The notes under the pieces: model-generated
Databases searched by the model: none
What the model saw: only the letters and a program-made list of their open reading frames with translations
Told to the model about the DNA's origin: nothing
Position numbers and translations under genes: made by a program
Source: an uncultured bacterium
Lineage (GTDB): Bacteria > Oederibacteriota > JAAXVQ01 > JAUVAV01
DNA length: 64,000 nucleotides
Direction: 5' to 3'
Assembly (NCBI GenBank): GCA_963710755.1
Contig: CAVQBK010000001.1
Coordinates: 64,001 to 128,000 of the forward strand
Shown here: positions 1 to 64,000 of the stretch, piece after piece
Layout of the letters: every line of letters starts with the position of its first letter
Numbering within the stretch: position 1 is the first letter of the stretch

Positions 1-47
1 GAGATTGGGTTGAGGGGTCCGCGTCAGAAGATAGAGGAGGTTGGCTT

Positions 48-524
48 ATGTCAGGCAAAGTTTACCTGACCCAGGAAGGGTTTGAAAAAATGCAGGAAGA
101 ATTGAATTACTTAAGAGGGCCCAAACGCCGTGAGATTACGGAAGCCATCAAGGTGGCACGGGAACACGGCGATTTATCGGAAAATGCAGAGTATGATGCA
201 GCCAAAGAAGAACAAGCCAAGCTGGAACTAAGGATCCAACAGCTGCAGACACAACTGGCCAGTGCTCAAATCATTGACCGCTCCAACATCCCTGAAGGGA
301 AAGTTTCAGTAGGGCAAAAAGTCAAAGTTAAAGATCTGGGCAACGATGATATTTACGAATACACCATGGTGGTCCCGGCAGAAGCTGATTTTGATGCCGG
401 CAAACTCTCGGCCACTTCGCCTATCGGGAAGGGGTTGATCGGTCATGTCATTGGCGAAGTCATTGAAATTAAAATTCCGGCGGGCCTGAAAAAATACGAA
501 ATTCTGGATATTGTTTTGGCATAA
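48..524 (+). CDS. greA: Transcription elongation factor GreA
   Basis: LT.EG..K...EL..L start, HGDLSENAEYDAAK motif, SP.GKGL.G C-terminal motif; GGAGG SD upstream. Confidence 0.97.
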   Translation: MSGKVYLTQEGFEKMQEELNYLRGPKRREITEAIKVAREHGDLSENAEYDAAKEEQAKLELRIQQLQTQLASAQIIDRSNIPEGKVSVGQKVKVKDLGNDDIYEYTMVVPAEADFDAGKLSATSPIGKGLIGHVIGEVIEIKIPAGLKKYEILDIVLA

Positions 525-597
525 GGAAAATTGATTGTAAGGGCTGCTCTTACAACGCCCATGGTACCGGCCAACGGTTTGGTTGGCAGGCTGATTT

Positions 598-1707
598 TCA
601 ACGGTGGGCTTTGGTCATCAGCCATATACCGATAGCGGCAAACACGGCATTGGCCACCCATACCGAAACCAGCGGCGAGAACATGCCATTTTTACCAAAT
701 GAGGACCCTACCGCGATAAAGCCGATATAAAAGAAGCCGGTGATAATGGTAATCACAAAACCAATAGCCGTCCAGACAATGCTGCGACGTCCGGTGGGGA
801 AAACAAAGGGCAATGAAACGCCCAACAGCGCCAGGATGAAATTGGCAAAGGGGAAGGCGATTTTCAGGTGAAAATTGACTTCTTCTTTTCTGGGGTCAAT
901 GCCGGTTTCCTTTAAAAGCCGGATCTGGTAGCTTAATTCACGCAATGGTGTGGACAGCAGTTGGTCGTCTTTTTTTTCCTGACGAATAAATTCCTTGGGC
1001 AGTTCCCGAAAAGGCAGTGCCAGGCTTGAAAAACGGTTATAGCCGATCATGCGGGCCTGTTCGTCGAAGCGTCTTATAACCCCGCTTAGAAAAATCCAAT
1101 GTCCTTTCACCCACTGTGCGGCCGGGGCATCAATTCTGCTTTCCAATTGCAGCTCGTCCCGAAATTTTAAGAGGGTCACATCCTTCATGGTGCCGGTCTG
1201 GGCATCCAAGTGATGAGCGTGCAGGATTCTCTTGCCTGACACACTGCGCGTCACCCAATCACGTTGCAAGCGCAGCGATTCCTCGTCCTTATGTTCAATA
1301 GAGACCCGTTTGATGCGGCTGGCCCGTGGATTGGTATAGGGGATTACCAGCTCGTTGAAAACCAGAACCACAGCCACTAGAACCAGAGAAACAGCTAAAA
1401 TAGGGGAAACCATCCGGAAGAACCCAATACCGCAGCTGCGCATGGCAATGAGCTCATTTTGCCTGGCCAATTGACCCAGCGAGAACAAGGAAGCCAGCAA
1501 GATGGAAAGAGGCAGGATTTGCACCAAGAAGTAGGGCACGCGATAAAGGTAATAAAGCACAATTAATATCAAATCCGGCTTGTGGTTGACAAAGGAACGC
1601 ATTTCATCGACCATCTGGGAAATGATATACAATCCCACAAAGACCAAAATGGTGAAGAACAGCGGTTTGAGGAATTCTTTTAAAATATATTTGGAAAGCG
1701 TATTCAT
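598..1707 (-). CDS. lptG: LPS export ABC transporter permease LptG
   Basis: LptF/LptG family (KYILKEFL, L.RQNEL.AM..CGI, KIAFPFA). Start set at MNTL (1707), which has an AGGAG SD, rather than the ORF start at 1746. Confidence 0.88.
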   Translation of the reverse strand: MNTLSKYILKEFLKPLFFTILVFVGLYIISQMVDEMRSFVNHKPDLILIVLYYLYRVPYFLVQILPLSILLASLFSLGQLARQNELIAMRSCGIGFFRMVSPILAVSLVLVAVVLVFNELVIPYTNPRASRIKRVSIEHKDEESLRLQRDWVTRSVSGKRILHAHHLDAQTGTMKDVTLLKFRDELQLESRIDAPAAQWVKGHWIFLSGVIRRFDEQARMIGYNRFSSLALPFRELPKEFIRQEKKDDQLLSTPLRELSYQIRLLKETGIDPRKEEVNFHLKIAFPFANFILALLGVSLPFVFPTGRRSIVWTAIGFVITIITGFFYIGFIAVGSSFGKNGMFSPLVSVWVANAVFAAIGIWLMTKAHR

Positions 1708-1711
1708 TGGA

Positions 1712-2902
1712 CTAACTCCTGCGGGCGGTGGAACGCCGGATAACATGCTGCACCCAACGTTGGTGCAGAGTGGTGAAAAAAGGAGCCTTTTCCAGAATCA
1801 CCCAAGCCAGGCTATAGGTCCCGGCAGCCACCAGGATTAAATTAGGCAGCCACATGGATAAAAAGGGCGGCATTTTTCCGTTGGCGCCAAAAGTCTCGCC
1901 CAGGGAAATAAAAATATAGTAGATGAAAATCAGCAGCACACCGATGAAATAGGAAAAATATTTTCCCGAACGGGGTGCCAGAATGCCCAAAGGCGCCCCG
2001 ATTAAAAAGAAAGCGAAACAGGCAAAGGGAATGGATGTTTTTTTAAAGTATTCCACCCATAACAGCCGGATGTCGTCGCCGGTTTGCCGCCGTCTGTTGA
2101 TTTCGCTTTTGATCTGCGCCATCGTCATTTCCCGGGCACTGCGCGATGCGTTTCGGTCGGGATTGGCTAATTCACGATTAATATCCAGATCCAGAAAGTT
2201 GGTGCGGAAATCAATTTGAGAGAAGTCCTGGAGGTCCTCACGCTGGACAATTTGCATATAGCCGTCTTCCAGCTTGAGCATTACCCGGTGGTTTTGCTCA
2301 TCGCTGATCAGTTGGCCCCGCTTGGCCACAATCGTCCGGAAGTTCTTGTCTTTTTTTTGATCGCGTACAAACACCACCACGTCTTTAAGCTCACCGGTAA
2401 TGGGATTTTTTTCTCCTACCCGGAATACATAACCGTCGAAATCTTCGACAAAAACATGGTCTTCAATAACAATGGCGGCCCGTTGACTGACGATTTTAAA
2501 ATATAGATCGCGGTAGGCGTAATTGGCATAGGGCAGGGCGGTGTTGTTGAAGACGATCATGGCCACGGTCAAAAGAGCACCCAGGCCAAGGGTGGCGCCC
2601 ACCAAGGGCAGCAGGGAGATGCCGGAGGCTTTCATGGCGGTCAGCTCATTGTCACTTTTTAAACGCGAAAACGCCACCATGACCGCCACCAAGCAAGCCA
2701 TGGGAATAGTGATGGCAAAAGTCGAGGGCAAAATGAAAAACAGCAGCTTGGCTACGGTGAACACGGACACACCGTATTTAACGATCAAATCGGTGAGCGT
2801 GAAAATCCGATCCATGACCAGAATAAAGGAAAACACGGTCAGACCCATTAAAAAGGGAAAAGCCAATTCTTTTAGTACATAGCGATAGAGGGTTTTCATC
2901 AA
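1712..2902 (-). CDS. lptF: LPS export ABC transporter permease LptF
   Basis: LYRYVLKEL..PF, RL.SDNELTAMKASGISL, SIPFAC..F..IG.PLG, W.PN; directly upstream of the lptG-like gene. Confidence 0.88.
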   Translation of the reverse strand: MMKTLYRYVLKELAFPFLMGLTVFSFILVMDRIFTLTDLIVKYGVSVFTVAKLLFFILPSTFAITIPMACLVAVMVAFSRLKSDNELTAMKASGISLLPLVGATLGLGALLTVAMIVFNNTALPYANYAYRDLYFKIVSQRAAIVIEDHVFVEDFDGYVFRVGEKNPITGELKDVVVFVRDQKKDKNFRTIVAKRGQLISDEQNHRVMLKLEDGYMQIVQREDLQDFSQIDFRTNFLDLDINRELANPDRNASRSAREMTMAQIKSEINRRRQTGDDIRLLWVEYFKKTSIPFACFAFFLIGAPLGILAPRSGKYFSYFIGVLLIFIYYIFISLGETFGANGKMPPFLSMWLPNLILVAAGTYSLAWVILEKAPFFTTLHQRWVQHVIRRSTARRS

Positions 2903-4470
2903 GGTTGCCCCGTTTGGGTTTTTGGTTTTAAATGATAACAGAAAACGATTTTGATGGTTCTGATCCTTTCATGACCATCGGTGATCTCTATATCAGGCAG
3001 CACCACTATCCGATTGAAAAACTGTCTGACATGATCTACTTCCCATTGGTTTTCGCAAACATAGACCGCATTGTGCCCCACCAACCGGTCCCGATGATCC
3101 CAAATCTGAAATTGGTTATTGGCCGGGTCATGGCGGGCCAATAATTGGACCTGGGGATGGCCGGGTGTGTAAAACCAGAGGATACCTGCTATTTGATATC
3201 GCCGGGCAGCCAAAAAAACAGGCGTATCGCTTTGTTTCTGCAATTCCCGCAGACAGATTCCGGTCTGGAGGCCCACTTCGCGCCATCCACGAATACGATT
3301 GGCGGAATCAGCGGCCCTGCCGGTAAGCGGCAAAAACGGATGCAGCACCTGCAGGTGAGCTGTTGCAGTAAAAATGAACGATACGATCAATGTGGCATTC
3401 AGCCATTTTCTGGTGCGTTCTGCAACCGGACTCTGCAACAAGCTGTCCGTCCAGCCGGCCAGGAGCATTAAAGCCGCCAAGTAAGCCGGCGCCGGCCAAT
3501 TGGCATAAACCTCGGTTTTAAAAGATAGCAGGAAAAAGAACAACAAAGTTGGTGCAGAGAAGGAAAAAAGCCACAAATAGGAGGTCGCATGGACTGATTT
3601 TTTACGCCATTGTTGCCATCCGATCAGGGGAGCGGCCAGACAGAAAATACCCATCAGCGGTGACAGAACCCCCAGTTGGCCAACCAGAAAATCGCCTACT
3701 GATTTAAGCCGGAACCAAGACTGTTGATGCACGCCGCCAAGGTCGCCGATGTGGTTGAAGGAGGCCCAGTGATGGGCAATATTCCAGAATACGATGGGTG
3801 AGACCAAAGCAGCAGTCAGCACGCCGGCCAGGTATAAATAGGGTTTCTTCCAGAACGGACGCGCCTGGGGGGAGAGTACCAAGAACAACAGCAGGCCAGG
3901 CACAAACAGGGCCATGGTATATTTGGAGAGCCCTCCCAGTCCCAGCATGAGTGCGCCCCCAAGCCAGCCCCAAGACCAGTTTTCCACCACCGCCCGGTAA
4001 AAAAAGTAAAGCGCAGCCATCCAAAACATGACCATGATGCTGTCATGCATCATTAAAAGGGCACCTGCTGAAAAGAGCAGTGTGACCGTTAGGCCCAGAA
4101 ATGCCAACCAACCGGCACGTTCACTTTGAAATAATTTTTTAGTGGTAAAAAAAATGAGCGCTGAACTAACCACAGACAAAGCCACGGATCCCAGGCGCAC
4201 CGACCATTCGCTAATATGGCCGGCCAGCAGGGTAAAGGCCTTAATGACAAGGGCCAACATGGGACCTTGGTCATAATAAGACCAGTCCAAATGCTGCGAC
4301 CAAGTCCAATAATAAGCTTCATCAGGCGCCAATTCAAAACGTCCGATAATCAGAAGCCTGAAAACAGTAATTAAAGCCAAGGTGAGATAAAACTTGGTGG
4401 TCGGGGTTAATTTCAAAACAAACTCCTCAGAATTGGTGAAATCCATAGGGATGAAACCAAGGATAATCAA
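2899..4470 (-). CDS. GT-C fold membrane glycosyltransferase (ArnT/PMT-like, GT39/GT83)
   Basis: PDEAYYWTWS.HLDWSYYDQGP motif, LSKYT motif, many TM helices; start uncertain; overlaps the lptF start. Confidence 0.85.
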   Translation of the reverse strand: MIILGFIPMDFTNSEEFVLKLTPTTKFYLTLALITVFRLLIIGRFELAPDEAYYWTWSQHLDWSYYDQGPMLALVIKAFTLLAGHISEWSVRLGSVALSVVSSALIFFTTKKLFQSERAGWLAFLGLTVTLLFSAGALLMMHDSIMVMFWMAALYFFYRAVVENWSWGWLGGALMLGLGGLSKYTMALFVPGLLLFLVLSPQARPFWKKPYLYLAGVLTAALVSPIVFWNIAHHWASFNHIGDLGGVHQQSWFRLKSVGDFLVGQLGVLSPLMGIFCLAAPLIGWQQWRKKSVHATSYLWLFSFSAPTLLFFFLLSFKTEVYANWPAPAYLAALMLLAGWTDSLLQSPVAERTRKWLNATLIVSFIFTATAHLQVLHPFLPLTGRAADSANRIRGWREVGLQTGICLRELQKQSDTPVFLAARRYQIAGILWFYTPGHPQVQLLARHDPANNQFQIWDHRDRLVGHNAVYVCENQWEVDHVRQFFNRIVVLPDIEITDGHERIRTIKIVFCYHLKPKTQTGQP

Positions 4471-4812
4471 CCGGAAAACAGGAAATGGTATTTTTAAAGG
4501 CGATCATATTGTCAGGAATTTTACTAAAACCGCCGTTAATATACAATGAACAAATATAAAACCTCTTATTTTTAAGGTTAATAGAGAATAAACTTGCCAC
4601 GCCCTATGCGGTTGGGGATAATGATAGACACTGTTTAGGGGAATTATCATCAATGATATTTTGAAAGGTTATTTGTAAGAAGGAAATTATCAATCCCATA
4701 ATCAAGAATATACAAGAATATATAAGTGGCCTGAGCCGCCATTAAAATAGGTTTCCATTTGGGTCACGCCATGAGTGATCATGCCTTGCCAGAGGTGTAG
4801 TGCAATTGGAGG

Positions 4813-7800
4813 ATGTTCTTGAAACAGATCTTGAAGGTTAGTGTTGGAATAACGTCCATATTATTCCTTGCTGTCATATGGAGTTGGTCTTTTGGCTGGG
4901 CCGCGGAAACGCCGGCTTCAGGTCCCTTGGCTGAGACGATTACAGTGCCAAAGAACGATCCTGTTGATGTTCAGGGAAATAGCCCCGTTGCCTCCGGCAG
5001 CGGCAATTCTATCGGCGCAACATCGACGGTTGTCAACAGCAGGCTGATGCCACCTACCGGTGTGGAAGCCCGCAGTGGCGGAGACCGGGTTTTGATCGCC
5101 TGGGAGCCGGCCCCACCGGCAGGAAACAACAAACTCAGCTATCAATTATTCCGGGCTGAAAGCCCGTTGAGCGGTTACTGGGATAAGACCTGGCCTGCAC
5201 CGCTCAATCCATCACCACTAAGGGTAGAATATTTTCTGGATATGCCCGGTTTCTCCAGTAGCCCACCGGAAAAGGGAAAAACCTACTACTACAGCCTCAT
5301 CAGTGTGGATGGCCAAGGTAATTCCTCCGCTGCAAGTGCACCGCTTAAAGTCCTTAATATTCCCATGCTTTGTGAACCTGGGGCCGTAGAGGCAACAGCC
5401 GGCAACCAGTCGGTGCATCTCAAATGGCTGCCTTCCTTTTCCGGCGGAGAGTTCGGCTTATGTGGTTATATGATTTTCCGTTCCACGGAAAAAGGCCAAC
5501 TGGGATCACCCTTGTTTACAGAACCGATCAAAACCGAGGACTATACCGACCGCGGGGACAACCAGCAAGGATTGGTCAATGGCAAAACCTATTACTACAC
5601 CTTTTTTTCCGAAGACAATGCGGGCAACCGTTCCCAAGTCCCCGTGGTGGTGAAGGCCACGCCCTTTGCACCGCCAACCTCTCCGCTGCAGATCAATGCC
5701 ACCCCCAAATCGGATGATATGATCACCCTGACTTGGTCACCTTCCACGGCCGGCAGCTATGGGCTCAAAGGCTATCAAATCTATCGTAAAAGTGATAAGG
5801 AAACCGAATTTGGCGCACCCATTAACAAAACCCTGGTGATTGGAACCACCTTTGTGGATTCAGAAGAAAACAGTATTTCCAAACCTATCCTGGGGCGGGA
5901 GTATACCTATGTGGTAAGGGCTGTGGATACCCAGGACCATGAGAGTCCTCCTTCGGAAGGGGCTGTGGCTTCACCGCTTACACCTATTGCCATACCCAAA
6001 CAGGGCATTCTTTCCACCGCTATTCCCGGTCTGCCGCCGGATTCGTCGTTGACCATCTCGGGCCGCAAGAAAATTGATATTGGGTACACGGATATTATCA
6101 GTTTGAGTGAGTCCGAAAATGCTAATCCTGTGCCTTCTTTGGGGTCGGGCCTGACCGATGGATTTAATCTGGAGCAGGAGTTGCAGGTGCGTCTGGAAGG
6201 CAAGGTGGGCAAAAAAATAACGGTGGATGTGGATTATGACGACACCCAGGAAGAGCAGCGCAAAATTTCCATTCAATACGCCGGCGATCCTGATGAAGTG
6301 GTTCAGGAAGCGGCTTTTGGAGATATCAATCTCGATTTGGATAAGACGGAATTTGCAGGCTATAACAAGAACCTCTTCGGTGCCAAAGTCAAGGTGGGCT
6401 ACAATGGCTTTAACCTGACCGCCATCGGCGCCCAAACCAAGGGCATTACAGTGACTGAAAGCTTCCAAGGCAATACCTCGCCCAAGAAGATTGATATTGC
6501 GGATACCAGTTTTGTGGCTTATAAATATTATTATTTGACCAAGGATTGGCCCAACCAGGTTAACCATTACGACTTACCTATTTACGCCTCCAAACAAGCT
6601 TTTTACAGCGATAGCAACCCCAACCAAAAAATTCATGGTATTGTGCCGCAATCAGTGGAAATTTGGGTGCGCGACGGCTTGAATGATACCAATTCGCGGG
6701 CAGCGAGCAACACCACGACCGCCAATATTTTCTTCAACCGGTTTTCTCCGGGTATTGACTACACCGTGGATTACCAGGTTGGCGTGATTAATTTCACCAG
6801 GCCCATCACCCGGACCTGGTCCATTGCGGTAGCTTACCGCTACAGAGACGCCAATGATGTGGAGCATAGCGTGGGCTACGATCCCAATGGACAGATCAAC
6901 CTGGATTACGCTACCTTGCAAGTACCTGTTGATGGTAAGACTTCGGATAGTGCTCATTTGATCCAGGATTACAACACCAATGATCCCAATTTATCGAAAA
7001 ATTACATTATGATGCTGATGCAGCGCTATAACCTGGGGTATCAGAATATCGTTGATCCTCAGAGCGACCGCGAATTTGTCATCAAAATTTACAAAAGCAA
7101 CGGAGAGGAATATCCTTTGCCACTGCCGACAGATACCTTGAATGCAGAGAAAATATACAGTATTGATCCAACTTTTGGCACTATTTCTTTCCGCCATGAT
7201 TATCCCTTCACAGCCAATACCCTGCAGGATCCATCCCTGCGCTACAAATCGGACATTTATAATAATGGTCTGGAAGACGCCTACAGTTCGGTCTACAACA
7301 CCACTTTGGGCGGCAGCAACAACAGTATTGCCAATAATATTTCCATTCATGTTGAATTTAAAAATACCATTTCCACTTTTAATCTCTCCCACTGGAATGT
7401 CATCAAGGATTCAGAGGTGATCCGTAAAGACGGCCTGAAAATGCAGCGTAATACCGATTACTTCATCGATTACGACACCGGGTTCATTACTTTCCTTAAC
7501 CCCGACAGTATTGCCAGCAGCAGTGACATCAGCATCACCTATGAATATCTGCCTTTTGGTGGCAAATACCAGACCAATTTATTCGGCGCACGGGCGGAAT
7601 ACGATATCATCGACAAACGGCTGACCATAGGCTCCACCTTTTTGTACAACGCCAGCCAAACGCCGATGGACATTCCTGATGTAAATTCAGCCCCCACTTC
7701 CTTGGCCATCTATGATGGTGATGTGCAGCTAAATCTGAATCCCAAGGATTTTTCAGATATGCTCAATCCTTTAGTGGGAGAGACTAAAATACCACTTTCG

Positions 7801-10800
7801 CTTAATGTCTCCGCTGAAGGTGCCTACAGCCACTATGAATTGAACACCTACCGTAAATCCGGAGAAGACGGTGTAGCCATGGTGGATAACATGGAGGGGT
7901 CGGACAATATTCTGTCCTTGCCCGTGGGGGCCAATGCCAATAATATCTGGTCCCCCTCCAGCCTGCCTTCCACCGGGAATTATCCCGATCCTATTGACCG
8001 CGATTATATCCGGCAATCGGTGGTATATGAATATGGCCGCACGCCCGTGGATAGCAATGACAAGAAACATCAGCTCCGCTGGGCTTATAATGGTCTTAAC
8101 AGCAACCGCTGGGATGGTTTTGTCTACCCGCTTAACAGTGCGGGCTCTAATTTGCATGAGTACCGCTTCCTGGAAATGGTCATTTATTCATCGGCAGCAG
8201 CAGCCAACACAGTCAAACTCAACGTAGATCTGGGGCTGGTCAGCGAGGATGCCAACAACAACGGCAAACTCAATTTTGAAGGCGACCGCCAGAAAAAACT
8301 CGAAGGCTATGACGTCGGTCCGATTAATACCATCGTGGGTTACGACCCTCTTACCAATCAGCCAATTATTGGCCCTGATCAGACCGCCGGTGTGAGGGGG
8401 GAAGGGATTTATCCGCAGGGCGCGCCCACCGGTTATTGGGGTGACGGCAACGGCCAGTTGGACAATGAGGACATGGACAATAACGATCAGCTGGACACAG
8501 TTGAAAGCTATTATGAATACAGCATTAATCTGCAACCGGGTTGGAATATTTACAAAATCCCGCTAAGCGGCTTTACCACCACCAGTGGTGCGGTCAATAT
8601 CAACCCCCAGGATCAGACGTTTATGAGTTTTGTCAAACATGTGCGCATGTGGATGACAGGTCAGACTTCGGCAGATCAGAGTGGGTACGTGCAGTTTGAA
8701 TCCATCAGCCTGACAGGGAACAAATGGCAGCCCATGGTGGCGCCAGGAGCAGTGGATGCGTTGGGCAATTCCATTAGCGCCGTACCTTCCAATAAAATCA
8801 ATGCCACGGCTATCAGCCTGGAGACGGACAGCCACTATGTGCCTAATACCTTTTTCTACATCATTGATGAATTGCAAAATGAACAACAGCAGTTGCTCAA
8901 CGAAAAATCTCTGAAATTGGAATATGATTTGACCAGTCAGGATGTGACCGATCCTGCGGATAGCCAATGTAACACGCCGGCCTATTACTTTACCCGCACC
9001 TTAACCACGGCCAGTCAGGGGTATGATTACTCCCGATACCGGTATTTGCGGCTTGATATCTATAAGCAAACCCAGACGGCGGCCGGCGAATATGTCTTTG
9101 TGCGTCTGGGTATTGATGACAACAATTATTATGAATACCGCGTGCCATTGGACCAGGTGCAACCCATGAGCGCTTGGCATACGGTGACTCTGGAATTGGA
9201 TGGCCGCGATGGAGAACGGCGGGAAGTGTTCGGGGAGAACATCCTGCGAGGACTCAATAATATCAAAACCATCTCCATGGGAGTGTATAATCCCAATGCC
9301 ACCGCTGCGCTTGAGTCCATTTGGATCAACAATCTGCGCGTTACCGGCGCCCGTTCCAAGCAAGGCATGGCCTATCGCATAAGCACCTCCACTAAATGGG
9401 GCGACGTTTTTACCATTCGTACAGACCATCGCGACGTGGATTCCGACTTCTTCACTATCGATGAAACGCCGGTGGGCAAGCAGCGTCAGGTCAGCGAATT
9501 GGTGGCGGGAACGATGACCAAGTTTAGTTTTATGCCGGTGGATGTGAGCTGGTCCAGAAACGAAAGTTATACGGAGCAGGATAACCGCGATGATTTTTCC
9601 TACTCCAATAATTTTTCCACCCCCGATCTTACCACCGAAACTTTTGCGGGCAACCTCGGCTACAGCCAGATCCCCGGATTGGACATATCCGTTCACACCA
9701 ATCGCAGCCGCAGTGTTCGTGAATATATTGTCCAGCGCACCCAGCCCAACAGCATTGAAGAGACGTCCTCGGTTAATCCCCAGGTTTCTTACTCCTTGCC
9801 GGACCGGCTATTTAATGTGCCTATAGGAACAACCACGATTAGCGGTAAGGTAACCTATACGGACACGCACACCATGTATAATCAGGCGGATGTGGACAGC
9901 CTGGACAACAGCACCACGGCCAGCGATGCTTATTATTCCCGCTGGCAGCACAGTTTGGAAGAGAGCTATACCTATTCCGGCAATTATTCGCCTATCCGGT
10001 TCGTACGCCTCACCCCGCAGTTTACTTATTCACGGACACGTAATCGCGGGTTTCTGTCGCTTTACCGTTATTATTATAGGGATAATTATGATCTGAATTC
10101 GCAGGGCCGCTATTATTCCGATGATTACCGGGATGCCCATTTGAACAAGATTGCCAAATTAAATGTCAACATCAGCAGCATTCCTGTGTTCTCGCCATCC
10201 CTAAGCTATACCATGACCAATGACCGCGATTATATCCAGGACTCGCTGTCCACGCCGGGGACGTTGAGCATCCAGTCGGGTATTAATCTGGGGGATATTC
10301 TGGGATGGAATGCTTTCCCGCAACTTAATTTCACCGAAACCTATTCCCGGTCGGCCACTTTTAAATATGAACAGGATAATCAAACTATCGATCAGCTGGA
10401 TTTTCAGGACATGTGGCTTATCAATTTCGTGAATTTCCAGGACGATAATGAAAAGTTAAACAATGCTTACATCAATTCCAGAAAGAAGACGGATAGCCTG
10501 ACTGCCAACATCAATTTTATCCCCAATGTCACCCTGTCGCCGCAATATTCCACCAGCTGGACTAAAAACATGAATACCAGGGATAACTATATCACCACCG
10601 AGACCGAATCCCTGGGGGGGACGTTCAATTGGACCAAGGTGCCCTCTTTTGACTGGCTGGCCTTTCAAACGCTTAATTTGGACTATCGTTATGATTTGAA
10701 CCAACAGTTGAATGCCAAAAACATTATTTCCACCAAGAACACGACCCACACCACGACTCTGACTATTCCTTTCCGTTTGACCAGTGATTTAGGCGGTACA

Positions 10801-11229
10801 TTAACGGGAAAATTGATCAATGAACGACAAGCTTCAGGAGATGCGTTGAATAAAGAACTGTTGGAAAATGAATATAATGCCGGCATTTCCTTTAATTACA
10901 ATCTCAACATGGTGGACCCTATCCGGCTGCCCAATTTCTGGCCTTTTAACGGCGCGCTGATGAAGTTGGAACAGACCTTGAGACTTACCAACTATTTCAA
11001 TATCAAATTCACCAACAATCAGGAATACTTTAATCATAAACTCTTAGAAACCTCTCTTTACAAAAAGGATATCACGGAGTATTCCAATGACACGACCATT
11101 AATTATTCGCTCTGGCGTAATGTAGAAGGGGACATCAAACTGACGAATCAATGGTACTTTGACAAAGTAGAACCAAGCCATAACTATTATGCCATCAGTC
11201 TTAAAGCAGGCATCACAGCCATTTTTTAA
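4813..11229 (+). CDS. SprA-like large outer-membrane protein (T9SS translocon-like) with N-terminal fibronectin type III repeats
   Basis: Signal peptide; three FN3-like repeats (W..., Y.IYR, YYY...VD..GN.S); SprA-like LEQELQV.LEGKVGKKITVDVDYDD; DY.IDY..G.I.F repeats; acidic DNEDMDNNDQLD loop; amphipathic beta-rich C-terminus ending in Phe. Confidence 0.75.
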   Translation: MFLKQILKVSVGITSILFLAVIWSWSFGWAAETPASGPLAETITVPKNDPVDVQGNSPVASGSGNSIGATSTVVNSRLMPPTGVEARSGGDRVLIAWEPAPPAGNNKLSYQLFRAESPLSGYWDKTWPAPLNPSPLRVEYFLDMPGFSSSPPEKGKTYYYSLISVDGQGNSSAASAPLKVLNIPMLCEPGAVEATAGNQSVHLKWLPSFSGGEFGLCGYMIFRSTEKGQLGSPLFTEPIKTEDYTDRGDNQQGLVNGKTYYYTFFSEDNAGNRSQVPVVVKATPFAPPTSPLQINATPKSDDMITLTWSPSTAGSYGLKGYQIYRKSDKETEFGAPINKTLVIGTTFVDSEENSISKPILGREYTYVVRAVDTQDHESPPSEGAVASPLTPIAIPKQGILSTAIPGLPPDSSLTISGRKKIDIGYTDIISLSESENANPVPSLGSGLTDGFNLEQELQVRLEGKVGKKITVDVDYDDTQEEQRKISIQYAGDPDEVVQEAAFGDINLDLDKTEFAGYNKNLFGAKVKVGYNGFNLTAIGAQTKGITVTESFQGNTSPKKIDIADTSFVAYKYYYLTKDWPNQVNHYDLPIYASKQAFYSDSNPNQKIHGIVPQSVEIWVRDGLNDTNSRAASNTTTANIFFNRFSPGIDYTVDYQVGVINFTRPITRTWSIAVAYRYRDANDVEHSVGYDPNGQINLDYATLQVPVDGKTSDSAHLIQDYNTNDPNLSKNYIMMLMQRYNLGYQNIVDPQSDREFVIKIYKSNGEEYPLPLPTDTLNAEKIYSIDPTFGTISFRHDYPFTANTLQDPSLRYKSDIYNNGLEDAYSSVYNTTLGGSNNSIANNISIHVEFKNTISTFNLSHWNVIKDSEVIRKDGLKMQRNTDYFIDYDTGFITFLNPDSIASSSDISITYEYLPFGGKYQTNLFGARAEYDIIDKRLTIGSTFLYNASQTPMDIPDVNSAPTSLAIYDGDVQLNLNPKDFSDMLNPLVGETKIPLSLNVSAEGAYSHYELNTYRKSGEDGVAMVDNMEGSDNILSLPVGANANNIWSPSSLPSTGNYPDPIDRDYIRQSVVYEYGRTPVDSNDKKHQLRWAYNGLNSNRWDGFVYPLNSAGSNLHEYRFLEMVIYSSAAAANTVKLNVDLGLVSEDANNNGKLNFEGDRQKKLEGYDVGPINTIVGYDPLTNQPIIGPDQTAGVRGEGIYPQGAPTGYWGDGNGQLDNEDMDNNDQLDTVESYYEYSINLQPGWNIYKIPLSGFTTTSGAVNINPQDQTFMSFVKHVRMWMTGQTSADQSGYVQFESISLTGNKWQPMVAPGAVDALGNSISAVPSNKINATAISLETDSHYVPNTFFYIIDELQNEQQQLLNEKSLKLEYDLTSQDVTDPADSQCNTPAYYFTRTLTTASQGYDYSRYRYLRLDIYKQTQTAAGEYVFVRLGIDDNNYYEYRVPLDQVQPMSAWHTVTLELDGRDGERREVFGENILRGLNNIKTISMGVYNPNATAALESIWINNLRVTGARSKQGMAYRISTSTKWGDVFTIRTDHRDVDSDFFTIDETPVGKQRQVSELVAGTMTKFSFMPVDVSWSRNESYTEQDNRDDFSYSNNFSTPDLTTETFAGNLGYSQIPGLDISVHTNRSRSVREYIVQRTQPNSIEETSSVNPQVSYSLPDRLFNVPIGTTTISGKVTYTDTHTMYNQADVDSLDNSTTASDAYYSRWQHSLEESYTYSGNYSPIRFVRLTPQFTYSRTRNRGFLSLYRYYYRDNYDLNSQGRYYSDDYRDAHLNKIAKLNVNISSIPVFSPSLSYTMTNDRDYIQDSLSTPGTLSIQSGINLGDILGWNAFPQLNFTETYSRSATFKYEQDNQTIDQLDFQDMWLINFVNFQDDNEKLNNAYINSRKKTDSLTANINFIPNVTLSPQYSTSWTKNMNTRDNYITTETESLGGTFNWTKVPSFDWLAFQTLNLDYRYDLNQQLNAKNIISTKNTTHTTTLTIPFRLTSDLGGTLTGKLINERQASGDALNKELLENEYNAGISFNYNLNMVDPIRLPNFWPFNGALMKLEQTLRLTNYFNIKFTNNQEYFNHKLLETSLYKKDITEYSNDTTINYSLWRNVEGDIKLTNQWYFDKVEPSHNYYAISLKAGITAIF

Positions 11230-11231
11230 TA

Positions 11232-11434
11232 CATCCGCACTTCCTCGACTGTGTCGCGGCCCAGTGTTCCGCCTACCCCCAATCAATTTAGAGGAGAGGG
11301 TTAGGGTGAGGGGACTATTTAAAAGTTTTTAAAACAAAAACTATTGTAACCCCTCATCCTGCACCTTCTCCCCTCTGATGAGGGGAGAAGGGATTATTAA
11401 GCGTCGCGACACAGTTTCGAAAAGTGCGGGGATG
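11232..11434. repeat. REP/MITE-like nested inverted-repeat element
   Basis: Outer arms CATCCGCACTT..CGACTGTGTCGCG / CGCGACACAGT..AAGTGCGGGGATG; inner GGAGAGGGTTAGGGTGAGGGG / CCCCTCATCCTGCACCTTCTCC; hairpin CCTTCTCCCCTC-TGAT-GAGGGGAGAAGG. Confidence 0.7.
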
Positions 11435-11470
11435 AAGCGACAATAAAAATATTAATCTTCTTTCTTTTAT

Positions 11471-11508
11471 ATTTAAATACCCCGCAACTCATTGCGGGGT
11501 ATTTAAAT
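11471..11508. terminator. Perfect 17-bp stem-loop (terminator-like or small palindromic repeat)
   Basis: ATTTAAATACCCCGCAA-CTCA-TTGCGGGGTATTTAAAT. Confidence 0.55.
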
Positions 11509-11556
11509 CGACGTTTAGTCGCATAAGCCTCTTACCCTTCCATTTTTCTTCCAGAT

Positions 11557-11572
11557 GGGCACGGCCAAAGCT
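11557..11572 (+). promoter_or_regulatory. Possible sigma54 (-24/-12) promoter for the receptor array
   Basis: GGGCACGGCCAAAGCT has GG-N10-GC spacing with GGCACG; the -12 element is imperfect. Confidence 0.3.
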
Positions 11573-11751
11573 ATACACATGAAATAGGAATCAGTTTTCT
11601 TGACCTGACTCGACTAATCCGAATATTTAAGGGACAACTACCTCAAAGAAATCAAGTCTATGACCTTGTCTGATCCGCTATGACCTATTAAGAAATCGCC
11701 TCAAATACCGTAACTTCAGTCAGATTAAATGATTGAGGTTGAGGAGGAATT

Positions 11752-13953
11752 ATGCGCTGGCGGCGAATACCAATGGGGCTGTTATTAGTGGCAATTGGGA
11801 TCTGCTCTTTATCCAAACCGGTCAACGCTGTGGAAAGTTTCAGTCCGGTGACCGAACTTTTGCTCTTCAGCGATGAGATTATGGTCATGTCCGCTACCAA
11901 GCGACTGCAAAAATTGTCCGAAGTTCCCGGATCGGTCACCATTATTACGGAGAAAGAAATCAAACAAAGCGGGGCCTTGACCATCTTTGAAGCTCTGCGT
12001 AATTTGGCTGACATTACTATTATAAATGAGGGGTTGTTCAATACCATTCGCTTTCGTAGTATGCAGGCGGCTTACAATAACAAAATTCTCGTACTTATTG
12101 ACGGCCGGAAAGTCAACACCATGGACTGGGGAAATTTTGACGGCGATCTGGGCATTAACTTGGCCAATGTTAAACAGATTGAGGTTATTAAAGGCCCGGG
12201 ATCATCTCTGTATGGCGCCAACGCCTATGCCGGAGTGATCAGTATTGTCACCAAAGACGGCGCCGAGATCGGCGGGTTGAAAACCGATATAAGCGTGGGC
12301 AACAAACCGGGAGACAGGGAAGTGTCCCAAAAATATAGTTTAACTTATGGTAAGAAAATGGACGATCTGGATTGCAAGATATCCGCCAGCTATTGGCGTG
12401 CATCGGGTATTGATCTTTACGATGGTCCTCATCCCAACGATCTTTTTGACGGTGAAGAAGCCAGTTTTGCGTTGAAATACAAAGATGATTGGATGGTTCA
12501 AGGTGGTTACCATAAATCCAGCTCACCCTGGAACGGCTCGGAATACAATCCTACTCCTAAAAATACGGAGGATTTAGAACAGCTTTATTTGGACGGCACT
12601 TACAGTTTGGCTTTGAATGACCTTTCCAAATTAAAACTACACCTGACCGACAATTACAATTTAAAACGATACATCCATACCGAATTATGGAATCTTGACC
12701 GCCAAAAAATTAACACTATTAATGACTTACCTTCACCAGCACCGATTATGATTGTAACCGATAAAGGAAACACGGAGCCCATCGACAATGCCGTGGGGGG
12801 ATATTACATTGGGCTTAATGACTTTTTACGCGTGATCGACAGCAGTGCCCTGAGTATGGAGGATCTCGGTTTGGGCCGCATGAATGAATTCATGGCGGAT
12901 TTACAGTATGACCTGGCCTGGCCGCAAAACAATTATTTGCTGGCCGGCCTTAGTCTCAAATACGATTGGAGCAATCAGGATTATTTCAAACAGGATGTGG
13001 TGACCGATACAAATTATGCGGTTTACCTGCAGGATGAATATCATCTGGGTGATCAATTAATCCTGCTTAGCGGCATCCGCTATGATTATAACCAAGATTA
13101 TGGCAGCAATACCAGCCCGCGGGAAAGCCTGATCTACGAACCCTTAAAAGGCCTGCGCATGAAAGCTCTCTATGGCAGCGCTTTCCGGGCGCCGGTAATT
13201 CTTGAACGCTACACCCTTACCGATTATGGGTTTTATGAAGCCACGGGTAATTTGGATCTGAAACCGGAAAGCATTCAACAAAGTGAAGCCAGTGTTGAAT
13301 ATGAAAACGGCCAGTGGTTAAAAGCCAAAGCCGGTTACTTTTACTGGGAAACCGCCAATGAAATCCAGTTTGATTACACGATGGGCAGGCTTTTTGTTTA
13401 TAGCCCGGATTTGAGCTTGATCAGCCCGCTCATGCCCGCATTGCCCGGGTTGTTATATGCCGGGGAATTAAATGCCGCGCCTGCCCTGGTAAGCTGGGGT
13501 AATGCCAACAGCCGCATTGGCCACGGGCTGGAACTGGAGACCACCATTACGCCTAATGAGTTTACTCAAATACAATTAAATTACAGCCGCACCACCCTAT
13601 ATGCCCGAAACAGACCTCAGGCTCCGGAATGGGCTGAAGGGGTGGCCGATATTGCCAATGCCATTGTGGGACTGCATTTTAAGGATCTGGTCTTCATGAA
13701 TTTTTATGCTCATGCCGGACGCAGTCCCATGACCGTTAATGTGGATCCCGATGCCGGTCTAGGTCTGGCAGTGGAAGCCCATTGGCTGCAACAGTACGAT
13801 ATCAGTCTGGGGGGACAATATGAGGGGTTTAGCTTAGTGGCTACGGCCTTTAACATCTTTCACAATGCCATAGTTTATGACAGCCGTTATAGCCAATCTT
13901 TGGAAGGGCCAACCATCTATCGGCTGAATGCTTCTTATACCCTGAAATTTTAA
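11752..13953 (+). CDS. TonB-dependent receptor, array copy 1
   Basis: Signal peptide; plug (VMSATK...VPGSVTII, NKILVLIDGR, IEVIKGPGSSLYGANA.AGVI.I.TK); barrel motifs (Y.QDEY, G.RYDY, YGSAFRAP, N.DLKPE); C-terminal F. Confidence 0.92.
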   Translation: MRWRRIPMGLLLVAIGICSLSKPVNAVESFSPVTELLLFSDEIMVMSATKRLQKLSEVPGSVTIITEKEIKQSGALTIFEALRNLADITIINEGLFNTIRFRSMQAAYNNKILVLIDGRKVNTMDWGNFDGDLGINLANVKQIEVIKGPGSSLYGANAYAGVISIVTKDGAEIGGLKTDISVGNKPGDREVSQKYSLTYGKKMDDLDCKISASYWRASGIDLYDGPHPNDLFDGEEASFALKYKDDWMVQGGYHKSSSPWNGSEYNPTPKNTEDLEQLYLDGTYSLALNDLSKLKLHLTDNYNLKRYIHTELWNLDRQKINTINDLPSPAPIMIVTDKGNTEPIDNAVGGYYIGLNDFLRVIDSSALSMEDLGLGRMNEFMADLQYDLAWPQNNYLLAGLSLKYDWSNQDYFKQDVVTDTNYAVYLQDEYHLGDQLILLSGIRYDYNQDYGSNTSPRESLIYEPLKGLRMKALYGSAFRAPVILERYTLTDYGFYEATGNLDLKPESIQQSEASVEYENGQWLKAKAGYFYWETANEIQFDYTMGRLFVYSPDLSLISPLMPALPGLLYAGELNAAPALVSWGNANSRIGHGLELETTITPNEFTQIQLNYSRTTLYARNRPQAPEWAEGVADIANAIVGLHFKDLVFMNFYAHAGRSPMTVNVDPDAGLGLAVEAHWLQQYDISLGGQYEGFSLVATAFNIFHNAIVYDSRYSQSLEGPTIYRLNASYTLKF

Positions 13954-14004
13954 AAAGGTCGAGCTGACCAGAGAAGACAGGGATCCCAAGGAGGGGAAAG
14001 GTAA

Positions 14005-16200
14005 ATGAAAAAATATCTCGTTATAGGGCTGATGGTTTTGACGATGACCGCTGTATGCAGGCCGCTTCTTCATGCCATGGACAGCTTTAGTCCGGTAACA
14101 GAGCTCATGCTCTTTAGTGATGAGATTATGGTCATGTCCGCCACCAAGCGCTTACAAAAGCTTTCGGAAGTACCTGGGTCGGTTACAATTATTACTGGAA
14201 AAGAGATCAGGGAAAGCGGGGCCCTGACCATCTTTGAAGCGCTGCGCAATATGACCAATGTGGCCGTCCTCAACGAGGGATTGTTCGATTCACTCCGCTT
14301 TCGGGGCATGCAATCAGCTTCCAATAATAAAATCCTGGTTTTGGTGGATGGCCGAAAAATCAACACTTTGGATGTGGGCAATTATGACGGGAAATACGGA
14401 ACGGATTTAAGCAACGTCAAGCAGATCGAAGTCATTAAAGGACCTGGGTCTTCGTTGTATGGGGCCAATGCTTATGCCGGTGTTATCAATATTGTCACCA
14501 TGGACGGCGTGGATATCGGAGGCGTTAAAACCGATGTCAGTATTGGCAATAAACCGGGCGATTTTGAGCTTTCACAGAAATACAACCTTGCTTATGGCGA
14601 TAAAAAAGGAGATTTGGATTACAAAGTCACTGCCGGTTATTGGCGCGCCCTTGGTGTGGACCTGGTCAATGTGGATCATCCCAATGACTTATTCACCGGG
14701 GCCGATGCCAATTTCAAACTTAAGTTCAAAGATACTTGGATGGTGCAGGGCGGCTATCTCAATGCCACGACTCCTTGGGATGGTTCGACCTTTACGCCGA
14801 CGCCACGTAATCATGAAAAGCAGGACGTGTTTTATTTGGATGGAACCTATAAACTCGAGCTCAATGAGTTATCCAGTCTTAAGCTGCACTTAACGGACAA
14901 TTATTATGTCAACCATATGGTGGAAACAGAAACATGGGATCTTGATAGGCAAAAGATCAACAGTTCGGCAGACCTGCCCGTGCCGACGCCTCAGATAATT
15001 GTCACCGACAAGGGACTGATGGAATCGGTAGACAAGGCCAATGGACAATATTATATCGGCGTCAATGATCTGTTTCGTATTGTCAGCGGCAGTGCCCTGG
15101 AGATGATCGAGTTGGGCAAGGGGCGTCTCAATGGGCTTATGCTCGAGTTGCAATACGACCTCGCCTGGCCGCAGAACAACTACCTTTTGGCCGGACTTAG
15201 TTTTGACTACAATTGGGTTGATCAAAATTATATTTTTGGTGGTCAAGTAACAGATCAAAATTATGCGGTTTACCTGCAGGATGAATATCATCTGGCTGAT
15301 CGATTGATCTTACTTAGTGGACTTCGTTATGATTACAATCAGGATTACGGTAGTGACCTCAGCCCCAGGGAAAGTTTGATCTACGAACCGCTGAAAGGCC
15401 TGCGATTCAAAGCCCTTTACGGCAGTGCCTTTAGAGCTCCGGTTTTCTTGGAACGCTACACCAACACCGATTACGGTTTTTACGAGGCCAATGGCAATCC
15501 TGATCTCAAACCGGAAAGTGTTCAGCAAAGTGAAGCCAGTGTGGAATATGAACTGGGTAAATGGCTTAAGACCAAGGCCGCCTATTTTTACTGGGAAACA
15601 GCCAATGAAATTCAGTTTGCCTACACCTTGGGGTCACTCTATGTCTATTCACCTGATTTGAGCCTGATCAGTCCCCTATTGCCCCCTGTTCCCGGCTTGT
15701 TTTACACGGAGCAGTTGAATATCGCCCCTGCCTTTGTGAGCTGGGATAATTCCAACAGCCGTATAGGCCATGGTGTGGAGCTGGAAACCACAGTGGAACC
15801 CACGCCCTTCACCCGGCTGCAATTAAATTACAGCCGAATTAACCTCTATGCCCGAAAATTATCGGTGGCTCCGGAATGGGCCAGCGGTACCAGCGACATC
15901 GCCAATGCGGTTCTAGGGTTGCATTATCAGGATTTAATATTTCTTAATTTTTACGCCCACACGGCCCGCGTGCCTGTGGCTTATGGCGATAACTTCTTGG
16001 CAATAGAAAACAACAAGATTGAATCCAAATGGGTGCAACAATACGATGTGAGCCTGGGTTGTAACATAGCAGGATTCAGTGTGGTGGCGGCAGCGTTTGA
16101 TATTTTTAACAACCCTATAGACTACAACGAACAAACCGGAGACTACTTGCGAGGCAAACCACTGTATCGCGTGAATGCTTCCTATACATTGTCCTTCTGA
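14005..16200 (+). CDS. TonB-dependent receptor, array copy 2
   Basis: Same plug and barrel motifs; clear paralog of copy 1; AGGAGG SD. Confidence 0.92.
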   Translation: MKKYLVIGLMVLTMTAVCRPLLHAMDSFSPVTELMLFSDEIMVMSATKRLQKLSEVPGSVTIITGKEIRESGALTIFEALRNMTNVAVLNEGLFDSLRFRGMQSASNNKILVLVDGRKINTLDVGNYDGKYGTDLSNVKQIEVIKGPGSSLYGANAYAGVINIVTMDGVDIGGVKTDVSIGNKPGDFELSQKYNLAYGDKKGDLDYKVTAGYWRALGVDLVNVDHPNDLFTGADANFKLKFKDTWMVQGGYLNATTPWDGSTFTPTPRNHEKQDVFYLDGTYKLELNELSSLKLHLTDNYYVNHMVETETWDLDRQKINSSADLPVPTPQIIVTDKGLMESVDKANGQYYIGVNDLFRIVSGSALEMIELGKGRLNGLMLELQYDLAWPQNNYLLAGLSFDYNWVDQNYIFGGQVTDQNYAVYLQDEYHLADRLILLSGLRYDYNQDYGSDLSPRESLIYEPLKGLRFKALYGSAFRAPVFLERYTNTDYGFYEANGNPDLKPESVQQSEASVEYELGKWLKTKAAYFYWETANEIQFAYTLGSLYVYSPDLSLISPLLPPVPGLFYTEQLNIAPAFVSWDNSNSRIGHGVELETTVEPTPFTRLQLNYSRINLYARKLSVAPEWASGTSDIANAVLGLHYQDLIFLNFYAHTARVPVAYGDNFLAIENNKIESKWVQQYDVSLGCNIAGFSVVAAAFDIFNNPIDYNEQTGDYLRGKPLYRVNASYTLSF

Positions 16201-16329
16201 TAGGTTTGGAGCGCATTGATTGACGAAGAAAAATATTAGATTCGGCCTTGATCTGATTAAAAAATGGTTAATTTTCCAAATACTACGCCGAAACTTTGGA
16301 CGAAAACAAAGTAAATGAGGGATGGGCTT

Positions 16330-18534
16330 ATGGCATTAAGAAAGATAGTTTTAACCCTTCTAATGTGTGTTGCCGGTTGGGCTGGTTTGGGGATTACTTT
16401 AGGCCTGGCCATGGATGGCTTAAGCCCGGTAACGGAACTTATGCTGTTCAGCGATGAAATGATGGTGCAATCAGCCACCAAGCGGTTGCAGAAGCTGTCT
16501 GAGGTGCCTGGATCGGTTACTATTATTACTGAAAAAGAGATCAGAGAAAGCGGTGCCTTAACCATCTTTGAAGCCCTGAAAAACATGACCGATATGGCCA
16601 TTATCAATGAAAGCCTTTTTGATGCCATCCGCTTTCGAGGCATGCAGGCTTCCTACAATAATAAAATACTGGTTCTGGTGGACGGTCGTAAAGTCAATAC
16701 CATGGACTGGGGCAACTATGACGGTAAATTTGGCACGGACCTGGCCAATGTAAAGCAAATCGAAGTAATTAAAGGTCCGGGGTCATCCCTCTATGGGGCC
16801 AATGCCTATGCTGGAGTCATCAGTATCATCACCAAAGACGGAGCCGAAATTGGCGGCCTTAAAACTGATGTGAGCGTGGGGAATAAACCCGGTGATTTTG
16901 AACTTTCTCAGAAATATTCGCTGACTTATGGCACCAAACAAGGTGATCTGGATTATAAAGTGACCAGCAGTTATTGGCGCGAATTTGTCGTTGATCCCAT
17001 CACTCCCCAGACTCCCAATAGTCTTTGCAATGGTGTGGATGCCAATTTCCGGCTTGCCTATAAAGAGAAATGGATGTTGCAAGGCGGTTATTTCCGTTCC
17101 ACCAATCCCTGGAACGGGTCGCCCTATACCCCCACCCCCAATAACAATGAACAGTTGGAAACCTTGTTCTTAGATGGTACCTATGGGTTGGACTTGAATG
17201 ATCTTTCAAAATTAAAATTACACGTAACGGACAATTATTCTTTGAACAGAATTTTTAAAACCGAATTGTGGAATCTGAATCGAATAAAAATCAACAGTAT
17301 GTCCGATTTGCCGACTCCTACCCCGAGTGTTATTGTGGACGACCAGGGCAATTTTAGCCTGATTACCGATGCGATTGGACAATATTATATCGGGTTTGAG
17401 GATTTGACCAGGATTATGAGCGGCCATGGGGTGGTGGTATCGGACTTGGGAAAGGGCCAGGCCAATGAATTCAATGCCGAGTTGCAATATGACCTGTCCT
17501 GGCCGCAAAACAATTACCTGCTGGCCGGACTTAATGTCAAGTTTGATTGGACCAATCAAAATTATTTTACTCAGGACGAAGTCACCGATCAGAATTATGC
17601 GGTATTTCTTCAAGATGAATATCATCTGGGCGATGATCTGATCTTCTTAAGTGGCTTGCGTTATGATTATAACCGGGATTATGGCAGCAATCTCAGCCCC
17701 AGGGAGAGCCTGATATATGAGCCCCTCAAAGGCCTTCGTATGAAGGCCCTTTATGGCAGCGCCTTCCGCGCGCCCGTAATTCTGGAACGGTATACTTTAA
17801 GTGATTACGGGTTTTATGATGTTACCGGCAATCCGGAGTTAAAACCGGAGAGCATCCAGCAAAGCGAAGCCAGTGTGGAATATGAACTGGGCAAAGTGTT
17901 CCAAGCCAAGGCTGCCTATTTTTACTGGGAAACCAAAAATGAAATTCAATTTGCCTACACGTTTGGCGATCTTTTCGCTTATGTACCCGACTTTAGCCTG
18001 CTTGATCCCATGCAGCCGGCCATGGCCGGTCTGCTTTATTTAAAAGAACTAAATGTGGCCCCTGCCTTTGTGACCTGGGACAATTCCAACAGCCGCATTG
18101 GCCATGGATTGGAATTGGAAACCACCATCACTCCAACGGATTTTGCCCGCCTCAAGTTAAATTATAGCAGGCTTAATCTCTATTCCAGAAACATTTTGGT
18201 AGCCCCTGAATGGGCGCAAGGTGTTGCCGATATTGCGAACGGCATCGTGGAATTGCATTATAAAGATTTGGTGTTTTTAAATGTCTACGCCCATGTTGGC
18301 CGCATGCCAGTCACCGTTGTGGCTGACCCCATGGTCAACCGGGATAGGCATGTGGAAGCCAATTGGCTGCAGCAATATGATGTGAGTCTGGGCTGCAATG
18401 TTCAAGGACTCAGCCTGGTAGCAGCTGTTTTTAATGTATTAAATAATGCCGTGGCCTTTGATGAAAAAGATGCCAAGTATTTAAAAGGTTCACCCATATA
18501 TCGTCTTAATGCGTCGTACACACTTAAATTTTAA
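16330..18534 (+). CDS. TonB-dependent receptor, array copy 3
   Basis: Same motifs; start set at MALRK after GAGGGA (ORF begins 16315). Confidence 0.92.
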   Translation: MALRKIVLTLLMCVAGWAGLGITLGLAMDGLSPVTELMLFSDEMMVQSATKRLQKLSEVPGSVTIITEKEIRESGALTIFEALKNMTDMAIINESLFDAIRFRGMQASYNNKILVLVDGRKVNTMDWGNYDGKFGTDLANVKQIEVIKGPGSSLYGANAYAGVISIITKDGAEIGGLKTDVSVGNKPGDFELSQKYSLTYGTKQGDLDYKVTSSYWREFVVDPITPQTPNSLCNGVDANFRLAYKEKWMLQGGYFRSTNPWNGSPYTPTPNNNEQLETLFLDGTYGLDLNDLSKLKLHVTDNYSLNRIFKTELWNLNRIKINSMSDLPTPTPSVIVDDQGNFSLITDAIGQYYIGFEDLTRIMSGHGVVVSDLGKGQANEFNAELQYDLSWPQNNYLLAGLNVKFDWTNQNYFTQDEVTDQNYAVFLQDEYHLGDDLIFLSGLRYDYNRDYGSNLSPRESLIYEPLKGLRMKALYGSAFRAPVILERYTLSDYGFYDVTGNPELKPESIQQSEASVEYELGKVFQAKAAYFYWETKNEIQFAYTFGDLFAYVPDFSLLDPMQPAMAGLLYLKELNVAPAFVTWDNSNSRIGHGLELETTITPTDFARLKLNYSRLNLYSRNILVAPEWAQGVADIANGIVELHYKDLVFLNVYAHVGRMPVTVVADPMVNRDRHVEANWLQQYDVSLGCNVQGLSLVAAVFNVLNNAVAFDEKDAKYLKGSPIYRLNASYTLKF

Positions 18535-18578
18535 GTGTAATAACTACAGCCAATGGGCAACCAAGCTAGGAGGGAAAA

Positions 18579-20790
18579 ATGAATCTCAAAAAGGGTATGT
18601 CAGCAGTTGCCATGATGGCAGTGATCATGGCCGGGACCACGGCAGGGCTGGTTCAAGCCATGGACAGCTTTAATCCGGTAACAGAGCTCATGCTGTTCAG
18701 TGACGAGATTATGGTTATGTCCGCCACCAAGCGCCTGCAGAAGCTCTCCGAAGTGCCTGGGTCGGTCACCATTATTACGGAAAAAGAAATCAAGGAGCGG
18801 GGAGCACTTACGATCTATGATGCCTTGTTCAATATGACTGGTGTTTGTTTTGCCAATGAGGGTCTGTTCAATACCATGCGCTTCCGTGATATGCAAGCTT
18901 CTTATAACAATAAAATATTGGTCTTGGTGGATGGGCGGAAAGTCAATGCGCTGGACTGGGGCAATTATGACGGTAACTTTGGTACCAACCTGGCGAATGT
19001 GAAACAGATCGAAGTGATCAAAGGTCCGGGATCATCCCTCTATGGCGCCAATGCCTATGCCGGGGTTATCAATATCGTGACCAAGGACGGCGCTGAGATC
19101 GGCGGGCTCAAAACGGACATCAGTATTGGCAACAAACCTGGCGATTCGGAAGTCTCCCAGAAATACACGGTAACCTATGGCAATAAAACCGGAGATTGGG
19201 ACTACAAAGTCTCGAGCAGCTACTGGCGTGCATTGGGTATTGATCCATACAATGGTCCTCATCCCAATGACCTCTATACGGGTGACTCGGCTGACTTCAG
19301 TCTGAAATGGAAAGATCAATGGACTTTGAACGGCGGTTATCAGAAAAACAGCAATCCCTGGAGCGGTTCCGAATGGACGCCCACGCCCAGAAACACGGAA
19401 GAAATGGAATCCATCTATTTGGATACCACATATAATCTAACCCTCAATGATCTTTCCAAAGTGAAAGCCCATTTAACGGATACCTATGATTTGACCAGAG
19501 CCCTGCGCAGTGAATATTGGGATATTACCCGCAGAAAGATCAACAGCATAAGCGATCTGCCCACACCGACGCCGGTGGTTATTATAGATGAGCAGGGTAA
19601 CATGGACTTCGACATTGCCAATACTGTGGGTAATTATTACATTGACTTTAATGATTTTGTTAAAATCGCTACCGGTGGCGCGCTGGATGTGGTGGATTTA
19701 GGCCGGGGCCAGATGAATGAATTCAGCGCTGATGTTCAATATGATTTGGCGTGGCCGCAAAACAACTATTTGCTGGCTGGGATCAATGTCAATCTGGCTT
19801 GGTCGAATATTGACTATTATAATATCAATCAAGTAACAGACAATAACTATGCCGCCTACGTCCAGGATGAATATCATTTGGGCGATCAGTTGATCCTGCT
19901 CAGCGGTCTGCGCTATGACTATAACCGGGATTATGGCAGCAACCTGAGCCCCCGGGAGAGCTTGATCTACGAACCGCTCAAAGGTCTGCGTTTCAAGGGC
20001 CTGTATGGCAGTGCTTTTAGGTCGCCTGTGATCTTTGAACGCTATGCTCTGACGGACTATGGCTTTTATGAAGTTAAGGCCAACGTGGATTTAAAACCGG
20101 AGAGCATTCAGCAGAGTGAAGCCAGTGTGGAATATGAAATCGGCAAATGGTTTCAAGCCAAGGCCGATTATTTTTACTGGGAAACTCAGAATGAAATTCA
20201 ATTCGCCTATACCTTTGGAAACCTTTATGCCTATGTGCCTGATTTTAGTTTACTTGATCCCATGCAGCCGTCCATGGCCGGGTTCCTCTATCTGCAAGCG
20301 TTGAATGTAGCTCCTGCCTTTGTAAGTTTTGACAATTCCAACAGCCGCATTGGTCATGGCTTTGAATTGGAAACCAACATCGCACCAACCGATTATACCC
20401 GGCTCAAGTTGAATTACAGCCGCATTAATCTCTATGCCCGAAAAGAACCAATCCATCCTTCCTGGGATCAAGGCGTGGCGGATATTGCCAACGCGGTACT
20501 GGAATTGCATTACCAGGATATGGTTTTTCTTAATTTCTATGCCCACGTAGCCGCAAGCCCCACCAAAATCAAAATGGAGGCGGAAATCCGCTGGTAAAAA
20601 CATATATATAGCCTCCAAATGGCTGCCCCAATATGACGTCAGCCTGGGCTTTAATCTTGATCAATTCAGCCTGGTGGCCGCGGTCTATAACGTATTTTCC
20701 AATCCCGTGGCCTATGATGGAGGCGTGGATGATTATTTGAAAGGCCAACCGCTTTACCGTGTAAATTTGGGGTATACCCTTAAATTTTAA
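18579..20790 (+). pseudogene. TonB-dependent receptor, array copy 4, frameshifted near 20570-20595 (probably sequencing error)
   Basis: ORF stops at 20597; the missing C-terminus (IYIASKWLPQYDVSLG...YRVNLGYTLKF*) continues in another frame to TAA at 20790. Confidence 0.85.
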
Positions 20791-20824
20791 AAAAAATGAG
20801 GTATAACACCATAGGGGGCAGGCA

Positions 20825-23029
20825 ATGGCGGGAATAAGGGGGCTGACAGCAGTTGCCATGATGGGAGTGGTCATGACCGGCGCCATGGCAGGGCTGGTTC
20901 AAGCCATGGACAGCTTTAGTCCGGTAACAGAGCTCATGCTATTCAGTGATGAGATTATGGTCATGTCTGCTACCAAGCGCCTGCAAAAGCTTTCGGAAGT
21001 ACCCGGGTCGGTGACCATCATCACCGAAAAGGAAATTAAAGAACGGGGCGCTTTAACTATTTACGAAGCGCTGACCAATATGACCGGGGTGAGCTTTGCC
21101 AATGAAGGCTTGTTCAACACCATGCGTTTCCGCGGCATGCAAGCGTCCTATAATAACAAGATTTTGGTTTTAGTGGACGGCCGCAAGATCAATGAAATGG
21201 ATTGGGGTAATTACAATGGTGATTTCGGCACCCATTTAGCCAATGTCAAGCAAATCGAGGTGATCAAAGGTCCGGGGTCATCCCTCTATGGGGCCAATGC
21301 CTATGCCGGAGTCATCAATATCGTGACCAAGGACGGAGCTGAAATCAGCGGGCTAAGTACCGAGGTTAGTATAGGCAACAAACCAGGTGATTTTGAAGTG
21401 TCTCAGAAATATACCATGACTTACGGAACCCAAAACGGGGACTGGGATTATAAGGTATCAACTAGTTATTGGAGGGAAAAGGGCATTGATCCTTATAACC
21501 ATCCCAGTCCCAACAACTTGTTTACCGGCGACCAGGCTAATTTCAGTCTGAAATGGAAAGATCAATGGAGCCTGCAAGGCGGCTATCAACGGACTAAAAA
21601 TCCATGGAATGGATCCGAATGGACGCCCACACCTAAAAATGCTGAAGAATTGGAAATATTATATTTGGACAGTACCTATACTATGGAGCTTAATGATCTT
21701 TCCAAAGTCAAGTTGCGGATAAGTGACAACTATGATTTGAATAAAGTCTTGCTCAGTGAGTATTGGGATTTAAACCGTATCAAGATTAACTCACTAAGCG
21801 ATTTGCCTTCTCCTTCCCCTGTGATCATTGTCACCGATACCGGAGAAATGCAGCCGATTGCCAATGCCATCGGCCGTTACTACATCCCTTTTGAAAATTT
21901 TATCAATCTGGCCAACAACCAGGCCCTTGATGTGGTGGCTTTGGGCCGCGGCCAAATCAACGAATTCATGACAGATGTACAGTATGACCTTTCCTGGCCG
22001 CGAAATAATTATTTGTTGGCCGGCGTCAATGTGCAATACGGTTGGTCCAATATGGATTATTACAATCAGCCCCAGGTGACAGATAACAATTACGCGGTTT
22101 ATGTTCAGGATGAGTATCATTTGGGTGATCAGCTCATTCTTTTGAGTGGGTTGCGTTATGACTACAACCAGGATTATGGCAGTAATCTTAGCCCCCGGGA
22201 AAGCGTTATCTATGAACCTGTGAAAGGGTTGCGTCTGAAAGGCTTATATGGCAGCGCTTTTCGCGCGCCCGTGATATCGGAACGCTATTCAGAGACGGAT
22301 TATGGTTTTTATGAAGCCACGGGCAATATTAATTTAAAACCTGAAAACATCCAGCAGAGTGAAGCCAGCATAGAATACGAGCTGGGCAAATGGCTGCAGG
22401 CCAAGGCCGGTTATTTTTATTGGGAAACGCACAATGAAATTCAATTTGATTATACTTATGCCAATTTGTACGCTTATGTGCCTGATTTCAACCTGATCGA
22501 TCCCATGCAACCACACATGGCAGGACTGCTTTATTTGAAGGACCTAAATGTGGCCCCGGCCTTGGTGACTTGGGACAACACCAACAGCCGCATTGGCCAT
22601 GGGGTGGAACTGGAAACCATCTTGACCCCGAGTGATTTTACCAAGCTTAAACTCAATTACAGCCGGATCAATCTTTACGCCCGGGATATTCCTGGAGCAC
22701 CAGAATGGGATCAAGGCATAGCGACGATAGCCAATGCTGTTTTGGAATTACATTATAAAGACTTGGTTTTCCTGAATTTTTATGCCCATCTGTCGTCAAG
22801 TCCAACCAAAAACACTAATGGCGGCTTGGACGGAAACGGCTATTACATAGCGTCCAAATGGTTGCCTCTGTATGACGTGAGCCTGGGCTTTAACATTGAC
22901 AAATTCAGCCTGGTGGCCGCGGCTTACAATGTCTTTGAAAATCCTGTGGCCTATGATAGTGCCATTGATGATTACCTGAAAGGCCAGACCCTTTATCGTG
23001 TGAATTTGGGGTATACCCTTAAATTTTAA
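20825..23029 (+). CDS. TonB-dependent receptor, array copy 5
   Basis: Same motifs; signal peptide and C-terminus nearly identical to copy 4. Confidence 0.92.
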   Translation: MAGIRGLTAVAMMGVVMTGAMAGLVQAMDSFSPVTELMLFSDEIMVMSATKRLQKLSEVPGSVTIITEKEIKERGALTIYEALTNMTGVSFANEGLFNTMRFRGMQASYNNKILVLVDGRKINEMDWGNYNGDFGTHLANVKQIEVIKGPGSSLYGANAYAGVINIVTKDGAEISGLSTEVSIGNKPGDFEVSQKYTMTYGTQNGDWDYKVSTSYWREKGIDPYNHPSPNNLFTGDQANFSLKWKDQWSLQGGYQRTKNPWNGSEWTPTPKNAEELEILYLDSTYTMELNDLSKVKLRISDNYDLNKVLLSEYWDLNRIKINSLSDLPSPSPVIIVTDTGEMQPIANAIGRYYIPFENFINLANNQALDVVALGRGQINEFMTDVQYDLSWPRNNYLLAGVNVQYGWSNMDYYNQPQVTDNNYAVYVQDEYHLGDQLILLSGLRYDYNQDYGSNLSPRESVIYEPVKGLRLKGLYGSAFRAPVISERYSETDYGFYEATGNINLKPENIQQSEASIEYELGKWLQAKAGYFYWETHNEIQFDYTYANLYAYVPDFNLIDPMQPHMAGLLYLKDLNVAPALVTWDNTNSRIGHGVELETILTPSDFTKLKLNYSRINLYARDIPGAPEWDQGIATIANAVLELHYKDLVFLNFYAHLSSSPTKNTNGGLDGNGYYIASKWLPLYDVSLGFNIDKFSLVAAAYNVFENPVAYDSAIDDYLKGQTLYRVNLGYTLKF

Positions 23030-23057
23030 AAGTATTGTTGAACAATCCCAATGGAGG

Positions 23058-25271
23058 ATGAAAGAAATGATAAAAAATGGACCTTTGGCTTTAATCGTGG
23101 CTCTGGTAGTGACCTCCACGACAACCGTTGCAGTAAAAGCCATGAGTGATTTGAACCAAGTCACGGAACTCATGCTTTTCAGCGATGAGATCATGGTCCA
23201 ATCAGCTACCAAGCGTCTGCAAAAGCTCTCCGAAGTGCCGGGATCGGTGACCATCATTACGGCTAAAGAGATTGAGGAACGGGGAGCCTTAACCATTTAT
23301 GAAGCCTTGAATAACATGACTGGTGTCAGCTTTGCCAATGAAGGTCTGTTTAATACCATGCGTTTTCGTGGCATGCAGGCTTCTTACAACAATAAAATAT
23401 TGCTTCTAGTGGACGGCAGGAAAGTCAATGTCCTCGATTGGGGCAATTATGACGGTAACTTTGGCACCAATCTGGACAATGTCAAGCAGATCGAGGTAAT
23501 CAAGGGTCCCGGGTCTTCGCTCTACGGCGCCAATGCCTATGCCGGTGTGATCAGTATTATCACCAAAACCGGTGCCGAGATCGGTGGTCTGAAAACCGAG
23601 ATGAGCGTAAGCAATAAACCCGGTGATTTTGAGGTGTCCCAAAAGTACAGCCTGACCTATGGTACCAAACAGGATGGCCTGGATTACAAAGTCTCGGCCA
23701 GCTATTGGCGCCAATTGGGCATTGACCCTTTTAATGATCCTCGCCCCAATGATTTATATGAAGGAGAAGATGCCAACTTTAGCCTAAATTTGAAGGATAT
23801 CTGGACACTCCAGGGCGGTTATCACCGTTCCAGCGAACCTTGGAGCGGGTCGGTGTATACGCCAACTCCCAGGAATAATCAGAAAATGGAAATGCTTTAT
23901 TTGGACAGCACCTATACGCTGGGGTTGAATGAATTGTCCAAATTGAAACTCCATATAAGCGATAATTATAACACCTCAAAATTCCTTGAGACGGAATTGT
24001 GGGACCTGGACAGGCAGAAAATTAATAGCGCGGCTGATTTGCCTACTCCTACGCCATCTATTATTGTTACCGACAAAGGGGACATGCAACCAGTAACCAA
24101 TGCCATCGGCAATTATTATATTGGTGTCAATGACTTTCTTAGAATTGTCAGCGGCAGCGGCTTAGATGTAGTGGGTTTAGGTAAAGGACAGATGAATGAA
24201 TTTATCGCTGAAGTCCAATATGACCTGTCCTGGCCGCAGAACAACTATCTTTTGGCCGGGATTAATATGAAATTGGACTGGTCCAACCAGATTTATTTTG
24301 TGACCGATCAAGTCACGGATAACAATTATGCTGCTTATATCCAGGATGAATATCACTTGGCCGATAAATTAATCCTTTTAAGCGGATTGCGTTTTGACTA
24401 TAACCGGGATTATGGTAATAATCTCAGCCCCCGGGAAAGCTTGATCTACGAACCCCTTAAAGGCCTGCGCTTTAAAGGCCTTTATGGAAGTGCTTTTAGA
24501 TCGCCGGTGATGTTGGAAAGATATAGCAATACGGATTACGGGTTTTATGAAGCCACCGGCAACCCTGATGTAAAACCGGAAAGCATTCAGCAAAGTGAAG
24601 CCAGCGTGGAATACGAGCTGGGTAAATGGCTGCAGGCCAAGGCGAACTATTTTTACTGGGAAACGCAAAATGAAATCCAATTTGTCTATACCTTTGGATC
24701 GCTCTATGTCTATTCACCTGATCTCAGCCTGATCAGCCCTCTTATGCCCGCCGTGCCGGGTCTGTTCTATGCTACTCCCTTAAATGTCGCACCGGCACTG
24801 GTGAGTTGGGATAATTCCAACAGCCGTATCGGCCATGGATTGGAATTGGAGACATCGATTACACCTACTGACTATGCTCGAATTAAATTAAATTACAGTC
24901 GCGTCAATCTTTATGCGCGGGAAAAGCCAGCCCATCCATCATGGGCGCAAGGCGTGGCTGATGTGGGCAATGGTGTGTTGGAACTGCATTATAAAAATGT
25001 ACTCTTTTTCAATTTTTATGCTCATATTAGCCGGACGCCCATGACTATTGACAGCGGTTCCACAGCGACGTCCGGCCCGGGAGCTGAGGTGACCGCCAAA
25101 TGGCTGCCGCAATATGATGTCAGCTTGGGATGCAATTATCAGGGGTTAAGCCTGGTAGGGGCAGTCTATAATATTTTTAATAACCCCGTGGCCTATGACA
25201 CCCTTAACGATAATTATCTGAAGGCCGAGCCCATCTACAGACTCAATGCTTCCTATACTCTGAAGTTTTAG
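23058..25271 (+). CDS. TonB-dependent receptor, array copy 6
   Basis: Same motifs; true start may be ATG 23067 (GGAGG SD at 23053). Confidence 0.92.
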   Translation: MKEMIKNGPLALIVALVVTSTTTVAVKAMSDLNQVTELMLFSDEIMVQSATKRLQKLSEVPGSVTIITAKEIEERGALTIYEALNNMTGVSFANEGLFNTMRFRGMQASYNNKILLLVDGRKVNVLDWGNYDGNFGTNLDNVKQIEVIKGPGSSLYGANAYAGVISIITKTGAEIGGLKTEMSVSNKPGDFEVSQKYSLTYGTKQDGLDYKVSASYWRQLGIDPFNDPRPNDLYEGEDANFSLNLKDIWTLQGGYHRSSEPWSGSVYTPTPRNNQKMEMLYLDSTYTLGLNELSKLKLHISDNYNTSKFLETELWDLDRQKINSAADLPTPTPSIIVTDKGDMQPVTNAIGNYYIGVNDFLRIVSGSGLDVVGLGKGQMNEFIAEVQYDLSWPQNNYLLAGINMKLDWSNQIYFVTDQVTDNNYAAYIQDEYHLADKLILLSGLRFDYNRDYGNNLSPRESLIYEPLKGLRFKGLYGSAFRSPVMLERYSNTDYGFYEATGNPDVKPESIQQSEASVEYELGKWLQAKANYFYWETQNEIQFVYTFGSLYVYSPDLSLISPLMPAVPGLFYATPLNVAPALVSWDNSNSRIGHGLELETSITPTDYARIKLNYSRVNLYAREKPAHPSWAQGVADVGNGVLELHYKNVLFFNFYAHISRTPMTIDSGSTATSGPGAEVTAKWLPQYDVSLGCNYQGLSLVGAVYNIFNNPVAYDTLNDNYLKAEPIYRLNASYTLKF

Positions 25272-25597
25272 TTGTTTTTGTAGCCCAATGACCGGTTAAG
25301 CTTCGGCTTGTTTAAAATGCGGCCGGTGATTAGACGACCTTGAAAGAACGCATGGGTAGAGTACAGGTTACTTGTACGGCGCAGGCTGGATGCCAGTCCC
25401 TACGCAGCCAACCGCCGTCTGCCTAAGGATTTGGTCAACATCCTGTCAAAAACAAGAACGGATTTAGTTCATGGCTCTATTGGCAACCTGCATCTGCGCT
25501 TGGCCCATAGAGCTCTATTTTTCTAAAAAAGCATATAACATGAAAGGAAAACGCGACTTGAATGTCAAAAGGTTAAAACTATTCAAGGAGCGACTCA

Positions 25598-26329
25598 TTG
25601 AAGCCATTAAACCGACCTTTGCAATGTCTAGTCCATCTCAAGTCACTTTTGAGTCCTTCGGTCTGTCCCGTTTGTAAGCGTTCTGCCAACCATTATGCCT
25701 TGCCTATTTTATGCCACCGCTGTCGTCCTAAAGTAAACAATAACCGGCGCTGCTTAAAATGCGGCCGGCTGCTATCGTTAACTATGCCCTATGATATTAT
25801 CGGATGTCGCTATTGCCAAAAAATGTCGTTCACCTTCAATAGTGTTTACTGTTTAGCGGGTTATGAAGGCCTATGGAAAGAAGTCGTTCTTGCCTTTAAA
25901 GCCCATCCAGACCTTTTCCTGATGCTCCAGTTAGCCCACCGCTTCTCCCGAATTCTTAGAAACATCATGGCTGTTACCCGCGATACCTTGGTGGTCACTG
26001 TCCCGCGGCGCTGGAAACACCAGCCCCAAGCCCTCGTCTTCGTCGCAAAAAAAATTGCTTTTTATTCGGATTGTGCCTTTGCCCAACCCTTACGATTTAT
26101 TCGCGCCACCAAGCCGCAACATCAGCTCGGCAGGGAAAAACGTTTGAAAAATATGCGTTTTAGCATGGAAGCCAAAGTTTTGGTGAAGGATAAAGCCATT
26201 GTTTTAATTGACGATGTCCTGACCACAGGCGCTACCCTAAATGAATGCAGCCGGGCGTTGAAAAAAGCAGGGGCAAACTCTGTTGTCGCGCTCACACTGG
26301 CCAGGTCGCTGACCGTATTGGACAAATGA
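25598..26329 (+). CDS. comF: ComF family protein (double zinc ribbon + phosphoribosyltransferase)
   Basis: CPVC, CHRC, CLKC and CRYC pairs; LIDDVLTTGATL..C...LK.AGA. Confidence 0.88.
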   Translation: MKPLNRPLQCLVHLKSLLSPSVCPVCKRSANHYALPILCHRCRPKVNNNRRCLKCGRLLSLTMPYDIIGCRYCQKMSFTFNSVYCLAGYEGLWKEVVLAFKAHPDLFLMLQLAHRFSRILRNIMAVTRDTLVVTVPRRWKHQPQALVFVAKKIAFYSDCAFAQPLRFIRATKPQHQLGREKRLKNMRFSMEAKVLVKDKAIVLIDDVLTTGATLNECSRALKKAGANSVVALTLARSLTVLDK

Positions 26330-26457
26330 ATAGGCCATTAGGGAAAATAATCCATAAAATGTAATAAAAACTGAACACACCCATCTTAAGTAAAAAATTA
26401 AAAGTTACTTATAAAATTAACAAAACCATCATAAAAAATTTATAATACCCAAAAAAA

Positions 26458-26472
26458 TGTGCACAGTGCACA
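26458..26472. promoter_or_regulatory. Palindromic operator candidate
   Basis: TGTGCAC-A-GTGCACA perfect 7-1-7 inverted repeat in an AT-rich region just upstream of a -35 box. Confidence 0.45.
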
Positions 26473-26490
26473 AAAAGTTAATACATTTTC

Positions 26491-26519
26491 TTGACATAGT
26501 AATTAAAAACAGGTACAAT
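26491..26519 (+). promoter_or_regulatory. Sigma70-type promoter of the sigma54-activator gene
   Basis: TTGACA-N17-TACAAT. Confidence 0.7.
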
Positions 26520-26552
26520 AACGCCACTTAGAAAAAAATATGGGGGGCGAAG

Positions 26553-27920
26553 TTGAAGCCAACAGTATTAGTTGTCGACGATGATAAGCAGGTCAATGAA
26601 GCCTTAACTCTCATGCTCCAGGATGAGTACAATCCCATCACTGCAACCTCCGGCTTTGAAGCCTTAGAGAAGATCAATAAAAATTCCAATATTGACTTAG
26701 TCCTGCTCGATATTACTATGCCCGAAATGGACGGGCTGGAAGTCCTGAGGAGGATCAAGGAATCCGAACCTTTCCTGGATGTCATCATGGTGACGGCCAC
26801 CAATACTACTGAAGCAGCGGTTAAAACCATTAAATATGGCGCCTACGATTATGTGACCAAGCCTTTTGACAATGCGGAATTAAAAGCCATTATCAACCGG
26901 GCCCTGGAAAAACGAAATCTTTCCAAACTCACAGAAGTCTTGTCTTCTGAAATTGAACGGCTTGTGGAATATGACATTATTGGCAACAGTGACGCTATGC
27001 GGGGCGTTTATTCCATGATTGATAAGGTAGCCGATTCAGACACTACGGTGCTGATTCATGGCGAAAGCGGCACAGGCAAGGAATTGGTGGCCCGCGCGCT
27101 ACATAAAAAAAGTCCCCGTTCTAAAAAACCCTTTGTGGCTGTTAACTGCGCTGCCATCCCGGCGGAACTGGTGGAAAGTGAATTTTTTGGCCATGAACGT
27201 GGGGCTTTTACTTCGGCTGTATCAAGAAAAATCGGAAAATTTGAGTATGCCAATGGCGGGGTTATTTTTCTCGATGATGTAGGCGAGTTGCCTTTGTCCG
27301 TTCAAGCCAAATTACTGCGGGTCCTGCAGGAAAAAGAAATCGTGCGCGTTGGCTCCAATGAATTGATCCCGGTGGATGTGCGGGTGGTCGCTGCCACTAA
27401 TGACAACCTTCAGGAATTGATCAAACAGCGCCGTTTCAGAGAAGACCTGTATTACCGTCTGAAAGTGGTGCCTATTGAATTGCCGCCTTTGCGGGTGAGA
27501 CGGGAAGATATTCCCAACTTAATCGAACACTTTATCCGCAAAAGCTGTGAACGCCATCATAAGTCTTTTAAAAATATCGATCCCGAAGCCCTGCGTTTGT
27601 TGGTCAACTATAATTGGCCCGGCAATGTGCGGGAATTGGAGAACATGGTGGAGATGGTGGTATTGCTCTCCAGTAGCAATTCTATTTCCGCCAGCGATCT
27701 GCCGTCCAATGTGCTTACCAATCAGGCTTTGGCCGATGGCAGTGATCAAAGCGGAGAAAATCTAACTTTGAAAAAGGCGCGCCAACAGTTTGAGCGCCAG
27801 TTTATTTTAAGAGTTTTGGAAAAATTGCATTGGAATCAAACCAAAGCAGCCAAGATAATGGGCATTCATCGCAATACGCTGATTATCAAGATGGAAGAGC
27901 TGGGCATTAAAAAAGATTAA
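26553..27920 (+). CDS. NtrC/AtoC-family sigma54-dependent response regulator (REC-AAA+-Fis HTH)
   Basis: REC domain; GESGTGKE; GAFTSA; FREDLYYRL; WPGNVREL; NQTKAA..MGIHRNTL HTH. Confidence 0.95.
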   Translation: MKPTVLVVDDDKQVNEALTLMLQDEYNPITATSGFEALEKINKNSNIDLVLLDITMPEMDGLEVLRRIKESEPFLDVIMVTATNTTEAAVKTIKYGAYDYVTKPFDNAELKAIINRALEKRNLSKLTEVLSSEIERLVEYDIIGNSDAMRGVYSMIDKVADSDTTVLIHGESGTGKELVARALHKKSPRSKKPFVAVNCAAIPAELVESEFFGHERGAFTSAVSRKIGKFEYANGGVIFLDDVGELPLSVQAKLLRVLQEKEIVRVGSNELIPVDVRVVAATNDNLQELIKQRRFREDLYYRLKVVPIELPPLRVRREDIPNLIEHFIRKSCERHHKSFKNIDPEALRLLVNYNWPGNVRELENMVEMVVLLSSSNSISASDLPSNVLTNQALADGSDQSGENLTLKKARQQFERQFILRVLEKLHWNQTKAAKIMGIHRNTLIIKMEELGIKKD

Positions 27921-28451
27921 TCTTACAAAAAAGATTGCACCATTTTTTTTAAAAATGGTATACTTCAACCAGTCCCATGGTGGAAAGGGGGGGAACTATG
28001 GGAGTCTGCAGTTTTACTCATTTGCTGTTGCATTCCCAAGCCCAATGCAAGTCCTTTTCTGACAGAACCCCAAACTGCCAGCCGTCCAGTTATAGTCAAA
28101 ACAGTCTTACCAGAGATATCGGCCACATTAAGTTGTGTTTTTTGAACAAGTCGACCACAAGATATGCACAAACCCTATACCAACCTCATTTAACCGCTGC
28201 TGCCAACACCATAAAGAAGACCTTTTTAAAAAAATTTACCTTAACACGAAAAAATTTCACCAGTTGGGCGTTGTAAAAAAGGGTGTACTGAGACTGTGAA
28301 AAGAACTTTTTATGGGAGAATGCCATTGCTGCTGTTTTTTGTGCAGGATGTTTCTCAATTATAGGTTCGTCACATTTCAAAAAAACTTTAGGGAGGAGGC
28401 GTTGATTTTGTAAAAAAAAGCAGTTCCATTAAAAGTTAAGAGGAGGGAAAG

Positions 28452-28928
28452 ATGAGAAAGAAAATGTTAATCGTGGATGATAACGAAAATTTGAGGGAAG
28501 CTTTGCAACTGATGTTCGAAGACCATTATGATCTTAAGTTTGCGGCCTCCGGTGAAGAAGCTATTCAATCTTTTGACCAATTCAATCCTGAAGTAGTCCT
28601 GATGGATTTCCAAATGCCCGGTCTTGACGGGGTTCAAACCATGCAAGTGTTAAGAGAGCAATCCGCCCAATCCCAGATGATCATCATGTCTGCCTATAAT
28701 GAAAAAGAACGGGTAAGAAGCGCTTTCCGAAACGGGGCCTTTGATTTCGTGACCAAACCCTTTGACGTAAAAGACCTGAAAACCATGGTGGAAAATGCCG
28801 CTGCCAACGCGGACAAGATCATTAATTTCCAGCCCTCGGCCTATCTGGTGCAAGCCAAAGAAGCAGCCTTTAACCAACGGGAAGTCGACCAAATGGTGGA
28901 ACGTACGCTGCAAGCAGCTTGCTGCTAA
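28452..28928 (+). CDS. Stand-alone receiver-domain response regulator with short C-terminal tail
   Basis: LIVDD, LMDFQMP, MSAY, KPF; strong AGGAGG SD. Confidence 0.9.
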   Translation: MRKKMLIVDDNENLREALQLMFEDHYDLKFAASGEEAIQSFDQFNPEVVLMDFQMPGLDGVQTMQVLREQSAQSQMIIMSAYNEKERVRSAFRNGAFDFVTKPFDVKDLKTMVENAAANADKIINFQPSAYLVQAKEAAFNQREVDQMVERTLQAACC

Positions 28929-28960
28929 AGTTTCATTGATGTCAAAAGGGGGGAGTAGTC

Positions 28961-29875
28961 ATGAATTTAATGGCCGTTAGTCCGGAAAGCAGATCCACAA
29001 ATCAATCACCGGTGTTTGTACCCACAGCACAAGTCAATCCGGCCAATGCGATTTTGAAATTTGAAAAAGCCTCTGAAAAAACAACCCGCTATACCGAAAA
29101 CAGTACTATTTACAGATTAAAAGGCGGGTTTGAGGCCGAGGTTATAAAACAACCTTCACGCAGAATAAAAGACCAACCAATCCTGAACAGGATCTATCAG
29201 GAATTAAGAATCGTGACTTTGCGGGCCTTTAACAAGGATATTTCGGAAGCTGAGACCTATGTGCCCAGATATGTTATGGAAAAAAATGTTTTGGATGTAG
29301 ATTGGTTAATCGTGGTGAGAAAATATAATCAGCCTGTTGCCTTTGGCGCAGGGACTTATGTTACGCCATTTATTTTCTACTTAAATGGTGCCATGGTTCA
29401 TCCTGATTATCAATCAACAGGCGTTGGACTGATTGCCAATAGTTTACTGTGGAAAATCGTGTGCGATGAGGTTAAGGATATGGGCCTGGGTGAAGCGGAT
29501 TTTGTGTGCCGAACTCACAATCGCAATGTGGCCAGTGTAATGTTGCATGTTTTTGAAGAAGGCTATATTTCCACAGAAAAAGAATGTAGTTCCGACCATT
29601 GCCGAATTTTTAACAAAACAGCCAATAAAATTGGTGGTCATTATTGTCCGCAAAGCGGCATTGCTAAAAATGCCTATCCGGAAGGACTGCCGTGTGGGAC
29701 GAAGATCACCAACATGAGAATAAATAACGCGTTTGTTGGTTTGGGAGAAAAAGATGGTTTGTTTGTTGCTGGGAAAATGAAATATCATTATTTGCAAAAC
29801 ATTTTGAAAAAGAATGTTAAGGAAATTCATGAATACCAAGAGTTGAAAGGCCTGGAATACAAATTGTGTGCATGA
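28961..29875 (+). CDS. GNAT-fold acyltransferase-like protein (possible signal synthase)
   Basis: YLNGAMVHPDYQSTGVG matches GNAT motif A (V.P.YQ..G.G); downstream FVCRTHN; SD present. Confidence 0.6.
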   Translation: MNLMAVSPESRSTNQSPVFVPTAQVNPANAILKFEKASEKTTRYTENSTIYRLKGGFEAEVIKQPSRRIKDQPILNRIYQELRIVTLRAFNKDISEAETYVPRYVMEKNVLDVDWLIVVRKYNQPVAFGAGTYVTPFIFYLNGAMVHPDYQSTGVGLIANSLLWKIVCDEVKDMGLGEADFVCRTHNRNVASVMLHVFEEGYISTEKECSSDHCRIFNKTANKIGGHYCPQSGIAKNAYPEGLPCGTKITNMRINNAFVGLGEKDGLFVAGKMKYHYLQNILKKNVKEIHEYQELKGLEYKLCA

Positions 29876-29912
29876 GTTAAGAAACGTTGTTTTTAAAATT
29901 CAAACGTATTAG

Positions 29913-30641
29913 TTGTGTGGATTGGGGATTGTAGTGTTTGACTTAAGAAAAAAAGTCAAGTCATGGTTATGGGGCGTTTATCCGTGGGTATATGATTTAG
30001 CAGTATTGCAAGGGTTGCCTTATTTGGAATTGATTGAAACCGTGGTGATTTCTCTTGAGGAAAGATATCACGATAAAAATAATATGCTGGTTTTGGATGC
30101 ATGTTGCGGGACTGGTAATTTTTCAAAAGCCCTCATTAATAATTTCAAAATCCAATCCTTGGTAGGGATAGACTTTTCCAAGGGCATGATTAAAAAAGCC
30201 AAAAAGAAAATTCCGCTTCTCAAAGCTATTAATGCTCCTTTGCTTGAAGGGTTAAAAAAAATACCGGATAATAATTTTGATATTATTGTTTTGGTGAACG
30301 GCTTCTATCCTCTTGAAGAAAAACATGAGATCCTGCTAAACTTGAAAAGAGTGTTGAAAGTTAATGGTACCTTTATTATGACCGATCCTAAAAAAGGAGC
30401 TAGTTTGTTTTCCTTGATAAAAGAACATTTTTTAAAAGGGAGTTTTGCTCAAAAAATGAAATTACCACTATTTGTTTTTTCAATTCTGATTAGCCTGATT
30501 TTTCAGTTTGGTATAAAATATAATTTCTTAACTAGTGAGGAAACTAAAGGACTTTTAATAAAGACTGGCCTAATGATTGACGAGGAAAAATCAGCATATG
30601 CTGATCAGAATTATTTCTTTGTTTTAAGGAAAGGGAATTGA
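29913..30641 (+). CDS. Class I SAM-dependent methyltransferase
   Basis: VLDACCGTGN motif I, GIDFSKGM, FDIIV, RVLK.NG; start uncertain. Confidence 0.88.
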   Translation: MCGLGIVVFDLRKKVKSWLWGVYPWVYDLAVLQGLPYLELIETVVISLEERYHDKNNMLVLDACCGTGNFSKALINNFKIQSLVGIDFSKGMIKKAKKKIPLLKAINAPLLEGLKKIPDNNFDIIVLVNGFYPLEEKHEILLNLKRVLKVNGTFIMTDPKKGASLFSLIKEHFLKGSFAQKMKLPLFVFSILISLIFQFGIKYNFLTSEETKGLLIKTGLMIDEEKSAYADQNYFFVLRKGN

Positions 30642-30642
30642 G

Positions 30643-32852
30643 TTGCTCCATGAACACATTCTGATAATTGCTATTATTGATTTTGCTCTCGGGCTTTATA
30701 TTTTATTTAAGAATCCCAAAAAGCAACCTAATGTGGCCTTTGCACTCCTCTCTTTAAACTTCACCCTGTGGCTGGTCGGATTATTTTTATTGATGAATTC
30801 ACATGAATATAAAAATGTTTTGGTTTGGGGGCGCCTTACTTTTACTGGTGGGATGTTAGCGCCCGCGGCTTTGCTCCATTTTATTAAGTCTTTTCCTGAT
30901 AAAAAAATAAACTTCAAAAAGATTTGGCTTCTATATTCTCCTGGTTTGATATCCCTAGTACTATCTATTACACCTCTTGTAATTAAAGATGTGAAAATAC
31001 ATAGCTGGGGCCTGGAGCCTGTTCCGGGAATAGGCTATGCTTTTGTAATTGTTTATTTTATATCGTATATTATTTTGTCCATAATATCTATTCTTAAAGA
31101 ATTTTTAAAATCGAAAAATGTAAAAAAAATGCATTGGTTATATATTTTGTTCGGATTTCCTATTCCTGTGGCACATGTTTTAACCACGAATATCATTCTG
31201 CCATTGCTGGGATTTAAAAATGTCTATGTTTTTGGTCCTTGGGCAACTATCGAAATGTGTTTGCTGTTCAGCTATGCGATACTTAAATATCGATTGTTAG
31301 AAGTCGAAATAATATTTAAAAGAACGTCGATTTATCTGATGCTAGCTGCTTTTATTTCGTGTGTATATATTTTCTTTTTAATACTGCCTTTGGAAATATT
31401 TAAAAGTATTGGTCGAAATGGATCGTTGGCTGTTATGTTCATATCGGCAATAATTATTGCTTTGACAATTCAGCCTCTTCGCGAATGGCTTGATCGGGTG
31501 ACGGATCGTTTTTTCTTTCAAAAGAAATATGACTACACTAAAATATTGGAAAAAGTTTCAAAGCAATTAAATACAGTCATGCACAACCGGGATGCTTATG
31601 ATGCCGTTATGGATCCCATGCTCAATGAGATGCATTTGAAGGGCGCGGCCATTTATCTCCATGCTAAACCGGGGGATGAGTATTTTGAATGCCAGAAAAA
31701 AGATGGGAACTTGGGCCTCTGTTTTGCCCGAAAAAATCCAGGATAGTAGTATGTTGCTGGAGTATTTAAGTCAGCAAGCCAAATATCTTGATCCTGGTGA
31801 ATTTCGTTACGAATATGGCCATCTCTATGCGGATGGTGAGATCAAGGATCCCCGCAAGGCAGCCATTCAAAATGAAATGGACCAAGTATTCCATGGGGCG
31901 TTACTCATTCCCTTAATGCTCAAAACCAATATGATCGGTTTTATGACACTTGGGAGAAAAGCGGTCCGGAGATCAATTCAGCCATCGTGATTTATCCTTG
32001 CTGGAAACCATTGCCACTCAATTGGTGACGGCTTTGGACAATATCCGCCTTTATGAGCAGATGTTCAACAACGAGCGTCTGGCGGTCATTGGCACCATGT
32101 CCGCCAGCATTGCCCATGAAATCCGCAATCCCTTGGCCTCCATCAAAACTTTTATTCAAATGCTGGAAGACAAGCACAATTCGCCGCCCTTTATGGATAA
32201 ATTCAACCGTATTGTGCCCTCGGAGATCGAACGTATTGCCAGGATTACAGCCGACTTGCTGGCTTTTTCCAAGCCTTCGGCTCCCAGTCTGACCGCGGTA
32301 AAAGTAACGGACATGGTAGAAAAAGTATTGGCCTTAATGGCGCCACAGCTGAGGAAAAAACAAATCAAAGTGGAGAACAATGCGGACAAAGACATGACCA
32401 TCCATGCTGATTCGCAACAGATTTTCCAGGTGATTTTAAATATTTTTCTCAATGCCATGCAAGCTTCACCCAGTGGCACTACCATTACGGTGACCACCAA
32501 GGTCAGGGAAGAGAAACGGCGGACTGAAGAAGGGCAGAAATATTATGGTTATATCATGATCCAGGACCAGGGCAGTGGCATTAAGGAAAAAGAGATTGCC
32601 AATATTTTCCAGCCTTTTTTTACCACCAAGACCGATGGCACCGGCCTGGGGCTGCCTACGTGCAAACGCATTGTGGAAGCCCATCAAGGCTTTATTGATG
32701 TGGACAGCCAAGAAAATGTGGGCACCAAAATGACCGTGGTGGTGCCCATGAATTTAAGCCAGGCTGACCTGGGCTTGCCGCCCGAAACCGCGGCGGAAAC
32801 CACGGAATCCCTTCGAAGCCCGGTGCCCCTGCCGCAAGTGCAGCCGGAATGA
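30643..32852 (+). CDS. 7TM (HisKA_7TM-like)-GAF-histidine kinase, split by two +1 frameshifts
   Basis: ORFs 30643-31746, 31661-31990 and 31950-32852 join: N-terminal TM sensor (KNPKKQPN..F, YAILKYRLL), GAF (LGEKRSGDQF...DL.LL), AHEIRNPL H-box, DQGSGI / FQPFFTTK.DGTGLGL ATPase. Confidence 0.85.
32805..32850 (+). repeat. 46-bp direct repeat, left copy (3' end of kinase gene; att-like)
   Basis: GAATCCCTTCGAAGCCCGGTGCCCCTGCCGCAAGTGCAGCCGGAAT; 45/46 identical to 37828-37873. Confidence 0.95.
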
Positions 32853-32892
32853 TCAGGAAAATCCAAGCACCAGCACGAGGGCCGGAGTCACT

Positions 32893-33186
32893 TTGACACC
32901 GCAGGAAACCGCAGGAAGACCACAGCCACCGATCTCTGATTCAAATATTGCAATAAAACTGAGCAAACTTTTTTCAAATATGTTTGGCGACGAAAACGGA
33001 AATCTTGATTCTTCAAAACATGTGTTACAGGATAAGCAAGTAAGAGACTTACTCTGGCAAGGTGCGACACAGGATCGACTTAACCAAGAATGGATAGATG
33101 CTTTAACTAAACAGCGCAATGAAACCATCAAGAGACTTAAGCTCTCGGAAGCTGACATGCCCCTCCCGGATTGGATGAAAAAATAG
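32893..33186 (+). CDS. Hypothetical protein or gene remnant
   Basis: 97-aa ORF, TTG start, protein-like composition, no recognised motif. Confidence 0.35.
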   Translation: MTPQETAGRPQPPISDSNIAIKLSKLFSNMFGDENGNLDSSKHVLQDKQVRDLLWQGATQDRLNQEWIDALTKQRNETIKRLKLSEADMPLPDWMKK

Positions 33187-33476
33187 GAGTAAGTGGGGTG
33201 GAAATAATTCCAAGGAAGGTTGGGGCTAAAATATCTCATCAAATGTAAAACCTACGTAAATACCAATTTACGGTTGTCATCTCTCCTGGGATTACTTATG
33301 ATGATGGCCGATTAAAAAGCAACCCTAAAAAATGAAATTAAAGTGAAAGAAAAATTTGATTTGACTGTCAAAATAACTGATGTCATTTCGGGAAAAAGGG
33401 AGATGAGGTGTGTTTTGGACGGCAAATTTAAGTGCTTGCTCCCAAAAATGAAATCTTCCGAAAAAGGATTTGAACA

Positions 33477-34067
33477 ATGAAATTAATCCTGACTTTATTA
33501 GGCATTTTAATACCTGTAATCTCAGTTGCAGCTATGCAATCCACGGATGCCATTATGGAAAAAGACGTTTTTAATATGACTGGTAATACGGCTACCGCAG
33601 GCAGCGAACAATTACAAAGCTCGGTTGGTGAAATGGCGATAGGTCAATTTAACGGCGAGGGTATGATTCAAGCCGGCTTTTTTAATGATTTCGTTCTACC
33701 TGTACCCACAGCCACCCCAACTGCCACCATAACGCCCACACTTGTTCCTACAGCCACACCTATGGCGGGTTTTGACGGCAAACTGATTTCAAAAAATTAT
33801 GTGTATTGCGCACCCAATCCCAGTCGTGGCAGCATCATGAATTTTGTTGTCCATACAGCCCAGGCTTGCGATGTTGACGTTAAAATGTATACATCGACAC
33901 ATAAGTTTGTGTTGAGTTTTGAGATGGCATCCAACCAAATGGAAAAAATTACCCATCACTTGTACGTCGGCAACTTGGCCAACGGTGTTTATTTTATGCT
34001 GGTTGAGGCCCGTAATAAAGAAGGTGTGGAAGAACGGCTGATTAAAAAAGTTGCGTTAATAAAGTGA
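33477..34067 (+). CDS. Small secreted protein with Pro/Thr linker and T9SS type-A-like C-terminal sorting domain
   Basis: Signal peptide; PTATPTATITPT linker; APNP...VKMYT.....V...LANGVYF...KKVALIK resembles the YPNP/LxxGxY/KxxxxK CTD. Confidence 0.75.
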   Translation: MKLILTLLGILIPVISVAAMQSTDAIMEKDVFNMTGNTATAGSEQLQSSVGEMAIGQFNGEGMIQAGFFNDFVLPVPTATPTATITPTLVPTATPMAGFDGKLISKNYVYCAPNPSRGSIMNFVVHTAQACDVDVKMYTSTHKFVLSFEMASNQMEKITHHLYVGNLANGVYFMLVEARNKEGVEERLIKKVALIK

Positions 34068-34140
34068 TGAAGCATTTGAAAATCTTACCTAATAGGACTT
34101 TATTGTATGATCTTATTAGAGGGAACATCAGGAGGGGGAA

Positions 34141-35082
34141 ATGAAAAATATTAAAGTAATTGCTGTAATGGCGGGCTTGCTTTCGATGGCTGCTTTTGTT
34201 TCGGCCAATGTGCAAGCGGTTTTTAATTACCAGGGCCGCCTAACGCAGCAAGATGGCACACCCTATACCGGAAATCATTCCATTACATTGAGTATTTACG
34301 ATGTTCCAACAGGAGGGGTGGCATTGCGCAGCGCTGTTTATCAGCGCAATATCATGAATGGCTATTTCAATATACAATTCGGCACGGAAGTTACCATGGA
34401 TATATCCACACTGCCTTTTGATCAGCAGTATTATATCGGTGTTCGTGTGGATGCTCAGGACGAAATGACGCCTAGGGAAAAGTTAGGCAGTGTGGCCTAT
34501 GCCATGAGGGCAATGTCCTCTGGTTCGATAGATGATAATGCAGTAACTACAGCTAAATTAAGTGACAGTGCGGTTACCGGTCCCAAACTTGCAACCTCTG
34601 CCGCTAGCCTGGATAAGTTAGCAAGCAATGCCGTTAACAGTTCCAAAATTGTTGATGGTAGTGTGGCGCAAGCGGACTTGGCTATGAATGCTGTCATGCC
34701 GGTTGGATCTATTATTGCGTGGCACAAATCGTTGTATAATACTCTCCCTTCAAATTGGGTGGAATGCAATGGAGGAACGGTTAGTGATTCCAGCAGCCCT
34801 ATCAATGGAAGTCCTATACCCAATTTAAATGGCGAGGGGCGGTTTTTGCGGGGAGGCACGACATCGGGCACTATGCAAGCTGATGAGTTGAAAAATCATA
34901 CACACAAGGTCATATCGAGCTGGGTGTCTGGCAATCGAACAGAATGGCACGTCGTTGCTGATTGGACAGATGCTAATGATGGGCCAACTGATGAAAAAAA
35001 TGGGCCGTCACTAACCAGCACTGGCGGTGGTGAGACAAGACCGATCAATATGAGCGTGATTTGGATTATGAAAATAAAATAA
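34141..35082 (+). CDS. Secreted tail-fibre-like protein with phage tail-collar domain
   Basis: Signal peptide; FNYQGRLT...G.P N-domain; 10-aa repeats (IDDNAVTTAK, LSDSAVTGPK, LASNAVNSSK); MPVGSIIAW..PSNWVECNG..PNL..RFLRG collar; GGETRP.N....IMKIK end. Confidence 0.8.
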   Translation: MKNIKVIAVMAGLLSMAAFVSANVQAVFNYQGRLTQQDGTPYTGNHSITLSIYDVPTGGVALRSAVYQRNIMNGYFNIQFGTEVTMDISTLPFDQQYYIGVRVDAQDEMTPREKLGSVAYAMRAMSSGSIDDNAVTTAKLSDSAVTGPKLATSAASLDKLASNAVNSSKIVDGSVAQADLAMNAVMPVGSIIAWHKSLYNTLPSNWVECNGGTVSDSSSPINGSPIPNLNGEGRFLRGGTTSGTMQADELKNHTHKVISSWVSGNRTEWHVVADWTDANDGPTDEKNGPSLTSTGGGETRPINMSVIWIMKIK

Positions 35083-35094
35083 TCGAGGTAAATA

Positions 35095-35742
35095 ATGATC
35101 GCTGCTGAAGTTGTTAATATTCCCTTGCGGCATAAATTGCTGCTAAGAGAATTGGTCAAAATTAAACAAAGATATTTTGATAAAACAAAGATCAATTTGT
35201 TAGATATAGGCGGCTCTAATGGCGCGTTTCTTGAATTGGTAAAAACTCAATGTTCTGATTTTGAAGAAGCAGGGCTAGTAGAAATTGATGATCATTTCAA
35301 GGAAAGAATATTAAATTTTGGGAAGTTTTATTATCAAGATTTACAGATGGGCACCGGAGATATTCCGTCGGGGAAATACCAAGTAATTACGATGTGGGAA
35401 TTGGTTGAACATATTGAAAATAATTACGGGCTGTTTAGGAATATTTATAAATTGTTACCTCCAAATGGCTTAATTGCGATTTCAACACCGAATGTTTGCA
35501 GCTTAAGCCGGCTTATTAAAGGTGAAAAATGGATAGGAGTGAGAGACAAAAGTCATAAGGTATTAATGAGCCATGTTTCTCTTAAAATGATTTTAGAAAA
35601 TTGCGGATTTGAAGTGATTTTGTCGCGGAATTATTTTTTTCCTAATCGCTTGCCCCCGGCATTGGATTGGTTTAATAATTTAATTTCAGCATTTCCTGGC
35701 GGGGGGATGTTATTTATGGCAGCGGTTAAAAGGAGCTCGTGA
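35095..35742 (+). CDS. Class I SAM-dependent methyltransferase (surface-glycan-associated type)
   Basis: LLDIGGSNGAFL, ITMWELVEHI, LLPPNG.I.ISTPN. Confidence 0.88.
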   Translation: MIAAEVVNIPLRHKLLLRELVKIKQRYFDKTKINLLDIGGSNGAFLELVKTQCSDFEEAGLVEIDDHFKERILNFGKFYYQDLQMGTGDIPSGKYQVITMWELVEHIENNYGLFRNIYKLLPPNGLIAISTPNVCSLSRLIKGEKWIGVRDKSHKVLMSHVSLKMILENCGFEVILSRNYFFPNRLPPALDWFNNLISAFPGGGMLFMAAVKRSS

Positions 35743-35793
35743 TCCGCCGTCACGAATTGCAAGTGAAACCCGGCCCAAAAATATGAGTATCGT

Positions 35794-37716
35794 TTGGATT
35801 ATGAAAATAAAGTAACTAAGCCGATGCGATTGGACAACCTTACGAAAAATGACAGTTTCATAAGAAAAATCACCAGTTTTGTCATAAATAATAATGGCAT
35901 GAGATTTTTGCTGATCTGCATGTCTATTATCAATATCACTTATTTGCTTGCGCTCAAAACTTTCGAAGAAAAAGCAGCGTTGTTTTTTATCAATCCTAAT
36001 TTTCCATCTGATGTGCTAGCTTGGATGTTGAAAACCTTTATCCTGGTAAGTGTTTTATTAACAGGATCTTATATTGGTTTTCGAAAAATATTCCTTAATC
36101 GCAAACCCGGAAAAAACCGGGGCATTTTGGCTTACCTGCCGTTTGCTTTGTTGTTTCCCGTGGTTATCATTGCTGGAATTATGCCGATACATCTCCATTT
36201 TACCATTTTATTGCTTAAATATTCCTTGGCCGGCTTTCTTGTCATTAATGTCATCCTCTTTTTTAATGAAAAGTCCATTAATGATATTGTAACCAATTTA
36301 AGTGTGTCTGCGAATAAACATCTGGGCAAAATAGCGCTATTATATTTTTTAATCGTGAGCTTATTAGCTGTATTAAGACATTTTTCCATTAATACACATG
36401 GTTATGATCTGGGCATATTCGATCAGGTGGTGTGGAAATATAGTAAACTAGCCTCACCCTTCAGCAGCATTTTGTCCAAAAATATGCTGGGAGAACACTT
36501 TTCTCCGATTTTAATGCTGTTGGTGCCGTTATACTGGATCTGGTCCAGCCCTGTAGTTTTATTAGTTGCCCAAACTTTTTTTTTGGCGCTAGGTGGTTGG
36601 ATTTTGATGAATTTGGCCAAGAAAGAACTCGATTCTCCGGCTTTAATAATAATCACCGTTTTGGCCTATTTTGGCTTCCCTTATTTGATCCACGCCAACC
36701 TGTACGATTTTCATGAAGTGGCCTTTGAAGTGCCTATTCTCTTTGCCTTTTTCTGGGCAATATTAAATAAGAAATACGCCTTTTCTTTTTTATTCGGTCT
36801 GCTTTTTTTATTCTGTAAAGAAGATACCTTCCTCTATTTAATCGGTTTTTCCTTGATCCGCACGATCATGCTGTTGTTGGGAGATAAGGACAAAAAGGAA
36901 ATAGCCTTACATGCCATTCTAATGGTTGTGGCCGTGATCTGTGGAATTAGTGTTCTTAAATACATTATGCCTCATTTCACCCCCGGCCATGCAGGTTACA
37001 ATCTTGCCAGGTATAAGAATTTAGGAAATACTTTTTCTGAAATAGCCGCAACTTATCTGTTTCGTTTTCCCTATTTGATAAAACTCTTGTTTCAATCAGA
37101 CCGTTTTGTTTATTTACTAAGATTGTTTGCAACCCTGGGATTCGTACCTCTTTTAAGCCCGGGGTACTTTCTGATAAGTCTTGTTCCTATTGCCGCCGTT
37201 ATTTTTGGCCAATATAACGAGTTCATAAGGATGGATTTGCAGTATGCCTTGCCTATTATTCCTTTTCTTTTTTTAGCCTATCTTTTTGGTATGCGGCAAC
37301 TGGAAAAATTAATGGCAAGTGAAAATAAGAAAAAATGGTTTTTACCAGCCGTGACTTTTTTAGCCTGTCTTATTATTCTGAATATTAAGGTCAGGGATTT
37401 TATTCCGTTGATACCCGATCAACATGGTTTGGCAGCCTATAAAATGCTGGAGAAAGTGCCGCCTCACGCCAGTGTTTCCGCTCAGTCCGATCTGGTGCCC
37501 CATCTTTCTCAACGCGATCAAATCTATAATTTCCCTGAAGTCAACAATGCCCGGTATATTGCATTAGACCAAAAAGGGAACTACTGGCCGCTTGATAAAT
37601 CCGATTATGAAAAAAAGGTTGCAGCCATTTTGACGGCACCGGCTTATAAGCTGATCTATTCCTATGATGGTTATTTGTTGTTCGAAAAGCAAGGTGATAA
37701 AGTGGAAAATCACTGA
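35794..37716 (+). CDS. DUF2079-like multi-pass membrane protein (putative GT-C glycosyltransferase)
   Basis: YDLGIFDQ, GEHFSPIL, YDFHEVAF, CKED, PHLSQR motifs; many TM helices. Confidence 0.8.
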   Translation: MDYENKVTKPMRLDNLTKNDSFIRKITSFVINNNGMRFLLICMSIINITYLLALKTFEEKAALFFINPNFPSDVLAWMLKTFILVSVLLTGSYIGFRKIFLNRKPGKNRGILAYLPFALLFPVVIIAGIMPIHLHFTILLLKYSLAGFLVINVILFFNEKSINDIVTNLSVSANKHLGKIALLYFLIVSLLAVLRHFSINTHGYDLGIFDQVVWKYSKLASPFSSILSKNMLGEHFSPILMLLVPLYWIWSSPVVLLVAQTFFLALGGWILMNLAKKELDSPALIIITVLAYFGFPYLIHANLYDFHEVAFEVPILFAFFWAILNKKYAFSFLFGLLFLFCKEDTFLYLIGFSLIRTIMLLLGDKDKKEIALHAILMVVAVICGISVLKYIMPHFTPGHAGYNLARYKNLGNTFSEIAATYLFRFPYLIKLLFQSDRFVYLLRLFATLGFVPLLSPGYFLISLVPIAAVIFGQYNEFIRMDLQYALPIIPFLFLAYLFGMRQLEKLMASENKKKWFLPAVTFLACLIILNIKVRDFIPLIPDQHGLAAYKMLEKVPPHASVSAQSDLVPHLSQRDQIYNFPEVNNARYIALDQKGNYWPLDKSDYEKKVAAILTAPAYKLIYSYDGYLLFEKQGDKVENH

Positions 37717-37827
37717 ATTTAGTATTGAGCAGTACCCCTCATCCTGCCTCCTATGGTGCCCGAAGAGTATCCCCCAAATAAGTTGGGGAGAGGAGCAAAG
37801 AAAAATAGTCTTGAAAAAAGCAAGTCC

Positions 37828-37873
37828 GAATCCCTTCAAAGCCCGGTGCCCCTGCCGCAAGTGCAGCCGGAAT
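37828..37873 (+). repeat. 46-bp direct repeat, right copy
   Basis: GAATCCCTTCAAAGCCCGGTGCCCCTGCCGCAAGTGCAGCCGGAAT, ending in an in-frame TAG stop. Confidence 0.95.
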
Positions 37874-38028
37874 AGCCGGAATAAGGTTTTCTATTTTTAA
37901 ATTTTGGTAACCTATTGCCTCCCAACTTTTTTCCTGCTCCTAATGTCATCCCCAATTTCTGAGTTTCTAAAACAAACCATTGTTAAAAAAGGTGTTGTTC
38001 ATTATAATGCTGAAATTACAGCAAGGAG

Positions 38029-38538
38029 ATGAGCATGCGCACATTGGCGGTTTACCCGGGAACCTTTGATCCTGTCACTACAGGGCATCTGGATCTGATC
38101 AGGCGCTCCAGCGAAGTCTTTTCCAAAGTCATTGTGGCGGTGGCCGGCAGCACCCAGAAAAAAGCCCTCTTTACTGTGGAGGAACGAATGCACATGCTCA
38201 GGAATGCCACCGCAGGCCTGGAACGCATTGAAATAGGATCTTTTGAGGGGTTATTGGTGGAATACATTAAAAGCACCCACGCCCATGTGGTGGTGCGCGG
38301 GTTGCGAGCTATTGCTGATTTTGAGTACGAATTTCAATTGGCGCAAATGAACCGGAAACTCTATCCTGATTTTGAAATTGTGTATATGATGCCTGGTGAA
38401 AAATATACCTACATCAGCTCGTCCTTGGCCAAGGAAGTGGCTTTACTGGGCGGGGATATTTCGGAACTGATCCCCGGGGAAATCAAAGAATATTTTCTTG
38501 AAACGTTAAAGACAAGAAAAACAACGCAGGAGGCTTAA
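38029..38538 (+). CDS. coaD: Phosphopantetheine adenylyltransferase
   Basis: YPGTFDPVT.GHLD, RGLRA..DFEYE, ISSS..KE. Confidence 0.97.
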   Translation: MSMRTLAVYPGTFDPVTTGHLDLIRRSSEVFSKVIVAVAGSTQKKALFTVEERMHMLRNATAGLERIEIGSFEGLLVEYIKSTHAHVVVRGLRAIADFEYEFQLAQMNRKLYPDFEIVYMMPGEKYTYISSSLAKEVALLGGDISELIPGEIKEYFLETLKTRKTTQEA

Positions 38539-38539
38539 G

Positions 38540-40189
38540 GTGGGAAAAAATAAAGTCTGTTTTTCAATGAGCGTGCTGAGCTTGTGTGCCTTGATGATGT
38601 TGGCCGGCTGCAGCCGGCAAAAAGAGGAAGATCGCATCCCCAATCCTTTGGTCCATTACAGTCCGGCCTACGGCGATGCCATTGTAGAAGGCACCATAGC
38701 CGATCCTGCTATCCTCAATCCGGTATTGGCCTCTGATTCCGCCTCTTTTGAAGTCATTGATCTGGTGTTCAGCTCGCTGCTGAAAATGGACAAAGATCTT
38801 AATCTGGTGGGGGATGTGGCCAAGAGTTGGAAAATATCTCCTGATGGCAAGGTGATTACCTTCTACTTAAAAGAGAATGTTAAATTCCACGATGGCGCGC
38901 CCTTAACGGCCAATGATGTGCAGTTTACCATAGCCACGTTCCTTGATCCTAAAATTAAAACGGCTTACCGCAGTAATTTTGAAAACATCACCAAGACCGA
39001 AGTGATCAATGATTACACTTTCCGGGTGACTTATCGCGAACCTTTTGCACCCTCCTTGGAGCGTATTGGCGGCATGGCCATCCTACCCAGACATTTACTT
39101 AAGGGTCGGGATATTAATACGGCCGATGATTTTAATTTCAAACCTATTGGCTCCGGTCCCTATAAGTTCGTTAAATGGACCCGGGCGGAATCGGTTGTTC
39201 TAAAAGCCAATGCCGAATATTTCGATAGCCGGCCCTATCTGAACCGGGTGGTTTTCCGCATCATTCCCGATTCAGCGGTGGAATTTTTGGAGCTGCAAAA
39301 CGGGGGCCTGGATATGATGAGCCTGACCCCGGATCAATATACGGGAGAAGCCAGCACCGAAAATTTCGAAAAACGATTTAACAAATATCGCTATCCTGCC
39401 AGTCAGTACACCTATTTGGGCTTTAACTTACGAAAAGACATTTTTAAGGATAAGCGTTTCCGGCAAGCCATTGACATGGCTATTGATAAAAAAGCGTTGG
39501 TCAAAAGCGTGCTCGACGGTCTGGGACAGGAATCCACCGGACCGTTTACGCCCAATTCCTGGGCCTTCAATCCTGAAGTCAAACCGGAACCTTTTGATCC
39601 GCTGCGGGCCAGAGAAATCCTGACCCAGCAACTGGGGTACACCTATAAAAATGACGGCATGCTTTACAAAAACAATCGGCCGCTGGAATTGACCATCCAG
39701 ACCAACCAGGGCAACCGCAACCGGGAACAATCGGCCACCATTATCCAAGCCCAGTTGAAGGAAATTGGAATCAAAGTTAATATCCGTATCATTGCCTGGA
39801 GCACCTTTTTGGATCAATTTATTAATAAACGGAAATTCGATATGGTGTTGATGGGGTGGTCCCTGCCTCGTGATCCTGACAATTACGCTATTTTTCATTC
39901 TTCTCAGACCAAAGAGCATGAATTCAACTTTTTATCCTACAAGAATCCTGAGGTAGATCGTTTGTTGGAAGAAGCCCGGGTCACCTATAACAAGGAAAAA
40001 CGCAAACGCATGTATTATCGCGTCCATGCTCTTATCGCTGCTGATCTGCCCTGTGTTTTTCTATATGTGCCGGATAGTCTGCCCTGCGTGCACCGCAGAA
40101 TATTAGGCATTGATCCGGGCCCGGCCGGCATAGGTTACAATTTCACCAAATGGTTTGTACCGGAAGGCTATCAAAAATACGCCAAATAA
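38540..40189 (+). CDS. Peptide ABC transporter substrate-binding lipoprotein (OppA/AppA family)
   Basis: Lipobox LAGC; VKFHDG.PLTA.DV.FT; PIGSGPYKF; D.RFRQA. Confidence 0.93.
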   Translation: MGKNKVCFSMSVLSLCALMMLAGCSRQKEEDRIPNPLVHYSPAYGDAIVEGTIADPAILNPVLASDSASFEVIDLVFSSLLKMDKDLNLVGDVAKSWKISPDGKVITFYLKENVKFHDGAPLTANDVQFTIATFLDPKIKTAYRSNFENITKTEVINDYTFRVTYREPFAPSLERIGGMAILPRHLLKGRDINTADDFNFKPIGSGPYKFVKWTRAESVVLKANAEYFDSRPYLNRVVFRIIPDSAVEFLELQNGGLDMMSLTPDQYTGEASTENFEKRFNKYRYPASQYTYLGFNLRKDIFKDKRFRQAIDMAIDKKALVKSVLDGLGQESTGPFTPNSWAFNPEVKPEPFDPLRAREILTQQLGYTYKNDGMLYKNNRPLELTIQTNQGNRNREQSATIIQAQLKEIGIKVNIRIIAWSTFLDQFINKRKFDMVLMGWSLPRDPDNYAIFHSSQTKEHEFNFLSYKNPEVDRLLEEARVTYNKEKRKRMYYRVHALIAADLPCVFLYVPDSLPCVHRRILGIDPGPAGIGYNFTKWFVPEGYQKYAK

Positions 40190-40261
40190 ACCGGCAAAGG
40201 ATCGGCTTGTTTTTGACTTTTTATCGCATGCAGATACCACCATGCACAAGGAGACGGGCTA

Positions 40262-41014
40262 ATTAATATCTATCGTATCGATTATGAACACGGAAAATAC
40301 TACGCCCTGTTGGAAGGCGGACATTACCGCATTCTTTCCGGCCATCCTTTTGGGGAATGGTACGCAGAACAGACGACGGTCGCTTTGAAGGCCGTACGTT
40401 TGTGCGCACCGGTGGAGCCGGGTAAGATCATTGCCGTGGGATTGAATTATAAAAGTCATGCCCTGGAAATGGGAATGGCTCTGCCCGAAGAACCATTGAT
40501 TTTCCTCAAACCCAACAGTGCTTTAGCGTCTCCACAAGACGACATTCGCCTGCCGGCTATGAGCCGACAGGTTGATTTTGAAGGGGAACTGGCTGTTGTG
40601 ATAGGGACCAGAGGTAAGGATCTCACGGTGCAGGAGGCCGAAGCGATGATTGCCGGCTATACCCTGGCCAATGATGTTACAGCCAGAGATCTACAGTCCC
40701 GCGACGGCCAATGGACCCGGGCCAAAGGCTTTGACGGCTTTTGCCCGCTTGGCCCTTGCCTGGCCACCGGCCTGGATTGGAAAACCTTGTCCTTTACCAC
40801 CAGCGTCAATGGCATAATCAAACAAACCGGCCAAACCAGTGATTTTGTTTTTGATATTCCCAGCATCGTATCCTTTGTTTCCCGAATCATGACCCTCATG
40901 CCCGGAGACGTCATCTTGACCGGTACTCCTCCGGGTATTGGGCAAGTGCACAGTGGCGACCAGGTGAGCGTGCATTGCGATCAAATTGGCACCCTGACCA
41001 ACCGCTTTGTCTAG
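40262..41014 (+). CDS. Fumarylacetoacetate hydrolase family protein
   Basis: KIIAVGLNY..H, P.IFLKP, DFEGEL, NDVTARDLQ, W.RAKGFD.FCPLGP, PGDVILTGTP; start proposed at ATT 40262 (ORF track gives TTG 40310). Confidence 0.92.
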   Translation: MNIYRIDYEHGKYYALLEGGHYRILSGHPFGEWYAEQTTVALKAVRLCAPVEPGKIIAVGLNYKSHALEMGMALPEEPLIFLKPNSALASPQDDIRLPAMSRQVDFEGELAVVIGTRGKDLTVQEAEAMIAGYTLANDVTARDLQSRDGQWTRAKGFDGFCPLGPCLATGLDWKTLSFTTSVNGIIKQTGQTSDFVFDIPSIVSFVSRIMTLMPGDVILTGTPPGIGQVHSGDQVSVHCDQIGTLTNRFV

Positions 41015-41081
41015 GACTTGAATTCGGAAAGCATTGGAGATGCCCGGGATGCAGCATCTCAAGATATAGGAAAGTAGACGG

Positions 41082-42050
41082 ATGTTTAAATTTATCCTCA
41101 AACGGTTAGTGCTCTCCATTCCAATATTGCTGGGTATCACTATTATCACATTTGCCATTATTCATATCACGCCCGGCGGGTTCAGTTCGGTGCATATGGA
41201 TATGAATCCGAATGTGTCCCCAGATTCCATCGCCCAAATGAAAACGCTCTACGGGCTGGATAAGCCGGTGAGCACCCAATATCTGCAGTGGGTGGGGCGT
41301 TTGTTGCGGCTGGATTTCGGCCGTTCCTTTTTGGACCAGCAGCCCGTGATTGATAAAATCGGTGAGCGTCTCCCCGCTACTTTGTTGCTCAGCGGTATAT
41401 CGCTGATCATGATATTTTTACTGGCTATTCCTCTGGGTGTCTATTCTGCCATGCATCACAACAGCGCTCGCGATAGATGGATTACCGTCACCACCTTTGT
41501 AGGTTATTCGGTGCCCACTTTTTGGCTGGCGCTGTTGTGCATGCTTCTTTTTGGGGTGGTGCTTGATTGGCTGCCCGTATCGGGCATGCGTTCGGTCAAT
41601 CATGATCTGCTGTCGCCAATAGGGCAGGTGGGGGATTATATCAGCCATCTGATCATGCCCGTGTTCATATCTGCATTCGGTGGTGTGGCTTCCATATCGC
41701 GTTACACGCGCAGCAATATGCTGGAAGTGGTGCGCCAGGATTATATCCGCACAGCCCGGGCCAAGGGGCTCTCGAAGAACAAGATTTATTACCGGCATGC
41801 CCTGAAAAATGCCTTGTTGCCGATTGTCACCATTATCGGATTATCCTTACCCGGGCTGATCGGGGGCAGCTTTATTTTCGAGACCATCTTTTCCTGGCCC
41901 GGTATGGGACGGTTGGCCTATGATTCGGCCATGGCTTTTGACTATCCCACCATCATGGGCATTGGCGTGATCGGCGCTGTCCTGACCCTGATGGGCAATA
42001 TCATGGCCGATGTTTTATATGCGGCGGTTGATCCGCGCATTAGATTGTAA
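41082..42050 (+). CDS. Peptide ABC transporter permease (OppB/DppB family)
   Basis: YGLDKP, DFGRS, QDYIRTARAKGL, H.LKNA, DPRIR. Confidence 0.95.
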   Translation: MFKFILKRLVLSIPILLGITIITFAIIHITPGGFSSVHMDMNPNVSPDSIAQMKTLYGLDKPVSTQYLQWVGRLLRLDFGRSFLDQQPVIDKIGERLPATLLLSGISLIMIFLLAIPLGVYSAMHHNSARDRWITVTTFVGYSVPTFWLALLCMLLFGVVLDWLPVSGMRSVNHDLLSPIGQVGDYISHLIMPVFISAFGGVASISRYTRSNMLEVVRQDYIRTARAKGLSKNKIYYRHALKNALLPIVTIIGLSLPGLIGGSFIFETIFSWPGMGRLAYDSAMAFDYPTIMGIGVIGAVLTLMGNIMADVLYAAVDPRIRL

Positions 42051-42119
42051 ATACGGCGATGTAGCAGAAAGGTCCTCTTGCCAAGAAACTTTTATTAGAA
42101 AATAACATCTGGCGATAAT

Positions 42120-42197
42120 CGTCATGCCCGCATGCGCTTAGCCGGAATCCGGGGGGAGTTCTTTCCGCACTCCGCCTAAAACCATGCCGGCGTGCCC
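42120..42197. repeat. Degenerate REP-like palindrome between the permease genes
   Basis: GTCATGCCCGCATG..GCCGGAATCC ... CCGCCTAAAACCATGCCGGCGTG resembles GTCAT(T/G)CCCGC-type REP pairs. Confidence 0.4.
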
Positions 42198-42351
42198 AAG
42201 GTTTGAAAAAAAGACTATGGTTTTATGCACCATGGACGGGATAAAAAACAAGTCAAAAACGATTGAGGTCATTAATCTTTTTGTAACGACCTGTATATCA
42301 CTAATCCCCTAGGTGGATGTGAGCCTGGGGAACGGGGGAGTGCATCGGCCA

Positions 42352-43206
42352 ATGCAATTAACCGGGCAGTTTTTGGAAAAAGTACGCAATCGACCGCTGG
42401 CTATAACCGGAGCTGTGATTGTCGTCTTGCTTCTGCTGACAAGCTTGGCGGCACCATTATTGTCTCCCTATCCACCTGACCAGCAGGACCTGAACCTGCG
42501 TTTAAAGCCGCCCTCGTGGCAACATGTGCTGGGCACCGATGAATACGGCCGCGATGTACTTAGCCGCATGCTTTTTGGTGGCCGGGTGTCCTTGTCCGTG
42601 GGGTTTGTTGCCGTGGGAATATCCTTGGTCATTGGCATTGTGTTAGGTGCCATGGCCGGTTATTTTGGTGGATGGGTGGATCAGGTCATTATGCGGGGTG
42701 TGGATATCGTATTGTGCATTCCTACTTTGTTTTTAATCCTGATGCTCATCGTGTTTGTAGGCCCCAGTTTGTTTAATATCATGGTGATCATCGGGCTCAC
42801 CAGTTGGACCGAGTTGGCGCGGCTGGTGCGGGCTGAATTTTTATCTTTGAAAGAACGCGACTACAGTCAGGCCGCCAAAGCCATGGGGCTGAAGTCTTCC
42901 ACTATTATTTTTAAACATATCCTGCCCAATGCCCTGGCGCCGGTCTTTGTGTCCGCCACCTTCGGCATTGCCGGCGCCATCCTGCTGGAATCCGGACTTA
43001 GCTTTCTGGGATTGGGCGTGCAGCCGCCCATGGCCTCCTGGGGCAACATGCTCACCGCCGGCAAGGATTATATCACGCAAGCCTGGTGGTTGACCCTGAT
43101 GCCCGGCTTGGCCATTTTTATCACGGTGTTGGGCTATAATCTGATGGGAGACGGACTGCGTGATATTCTCGACCCGCGTCTTTCCGAGGGAGAGAACCTT
43201 GGCTGA
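42352..43206 (+). CDS. Peptide ABC transporter permease (OppC/DppC family)
   Basis: H.LGTDEYGRDVLSR, HILPN, LSFLGLG.QPP..SWG, GDGLRD.LDP; start ATG 42352 (ORF from 42313). Confidence 0.95.
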   Translation: MQLTGQFLEKVRNRPLAITGAVIVVLLLLTSLAAPLLSPYPPDQQDLNLRLKPPSWQHVLGTDEYGRDVLSRMLFGGRVSLSVGFVAVGISLVIGIVLGAMAGYFGGWVDQVIMRGVDIVLCIPTLFLILMLIVFVGPSLFNIMVIIGLTSWTELARLVRAEFLSLKERDYSQAAKAMGLKSSTIIFKHILPNALAPVFVSATFGIAGAILLESGLSFLGLGVQPPMASWGNMLTAGKDYITQAWWLTLMPGLAIFITVLGYNLMGDGLRDILDPRLSEGENLG

Positions 43207-44173
43207 AGCACCGGTTTTGGAAGTTCGACAACTGGAAGTTTTGTTTCCCCAGGGTTCGGGATCTTCCCTGAGGATAGTACGTGGTCTTGACTTCGCTCTG
43301 CTGCCGGGCAAGACCCTGGGCATCGTGGGAGAGTCGGGCTCAGGCAAAACCATGACGGCGCTGGCTTTGATGAGCTTGGTGCCCGAGCCGGGCCGGGTTC
43401 AAGGGGAAATCCGGTTGCAACAAAGGGTAATCAGCGGCCTGAAGGAACCGGATTATGAAAAAATACGCGGCGCCGCTCTTTCTATCGTGTTCCAGGATCC
43501 TTCCACCAGCCTCAATCCGGTTATGACCATTGGCCGACAGATGGTGGAAACTATTATTCAGCACCAGCACCTGACCCGCAGCCAAGCCGAGGTGGTGGCA
43601 GTGGAACGGCTAAAGCAGGTGGAGCTCCCTGATCCTCGCAAGCGGATGGACGACTATCCCCATCAATTGTCGGGAGGCATGAAGCAGCGGGTCCTGATTG
43701 CCATGGCCCTGGCCTGTGAACCGGCCTGTGTAATCATGGATGAGCCCACCACGGCCTTGGATGTTACCGTGCAATCACAGCTGCTTGATCTGATCGAAAA
43801 TGTTCAAGTCCAAACAGGGTCGGCTATCATTTTAATCACTCACGACATGGGTATCGTGGCTGAGGTGGCGGATGATATAGCCATTATGTATGCCGGACAA
43901 TTCGTGGAAAAGGGAACCCTTACAGAGGTGCTGCACTCGCCTCGTCATCCCTATACTAATGGACTGCTTCGTTCCATTCCCAAGGGCGGTGATTACAAGC
44001 AACCGCTGAGCACCATTGCCGGCTTGCCACCCAGCCCCTTGAGGCTGCCAACGGGATGCCCCTTTCACCCGCGCTGTCCCAGGGCCATCGCCCGCTGTCG
44101 TATTCAGGAGCCGGTTTTAGAACCGCAAGGGTCACAATTGGTGGCTTGCTGGAATGTGGAGTCAGTATTATGA
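43199..44173 (+). CDS. Peptide ABC transporter ATP-binding protein (OppD/DppD family)
   Basis: [36 protein letters not shown]; TTG start at 43199. Confidence 0.95.
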
Positions 44174-45141
44174 ACGAACCCCTTCTTCAAATTAGAGGAC
44201 TGGGTAAAGATTTTCCGGTTAAAAATAAAGGCTGGCTGGGCAGCAGTGACCGGTTGGTAGCTGTGGATCAAATAGATCTAATTCTGGCTAAAGGTACTTG
44301 TTTGGGTCTGGTGGGGGAATCCGGTTGCGGCAAAACCACCCTGGGCCGTCTCCTATGCCGGTTGGAGACCCCTAGCCGGGGGGCGATTTATTTTAATGGG
44401 CAGCCGATTCATCATCTTCGCGGACGCGCCTTGCGCAACTTGCGCACACAATTTCAGCCGGTATTCCAGGATCCTCTGGGCAGTCTCAATCCCCGTTTCT
44501 CTGTAGCCGAAACCTTGAGGGAGGCTCTAATAAAAAAACGGTCCTCTGCGGATAGCCAAGCCCTGAAAGTCCTGCTCAACCGGGTAGGACTGGATACGGA
44601 AGTATTGGGACGCTACCCCCATCAGCTGTCCGGGGGCCAACGTCAACGCATTGGCATTGCCCGGGCCCTGGCGTTGGAGCCGATTTTGCTGGTGGCTGAT
44701 GAACCGGTCTCCTCTTTGGATGTTTCTATTCAGGCTCAGATATTGAATTTATTACTGGCGTTACAACGGGAATCGGGCTTGAGCATGATCTTTATTTCCC
44801 ATGATTTACGTGTGGTCAGTCATTTGGCCGATGAAGTAGGCGTCATGTACCTGGGACGCATGATGGAACTGGCACCGGTAAGATCTTTATTTGACAAACC
44901 CCGTCATCCCTATACCCAAGCCTTGCTTAAAGCTTTACCACGGTTAAAACCAGGACGGGGCCGGAAACGGGCGGTGTTGATGGGGGATCTGCCTTCGCCG
45001 GTTAATCCCCGTCCTGGCTGCCGATTCTACAGCCGCTGTCCTTTTGGCGACCAGAGGTGTTTGGATTATGAGAATGACTTGTTGATGGCCGGGGAGCACC
45101 ATCAGGTGGCTTGTATAAAATGGAAGGAATTATCAATATAA
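44170..45141 (+). CDS. Peptide ABC transporter ATP-binding protein (OppF/DppF family)
   Basis: GESGCGKTT, LSGGQRQRIGIARAL, DEPVSSLDVSIQAQ; ATG 44170 overlaps the upstream stop. Confidence 0.95.
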   Translation: MNEPLLQIRGLGKDFPVKNKGWLGSSDRLVAVDQIDLILAKGTCLGLVGESGCGKTTLGRLLCRLETPSRGAIYFNGQPIHHLRGRALRNLRTQFQPVFQDPLGSLNPRFSVAETLREALIKKRSSADSQALKVLLNRVGLDTEVLGRYPHQLSGGQRQRIGIARALALEPILLVADEPVSSLDVSIQAQILNLLLALQRESGLSMIFISHDLRVVSHLADEVGVMYLGRMMELAPVRSLFDKPRHPYTQALLKALPRLKPGRGRKRAVLMGDLPSPVNPRPGCRFYSRCPFGDQRCLDYENDLLMAGEHHQVACIKWKELSI

Positions 45142-45180
45142 GCCCGAAGATACCGATACTAACCAACAGGTCAAGACGAG

Positions 45181-46110
45181 GTGATAGGCATTATGGCGGA
45201 AGTGATTTTAATTGCCGAAGATGATCCGCAAATTGTGGAACTACTGAAAATTATTCTGGAAACCAAACAATATGAAATTTGTTGGGCTAAAGACGGGGAA
45301 GAGGCCATGGCTGTGGCCAAAAAAACAAAACCCGATCTGATTCTGCTTGATATCATGATGCCCAAGCTTAATGGTTATGAAGTCATGCATCTGCTCAAGG
45401 AAGACCCTGAACTCAAGGATATCCCCGCCATTTTTTTAACCGCCAAAGGCACGATGGAAGACAAGGTCACAGGGCTGAAAATGGGGAGCCACGATTATAT
45501 TACCAAGCCTTTTGACATTTACGAACTGATTGCACGCGTAGAAGCCGCATTGCGGCTCAAAAACGTGGTGGGGCCGTTTAGAAAACGGGATCGCCGTGCC
45601 AAGGACATACTTTTAGCCGACCCGCTAACTGGGTTATACAACAAACACTATTTTAAAGAGCGTATGCAAGAAGAACTCGGTCGGGCCAAACAGTATAACT
45701 ATCCCATTGCCTGCCTGATGATAGATGTGGATGATTATCAGGTGGTAAAAAATAAATTCGGCGAACTGCCGGCCAACCAAATGCTGCAGCAATTGGCGGT
45801 TTTGTTAAAATACAGCAACCGGGTCGTGGATGTTATCGGCCGCTTAAGCACGGACCGCTTTGTGGCTTGCCTTACCCAGACAGATCAGGGTGGTTTAAAA
45901 GTGTTTGGTGAGCGGCTTCGGGAAAAGATCCAAAGAGCACGCCTGGTCACGGCCGATCCCCAGTTTCAAGTCACCGTATCCCTCGGTGGCGTGGCGTTAA
46001 ACAGTGACACCGAGGGCAAACTGGACTACCTTTTATCCACGGCAGAGGAGATGTTGCGGCAGGCTAAAACCGAGGGTAAAAATCATTTGGTCATTCTTCC
46101 TCAAGCCTGA
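45181..46110 (+). CDS. REC-GGDEF protein with degenerate active site (STDRF)
   Basis: REC domain; DPLTGLYN; RVVD I-site; RLSTDRF in place of RxGGDEF. Confidence 0.9.
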   Translation: MIGIMAEVILIAEDDPQIVELLKIILETKQYEICWAKDGEEAMAVAKKTKPDLILLDIMMPKLNGYEVMHLLKEDPELKDIPAIFLTAKGTMEDKVTGLKMGSHDYITKPFDIYELIARVEAALRLKNVVGPFRKRDRRAKDILLADPLTGLYNKHYFKERMQEELGRAKQYNYPIACLMIDVDDYQVVKNKFGELPANQMLQQLAVLLKYSNRVVDVIGRLSTDRFVACLTQTDQGGLKVFGERLREKIQRARLVTADPQFQVTVSLGGVALNSDTEGKLDYLLSTAEEMLRQAKTEGKNHLVILPQA

Positions 46111-46205
46111 TATTTTTTTTACTCCAACCCGATAAATCCATAAACGGCATGAGGGCTATGCGGAAATAAGCGTTTAATATAAGGCTTTTAATGATATTGA
46201 TTGCC

Positions 46206-46234
46206 TTGACATTAACCACTCGATAAGGTATAGT
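46206..46234 (+). promoter_or_regulatory. Sigma70 promoter of tRNA-Leu
   Basis: TTGACA-N17-TATAGT. Confidence 0.75.
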
Positions 46235-46257
46235 TCCCTGCTATAGGCCAACCTTGG

Positions 46258-46341
46258 GCGAGGATGGTGGAATTGGCAGACACGTACGTTTGAGGGGCGT
46301 ATGGTTAATCCGTGCGGGTTCAAGTCCCGCTCCTCGCACCA
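46258..46341 (+). tRNA. tRNA-Leu(GAG)
   Basis: Acceptor GCGAGGA/TCCTCGC, anticodon arm TACGT-TTGAGGG-GCGTA, long variable arm, GTTCAAG T-loop, encoded CCA. Confidence 0.96.
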
Positions 46342-46563
46342 TGCTAATTCGGCAAAGCCGAATTAGCCCAGCAACACAAATTGAGAATTGAAAAATCAGC
46401 TGCATTTTGTTTTTGCGGTTCTCAATTTGCGATTTATGAAATAAAAATAGGCTTATAGGCTGATCGTCAACCATCTGTTTCCCCCCAACCAAAATCAAAG
46501 ATAGCCCCCGCGTGGAATGGTTTCCATTGGCTGGCAGGGGATAAACAAAAAACAACGGAGGTC

Positions 46564-47499
46564 ATGATGGCCGAAAACATTTTAATTGCGGAAGATGATG
46601 CCAATATTGCCGAGTTGGTTAAGATCATCCTGGAAGCCAAAGGGTATATCACCGACTGGGCCAAGGACGGCGAGGAAGCTTTAAACAAAGCTCAGGAGAT
46701 CATTCCTGATTTAATCTTACTTGATGTCATGATGCCGCGCTTGAACGGATACGAGGTTCTAAAAGCTCTCAAAGAGAACGCGGCTGTTCAACATATCCCT
46801 GTAATTTTTCTCACAGTCAAAGGGGAAACGGACAGCAAGGTGGTGGGCCTGCGCATGGGTGGCCATGACTACATTACCAAACCTTTTGACCTGGATGAAT
46901 TAATCGCCCGGGTGGAAGCGGCCTTGCGCATTAAAGGTGAGCACGATCATTTGCGGGACGTTAACAACCGTCTGGCGGAACTTTCTATGACGGATCCGTT
47001 GACTTCACTCTACAACAAGCGTTATTTAATGGAACGATTTCGTGAGGAAATAGAGCGGGCCAAACGTTATCATTATCCCATTGCCTGCCTGAAAGTCGCC
47101 ATCAATAAATTCAAGCCTGTCAATGATCAATTGGGAGAACTGCAGACCAATCAGATTCTTCAGCAGATTGCCTTAATTATGAAAAATTCCAATCGCGTGG
47201 TGGATATCATTGCTCGTCTGGACGGACCCGAATTTCTACTCATTCTGCCTCAGACCGATCTGGGTGGGGCGGAAACTGTGGCCGGTCGATTGAAAAAAAT
47301 TGTGGAAGAAACACGCTTTATTCGCAACATGCCTGATTTTACAGTGACCATTTCCCTAGGTGCCAGTGCTTATGCCACTGATGAAGTGAACAGCACCGAA
47401 GAATTGTTGGCCACGACAGAGTTTGCTTTGGCTGAAACTCAGAAGTTGGGTGATAATCAGATGATGGCCGTCAGCCCGAAGGGAATGACTAAACCATAA
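46564..47499 (+). CDS. REC-GGDEF protein with degenerate active site (DGPEF)
   Basis: Paralog of 45181-46110; TDPLTSLYN; RVVD I-site; RLDGPEF. Confidence 0.9.
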   Translation: MMAENILIAEDDANIAELVKIILEAKGYITDWAKDGEEALNKAQEIIPDLILLDVMMPRLNGYEVLKALKENAAVQHIPVIFLTVKGETDSKVVGLRMGGHDYITKPFDLDELIARVEAALRIKGEHDHLRDVNNRLAELSMTDPLTSLYNKRYLMERFREEIERAKRYHYPIACLKVAINKFKPVNDQLGELQTNQILQQIALIMKNSNRVVDIIARLDGPEFLLILPQTDLGGAETVAGRLKKIVEETRFIRNMPDFTVTISLGASAYATDEVNSTEELLATTEFALAETQKLGDNQMMAVSPKGMTKP

Positions 47500-49472
47500 T
47501 GACCGTCAAATTACGTCCTACCGGTTGGGAAATCAACGGCCAGAAGCTGCCTTGGATTTGGGGGCAGATCAACTACTGGGACATTGAACGATCCTCATGG
47601 CGCAGCGTGTTGCGTGCTTACAAACACGCCGGTCATGCCGTGGTTTCTACGGCCATTTTACCCCGCATTCATCAAACCGGACCCGGGCAGTATGCTTTCG
47701 GCGCCGGCCATCCTCGCCTGGATTTACAAGAATTTTTACGGGAAGTTCATGACTCTGGCTTGAAGTTGTTTTGTTGGGTTGGCCCCCGCCAAATTCCGGG
47801 CTGTGGCGGAGCTGGTTACCCCGAGGAAATCTGGCAGGAGGAACACGGTCTGGCACGTGATCCCCAACAAGGCATGGTATGGTCCAGTATTGGCCATGGG
47901 CAGGAAATATTTAGTCTGCCCAGTTTGGTTCATCCCCGTTTAAAAGACCTACTCGCCCCTTTTGTTCAAGCCCTGGAACCTGTGCTTAAACCCTTTGTTC
48001 ATCCTGATGGGCCTATTATTGGTTTGGGTCTTACCCAGGCACCGGGTTGGGATAATGCCTTGGGGCCTTATGACGGGGATTATCATCCTGATGTCATCAG
48101 TCTTTATCACTCCTTTTTAAAGAAAAAATACGGACGCATCAGTCTTCTCAACAAATGCTGTTATACCGATTTTGCCGGATTCAAGGAAGTGGAGCCGCCT
48201 GTGAAATGGGTAGGCAGCGCACAGAATGTTGATCAAGCCAGCATGGATTGGATGCAATTTAGGGAGAACTATTTTGTCCGCGCTGCGGAAATGATCCATG
48301 CCCTCTTTCAACCCTTGAGTTTTAATCAAATCCCGATGGTACTGGCCGCTCTACCGGTCAGCACCTCCCCCAATAATTTGACGGAGCTGGAAAAAACACG
48401 CTGTTTTGATTATGTTATGCCTGATCTGACGGAAGGTCCCGCCTCTTTGATGGAAACCCTCAAAGCTTGCGCGGCGCAGACACGGTTCGGCACCTTATTC
48501 AACCTGCTTCTTGGTCAAAATGACGAAGCCAAAGAACAACAAGACTATAGGCTTATGCAGGCCCTGGCCGCAGGTGTTCGAGGTTGGGATGGGCTGAATC
48601 CCGCCGGCAGTGGACCCTATCCAGGATTTTTGGTGAACCGGGAAGGAAAACCTAACCGCTATCATCATGGCTTTTGGCAAATTCTGCGTGATCAGTTGTC
48701 GGGGGAGGGCTTTATGGACAGCCAGCTGCACGCGGACCTGATTCTTTTAACCGATTCGGAGATGGAAAGGGCGTTGGTCTGTCATTACCATGCGCAATCG
48801 ACCAGTGCCGGTCATGATCAAGAATCACCCCTACCCGTGGATCCTGCCACGGCTGCTTATGCACAGCTAATGCAGGACTTGACCACTTTTTTTAAATCCC
48901 ATCACTATCCTATTTTGGCCGCCACCGGGGCTCTGCCCCAAGGCCGTCTGGGCAAGAATCAAGTGGTGGTGGTGCCATGTTGGGAAGGCCTTTCGGAAAA
49001 TATCCAACAGCTGATAAATCAACTGGTTAAGAATGGTCACGAAGTTATTTTATTGGGTTCCTTGCCGGCGGCCAAAGATGAAAGTCAATTTATCCCCCTG
49101 CAAGAACTGGTTACCCTTAAGCCTAAAAGAAGCACTTCGAAAAAGAAAAAAACGGTCAAACAAGGGCAAGCCCATTACCTGGAAACTGTGGATGAAAACA
49201 AGCTTTTACGGCTATTTCAGCAAATTGGGTTGCAACGCAGCGTCATTATTGAAAATGAGGCAGTGGAATTACAATATCATAAATTGAAAAATCGTCTTTT
49301 CATTAGTGTTCATAATCCTCTGTCAGAGGACCTTGAAGTCACCGTACAGCGTCCTGGTAAATTTGTGCTCAAGGATTTTTGGGATAACAATAAATTTCTT
49401 GGCGGCAACAATGAAATCCTGGTGACCTTGGCCGCAGAGAGCGTTAAATTATGGGAGCTGATTCCATGCTAA
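47499..49472 (+). CDS. GH35/GH42 beta-galactosidase-like protein, apparently degenerate
   Basis: N-terminus aligns by eye with GH35 (INGQ...GQINY..I.RSSW...L...K.AG; H...PGQY.F; DL..FL...H..GL....VGP; GYPEE; GPII); YG.I..LN motif. Confidence 0.6.
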   Translation: MTVKLRPTGWEINGQKLPWIWGQINYWDIERSSWRSVLRAYKHAGHAVVSTAILPRIHQTGPGQYAFGAGHPRLDLQEFLREVHDSGLKLFCWVGPRQIPGCGGAGYPEEIWQEEHGLARDPQQGMVWSSIGHGQEIFSLPSLVHPRLKDLLAPFVQALEPVLKPFVHPDGPIIGLGLTQAPGWDNALGPYDGDYHPDVISLYHSFLKKKYGRISLLNKCCYTDFAGFKEVEPPVKWVGSAQNVDQASMDWMQFRENYFVRAAEMIHALFQPLSFNQIPMVLAALPVSTSPNNLTELEKTRCFDYVMPDLTEGPASLMETLKACAAQTRFGTLFNLLLGQNDEAKEQQDYRLMQALAAGVRGWDGLNPAGSGPYPGFLVNREGKPNRYHHGFWQILRDQLSGEGFMDSQLHADLILLTDSEMERALVCHYHAQSTSAGHDQESPLPVDPATAAYAQLMQDLTTFFKSHHYPILAATGALPQGRLGKNQVVVVPCWEGLSENIQQLINQLVKNGHEVILLGSLPAAKDESQFIPLQELVTLKPKRSTSKKKKTVKQGQAHYLETVDENKLLRLFQQIGLQRSVIIENEAVELQYHKLKNRLFISVHNPLSEDLEVTVQRPGKFVLKDFWDNNKFLGGNNEILVTLAAESVKLWELIPC

Positions 49473-50071
49473 ATCCTGGTTTTAAGCTGCTTGATCCTGA
49501 TCCGTCCTTTAGTGAGCGCTTACAGGCCCTGATGCCGCTGGGTAACGGTCTCGATGCCCTGGAAGCCATCAGTGATGATTTGTTACAAAAACACAAAGCG
49601 GTTTTAAATCAACATATCACCAGAGCAGGGATCGTTACCCAAGCCGGACTTTGGCCTGTTCTGCAAGCCCTGGAACCAGACTTGGCGGGGAAGGAACTTA
49701 CCCTCATGGGTCTGCCGTTGGCCAGACTGGCACCACTTTATGGTAGTGTAAAAGAGCCCCTTACCATGCTTTTGGGCATTTTAACAGGTGAAGAAATCTG
49801 GACGGGCATGCTGGCGGGCGTGTCCGAAGGGAGTCTTGATTTTCTGGCCACCCTGCAATGGCTTTGGCAGGAGGAACCGGAACTGGCCAGTAAACAAACC
49901 TTGCAGGATTTTGCGGAATGGCGCCAAGCCGTGGTCAAACGATTCGGCCGAAAAACGGTAGGCCTGTTTATTTATCTCAATGAATTCAAACAATGGCAGC
50001 AACATGGTTTTGCACGGACCAAACTGAACGAGTTCATAGGCCAACAAACGGCCGTGCTTGATTGGTTATAA
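49451..50071 (+). CDS. Hypothetical protein
   Basis: 206-aa ORF overlapping the upstream stop; start possibly 49466. Confidence 0.7.
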   Translation: MGADSMLNPGFKLLDPDPSFSERLQALMPLGNGLDALEAISDDLLQKHKAVLNQHITRAGIVTQAGLWPVLQALEPDLAGKELTLMGLPLARLAPLYGSVKEPLTMLLGILTGEEIWTGMLAGVSEGSLDFLATLQWLWQEEPELASKQTLQDFAEWRQAVVKRFGRKTVGLFIYLNEFKQWQQHGFARTKLNEFIGQQTAVLDWL

Positions 50072-50235
50072 ATCACTTGAACACCTGCGGGAGACCACGT
50101 AAAATGTGTTCCACCTTGCGGTCTGAATCAAGATGAACAGCCGTGAACGGACGGGCAGATTCTCTCTAACGCCGAGGTAAGTGCAAGGCTCTTTTCGCAA
50201 TCTCATAATCATCACTCGCACAAGGGGATAGCATA

Positions 50236-51204
50236 GTGAAAAAAATCTATCTTGGCATTGATTTGGGTGGCAGCAACATAAGTGCAGCGTTGATGGATGC
50301 CAGTGGAACCATTATCCGTTTTGAAAAAACGGCTACGTTGGCCCAAAGTGGGAAAAAAAGAGTAATCGAACGAATCGTAGGTTTGGCCAATAAAATCCAA
50401 CATGATGCCGGGGTTTCCAAAAAAGAGGTTAAAGGCATGGGCATGGGTGTGCCGGGGGTATTGGATGTTTCCCGCGGCGTGGTCAAATATTCACCCAACC
50501 TGCCGGGATGGCGGAATGTTCCTCTGAAAAAGGAGTTGGAAGATGCTTTGGCCTTGAAAGTCGTAATTGATAATGATGCCAATGCAGCGGCTTATGGTGA
50601 GAAATGGCTGGGTGCCGGCAACGGCAAACAGGATGTGGTGGTGTATACCTTGGGCACCGGTGTGGGTGGCGGCATTATTATTGGAGGCCAGCTGGTACAC
50701 GGCAGTTGCGACGGGGCAGGAGAACTGGGACATACGACGATCATGGTGGATGGACCACAATGCGCTTGTGGTAATCACGGTTGCCTGGAAACCCTGGTTT
50801 CAGGCACGGGGATTGCCCGGCGCGCTCAAGAACTGATCAAGGCCGGCCGAAAATCCATTTTATTGCGGATGTGCGATGGACGGCTTTCCGATATTACGGC
50901 CAAACTTGTTTTTCTCGGAGCGCGCAAAGGCGATAAATTGGCCAAGGAAGTGGTGGAAAAAACCGGTGAGTATTTGGGCATTGCCGTGGCCAATATGATT
51001 AATCTTCTTAACCCCGAATTGATAATAATTGGTGGCGGGGTGTCCGTAGCCGGAGAGCTGCTGTTAAAAGTGATAAGACAGGAAGCAAAAAAACGAGCGT
51101 TTAAGGAACTTTACCGTTGTACCAAGATTGTCAAAGCAACGCTGGCGGATCGGGCAGGCGTTTATGGAGCAGTGGGCATTGCCATTCAAGCTTTTGGGCA
51201 GTAA
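50236..51204 (+). CDS. ROK family sugar kinase (glucokinase-like)
   Basis: GIDLGGS, DNDANAAA.GE, TLGTGVGGG, ELGH, CACGNHGCLE. Confidence 0.93.
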   Translation: MKKIYLGIDLGGSNISAALMDASGTIIRFEKTATLAQSGKKRVIERIVGLANKIQHDAGVSKKEVKGMGMGVPGVLDVSRGVVKYSPNLPGWRNVPLKKELEDALALKVVIDNDANAAAYGEKWLGAGNGKQDVVVYTLGTGVGGGIIIGGQLVHGSCDGAGELGHTTIMVDGPQCACGNHGCLETLVSGTGIARRAQELIKAGRKSILLRMCDGRLSDITAKLVFLGARKGDKLAKEVVEKTGEYLGIAVANMINLLNPELIIIGGGVSVAGELLLKVIRQEAKKRAFKELYRCTKIVKATLADRAGVYGAVGIAIQAFGQ

Positions 51205-51225
51205 TGACACGGGGGCAGTAATCGT

Positions 51226-51624
51226 ATGAAGAAAAAAATTATTTTCATTGAGGATGAAGAAGATCTTAGAAATGCCGTGAAATTTATTCTGGAAGCCGAG
51301 AATTATGAGTTTTATGGTGCAGCCAACGGCCCCGAAGGTATTGCCAAGATCACTAAATATAATATTGACTTGATGTTGCTCGATATCATGATGCCGGGTA
51401 TGGATGGGTTTGAGGTATGCCGGGCTATCAAGAGCGAACCTGCCATTGATCTGCCGGTGGTGTTCGTATCTGCCAAAACGGAAGCTACCGATATTGCCCG
51501 CGGATTTGCGCTGGGTGCTGACGATTACATCATCAAACCTTTTGATCCTAATGACTTGGTCACCCGTATCAAGAAAGTGTTTCAAAAATACGAAGAAAAA
51601 AACCGCTATAATAAACAAACCTAA
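51226..51624 (+). CDS. Single-domain response regulator
   Basis: IEDE, LLDIMMPGMDGFEVC, SAK, GADDYI.KPF. Confidence 0.92.
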   Translation: MKKKIIFIEDEEDLRNAVKFILEAENYEFYGAANGPEGIAKITKYNIDLMLLDIMMPGMDGFEVCRAIKSEPAIDLPVVFVSAKTEATDIARGFALGADDYIIKPFDPNDLVTRIKKVFQKYEEKNRYNKQT

Positions 51625-51775
51625 TGCTTGATGGAACCAGCCCTTTGACCTGCCCAACATCCCAAAGCCCTGCAGGTTATGATTCCTTATCCAACAACTT
51701 CATTTACACAAACGCTAATTTCAAAAAAAAGGATCATTATTGTTTAGGTTATTCTTGTTGCGGAAAGGGCGATTT

Positions 51776-51809
51776 CCTTCTCCCATTTCCCGGGAATTGG
51801 GGAAAGGGA
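51776..51809. repeat. REP-like hairpin (CCTTCTCCC family)
   Basis: CCTTCTCCCATTTCCCGGGAATTGGGGAAAGGGA, similar to 11364-11392. Confidence 0.5.
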
Positions 51810-52031
51810 GCATAAGACTTAGGTTTTAAAGATAATCCTTCACCTCCATCCCCGTGGGATGCCCGCTGCAAGAGTATCTCACCAGAGGAGAGGCATATTA
51901 TATTAAGATCGAAAAGATCTGTTTTCGCAACAGGAACTGGATAGGCCAGGTGATGGCATCTTTCTAATAAGTCCGGGATAACCGGCTGGTGCGGCCAAAT
52001 TGAATTGATCAAATGATTGAAGGATAAGGCG

Positions 52032-52484
52032 ATGAAAGTCTTGGTTCAACGCGTTTTATCGGCTAAAGTGGAAGTGCATGGCCGGTTGGTTGCCGCTATA
52101 GATCAAGGGCTGTTGGTTTTCCTGGGCGTGGGTCGTGAAGACGGAGCCCAAGACTGCGACCTACTCATTGACAAATTGTTGCATCTGAGGGTTTTCGAAG
52201 ACCAAACAGGCCGGATGAATTTTTCTCTTGTCGATAAACAGTTGGATATTTTAGTCGTGCCTCAGTTTACGCTGATGGCTTCCTGCCGTAAGGGCCGGCG
52301 TCCTGACTTTACCCAGGCGGCGGAACCTGCAAGGGGAGAGGCTATGTTTGGACGGTTTATAACCGGTTTAAAAGCGCGTTGGAATAAAGTGGAACAAGGT
52401 ATATTCAAGGCAAGCATGCAGGTCACTTTAGTAAATGATGGTCCTGTTACCCTAATGATTGACTCCAAGGATTTTTTGAAATGA
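52032..52484 (+). CDS. dtd: D-aminoacyl-tRNA deacylase
   Basis: MKVLVQRV, LRVFED..G.MN.S, PQFTL, GRRP.F, NDGPVT. Confidence 0.96.
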   Translation: MKVLVQRVLSAKVEVHGRLVAAIDQGLLVFLGVGREDGAQDCDLLIDKLLHLRVFEDQTGRMNFSLVDKQLDILVVPQFTLMASCRKGRRPDFTQAAEPARGEAMFGRFITGLKARWNKVEQGIFKASMQVTLVNDGPVTLMIDSKDFLK

Positions 52485-53626
52485 GTTTAAACGACAATAT
52501 TACCCTTTTACATACCGCCGATGTTCACCTGGGCGCTAAGTTCTTAGGCTTGGGGGGAAAAGGCAAAGAGCAGCGAGATCAAATCCGAACCACCTTTGGT
52601 GTAGTTATCAACTTGGCTGTGCAGAAAAAAGTGGATGCCTTATTGTTGGCCGGTGATACTTTTGATTCCAACAAACCCTCGCCCGAATCTCTGGACTGTT
52701 TCCGGCAGGGCATGCAACTTTTGGCTGAGCATCACATCCCTACGTTGATTATAGGTGGTACTCACGACTGCCTGAATCAAGAATCGGTCCTGAAAGAACT
52801 TTGCCAGGACATGCCACAAACCCTGATCCTTTTGGAAAAAACCAGGCCGTGGTGGCGGCACCCCCTTAAAGATATTTGTATTTACGGGGTTTCCCAGGAA
52901 CAAGCGGATTATCCACTTGATCCCGGCCGCGTTTTGGCTGAGTTGGAAAAGCAAAAGGCGCGCTGGCACGTAGGCATACTGCATGCGGCTTTGGAACTAC
53001 AATACCATCGCGGACAAGAAGCGGTGATTACCAAAACTGACATTGAAAACAGCCAAATGCACTATTTGGCGCTTGGTCATTGGCATAATAAAATGGATGC
53101 TTCCCGCGGAAATACCAGCTGCTGGTATCCCGGATCGCCCGAAATGGTAGCCCTCGATGAAAAAGACCGGGGTCAAGTATTACTGGTGCAGTTGGATGGA
53201 TCAGGGAAAATTGAAGTGGTGCCTCAAGAGGTGGGAAAACGGCAGAAAAAAACGGTGACGATCGATTGGAGTGCCCAGACCTCTGATGAGCTAATCAAGG
53301 AAGTGGCCCTGGAAGCGGATTCTGATAGGGTGCTGGAATTGATTTTGACCGGTCAGGTGAATCCGGAAGAAGCCGTGCAGGACCGTGACTTACTAGAGAA
53401 ACTGGAACCTCTTTTTTTTCATATCAGTCTTAAAAACCGAACTCATCCCAGGCTTGGTGAAGAAGAACTGAAGCGTTTTCATGAGAAAACGGTGATTGGA
53501 ACTTTTGTCCGCCAGATTCAGCAAGATATGATCCAAGCTGATGAACATCGTCGCAAGCTCCTGGAAGAAGCCATGCAAATGGGTGTGCAGTTATTGACCG
53601 GCAAGGACGTGGCGCCATGGTCCTGA
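52481..53626 (+). CDS. Mre11/SbcD-like metallophosphoesterase nuclease (YhaO-like)
   Basis: HTADVHLG, LAGD.FD, GGTHD, YLALGHWH, YPGSPE. Confidence 0.9.
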   Translation: MSLNDNITLLHTADVHLGAKFLGLGGKGKEQRDQIRTTFGVVINLAVQKKVDALLLAGDTFDSNKPSPESLDCFRQGMQLLAEHHIPTLIIGGTHDCLNQESVLKELCQDMPQTLILLEKTRPWWRHPLKDICIYGVSQEQADYPLDPGRVLAELEKQKARWHVGILHAALELQYHRGQEAVITKTDIENSQMHYLALGHWHNKMDASRGNTSCWYPGSPEMVALDEKDRGQVLLVQLDGSGKIEVVPQEVGKRQKKTVTIDWSAQTSDELIKEVALEADSDRVLELILTGQVNPEEAVQDRDLLEKLEPLFFHISLKNRTHPRLGEEELKRFHEKTVIGTFVRQIQQDMIQADEHRRKLLEEAMQMGVQLLTGKDVAPWS

Positions 53627-55671
53627 CAGAATTGGAGATGGAAAATTTCAAACGTTTTCGCCACAAAAAAATCTTGTTCAAACCGGGGTTGAATGTAATC
53701 AGCGGGCCGAATGAAGCAGGGAAGAGTACCATACGCGCAGCGATTACGGTGGCGCTCTTTGAAAATCCATTAAGTTCCAAAGAAAGCTTGAAACGGTACC
53801 AATCCTGGCAGGTGCCGGGGTTGTTCCAACTGGTGCTAGGGTACCTTGATCAGGCCGGCCGGCCCTGCCGATTGGAGAAAAATTTCGAGGACAAGAAAAT
53901 GCTGTTGGAATGTGATCGGGAGCGTTTTAAAATTCCTAAGAGTATGCAACAGAAAGTGCATGATACTATTGGGCTGGACACCGTGGAATTTTTCAATCTC
54001 ACTTCTTCTTTGGATATTCGATCTTTGGACAATCTGGGTAATGGTGCTAATCGTAAACAGGTGGCTCAAAGAATATCCGGGCTGATGAGCGGCACCGAAT
54101 CGGGCCAGGATGTGGTGAGTGCTATTAGGAAGATCAGTGAAGCACTTAAGGAATTGCAAAAAGGATTGAAAAGTCAAGCTAAAATACCGGGTGCTTTGAA
54201 AGCCGCGCAAGATCGAAAAATCAGTCTCTTGGCGGCCTTGCAGGAGCAAAAGAAAGCTCTGACGGTCAGAAGCGGTCATTTGCAAGAACGGTTCAAGCTG
54301 GAAAGTGAATGGTCAGGCAATGAAAGTGAACGAGAAAATCTGCAGCACTTGGTTGATGTCAATCAGCGCTTGGCCAACCTTCGTCAGCGACAAGAAGAGT
54401 TGACGGTTCAGGAACGCGACTATGAACAAAGATCGCAACAGCGACGTGAGCTGGAACAAACCTATGAGACGTTGAGTCAACAAGTGGATCAGGAGCCCTT
54501 GCTTGGCCTGGCCGCAGGCCAACTAGACCAATTGCTTGAAGCACAAGCCCGGCTACATGTGTTGGAGGACTCCACCCAACCGGCTTTGCCTTTGTCTCCG
54601 CAACGTCCAAGACTATATAGAGGGACGAGCCTGATGACTATTCTGGCCGGGTTGGGCTTGTTGTTCTGGAATTGGCCGATAGGGTTGATTATGGCGGCGA
54701 TAGGTGTTTGGTTGCTGGTAAGAACAGAAACCCAATATAAGCAGCAATGCCAAAACTTTAGGAAAGTCATGGAAGAACAAACGGCGTTGCGAGAGGAAAA
54801 AGAGAAACTGGAAAAATTTATTCATCAATGGGAAATGCAAGTGGGGCCGGTGAAACAGGGAGATCTTAGAACGCGCTGGCAGAATGCACAAAGTCTCAAG
54901 ACGAAATTTGAAACCTTGAAAGAACAATTGGCTAAAACACCGGGAGTAGATGAAAAGCGGTGGGAAAGTGTGCGTCGCGAGCTACGGTTGACGAATGACG
55001 AACTGCACGATCCTGGCTTGACGGGGTTGGTGCTGGAACCGGAAAAATTGATGGCACAAAAGCGCCGGTTGGCTCAATTGGAAACACAAAAATCTCAATT
55101 GCACGATCGGCTTGCTCATTTGGAAGCCCTCCTCAATCATGAATCATCCCATCAAGAAAAACTGAGCGAGATGGAAGAATCCTTGGAAAGGTTGAATAAT
55201 CGTATTGCTTATTTACAGGAGCGGGAACAAGTATGTCAAATAACTTTGACTTATCTTGAGAAAGCCCGCCGCGACACCATGAATCCGGCCCGCCTGGTTT
55301 TGGAACATCGCGCCGGGGAACTCATGGGCTTGTTTACAGAAGGAAAATACGAGCAAATTGCCATTAGCGATGAGGATTTGACCAGCCAAGTTCATATGAA
55401 GGAAACCGACCGCTGGGAAGCGCCGGAGGTGCTCTCGCAAGGAACTTTTGATCAACTATATTTGAGTCTTCGTTTGGCTTTGTCGGAAATATTAACCGGC
55501 GGTCGAAAACCCCCGTTACTATTGGATGAACCATTAAGTGCTTTTGATAAACAGCGCTTTCAGGCGGCATTACAAAGTTTGAGAAAAATAGCCCGCCAGC
55601 GGCAGATTATTATTTTTACCTGTCGTGATGAATATAATGCAGCGGCTGATCATGTGATCACTTTAAGTTAA
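53617..55671 (+). CDS. Rad50/SbcC-like (YhaN-like) coiled-coil ATPase
   Basis: GPNEAGKST Walker A, long coiled coil, LSQGT signature, LLLDEP Walker B; central hydrophobic hairpin. Confidence 0.88.
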   Translation: MVLTELEMENFKRFRHKKILFKPGLNVISGPNEAGKSTIRAAITVALFENPLSSKESLKRYQSWQVPGLFQLVLGYLDQAGRPCRLEKNFEDKKMLLECDRERFKIPKSMQQKVHDTIGLDTVEFFNLTSSLDIRSLDNLGNGANRKQVAQRISGLMSGTESGQDVVSAIRKISEALKELQKGLKSQAKIPGALKAAQDRKISLLAALQEQKKALTVRSGHLQERFKLESEWSGNESERENLQHLVDVNQRLANLRQRQEELTVQERDYEQRSQQRRELEQTYETLSQQVDQEPLLGLAAGQLDQLLEAQARLHVLEDSTQPALPLSPQRPRLYRGTSLMTILAGLGLLFWNWPIGLIMAAIGVWLLVRTETQYKQQCQNFRKVMEEQTALREEKEKLEKFIHQWEMQVGPVKQGDLRTRWQNAQSLKTKFETLKEQLAKTPGVDEKRWESVRRELRLTNDELHDPGLTGLVLEPEKLMAQKRRLAQLETQKSQLHDRLAHLEALLNHESSHQEKLSEMEESLERLNNRIAYLQEREQVCQITLTYLEKARRDTMNPARLVLEHRAGELMGLFTEGKYEQIAISDEDLTSQVHMKETDRWEAPEVLSQGTFDQLYLSLRLALSEILTGGRKPPLLLDEPLSAFDKQRFQAALQSLRKIARQRQIIIFTCRDEYNAAADHVITLS

Positions 55672-55691
55672 AAACTGGAGGAAGATCAATT

Positions 55692-56591
55692 ATGAGGGAA
55701 ACCATCACGATTTTTATATGTGCGGTCATCTTTATTGTGGCCTTGCAAACGGGATTGGTGAGAACCGGTTTGGATTATGAGACATTGAAGAATGCCAACC
55801 AAAATTTGAAAACCACCAATGACCGTCTGACGGAAGAAGTTGAAAAAATTAAAAACGGCTCGAGTCAAGATGCGGTGCTGGAACAAAACGACCAGGCTGT
55901 GAAAGAGGCCTTGCAATCATTGGAACAAAGTCTTATGTCTAACGTTGAAAAAGGGGAAGTGGAGCTTTTTTTAAGAAAAGGACAACCGGTGGTAAAATTG
56001 TATGAAAGTACCCTATTTGACGGAAAAAACACAGTGCTGTCCGAAGAGGGTAAAAAAATTCTATTAAAAATGGTTGGTATATTTAGTAAATTTCCCGATG
56101 AACAAGTACAAATCACCACCTATACGAATACCGGGAAAATTATGCCCCCTTGGAGTACATGGGCTCGTTCCCATCGCTGGCTGGGAGCTTTGCAAGGGGC
56201 CGTCGTGGCCGATTGGCTGCAACAGGAGGCTGGTGTGGATCCAGCCCGGCTGATGACGGCAACTTACGGATATGCCCGGCCAAGCGTAAAAAACAATTCT
56301 GCCTCCAATCGTCGTAAAAATCAATTCCTGGAGGTGACCTTAGTCGCCACTGACCTGCAAGCGTTGGAGCAGGCCAGAGAAATATTAAATAATGAAAAAC
56401 TGCCGCCGCTTTCAACCAACGCCGTGGTCGCACCACCGACGATCAACAAAAAAAGCAAGCGGTCCGCCCAACCAGCTGTGACCTCGGCACCTGAGGTGAC
56501 TGAGGAAGAAGCGATTGGTGAAGAAGCCTTGGATAAATTGGATGAAAACGAATTTGATGCAGGCTATGAGTTGCCTGACCAAGCACAATAA
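55692..56591 (+). CDS. OmpA/MotB-family membrane-anchored protein
   Basis: N-terminal TM, coiled coil, LFD.....LS.EGK..L, GVDP.RL...YG..RP...N....RRKN. Confidence 0.8.
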   Translation: MRETITIFICAVIFIVALQTGLVRTGLDYETLKNANQNLKTTNDRLTEEVEKIKNGSSQDAVLEQNDQAVKEALQSLEQSLMSNVEKGEVELFLRKGQPVVKLYESTLFDGKNTVLSEEGKKILLKMVGIFSKFPDEQVQITTYTNTGKIMPPWSTWARSHRWLGALQGAVVADWLQQEAGVDPARLMTATYGYARPSVKNNSASNRRKNQFLEVTLVATDLQALEQAREILNNEKLPPLSTNAVVAPPTINKKSKRSAQPAVTSAPEVTEEEAIGEEALDKLDENEFDAGYELPDQAQ

Positions 56592-56641
56592 GCACAGTCC
56601 AAGTACGTAAGATGAGAAATAAACCTTAGGGGAGAACCAAA

Positions 56642-57010
56642 TTGTTGAAAATAAAAAAGGAAATTTCTTCCAAACAAAAAGCCTTGTTGATGGTTTATGC
56701 CATCATGGAAAAAAAGGGCATTAACCCTGTCATCATCGATATCTCAACCTTGTCAAGTCTGGCCGATTATTTTGTTATTGCTTCCGGTAAAACTGAAATT
56801 CAAGTTAGAGCCATTACTCAGGAAATGGAACGGTTGTGCCGGGAAGAGTCTATTAAAATATATCGCCAAGAAGGGATGGGCAACTGGACATGGGTATTAT
56901 TGGACCTGGATGATGTTATAGTCCATATTTTTAAAGATAGTGACCGTCATTACTATGATTTGGAATCACTTTGGAAAATGGCACCGCGGTTGTCTGTGCC
57001 GGAATTGTGA
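56642..57010 (+). CDS. rsfS: Ribosome silencing factor RsfS
   Basis: EKKG.....DI, ADYFVIASG, WVLLD..DVIVHIF....R.YYDLE.LW. Confidence 0.96.
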   Translation: MLKIKKEISSKQKALLMVYAIMEKKGINPVIIDISTLSSLADYFVIASGKTEIQVRAITQEMERLCREESIKIYRQEGMGNWTWVLLDLDDVIVHIFKDSDRHYYDLESLWKMAPRLSVPEL

Positions 57011-57019
57011 CGGTGGTCG

Positions 57020-57790
57020 ATGCCTCTAATCACGCTTACCACTGATTTCGGGGTACGAGATCCATACGTTGGGGAAGTAAAAGGTGTGATTTATAGCCAT
57101 TGTCCATCTGCGGCCATGGTGGACATCACTCATGAAATCAAGCCCTATGATTGCCTGTTGGCCGGACATACCCTAAATAAAGTGCATAGGTCCTTTCCTG
57201 AAGGGAGTATTCATCTTTGCGCTGTAGGTGATGCCAAGAGAGGTATTATTGTCAAATATCGAGGCCAATTGTTTGTGGCTCCTGATAATGGTGTTTTAAC
57301 GCCGTTTTTTAAAAAAAAACGAATACAAGTGCTGGCTTTGAAGAGGAAAACTAAAAATGACTTTTTCCAAGCCCGCGATATTCTTGCACCCGCCGCTGGG
57401 CGCCTGGCGTTCGGTCGAAAGCCGGAAACGCTAGCGCAACCGGTATCTTGTTTCACAACCTTATCCCAAGCCAAACCGGCATGGCAAGGTCGGAAAAAAG
57501 AAGTTAAAGGCCAAGCCATGGTCATTGACCGGTTTGGTAATGTGGAAACCAATATTCCCGCGGTTATGTTAATTAAGTTTAAAAACCCCGAGGTCGTGTG
57601 GGGTAAACAAGTGATTACACGCTTCTATAAAAATTATCATGCCATGCCCCCAAAACAGCCGGGATTTATTGTTAATTGTTATGGTTATGTGGAATTGACT
57701 CTGAAGCACGAAGCACTTGCCTCTATTTGGGAAATAATGCCCGGTGAGAGGATTATCGTGAGGGAAAAATACAATAATGTATCAATTTAA
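57020..57790 (+). CDS. SAM hydrolase / chlorinase-fluorinase family (DUF62)
   Basis: ITLTTDFG..DPYVG..KGVI, DITH.I, FVAPDNG, F.ARDI.AP.A, IDRFGNV.TNI. Confidence 0.92.
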   Translation: MPLITLTTDFGVRDPYVGEVKGVIYSHCPSAAMVDITHEIKPYDCLLAGHTLNKVHRSFPEGSIHLCAVGDAKRGIIVKYRGQLFVAPDNGVLTPFFKKKRIQVLALKRKTKNDFFQARDILAPAAGRLAFGRKPETLAQPVSCFTTLSQAKPAWQGRKKEVKGQAMVIDRFGNVETNIPAVMLIKFKNPEVVWGKQVITRFYKNYHAMPPKQPGFIVNCYGYVELTLKHEALASIWEIMPGERIIVREKYNNVSI

Positions 57791-57877
57791 CCATGTTCCT
57801 TGACTTTGGCCGCATATTTGCGATAATAATAATATAGTAGAATGTAAAGCAAAAGATGTTTATTTTGGCCAAGGTGA

Positions 57878-60154
57878 GTGGGAATGACGGCTCATGAAAT
57901 GGTGCTTTCTCAAGCACGACAGGATATTAATTGGCGATGGTGGTCCTTGGCCAGCCTTTTAGGGGTAATGGTTGCGTTTAATCACCCTAGCTCTTCCTTG
58001 CGCTATTGGCCCTTGGTGACGGTTTTTGGATTAAGCATGGCCTACAATTTTTTGCTTGCTTTGCTAATTCATCACAAAATATTTTCCCGCCTTTTTTCCT
58101 TTGTTGAGATCCTCGTCGACCTCTGTTTGATCAGTGTGTTGGTTTATTACACAGGTGGCGTTTTCAAGAGCGCCTTTTTTTTATTATTTCCCCTCACGAT
58201 TGTATTAAGAACCATTAAATTTCAACGCCTTCAAATCTTGATTGCCACAGTCGGAGCCGTAACGGCAGCGCTTGTTTTAACCGGGATTTCCTCGGGTCAA
58301 ATCAACTGGTATCAACTGTTTGATAAACTATTCCTACTGGCAGGTCTTGGACTAATCGGTACTTTCTTGATTGGGTCAAACCAGCGCACCCTCAGACACC
58401 ATGAAAAAACAACCTTGGAGAAGATTTCGGTCGCTGACACGCTGGAAAGAGAAAACGAGAAATTAAAACAAAATATTGCCATGTCGACAGAGCGTCTTCA
58501 GGACGTGACCATCACTATCATGAAGAAAAATTTAGCCTTGATGGCCTTCCAGGAAATTTATTCGGCGATGAGCACCACCAACAACCCCAGGCGGCTGTTA
58601 AACTTGGTGATTGATACGGCCATGTCCTTGCTGCAAGGCACTGCCGGATGCTTGATGCTGACGGATGAGACTACAAATAAATTGCGCATTCGCGTTGCCC
58701 GTGGCATGAGCCCTAAACTAATCAGAACCATCCATCCCAAACTCAACGATGGCGTCGAGGGGGAAGTACTTCAGAACAGCAAGAAAATATTTTTTAGAGA
58801 CCTCTCCGTCACGGGTTATAAACCGCTTTTGGCCCCCTTGGGCCGGAGTAAACTATGTGTACCCATTGTCCTTAAAAACAAACCGATCGGCGTACTCTCG
58901 GTGGAAAAGGATGTGCCAGAAGCTTATACCGATACCGATCTTGAACTCATGTCCATTCTTGCAGCCCAGACGGCCGAGGTACTGCAGAATATCGAAATAT
59001 ACCAGGAAATGCAGCATAAAGCCGAAGGTTTGGAATTACTTTTTGACGTCAATAAAAATATCGGCACTGTTTACAACCTACGCAAACTTTTTGAAACAGT
59101 TTTGGAAAGAGCCATGCAAGTGATGAAGGCCAAACGCGGATCGTTGTTGATATACGAAAAACTCAATGATGAATTGGTGGTGCGTGCGTCTATTGGACTG
59201 AATAACAACTCCACATCTCCTATTACGGCCAGCACCGCAAGCGGAATAGCCGGCTGGGTTTATCAAAATGTCAAACCACTCTTGATTCGATCAGTGGAGA
59301 ACAGTTCTTATTTTGACCGGGAAAATGATGAGGCCTATGCGGGTAAGGATCTTATTGCTTGTCCGTTAAATATCCGCAAAAAAGTTTTCGGTGTTATTTG
59401 TTTGAACGATCGTCAGGGCGGTAAGCATTTTACTAAGGATGACTTGGCCTTGTTGGGAGCCTTGGCTTCACAAGCCGCCATAGCCATTGAAAATGTGGAA
59501 CTATATGCCAGCATCCGGCGGGATTATATTAATGCAGTAAAAGCATTAGCCGCCGCGGTCGATGCCAAGGATCACTATACCCATGGGCATTCAAACAAAG
59601 TTATGGCGTACTCCGCCATTATTGCCCGGGAATTGGGGATGGGTGACAAAGAAGTGGAAAAGATTAGTTATGGTGCCCTTTTACATGACGTGGGTAAAAT
59701 TGGCATTTCGGAAAGCCTTTTAAACAAGCCTTCGCGCTTAACACCAAAAGAATTTGATACGATAGCCATGCATCCCATTCTGGGCGTATCGATCGTGCAA
59801 AATATCGAATCGTTACGTGACTTGATCCCCACCATTCTCTATCATCATGAGCGATACAATGGTGGCGGTTATCCGGAAGGAAAGATGGGCAATACTATCC
59901 CGTTGGGAGCCAGGATTGTAGCAGTAGCCGATGCCTGGGATGTCATGACTTCTGACCGAGCCTACCGCAAAGCGTTGCCTATCAGTGTGGCTGTGGCTGA
60001 ATTAAAAAAATGTTCCAATACCCAATTTGATCCCGAACTGGTAGAATTGTTTTTAACGGCATTGAAGAAAAATGAGAAAATCGAACCGTTTAAAGAAGAG
60101 GAAACTACGGATTTGGTCTGGGATGAAGAGGGTATGGGGTGGATGATGGATTAG
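57878..60154 (+). CDS. Membrane-bound GAF-GAF-HD-GYP cyclic dinucleotide phosphodiesterase
   Basis: About 6 N-terminal TM helices; two GAF domains; YT.GHS, LHDVGKIG, HHERYNGGGYP, ADAWD.MTSDR.YR. Confidence 0.92.
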   Translation: MGMTAHEMVLSQARQDINWRWWSLASLLGVMVAFNHPSSSLRYWPLVTVFGLSMAYNFLLALLIHHKIFSRLFSFVEILVDLCLISVLVYYTGGVFKSAFFLLFPLTIVLRTIKFQRLQILIATVGAVTAALVLTGISSGQINWYQLFDKLFLLAGLGLIGTFLIGSNQRTLRHHEKTTLEKISVADTLERENEKLKQNIAMSTERLQDVTITIMKKNLALMAFQEIYSAMSTTNNPRRLLNLVIDTAMSLLQGTAGCLMLTDETTNKLRIRVARGMSPKLIRTIHPKLNDGVEGEVLQNSKKIFFRDLSVTGYKPLLAPLGRSKLCVPIVLKNKPIGVLSVEKDVPEAYTDTDLELMSILAAQTAEVLQNIEIYQEMQHKAEGLELLFDVNKNIGTVYNLRKLFETVLERAMQVMKAKRGSLLIYEKLNDELVVRASIGLNNNSTSPITASTASGIAGWVYQNVKPLLIRSVENSSYFDRENDEAYAGKDLIACPLNIRKKVFGVICLNDRQGGKHFTKDDLALLGALASQAAIAIENVELYASIRRDYINAVKALAAAVDAKDHYTHGHSNKVMAYSAIIARELGMGDKEVEKISYGALLHDVGKIGISESLLNKPSRLTPKEFDTIAMHPILGVSIVQNIESLRDLIPTILYHHERYNGGGYPEGKMGNTIPLGARIVAVADAWDVMTSDRAYRKALPISVAVAELKKCSNTQFDPELVELFLTALKKNEKIEPFKEEETTDLVWDEEGMGWMMD

Positions 60155-60222
60155 TCGGGAGTGAGCCGATTTACCTGCCTTTGACCTAATGATTGTAAAA
60201 TTAAAAAAAATATAAAAATAAG

Positions 60223-60250
60223 TTGACAATAAAAAAAAACAAAGTATAAT
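60223..60250 (+). promoter_or_regulatory. rRNA promoter P1
   Basis: TTGACA-N16-TATAAT with A-rich UP element. Confidence 0.85.
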
Positions 60251-60316
60251 CCCGTTCTGTTGTCGCTGACTTGATTTTTATCCCAAAGAAAAATAAATAA
60301 AAAAATAAAAATTAAG

Positions 60317-60344
60317 TTGACAAATTTTTAAAAAAAAGTATAAT
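60317..60344 (+). promoter_or_regulatory. rRNA promoter P2
   Basis: TTGACA-N16-TATAAT with A-rich UP element. Confidence 0.85.
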
Positions 60345-60541
60345 TCAATCCGCTTCAGAAGTGGCCTTGAGCCGCGGCGAAGCAAAAGATTCATAACTTT
60401 CAGGCAACTGAAACTAACGAATCATCAATGCGAGATCTCTTCGGTCCTTGAAAACTAAACAGTGAAAAGAAACAGCGAGTCCTCGTTGTAATGACGAGGT
60501 CAGATCTTAATTGATAATTGAGTAATTGAGCTATATCAAAT

Positions 60542-62116
<1,575 letters not shown>

Positions 62117-62272
62117 CATCTGCAAAGGTTAAGTCGCTTTGCAGTAATTCTGTCCATGCAAAAGCGTATCACTACGCTTTTGCCAAACAGTCTCCTAGGT
62201 CGAACTCGTTGTTCTTTTCCTGTTTAGTTTTGTGGGACCGAAACAAATCCCCTGAAGGTATGGGGTCTTTTT

Positions 62273-62349
62273 GGGCCTTTAGCTCAGTTGGTTAGAGCGC
62301 ACGCTTGATAAGCGTGAGGTCTCAGGTTCAAGCCCTGAAAGGCCCACCA
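62273..62349 (+). tRNA. tRNA-Ile(GAT)
   Basis: GGGCCTT/AAGGCCC acceptor, CACGC-TTGATAA-GCGTG, CCA. Confidence 0.97.
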
Positions 62350-62391
62350 GCGAATTTTGAACAGCAAAATTCCATGTGTTAATACAAAAAC

Positions 62392-62467
62392 GGGGATGTA
62401 GCTCAGCTGGGAGAGCACCTGCCTTGCACGCAGGGGGTCAGCGGTTCGATCCCGCTCATCTCCACCA
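62392..62467 (+). tRNA. tRNA-Ala(TGC)
   Basis: GGGGATG/CATCTCC acceptor with G3:U70, CCTGC-CTTGCAC-GCAGG, CCA. Confidence 0.97.
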
Positions 62468-62739
62468 GTCTTCGTTTCTTGCGTTTGAGCGAAGGCTGAG
62501 CGTTTAAACAAATTTCAAAGGAAATAATTGTTTGGACGTAGGTTTTAAGCGTTAAATTGATTATGAATATTTAATCTCTTCGGAGATTTTAAATAGAAGT
62601 GTTAAAGTTTCAATATAGAAACCTAATACACTAAACTAGTGCTAATCGTTCTTTGACAAAATGAATACTGCAATTTCACGAGTAAGTGAAATTAAACCAT
62701 GTAATAACGTAAGTTTTTAGCTTGATTGCCATATAATAT

Positions 62740-64000
<1,261 letters not shown>

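Follow-up and report, generated by a model that had tools for sequence, protein, structure and literature searches.

In one account of the agr system of staphylococci (agrBDCA), the agrBDC alleles are described as linked, whereas agrA is not, and frameshifts are reported to be frequent, most often in agrC (PMC8768832). Likewise, the pherotypes of the Bacillus comQXPA system are described as coupled to comQXP polymorphism (PMC4408185). Both agr and comQXP use ribosomal peptides as signals, encoded by a precursor gene. Small-molecule signal enzymes are encoded together with a membrane kinase and receivers in the phcBSR(Q) system and in the LuxM/LuxN-LuxO system of Vibrio. LuxN signalling ends in LuxO, an NtrC-type sigma-54 activator. 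For phcBSR of Ralstonia, a SAM methyltransferase is described as making a fatty-acid methyl ester signal, which the kinase PhcS senses (PMC8578825). In the PrsK/TIGR03694 system, a GNAT-fold acyltransferase has as its neighbours a multi-TM histidine kinase with a GAF domain and an activator of the sigma-54 type. The stimulus of PrsK has been described as obscure (PMC1569441).

The locus described here resembles each of these systems in part. Like agr and comQXPA, it has a hypervariable block that runs from the genes for synthesis into the sensor region of a kinase, next to a conserved regulator. However, its kinase has a HisKA_7TM, GPCR-like sensor and a GAF domain, its output is a sigma-54 activator, and the polymorphism has so far been seen between congeneric species rather than within one. 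Furthermore, the module has no conserved small ORF, and its enzymes are a GNAT and others that use SAM, which leads one to expect a small acylated metabolite rather than a peptide. The likeness to Phc and Lux does not extend to sequence, and no GNAT is known to be involved in those systems. The receiver reaches only 56.8 of 800 bits against the LuxO model, and the methyltransferase is far under all NCBIfam equivalog cut-offs, the PhcB and LuxM models not being among those compared. With PrsK, an intact orthologous kinase aligns over positions 100–679 of 679 but scores 137 of 300 bits, under the cut-off, and the GNAT belongs to a family other than the TIGR03694 synthases. Cassette-like replacement is apparently undescribed for the PrsK/TIGR03694 system in the literature searched. 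Craig et al. are said to have linked TIGR03694-type synthases to PEP-CTERM in 2011; a search for exosortase in the 15 genomes of the order studied here found it in none (0/15).

Organization and distribution of the module

The host is an uncultured soil bacterium. Within the 64,000-nucleotide stretch of its DNA that was analyzed, here called the window, the module consists of five genes, in the order NtrC-type activator, receiver, GNAT, variable SAM-using enzyme, and 7TM-GAF kinase. The features are as follows.

26553..27920, + strand: NtrC-type sigma-54-dependent response regulator (Pfam)
27921..28451, + strand: intergenic region, 531 nt, with a G7 run within a local hairpin (about 27972–28006)
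28452..28928, + strand: stand-alone receiver, 158 aa (Response_reg, 2.3e-27)
28961..29293, + strand: GNAT protein, N-terminal part, codons 1–111 (disordered head, beta-hairpin, helices)
29294..29875, + strand: GNAT protein, putative catalytic part, codons 112–304 (model and fold searches); the hypervariable cassette starts here
29913..30641, + strand: class I SAM-dependent methyltransferase, 242 aa (Methyltransf_31/25/11), in the variable tailoring slot
30643..31308, + strand: kinase sensor, HisKA_7TM, codons 1–222 (PF16927, 1.1e-19); the hypervariable cassette ends here
31309..32852, + strand: kinase backbone, with a further pair of TM helices followed by GAF, HisKA, and HATPase_c; two +1 frameshifts

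A sequence-only reading of the window had described co-oriented genes separated by 1–37 bp, with a stand-alone receiver, a GNAT-like ORF, a SAM methyltransferase, and a 7TM kinase in that order, and an NtrC-type activator upstream. This arrangement was confirmed, with Pfam and the structural models in agreement. All genes are on the + strand, and the gaps are 32 nt (receiver–GNAT), 37 nt (GNAT–methyltransferase), and 1 nt (methyltransferase–kinase), while 531 nt separates the activator, which has a Sigma54_activat match, from the receiver. As judged from gene content in the window and related loci, the module has no exporter and no conserved gene of the transporter or immunity type.

The neighbourhoods also agree with the expectation that GNAT homologues would lie beside 7TM kinases. 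A HisKA_7TM kinase is encoded 0–2 genes 3′ of the GNAT homologue in 8/8 related loci with enough flanking DNA, a count that leaves out three more loci in which the contig edge precedes a possible kinase. The module is restricted to one order of the phylum, where the GNAT is present in 10/15 genomes. An orthologous kinase is found in nine of these 10 genomes and, save for one 31% paralogue, in none of the other five. The activator orthologue is found in the same 10 genomes and in one more, whose contig ends within 1 kb. The module genes co-occur, or are jointly absent, across the order. The patchy distribution shows that the module is dispensable, and the sole other genome of the host genus (92% complete) lacks it altogether.

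The activator contains Response_reg, Sigma54_activat (1e-73), and HTH_8 matches in Pfam, corresponding to a REC domain, an AAA+ sigma-54 interaction domain, and a Fis-type HTH, and rpoN was found in the host genome. Activator orthologues are 69–76% identical across the order and 89–91% within a genus; for the receiver, the identity within a genus is 82–91%. Both proteins are part of the module's conserved backbone. The receiver has a conserved C-terminal helix that terminates in Ala-Cys-[Leu/Val/Ile/Cys], with A3, E144, T152, L153, A156, and C157 invariant in a 10-sequence alignment. In the intergenic region, a G6–7 run follows soon after the activator stop codon in 9/9 loci examined. In five of the nine (the window, L017, L018, L022, and L023), single-sequence folds place it in a hairpin loop, for which the RNAalifold support is weak (−0.5 kcal/mol). 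A search of this region against Rfam gave no match, and a search for a conserved small ORF found none there. Neither a canonical or conserved sigma-54 promoter nor an autoregulatory site was found at the module, which, like the lack of an exporter, counts against a signal.

The GNAT protein

The 304-aa protein has no match in Pfam at E ≤ 0.01 or in NCBIfam at E ≤ 1, and the PDB sequence search was empty. Its AlphaFold model (pLDDT 82.2, pTM 0.78; below 50 pLDDT for residues 1–40) aligns best in VIA-align with Ard1 (4pv6_C; Z 13.7, rmsd 2.6, 146 residues). Among the matches listed, 50/50 are titled acetyltransferase or GNAT-like, and Foldseek gave 145 PDB matches at E ≤ 0.001. The GNAT fold proposed from the sequence is thus upheld by both structure searches, and the protein is assigned to an orphan family of GNAT-fold enzymes that is very small, with 29 representatives among 1.84 billion. 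Residues 150–156, YQSTGVG, make up a CoA-type motif A. The protein also has the family motifs RTxN, ISTE, GI..VYP.GLP.G, and D(A/G)C, and about 60 extra residues are inserted between the penultimate and the last strand of its core. G156, R184, N187, S204, G233, Y239, D265, and G271 are invariant in the 29-sequence alignment.

The suggested likeness to LuxI, LuxM, and N-acyl amino acid synthases found no support. Profile–profile comparison with a FeeM/LuxI-like family gave an hhalign probability of 0.6%, and by this measure the GNAT is not LuxI/FeeM-like. The host genome has no TIGR03694 match at E ≤ 10, and neither these searches nor NCBIfam relate the GNAT to known signal synthases. The nearest folds are generic CoA-type acetyltransferases. 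Among the matches listed, protein N-terminal and small-molecule acetyltransferases have tied scores, so the transfer of acetyl instead of a long-chain acyl group is possible.

Could the GNAT instead tune signalling by acetylating or acylating one of the pathway proteins (receiver, activator, or kinase)? In such a mechanism, the receiver C-terminal Cys helix could be the target or a docking site. The top structural neighbours are indeed N-terminal acetyltransferases (Ard1, RimI with Z 13.3, NatD, and Naa50), the receiver tail is conserved, and the GNAT gene follows immediately 3′ of the receiver gene in 9/11 related loci. However, many small-molecule GNATs score equally well, and two paralogous loci that have no receiver keep the GNAT and the kinase. 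A fixed protein substrate predicts a conserved enzyme, which is the opposite of a hypervariable catalytic part acting beside conserved pathway proteins, and the variable SAM enzymes would be left without a role. We regard this explanation as very improbable.

The tailoring slot and the kinase

The methyltransferase of the window is far under the cut-off of every NCBIfam equivalog (top, UbiE, 54.5 of 216 bits). Elsewhere, the same slot holds a radical SAM enzyme (four loci), two B12-radical SAM enzymes (one locus), or a ThiF–methyltransferase fusion (L018), and it is empty in the two paralogous loci. The earlier idea of a methyl-tailored product is therefore retained for the window cassette type only, since other species carry other enzymes in the slot.

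The slot bears on the possibility that the 7TM kinase is a sensor for a hydrophobic compound from outside, such as an antibiotic or a foreign lipid or signal. The co-transcribed GNAT and tailoring enzyme would acylate, methylate, or by other means inactivate it, and the cassette variation would track different environmental targets. AAC(2′)-Ia (Z 12.8) and the tabtoxin resistance protein (Z 11.8) are close folds among the matches listed, and co-variation of sensor and enzymes would also be expected if both recognise one outside compound. However, radical SAM and B12-radical SAM enzymes, which are commoner in biosynthesis than in detoxification, occupy the slot, and the two paralogous loci do without a tailoring enzyme. 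Furthermore, the enzymes share one operon with a receiver and a kinase, as in synthase–receptor operons. Inactivation of an outside compound is thus unlikely.

A comparable setting is found elsewhere in the phylum. At L038, a FeeM/LuxI-like acyltransferase (TIGR03694) and a ThiF gene lie among five stand-alone HisKA_7TM genes, in a neighbourhood that also includes a GAF-GAF-HisKA kinase. At the other TIGR03694 locus, L037, the ThiF exceeds the PRK08223 cut-off, and PRK08223 is also the top model for the ThiF part of the GNAT-adjacent fusion at L018 (247 of 266 bits). An unrelated GNAT is thus found in the same setting, which we count in favour of a signal.

The kinase had been read as one gene with a purely intramembrane 7TM sensor. 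In the window it is spread over ORFs in three frames (30643–31746, 31661–31990, and 31950–32852); a +1 shift occurs near 31691 and again near 31953, each on a short single-base run. When four intact orthologues were compared with the window by tblastn, the matches fell into three collinear pieces, each in its own frame, and Pfam places HisKA and HATPase_c in the last. By contrast, the kinase of the relatives is one ORF of 696–738 aa (8/8 with a kinase on the examined DNA). No further broken genes were found among the window ORFs scanned against Pfam, and an ORF of 2138 aa is intact. The broken kinase of the window and the absence of the module from the other genome of the genus both argue against a signal.

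The HisKA_7TM match (1.1e-19) supports the 7TM part of the sensor. In its model (pLDDT 75.8), a beta-hairpin separates helix 4 from helix 5. The model aligns with the GABA-B receptor 7TM (VIA-align Z 16.2, rmsd 3.1, 215 residues); nearly all of the matches listed are titled GPCR, and the domain is predicted to have a GPCR-like fold. This likeness to ligand-binding 7TM bundles speaks for a receptor. The sensor is not purely intramembrane, since the window sequence encodes two extra hydrophobic helices after the 7TM region, followed by a cytoplasmic GAF domain (GAF_2, 9.9e-9 in an intact orthologue). This GAF domain could be the true ligand site of the kinase, which counts against the 7TM domain as receptor.

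Joint replacement of a cassette between congeners

Two pairs of congeners were compared, with all identities given for amino acids. In genus g5 (L019 vs L015), the activator and the receiver are each 91% identical, and the GAF and HisKA/ATPase parts are each 85%, whereas the GNAT catalytic part is 31% and the 7TM domain 21% identical, and the slot holds a methyltransferase in L019 and a radical SAM enzyme in L015. In genus g7 (L014 vs L017), the corresponding values are 89% for the activator, 82% for the receiver, and 79% for HisKA/ATPase, against 52% for the GNAT catalytic part and 27% for the 7TM domain, with a methyltransferase in L014 and two B12-radical SAM enzymes in L017. The DNA of L019 and L015 is 87–88% identical up to about GNAT codon 111 and again from about kinase codon 216; that of L014 and L017 loses similarity at about GNAT codon 20 and regains it at about kinase codon 217. 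In both pairs, the point of resumption coincides with the C-terminal boundary of the 7TM domain as defined by Pfam. GNAT residues 45–111 are 90% identical between L019 and L015, so the N-terminal part lies outside the swapped cassette in that pair. The block that is swapped jointly in these pairs, with sharp DNA breakpoints, thus comprises the catalytic part of the GNAT, the tailoring enzyme, and the kinase up to exactly the end of its 7TM domain, within a backbone that is 79–91% identical. In the window, the GC3 of the cassette is 0.33–0.42 (GNAT catalytic part 0.38, methyltransferase 0.33, 7TM 0.33), compared with 0.51–0.59 in the activator, receiver, and kinase catalytic part.

The 7TM domains are 47–60% identical among methyltransferase loci and 37–46% among radical-SAM and B12 loci, but 20–28% across tailoring classes (tree split support 0.999). 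The 7TM type thus tracks the class of the tailoring enzyme instead of taxonomy. The GNAT catalytic clades do not; there are two deep clades, each with mixed enzyme classes. As in agr and comQXP, the joint replacement is what synthase–receptor specificity pairs would be expected to show, and it supports a signal more strongly than the kinase linkage does. Note that the tailoring gene lies directly against the 5′ end of the kinase gene. Physical linkage alone could therefore account for their joint inheritance, and the comparison covers nine loci from related genomes and hence few independent events.

Conflict systems, too, typically show cassette-like exchange of linked genes among close relatives, and SAM-dependent tailoring is common in natural-product pathways. 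The enzymes might then make a toxic or inhibitory small molecule, with the variable 7TM domain for recognition or self-protection, and the polymorphism would be akin to toxin–immunity diversity, not communication. However, the variable membrane part belongs to a complete signalling kinase that has two response regulators beside it, and no conserved transporter or immunity-type gene accompanies it. Antagonism is the least probable of the explanations that we considered.

A further explanation is that the enzymes make a membrane lipid or a cofactor-like ligand, such as an N-acyl amino acid or an aminolipid. The 7TM or GAF domain would monitor this ligand inside the cell that makes it, giving homeostatic feedback on the composition of the envelope. 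In P0032, one member of the GNAT family, the GNAT domain is joined to a lipid acyltransferase domain of the PlsC type (PF01553, 4.2e-19; hhalign 99.5%). This fusion points to fatty-acyl chemistry, which speaks for the proposed signal as well, and follows the logic of two-step aminolipid synthesis by an N-acyltransferase and a PlsC-type O-acyltransferase (OlsF, GlsB/GlsA). Its layout resembles the bifunctional OlsF, although the OlsF model matches it weakly, in the PlsC part only (17.5 of 620 bits), and does not match the window GNAT, whose module has no PlsC-type gene. The cytoplasmic GAF domain, the lack of an exporter, and the hydrophobic 7TM domain with its short loops are likewise consistent with internal sensing. 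However, a housekeeping ligand should be conserved, not exchanged between congeners, and the replacement fits diversifying selection on specificity, while the patchy module is dispensable. We therefore consider internal sensing rather unlikely.

Proposed mechanism

We suggest, with about as much reason for as against, that the module encodes a signal synthase and the cognate receptor for its self-made ligand. That the locus makes and senses its own signal had been proposed from the sequence; the kinase linkage, the joint cassette replacement, and the matching logic of phcBSR and agr speak for it, and the lack of support for a LuxI-like enzyme and the frameshifted receptor gene of the window against it. 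In the proposed mechanism, the orphan GNAT would N-acylate an amine or amino-acid-like acceptor with an acyl-CoA as donor, and the adjacent SAM-using enzyme, here a class I methyltransferase, would tailor the product to a small, probably hydrophobic molecule. This molecule, which may act between cells, would bind as a ligand to the GPCR-like 7TM sensor of the kinase next door. Via its GAF, HisKA, and ATPase parts, the kinase would then control both response regulators of the module, the stand-alone receiver as well as the NtrC-type sigma-54 activator.

The jointly exchanged block, from the catalytic part of the GNAT through the tailoring enzyme to the 7TM domain, would act as a specificity cassette, so that related species would have different, private signal–receptor pairs, like the agr groups and comQXP pherotypes. 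If the frameshifts of the window kinase are real, the cell may still produce the molecule yet have no means to sense it.

Genes of the module

Seven open reading frames on the + strand occupy positions 26553-32852 of the window:

26553-27920, +, NtrC-type response regulator (Response_reg, Sigma54_activat 1e-73, AAA_lid_14, HTH_8)
28452-28928, +, stand-alone receiver, 158 aa
28961-29875, +, orphan GNAT protein, 304 aa (no Pfam family at E ≤ 0.01)
29913-30641, +, class I SAM methyltransferase
30643-31746, +, kinase piece 1 (HisKA_7TM 1.1e-19)
31661-31990, +, kinase piece 2, a 109-aa ORF
31950-32852, +, kinase piece 3 (HisKA and HATPase_c)

The activator lies 531 nt upstream of the receiver, and rpoN is present in the genome. 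The receiver, GNAT, methyltransferase, and kinase genes are spaced by 32, 37, and 1 nt, just as an earlier sequence-only reading had it. That description of the locus is real apart from two corrections, since the kinase gene is frameshifted and its sensor has more parts than had been thought. A complex prediction for the GNAT protein with the receiver scored 0.00; made without controls, it counts neither for nor against the pair. Residues 140-158 of the receiver form an extra conserved C-terminal helix, (I/V)(T/S)Q.E(V/I)D..I..TLR.AC, then L, V, I, or C, in which the Cys is invariant.

The kinase and its sensor

When the window was searched by tblastn with four intact orthologues, the kinase was recovered as three collinear pieces of one gene in three frames. 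The frame changes near 31691 and 31953, and both sites have a short run of one base. Where the DNA retrieved from relatives includes the kinase (8 loci), one uninterrupted ORF of 696-738 aa encodes it, with the domain order HisKA_7TM, GAF, HisKA, HATPase_c; HisKA and HATPase_c thus share the frame of the 7TM domain in the relatives and lie in other frames in the window. The sequence-only reading had taken this stretch for one histidine kinase gene. The HisKA_7TM domain (PF16927) scores 71.7 bits in the window, against a cut-off of 28.6. The same reading had described a purely intramembrane 7TM sensor; the 7TM domain stands, but it is followed by two more transmembrane helices and a GAF domain.

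That random errors of sequencing produced two shifts within 260 nt is unlikely, judging from the rest of the window, because an ORF of 2138 aa is intact there, many others reach about 730 aa, and no other ORF scanned against Pfam looks split. The longest of these ORFs (4813-11229) has a weak fibronectin type III match as its sole Pfam match. The frameshifts may come from an error in the local consensus, at the border of a polymorphic block. Among public sequencing runs, three from soil metagenomes, all of one study, contain no more than 0.20 of the words, and no RNA run is among the holders. Contigs of these runs are clean over 31328-31602 and 32367-32715, with both frameshift sites outside these stretches.

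The predicted structure of the first 305 kinase residues (pLDDT 75.8) has seven helices; a beta-hairpin separates the fourth from the fifth. VIA-align superposes about 200-220 of these residues on GPCR transmembrane domains, the best match being the GABA-B receptor 9jqx_A (Z 16.2, rmsd 3.1, 215 aligned). The best 50 matches listed run from Z 16.2 to 12.9, a level that exceeds only moderately the values of helical bundles, commonly under about 13; the best Foldseek E-value is 4.3e-4. We describe this predicted likeness to GPCRs as a resemblance in fold, and do not claim homology. At G000:C1:33871-35871 (genome, contig, positions), outside the window, there is a second 7TM kinase, with an open frame of 735 aa and 30% identity to the module kinase.

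An intact orthologue of the kinase aligns with the PrsK model (TIGR02916) over nearly its full length, positions 100-679 of 679, but stays under the cut-off, with 137 of 300 bits; the 7TM piece from the window reaches 14.8 bits. A search of the order for exosortase (PF09721) gave matches in 0 of 15 genomes. Haft et al. call the stimulus of PrsK obscure (PMC1569441).

The orphan GNAT protein

The 304-aa protein has no NCBIfam match at E ≤ 1 and none in a PDB sequence search with either the single sequence or a profile. Its AlphaFold model (pLDDT 82.2, pTM 0.78; residues 1-40 and 292-304 disordered) is that of a GNAT fold, with a mixed alpha/beta core. The closest VIA-align matches are Ard1 (Z 13.7, rmsd 2.6, 146 aligned), RimI (13.3), and AAC(2')-Ia (12.8), and the best 50 matches listed are all acetyltransferases or GNAT-like by title, declining evenly to Z 11.0. 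Foldseek gives 145 matches at E ≤ 0.001, and language-model neighbours concur. The fold searches therefore agree with the GNAT-like assignment made earlier from the sequence.

GNAT enzymes bind the pyrophosphate of CoA by the motif A loop, Q/R-x-x-G-x-G/A. The corresponding CoA-type motif here is YQSTGVG, residues 150-156, of which Q151, G154, and G156 are invariant among 7 sequences. In the 29-sequence family alignment, the invariant residues are G156, R184, N187, S204, G233, Y239, D265, and G271. Comparison of the model's elements with the aligned ranges places an apparent insertion of about 60 residues ahead of the last strand.

The family is small, with 7 clusters (its own included) among 5.8 billion and 29 representatives at E ≤ 0.001 among 1.84 billion. 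Pfam Acetyltransf_1 gives 15.9 bits with the window protein, below the cut-off of 20.7, and is weakly matched (E ≤ 0.1) by 8 of the 29 members, at best with 2.2e-4. None of the 29 matches the LuxI-type (PF00765), FeeM (PF21926), Acetyltransf_5 (PF13444), or TIGR03694 models at E ≤ 0.1, and no LuxI- or FeeM-type titles appear among the best 40-50 Foldseek and VIA-align matches listed. TIGR03694 is absent from the genome of the window at E ≤ 10, and hhalign of the orphan GNAT profile against a profile of 27 TIGR03694-type proteins gives a probability of 0.6%. By sequence, the protein is thus no relative of LuxI, FeeM, or the N-acyl amino acid synthases; the sequence-only reading had cited LuxI/LuxM and the N-acyl amino acid synthases as users of the GNAT fold. 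The model for the OlsF N-acyltransferase (NF052615) likewise gives no match to the window protein at E ≤ 1.

Two longer proteins, P0032 and P0033, carry a true orphan-GNAT domain (hhalign 99.5% and 99.6%). They were recovered by exhaustive search alone, a word-index search for longer proteins having found none. In P0032, a PlsC-type lipid acyltransferase domain stands in front (PF01553, 4.2e-19), and this part alone matches the OlsF model, with 17.5 of 620 bits.

TIGR03694 ("PEP-CTERM/exosortase system-associated acyltransferase") does occur in two other genomes of the phylum, in proteins that match Acetyltransf_5 and FeeM, one of them also Autoind_synth. At the locus L038 (G057:C121:1-6226), the acyltransferase lies in one co-directional row of four stand-alone HisKA_7TM proteins, the acyltransferase, ThiF, a fifth HisKA_7TM protein, and a soluble GAF-GAF-HisKA kinase. 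The HisKA_7TM membrane proteins are of 218-295 aa, and the GAF-GAF-HisKA kinase is cut by the contig end. The row has the look of the 7TM kinase after splitting and multiplication. At the second locus, L037 (G014:C78:4920-13329), a PilZ domain is fused to the TIGR03694-type acyltransferase, and ThiF follows; after ThiF come a nitroreductase-like protein that resembles the C-terminus of Rv1355c, an ABC ATPase, a permease of 785 aa, and a LolA-like protein. Together they may amount to an acyltransferase under c-di-GMP control plus a set of export genes. The ThiF protein of L037 passes PRK08223 (328 bits against a cut-off of 266), whereas that of L038 has no match to it. Thus two unrelated GNAT families share one kind of HisKA_7TM neighbourhood.

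Distribution and neighbourhood

The orphan GNAT gene was found in 10 of 99 genomes of the phylum, all in one order and in two families of it (6 of 10 and 3 of 4 genomes, the window's own excluded). It is a single-copy gene in the genome of the window; the only other genome of this genus, 92% complete, lacks the GNAT, kinase, and activator genes. The order has 15 genomes, counting that of the window; of these, 9 of the 10 that are GNAT-positive and 0 of the 5 that are GNAT-negative have the orthologous kinase, one 31% paralogue aside. The activator orthologue occurs in the same 10 genomes and in one incomplete genome, where a contig end lies within 1 kb.

The neighbourhood was read at 11 places outside the window; a contig edge ends 3 of the 11. 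A scan of metagenome contigs contributed 1 locus and a scan of genome contigs 3. The receiver gene is directly upstream of the GNAT gene at 9 places and the activator orthologue is upstream at 8. The linkage to a 7TM kinase, suggested by the sequence-only reading, is seen at all 8 places with enough downstream DNA, the kinase lying 0-2 genes past the GNAT gene. Two loci, L020 and L021, have a paralogous form, in which the kinase comes right after the GNAT gene, the receiver is missing, and a GAF-sigma-54 activator is nearby. The flanking genes vary from locus to locus, and therefore the unit consists of the five module genes. Between the GNAT and kinase genes there is a tailoring slot of variable content.

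Content of the slot between the GNAT and kinase genes in the window and in related loci (L handles)
Class I methyltransferase: window, L014, L019
Radical SAM enzyme, about 360 aa, with Cys-rich C-terminus: L015, L016, L022, L003
Two B12-binding radical SAM enzymes: L017
ThiF-methyltransferase fusion: L018
Empty: L020, L021

For the ThiF part of the L018 fusion, PRK08223 is the best NCBIfam model, just under the cut-off at 247 of 266 bits.

The surroundings of the module in the window were also surveyed. Past the kinase, at 33477-37716, are four genes that are not kept beside the module in relatives, encoding a small protein whose T9SS sorting tail is close to the threshold (Por_Secre_tail, 26.2 of 27 bits), a family-less 313-aa protein, another methyltransferase (Methyltransf_23), and a membrane protein of the DUF2079 family. 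The + strand of 11752-25271 carries six ORFs in tandem, of 672-739 aa; those at 11752, 20825, and 23058, which were scanned, are TonB-dependent receptors (Plug and beta-barrel), and the other three are putative ones, by size and position. An Opp-type transporter for peptides, of the ABC class (binding protein, two permeases, two ATPases), is found at 38540-45141, its first permease gene separated from the binding-protein gene by a gene of the FAA-hydrolase family. At 60542-64000 there is an rRNA operon (16S, two tRNAs, and the start of 23S).

Mosaic structure of the cassette

Two pairs of congeneric loci were compared part by part, L019 with L015 in the genus g5 and L014 with L017 in g7.

Amino-acid identity and slot content in two congeneric pairs (L019 vs L015; L014 vs L017)
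Activator: 91%; 89%
Receiver: 91%; 82%
GNAT residues 45-111: 90%; 34%
GNAT catalytic part (112-290): 31%; 52%
Tailoring slot: methyltransferase vs radical SAM; methyltransferase vs two B12-radical SAM
7TM domain (1-222): 21%; 27%
TM8-9 and linker: 83%; 62%
GAF: 85%; 55%
HisKA/ATPase: 85%; 79%

The DNA of L019 and L015 is 87-88% identical up to about GNAT codon 111, where identity is lost, to return at about kinase codon 216. For L014 and L017, identity ends at about GNAT codon 20 and returns at about kinase codon 217. Both returns coincide with the end of the Pfam 7TM domain (positions 6-221). Outside the module, L019 and L015 (G029:C80 and G027:C17) have almost no alignable DNA, 85 nt upstream alone, so two congeneric species carry the module in different genomic settings.

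Across genera, the 7TM domains group by the class of tailoring enzyme and not by taxonomy, with a support of 0.999 for the tree split. Identity is 47-60% among the three methyltransferase loci and 37-46% among the radical SAM and B12 loci, but 20-28% between these classes. The catalytic part of the GNAT protein forms two deep clades, both mixed in tailoring class, so the parts of the cassette also reassort. Within the window, the activator and receiver have a GC3 of 0.51-0.52 and the catalytic part of the kinase has 0.59; the GNAT has 0.38-0.42, and the methyltransferase and 7TM domain have 0.33 each.

Comparison with pherotype loci and interpretation

In the agr and comQXP pherotype loci, hypervariable signal-making genes and a hypervariable kinase sensor accompany conserved regulators, and the same pattern is seen in the two congeneric pairs. 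The backbone is 79-91% identical, against 21-27% for the 7TM domain and 31-52% for the GNAT catalytic part, with breakpoints at kinase codons 216-217. Both agr and comQXP show such an exchange of synthesis genes together with the kinase sensor while the backbone is conserved (PMC8768832; PMC4408185).

Because the enzyme genes and exactly the ligand-facing kinase domain are replaced together, as in agr and comQXP, a self-made ligand with its cognate receptor is the explanation that we favour for the joint replacement within a conserved backbone, and we would put its chances at about even. The cassette pattern thus gives partial backing to the cognate enzyme-receptor pairing proposed in the sequence-only reading. 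The CoA-type motif, the fusion to a lipid acyltransferase, and the membrane-embedded receptor suggest that the product may be an N-acylated, hydrophobic small molecule. In the window, this molecule would be methylated, by analogy with PhcB of the phcBSR system (PMC8578825).

The mosaic evidence comes from few independent loci, and further weaknesses of the synthase-receptor reading are the physical adjacency of the tailoring gene and the 7TM coding region, fold scores that do not separate protein from small-molecule acetyltransferases, and the negative promoter scans given below. Of the rival readings, one in which the kinase responds to an internal or membrane ligand is unlikely, and one in which a compound from outside is sensed and modified is slightly less likely again. 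A regulatory protein acyltransferase we consider very improbable. An antagonism module is the most improbable of these.

Does the ligand of the favoured synthase-receptor reading have a ribosomal precursor, as pherotype loci have? No conserved small ORF was found in the activator-receiver gap at 9 loci, one of which has none at all, and the remaining gaps of the module are too short; the idea of a precursor peptide (RiPP) was rejected on this ground. Ala is frequent at the end of the GNAT C-terminal tails, but the tails are not conserved.

Sigma-54 scans of the window and the gaps found no regulated promoter for the module: the consensus scan of the window gave 40 matches where 40.6 are expected, and the GG-N9-TGC candidates in a few gaps are near chance level, the window's own having the wrong spacing. 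An Rfam search of the activator-receiver gap gave no match. A run of G6-7, mostly followed by A, lies 20-100 nt past the NtrC-type gene within sequence that folds locally into a hairpin. It is seen at 27972-28006 in the window and likewise soon after the activator stop codon in L014, L017, L018, L022, and L023. The stems vary by locus (CCCATAG/CTGTGGG vs CTCATGG/CCAGTGAG), and the consensus-fold test was weak.

A more specific proposal, which we regard as possible but doubtful, is a combinatorial small-molecule "dialect" system. The orphan GNAT protein would make an N-acyl scaffold, and decorating enzymes that differ by species (O/N-methyltransferase, radical SAM, B12-radical SAM methylases, ThiF-methyltransferase) would modify it. 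The GPCR-fold 7TM domain, fused straight to the histidine kinase, would then read the cognate variant alone.

Significance

Literature searches returned no description of the module or of the orphan GNAT family. The kind of system is known; its parts and the behaviour of the cassette are new. Private specificity groups have so far been a hallmark of peptide pheromones in Firmicutes. If the synthase-receptor reading holds, signalling by small acylated metabolites would have such groups too, in a candidate phylum represented by metagenomes only. A "dialect" system would moreover be the first signalling family outside the peptides whose synthase-receptor cassettes can be exchanged as in agr. Two new parts would be added, a GNAT family and, in bacteria, a GPCR-like ligand domain coupled to a histidine kinase. 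The intact enzyme side and frameshifted receptor in this genome would be a natural variant of the "signal-blind" type, which is common in agr (PMC8768832). Furthermore, kinases of the HisKA_7TM/PrsK type, which have been without a known stimulus since 2006 (PMC1569441), would gain a ligand class, and the question of their stimulus would become testable, as each natural cassette would be a matched set of enzymes and receptor that can be expressed and cross-tested.
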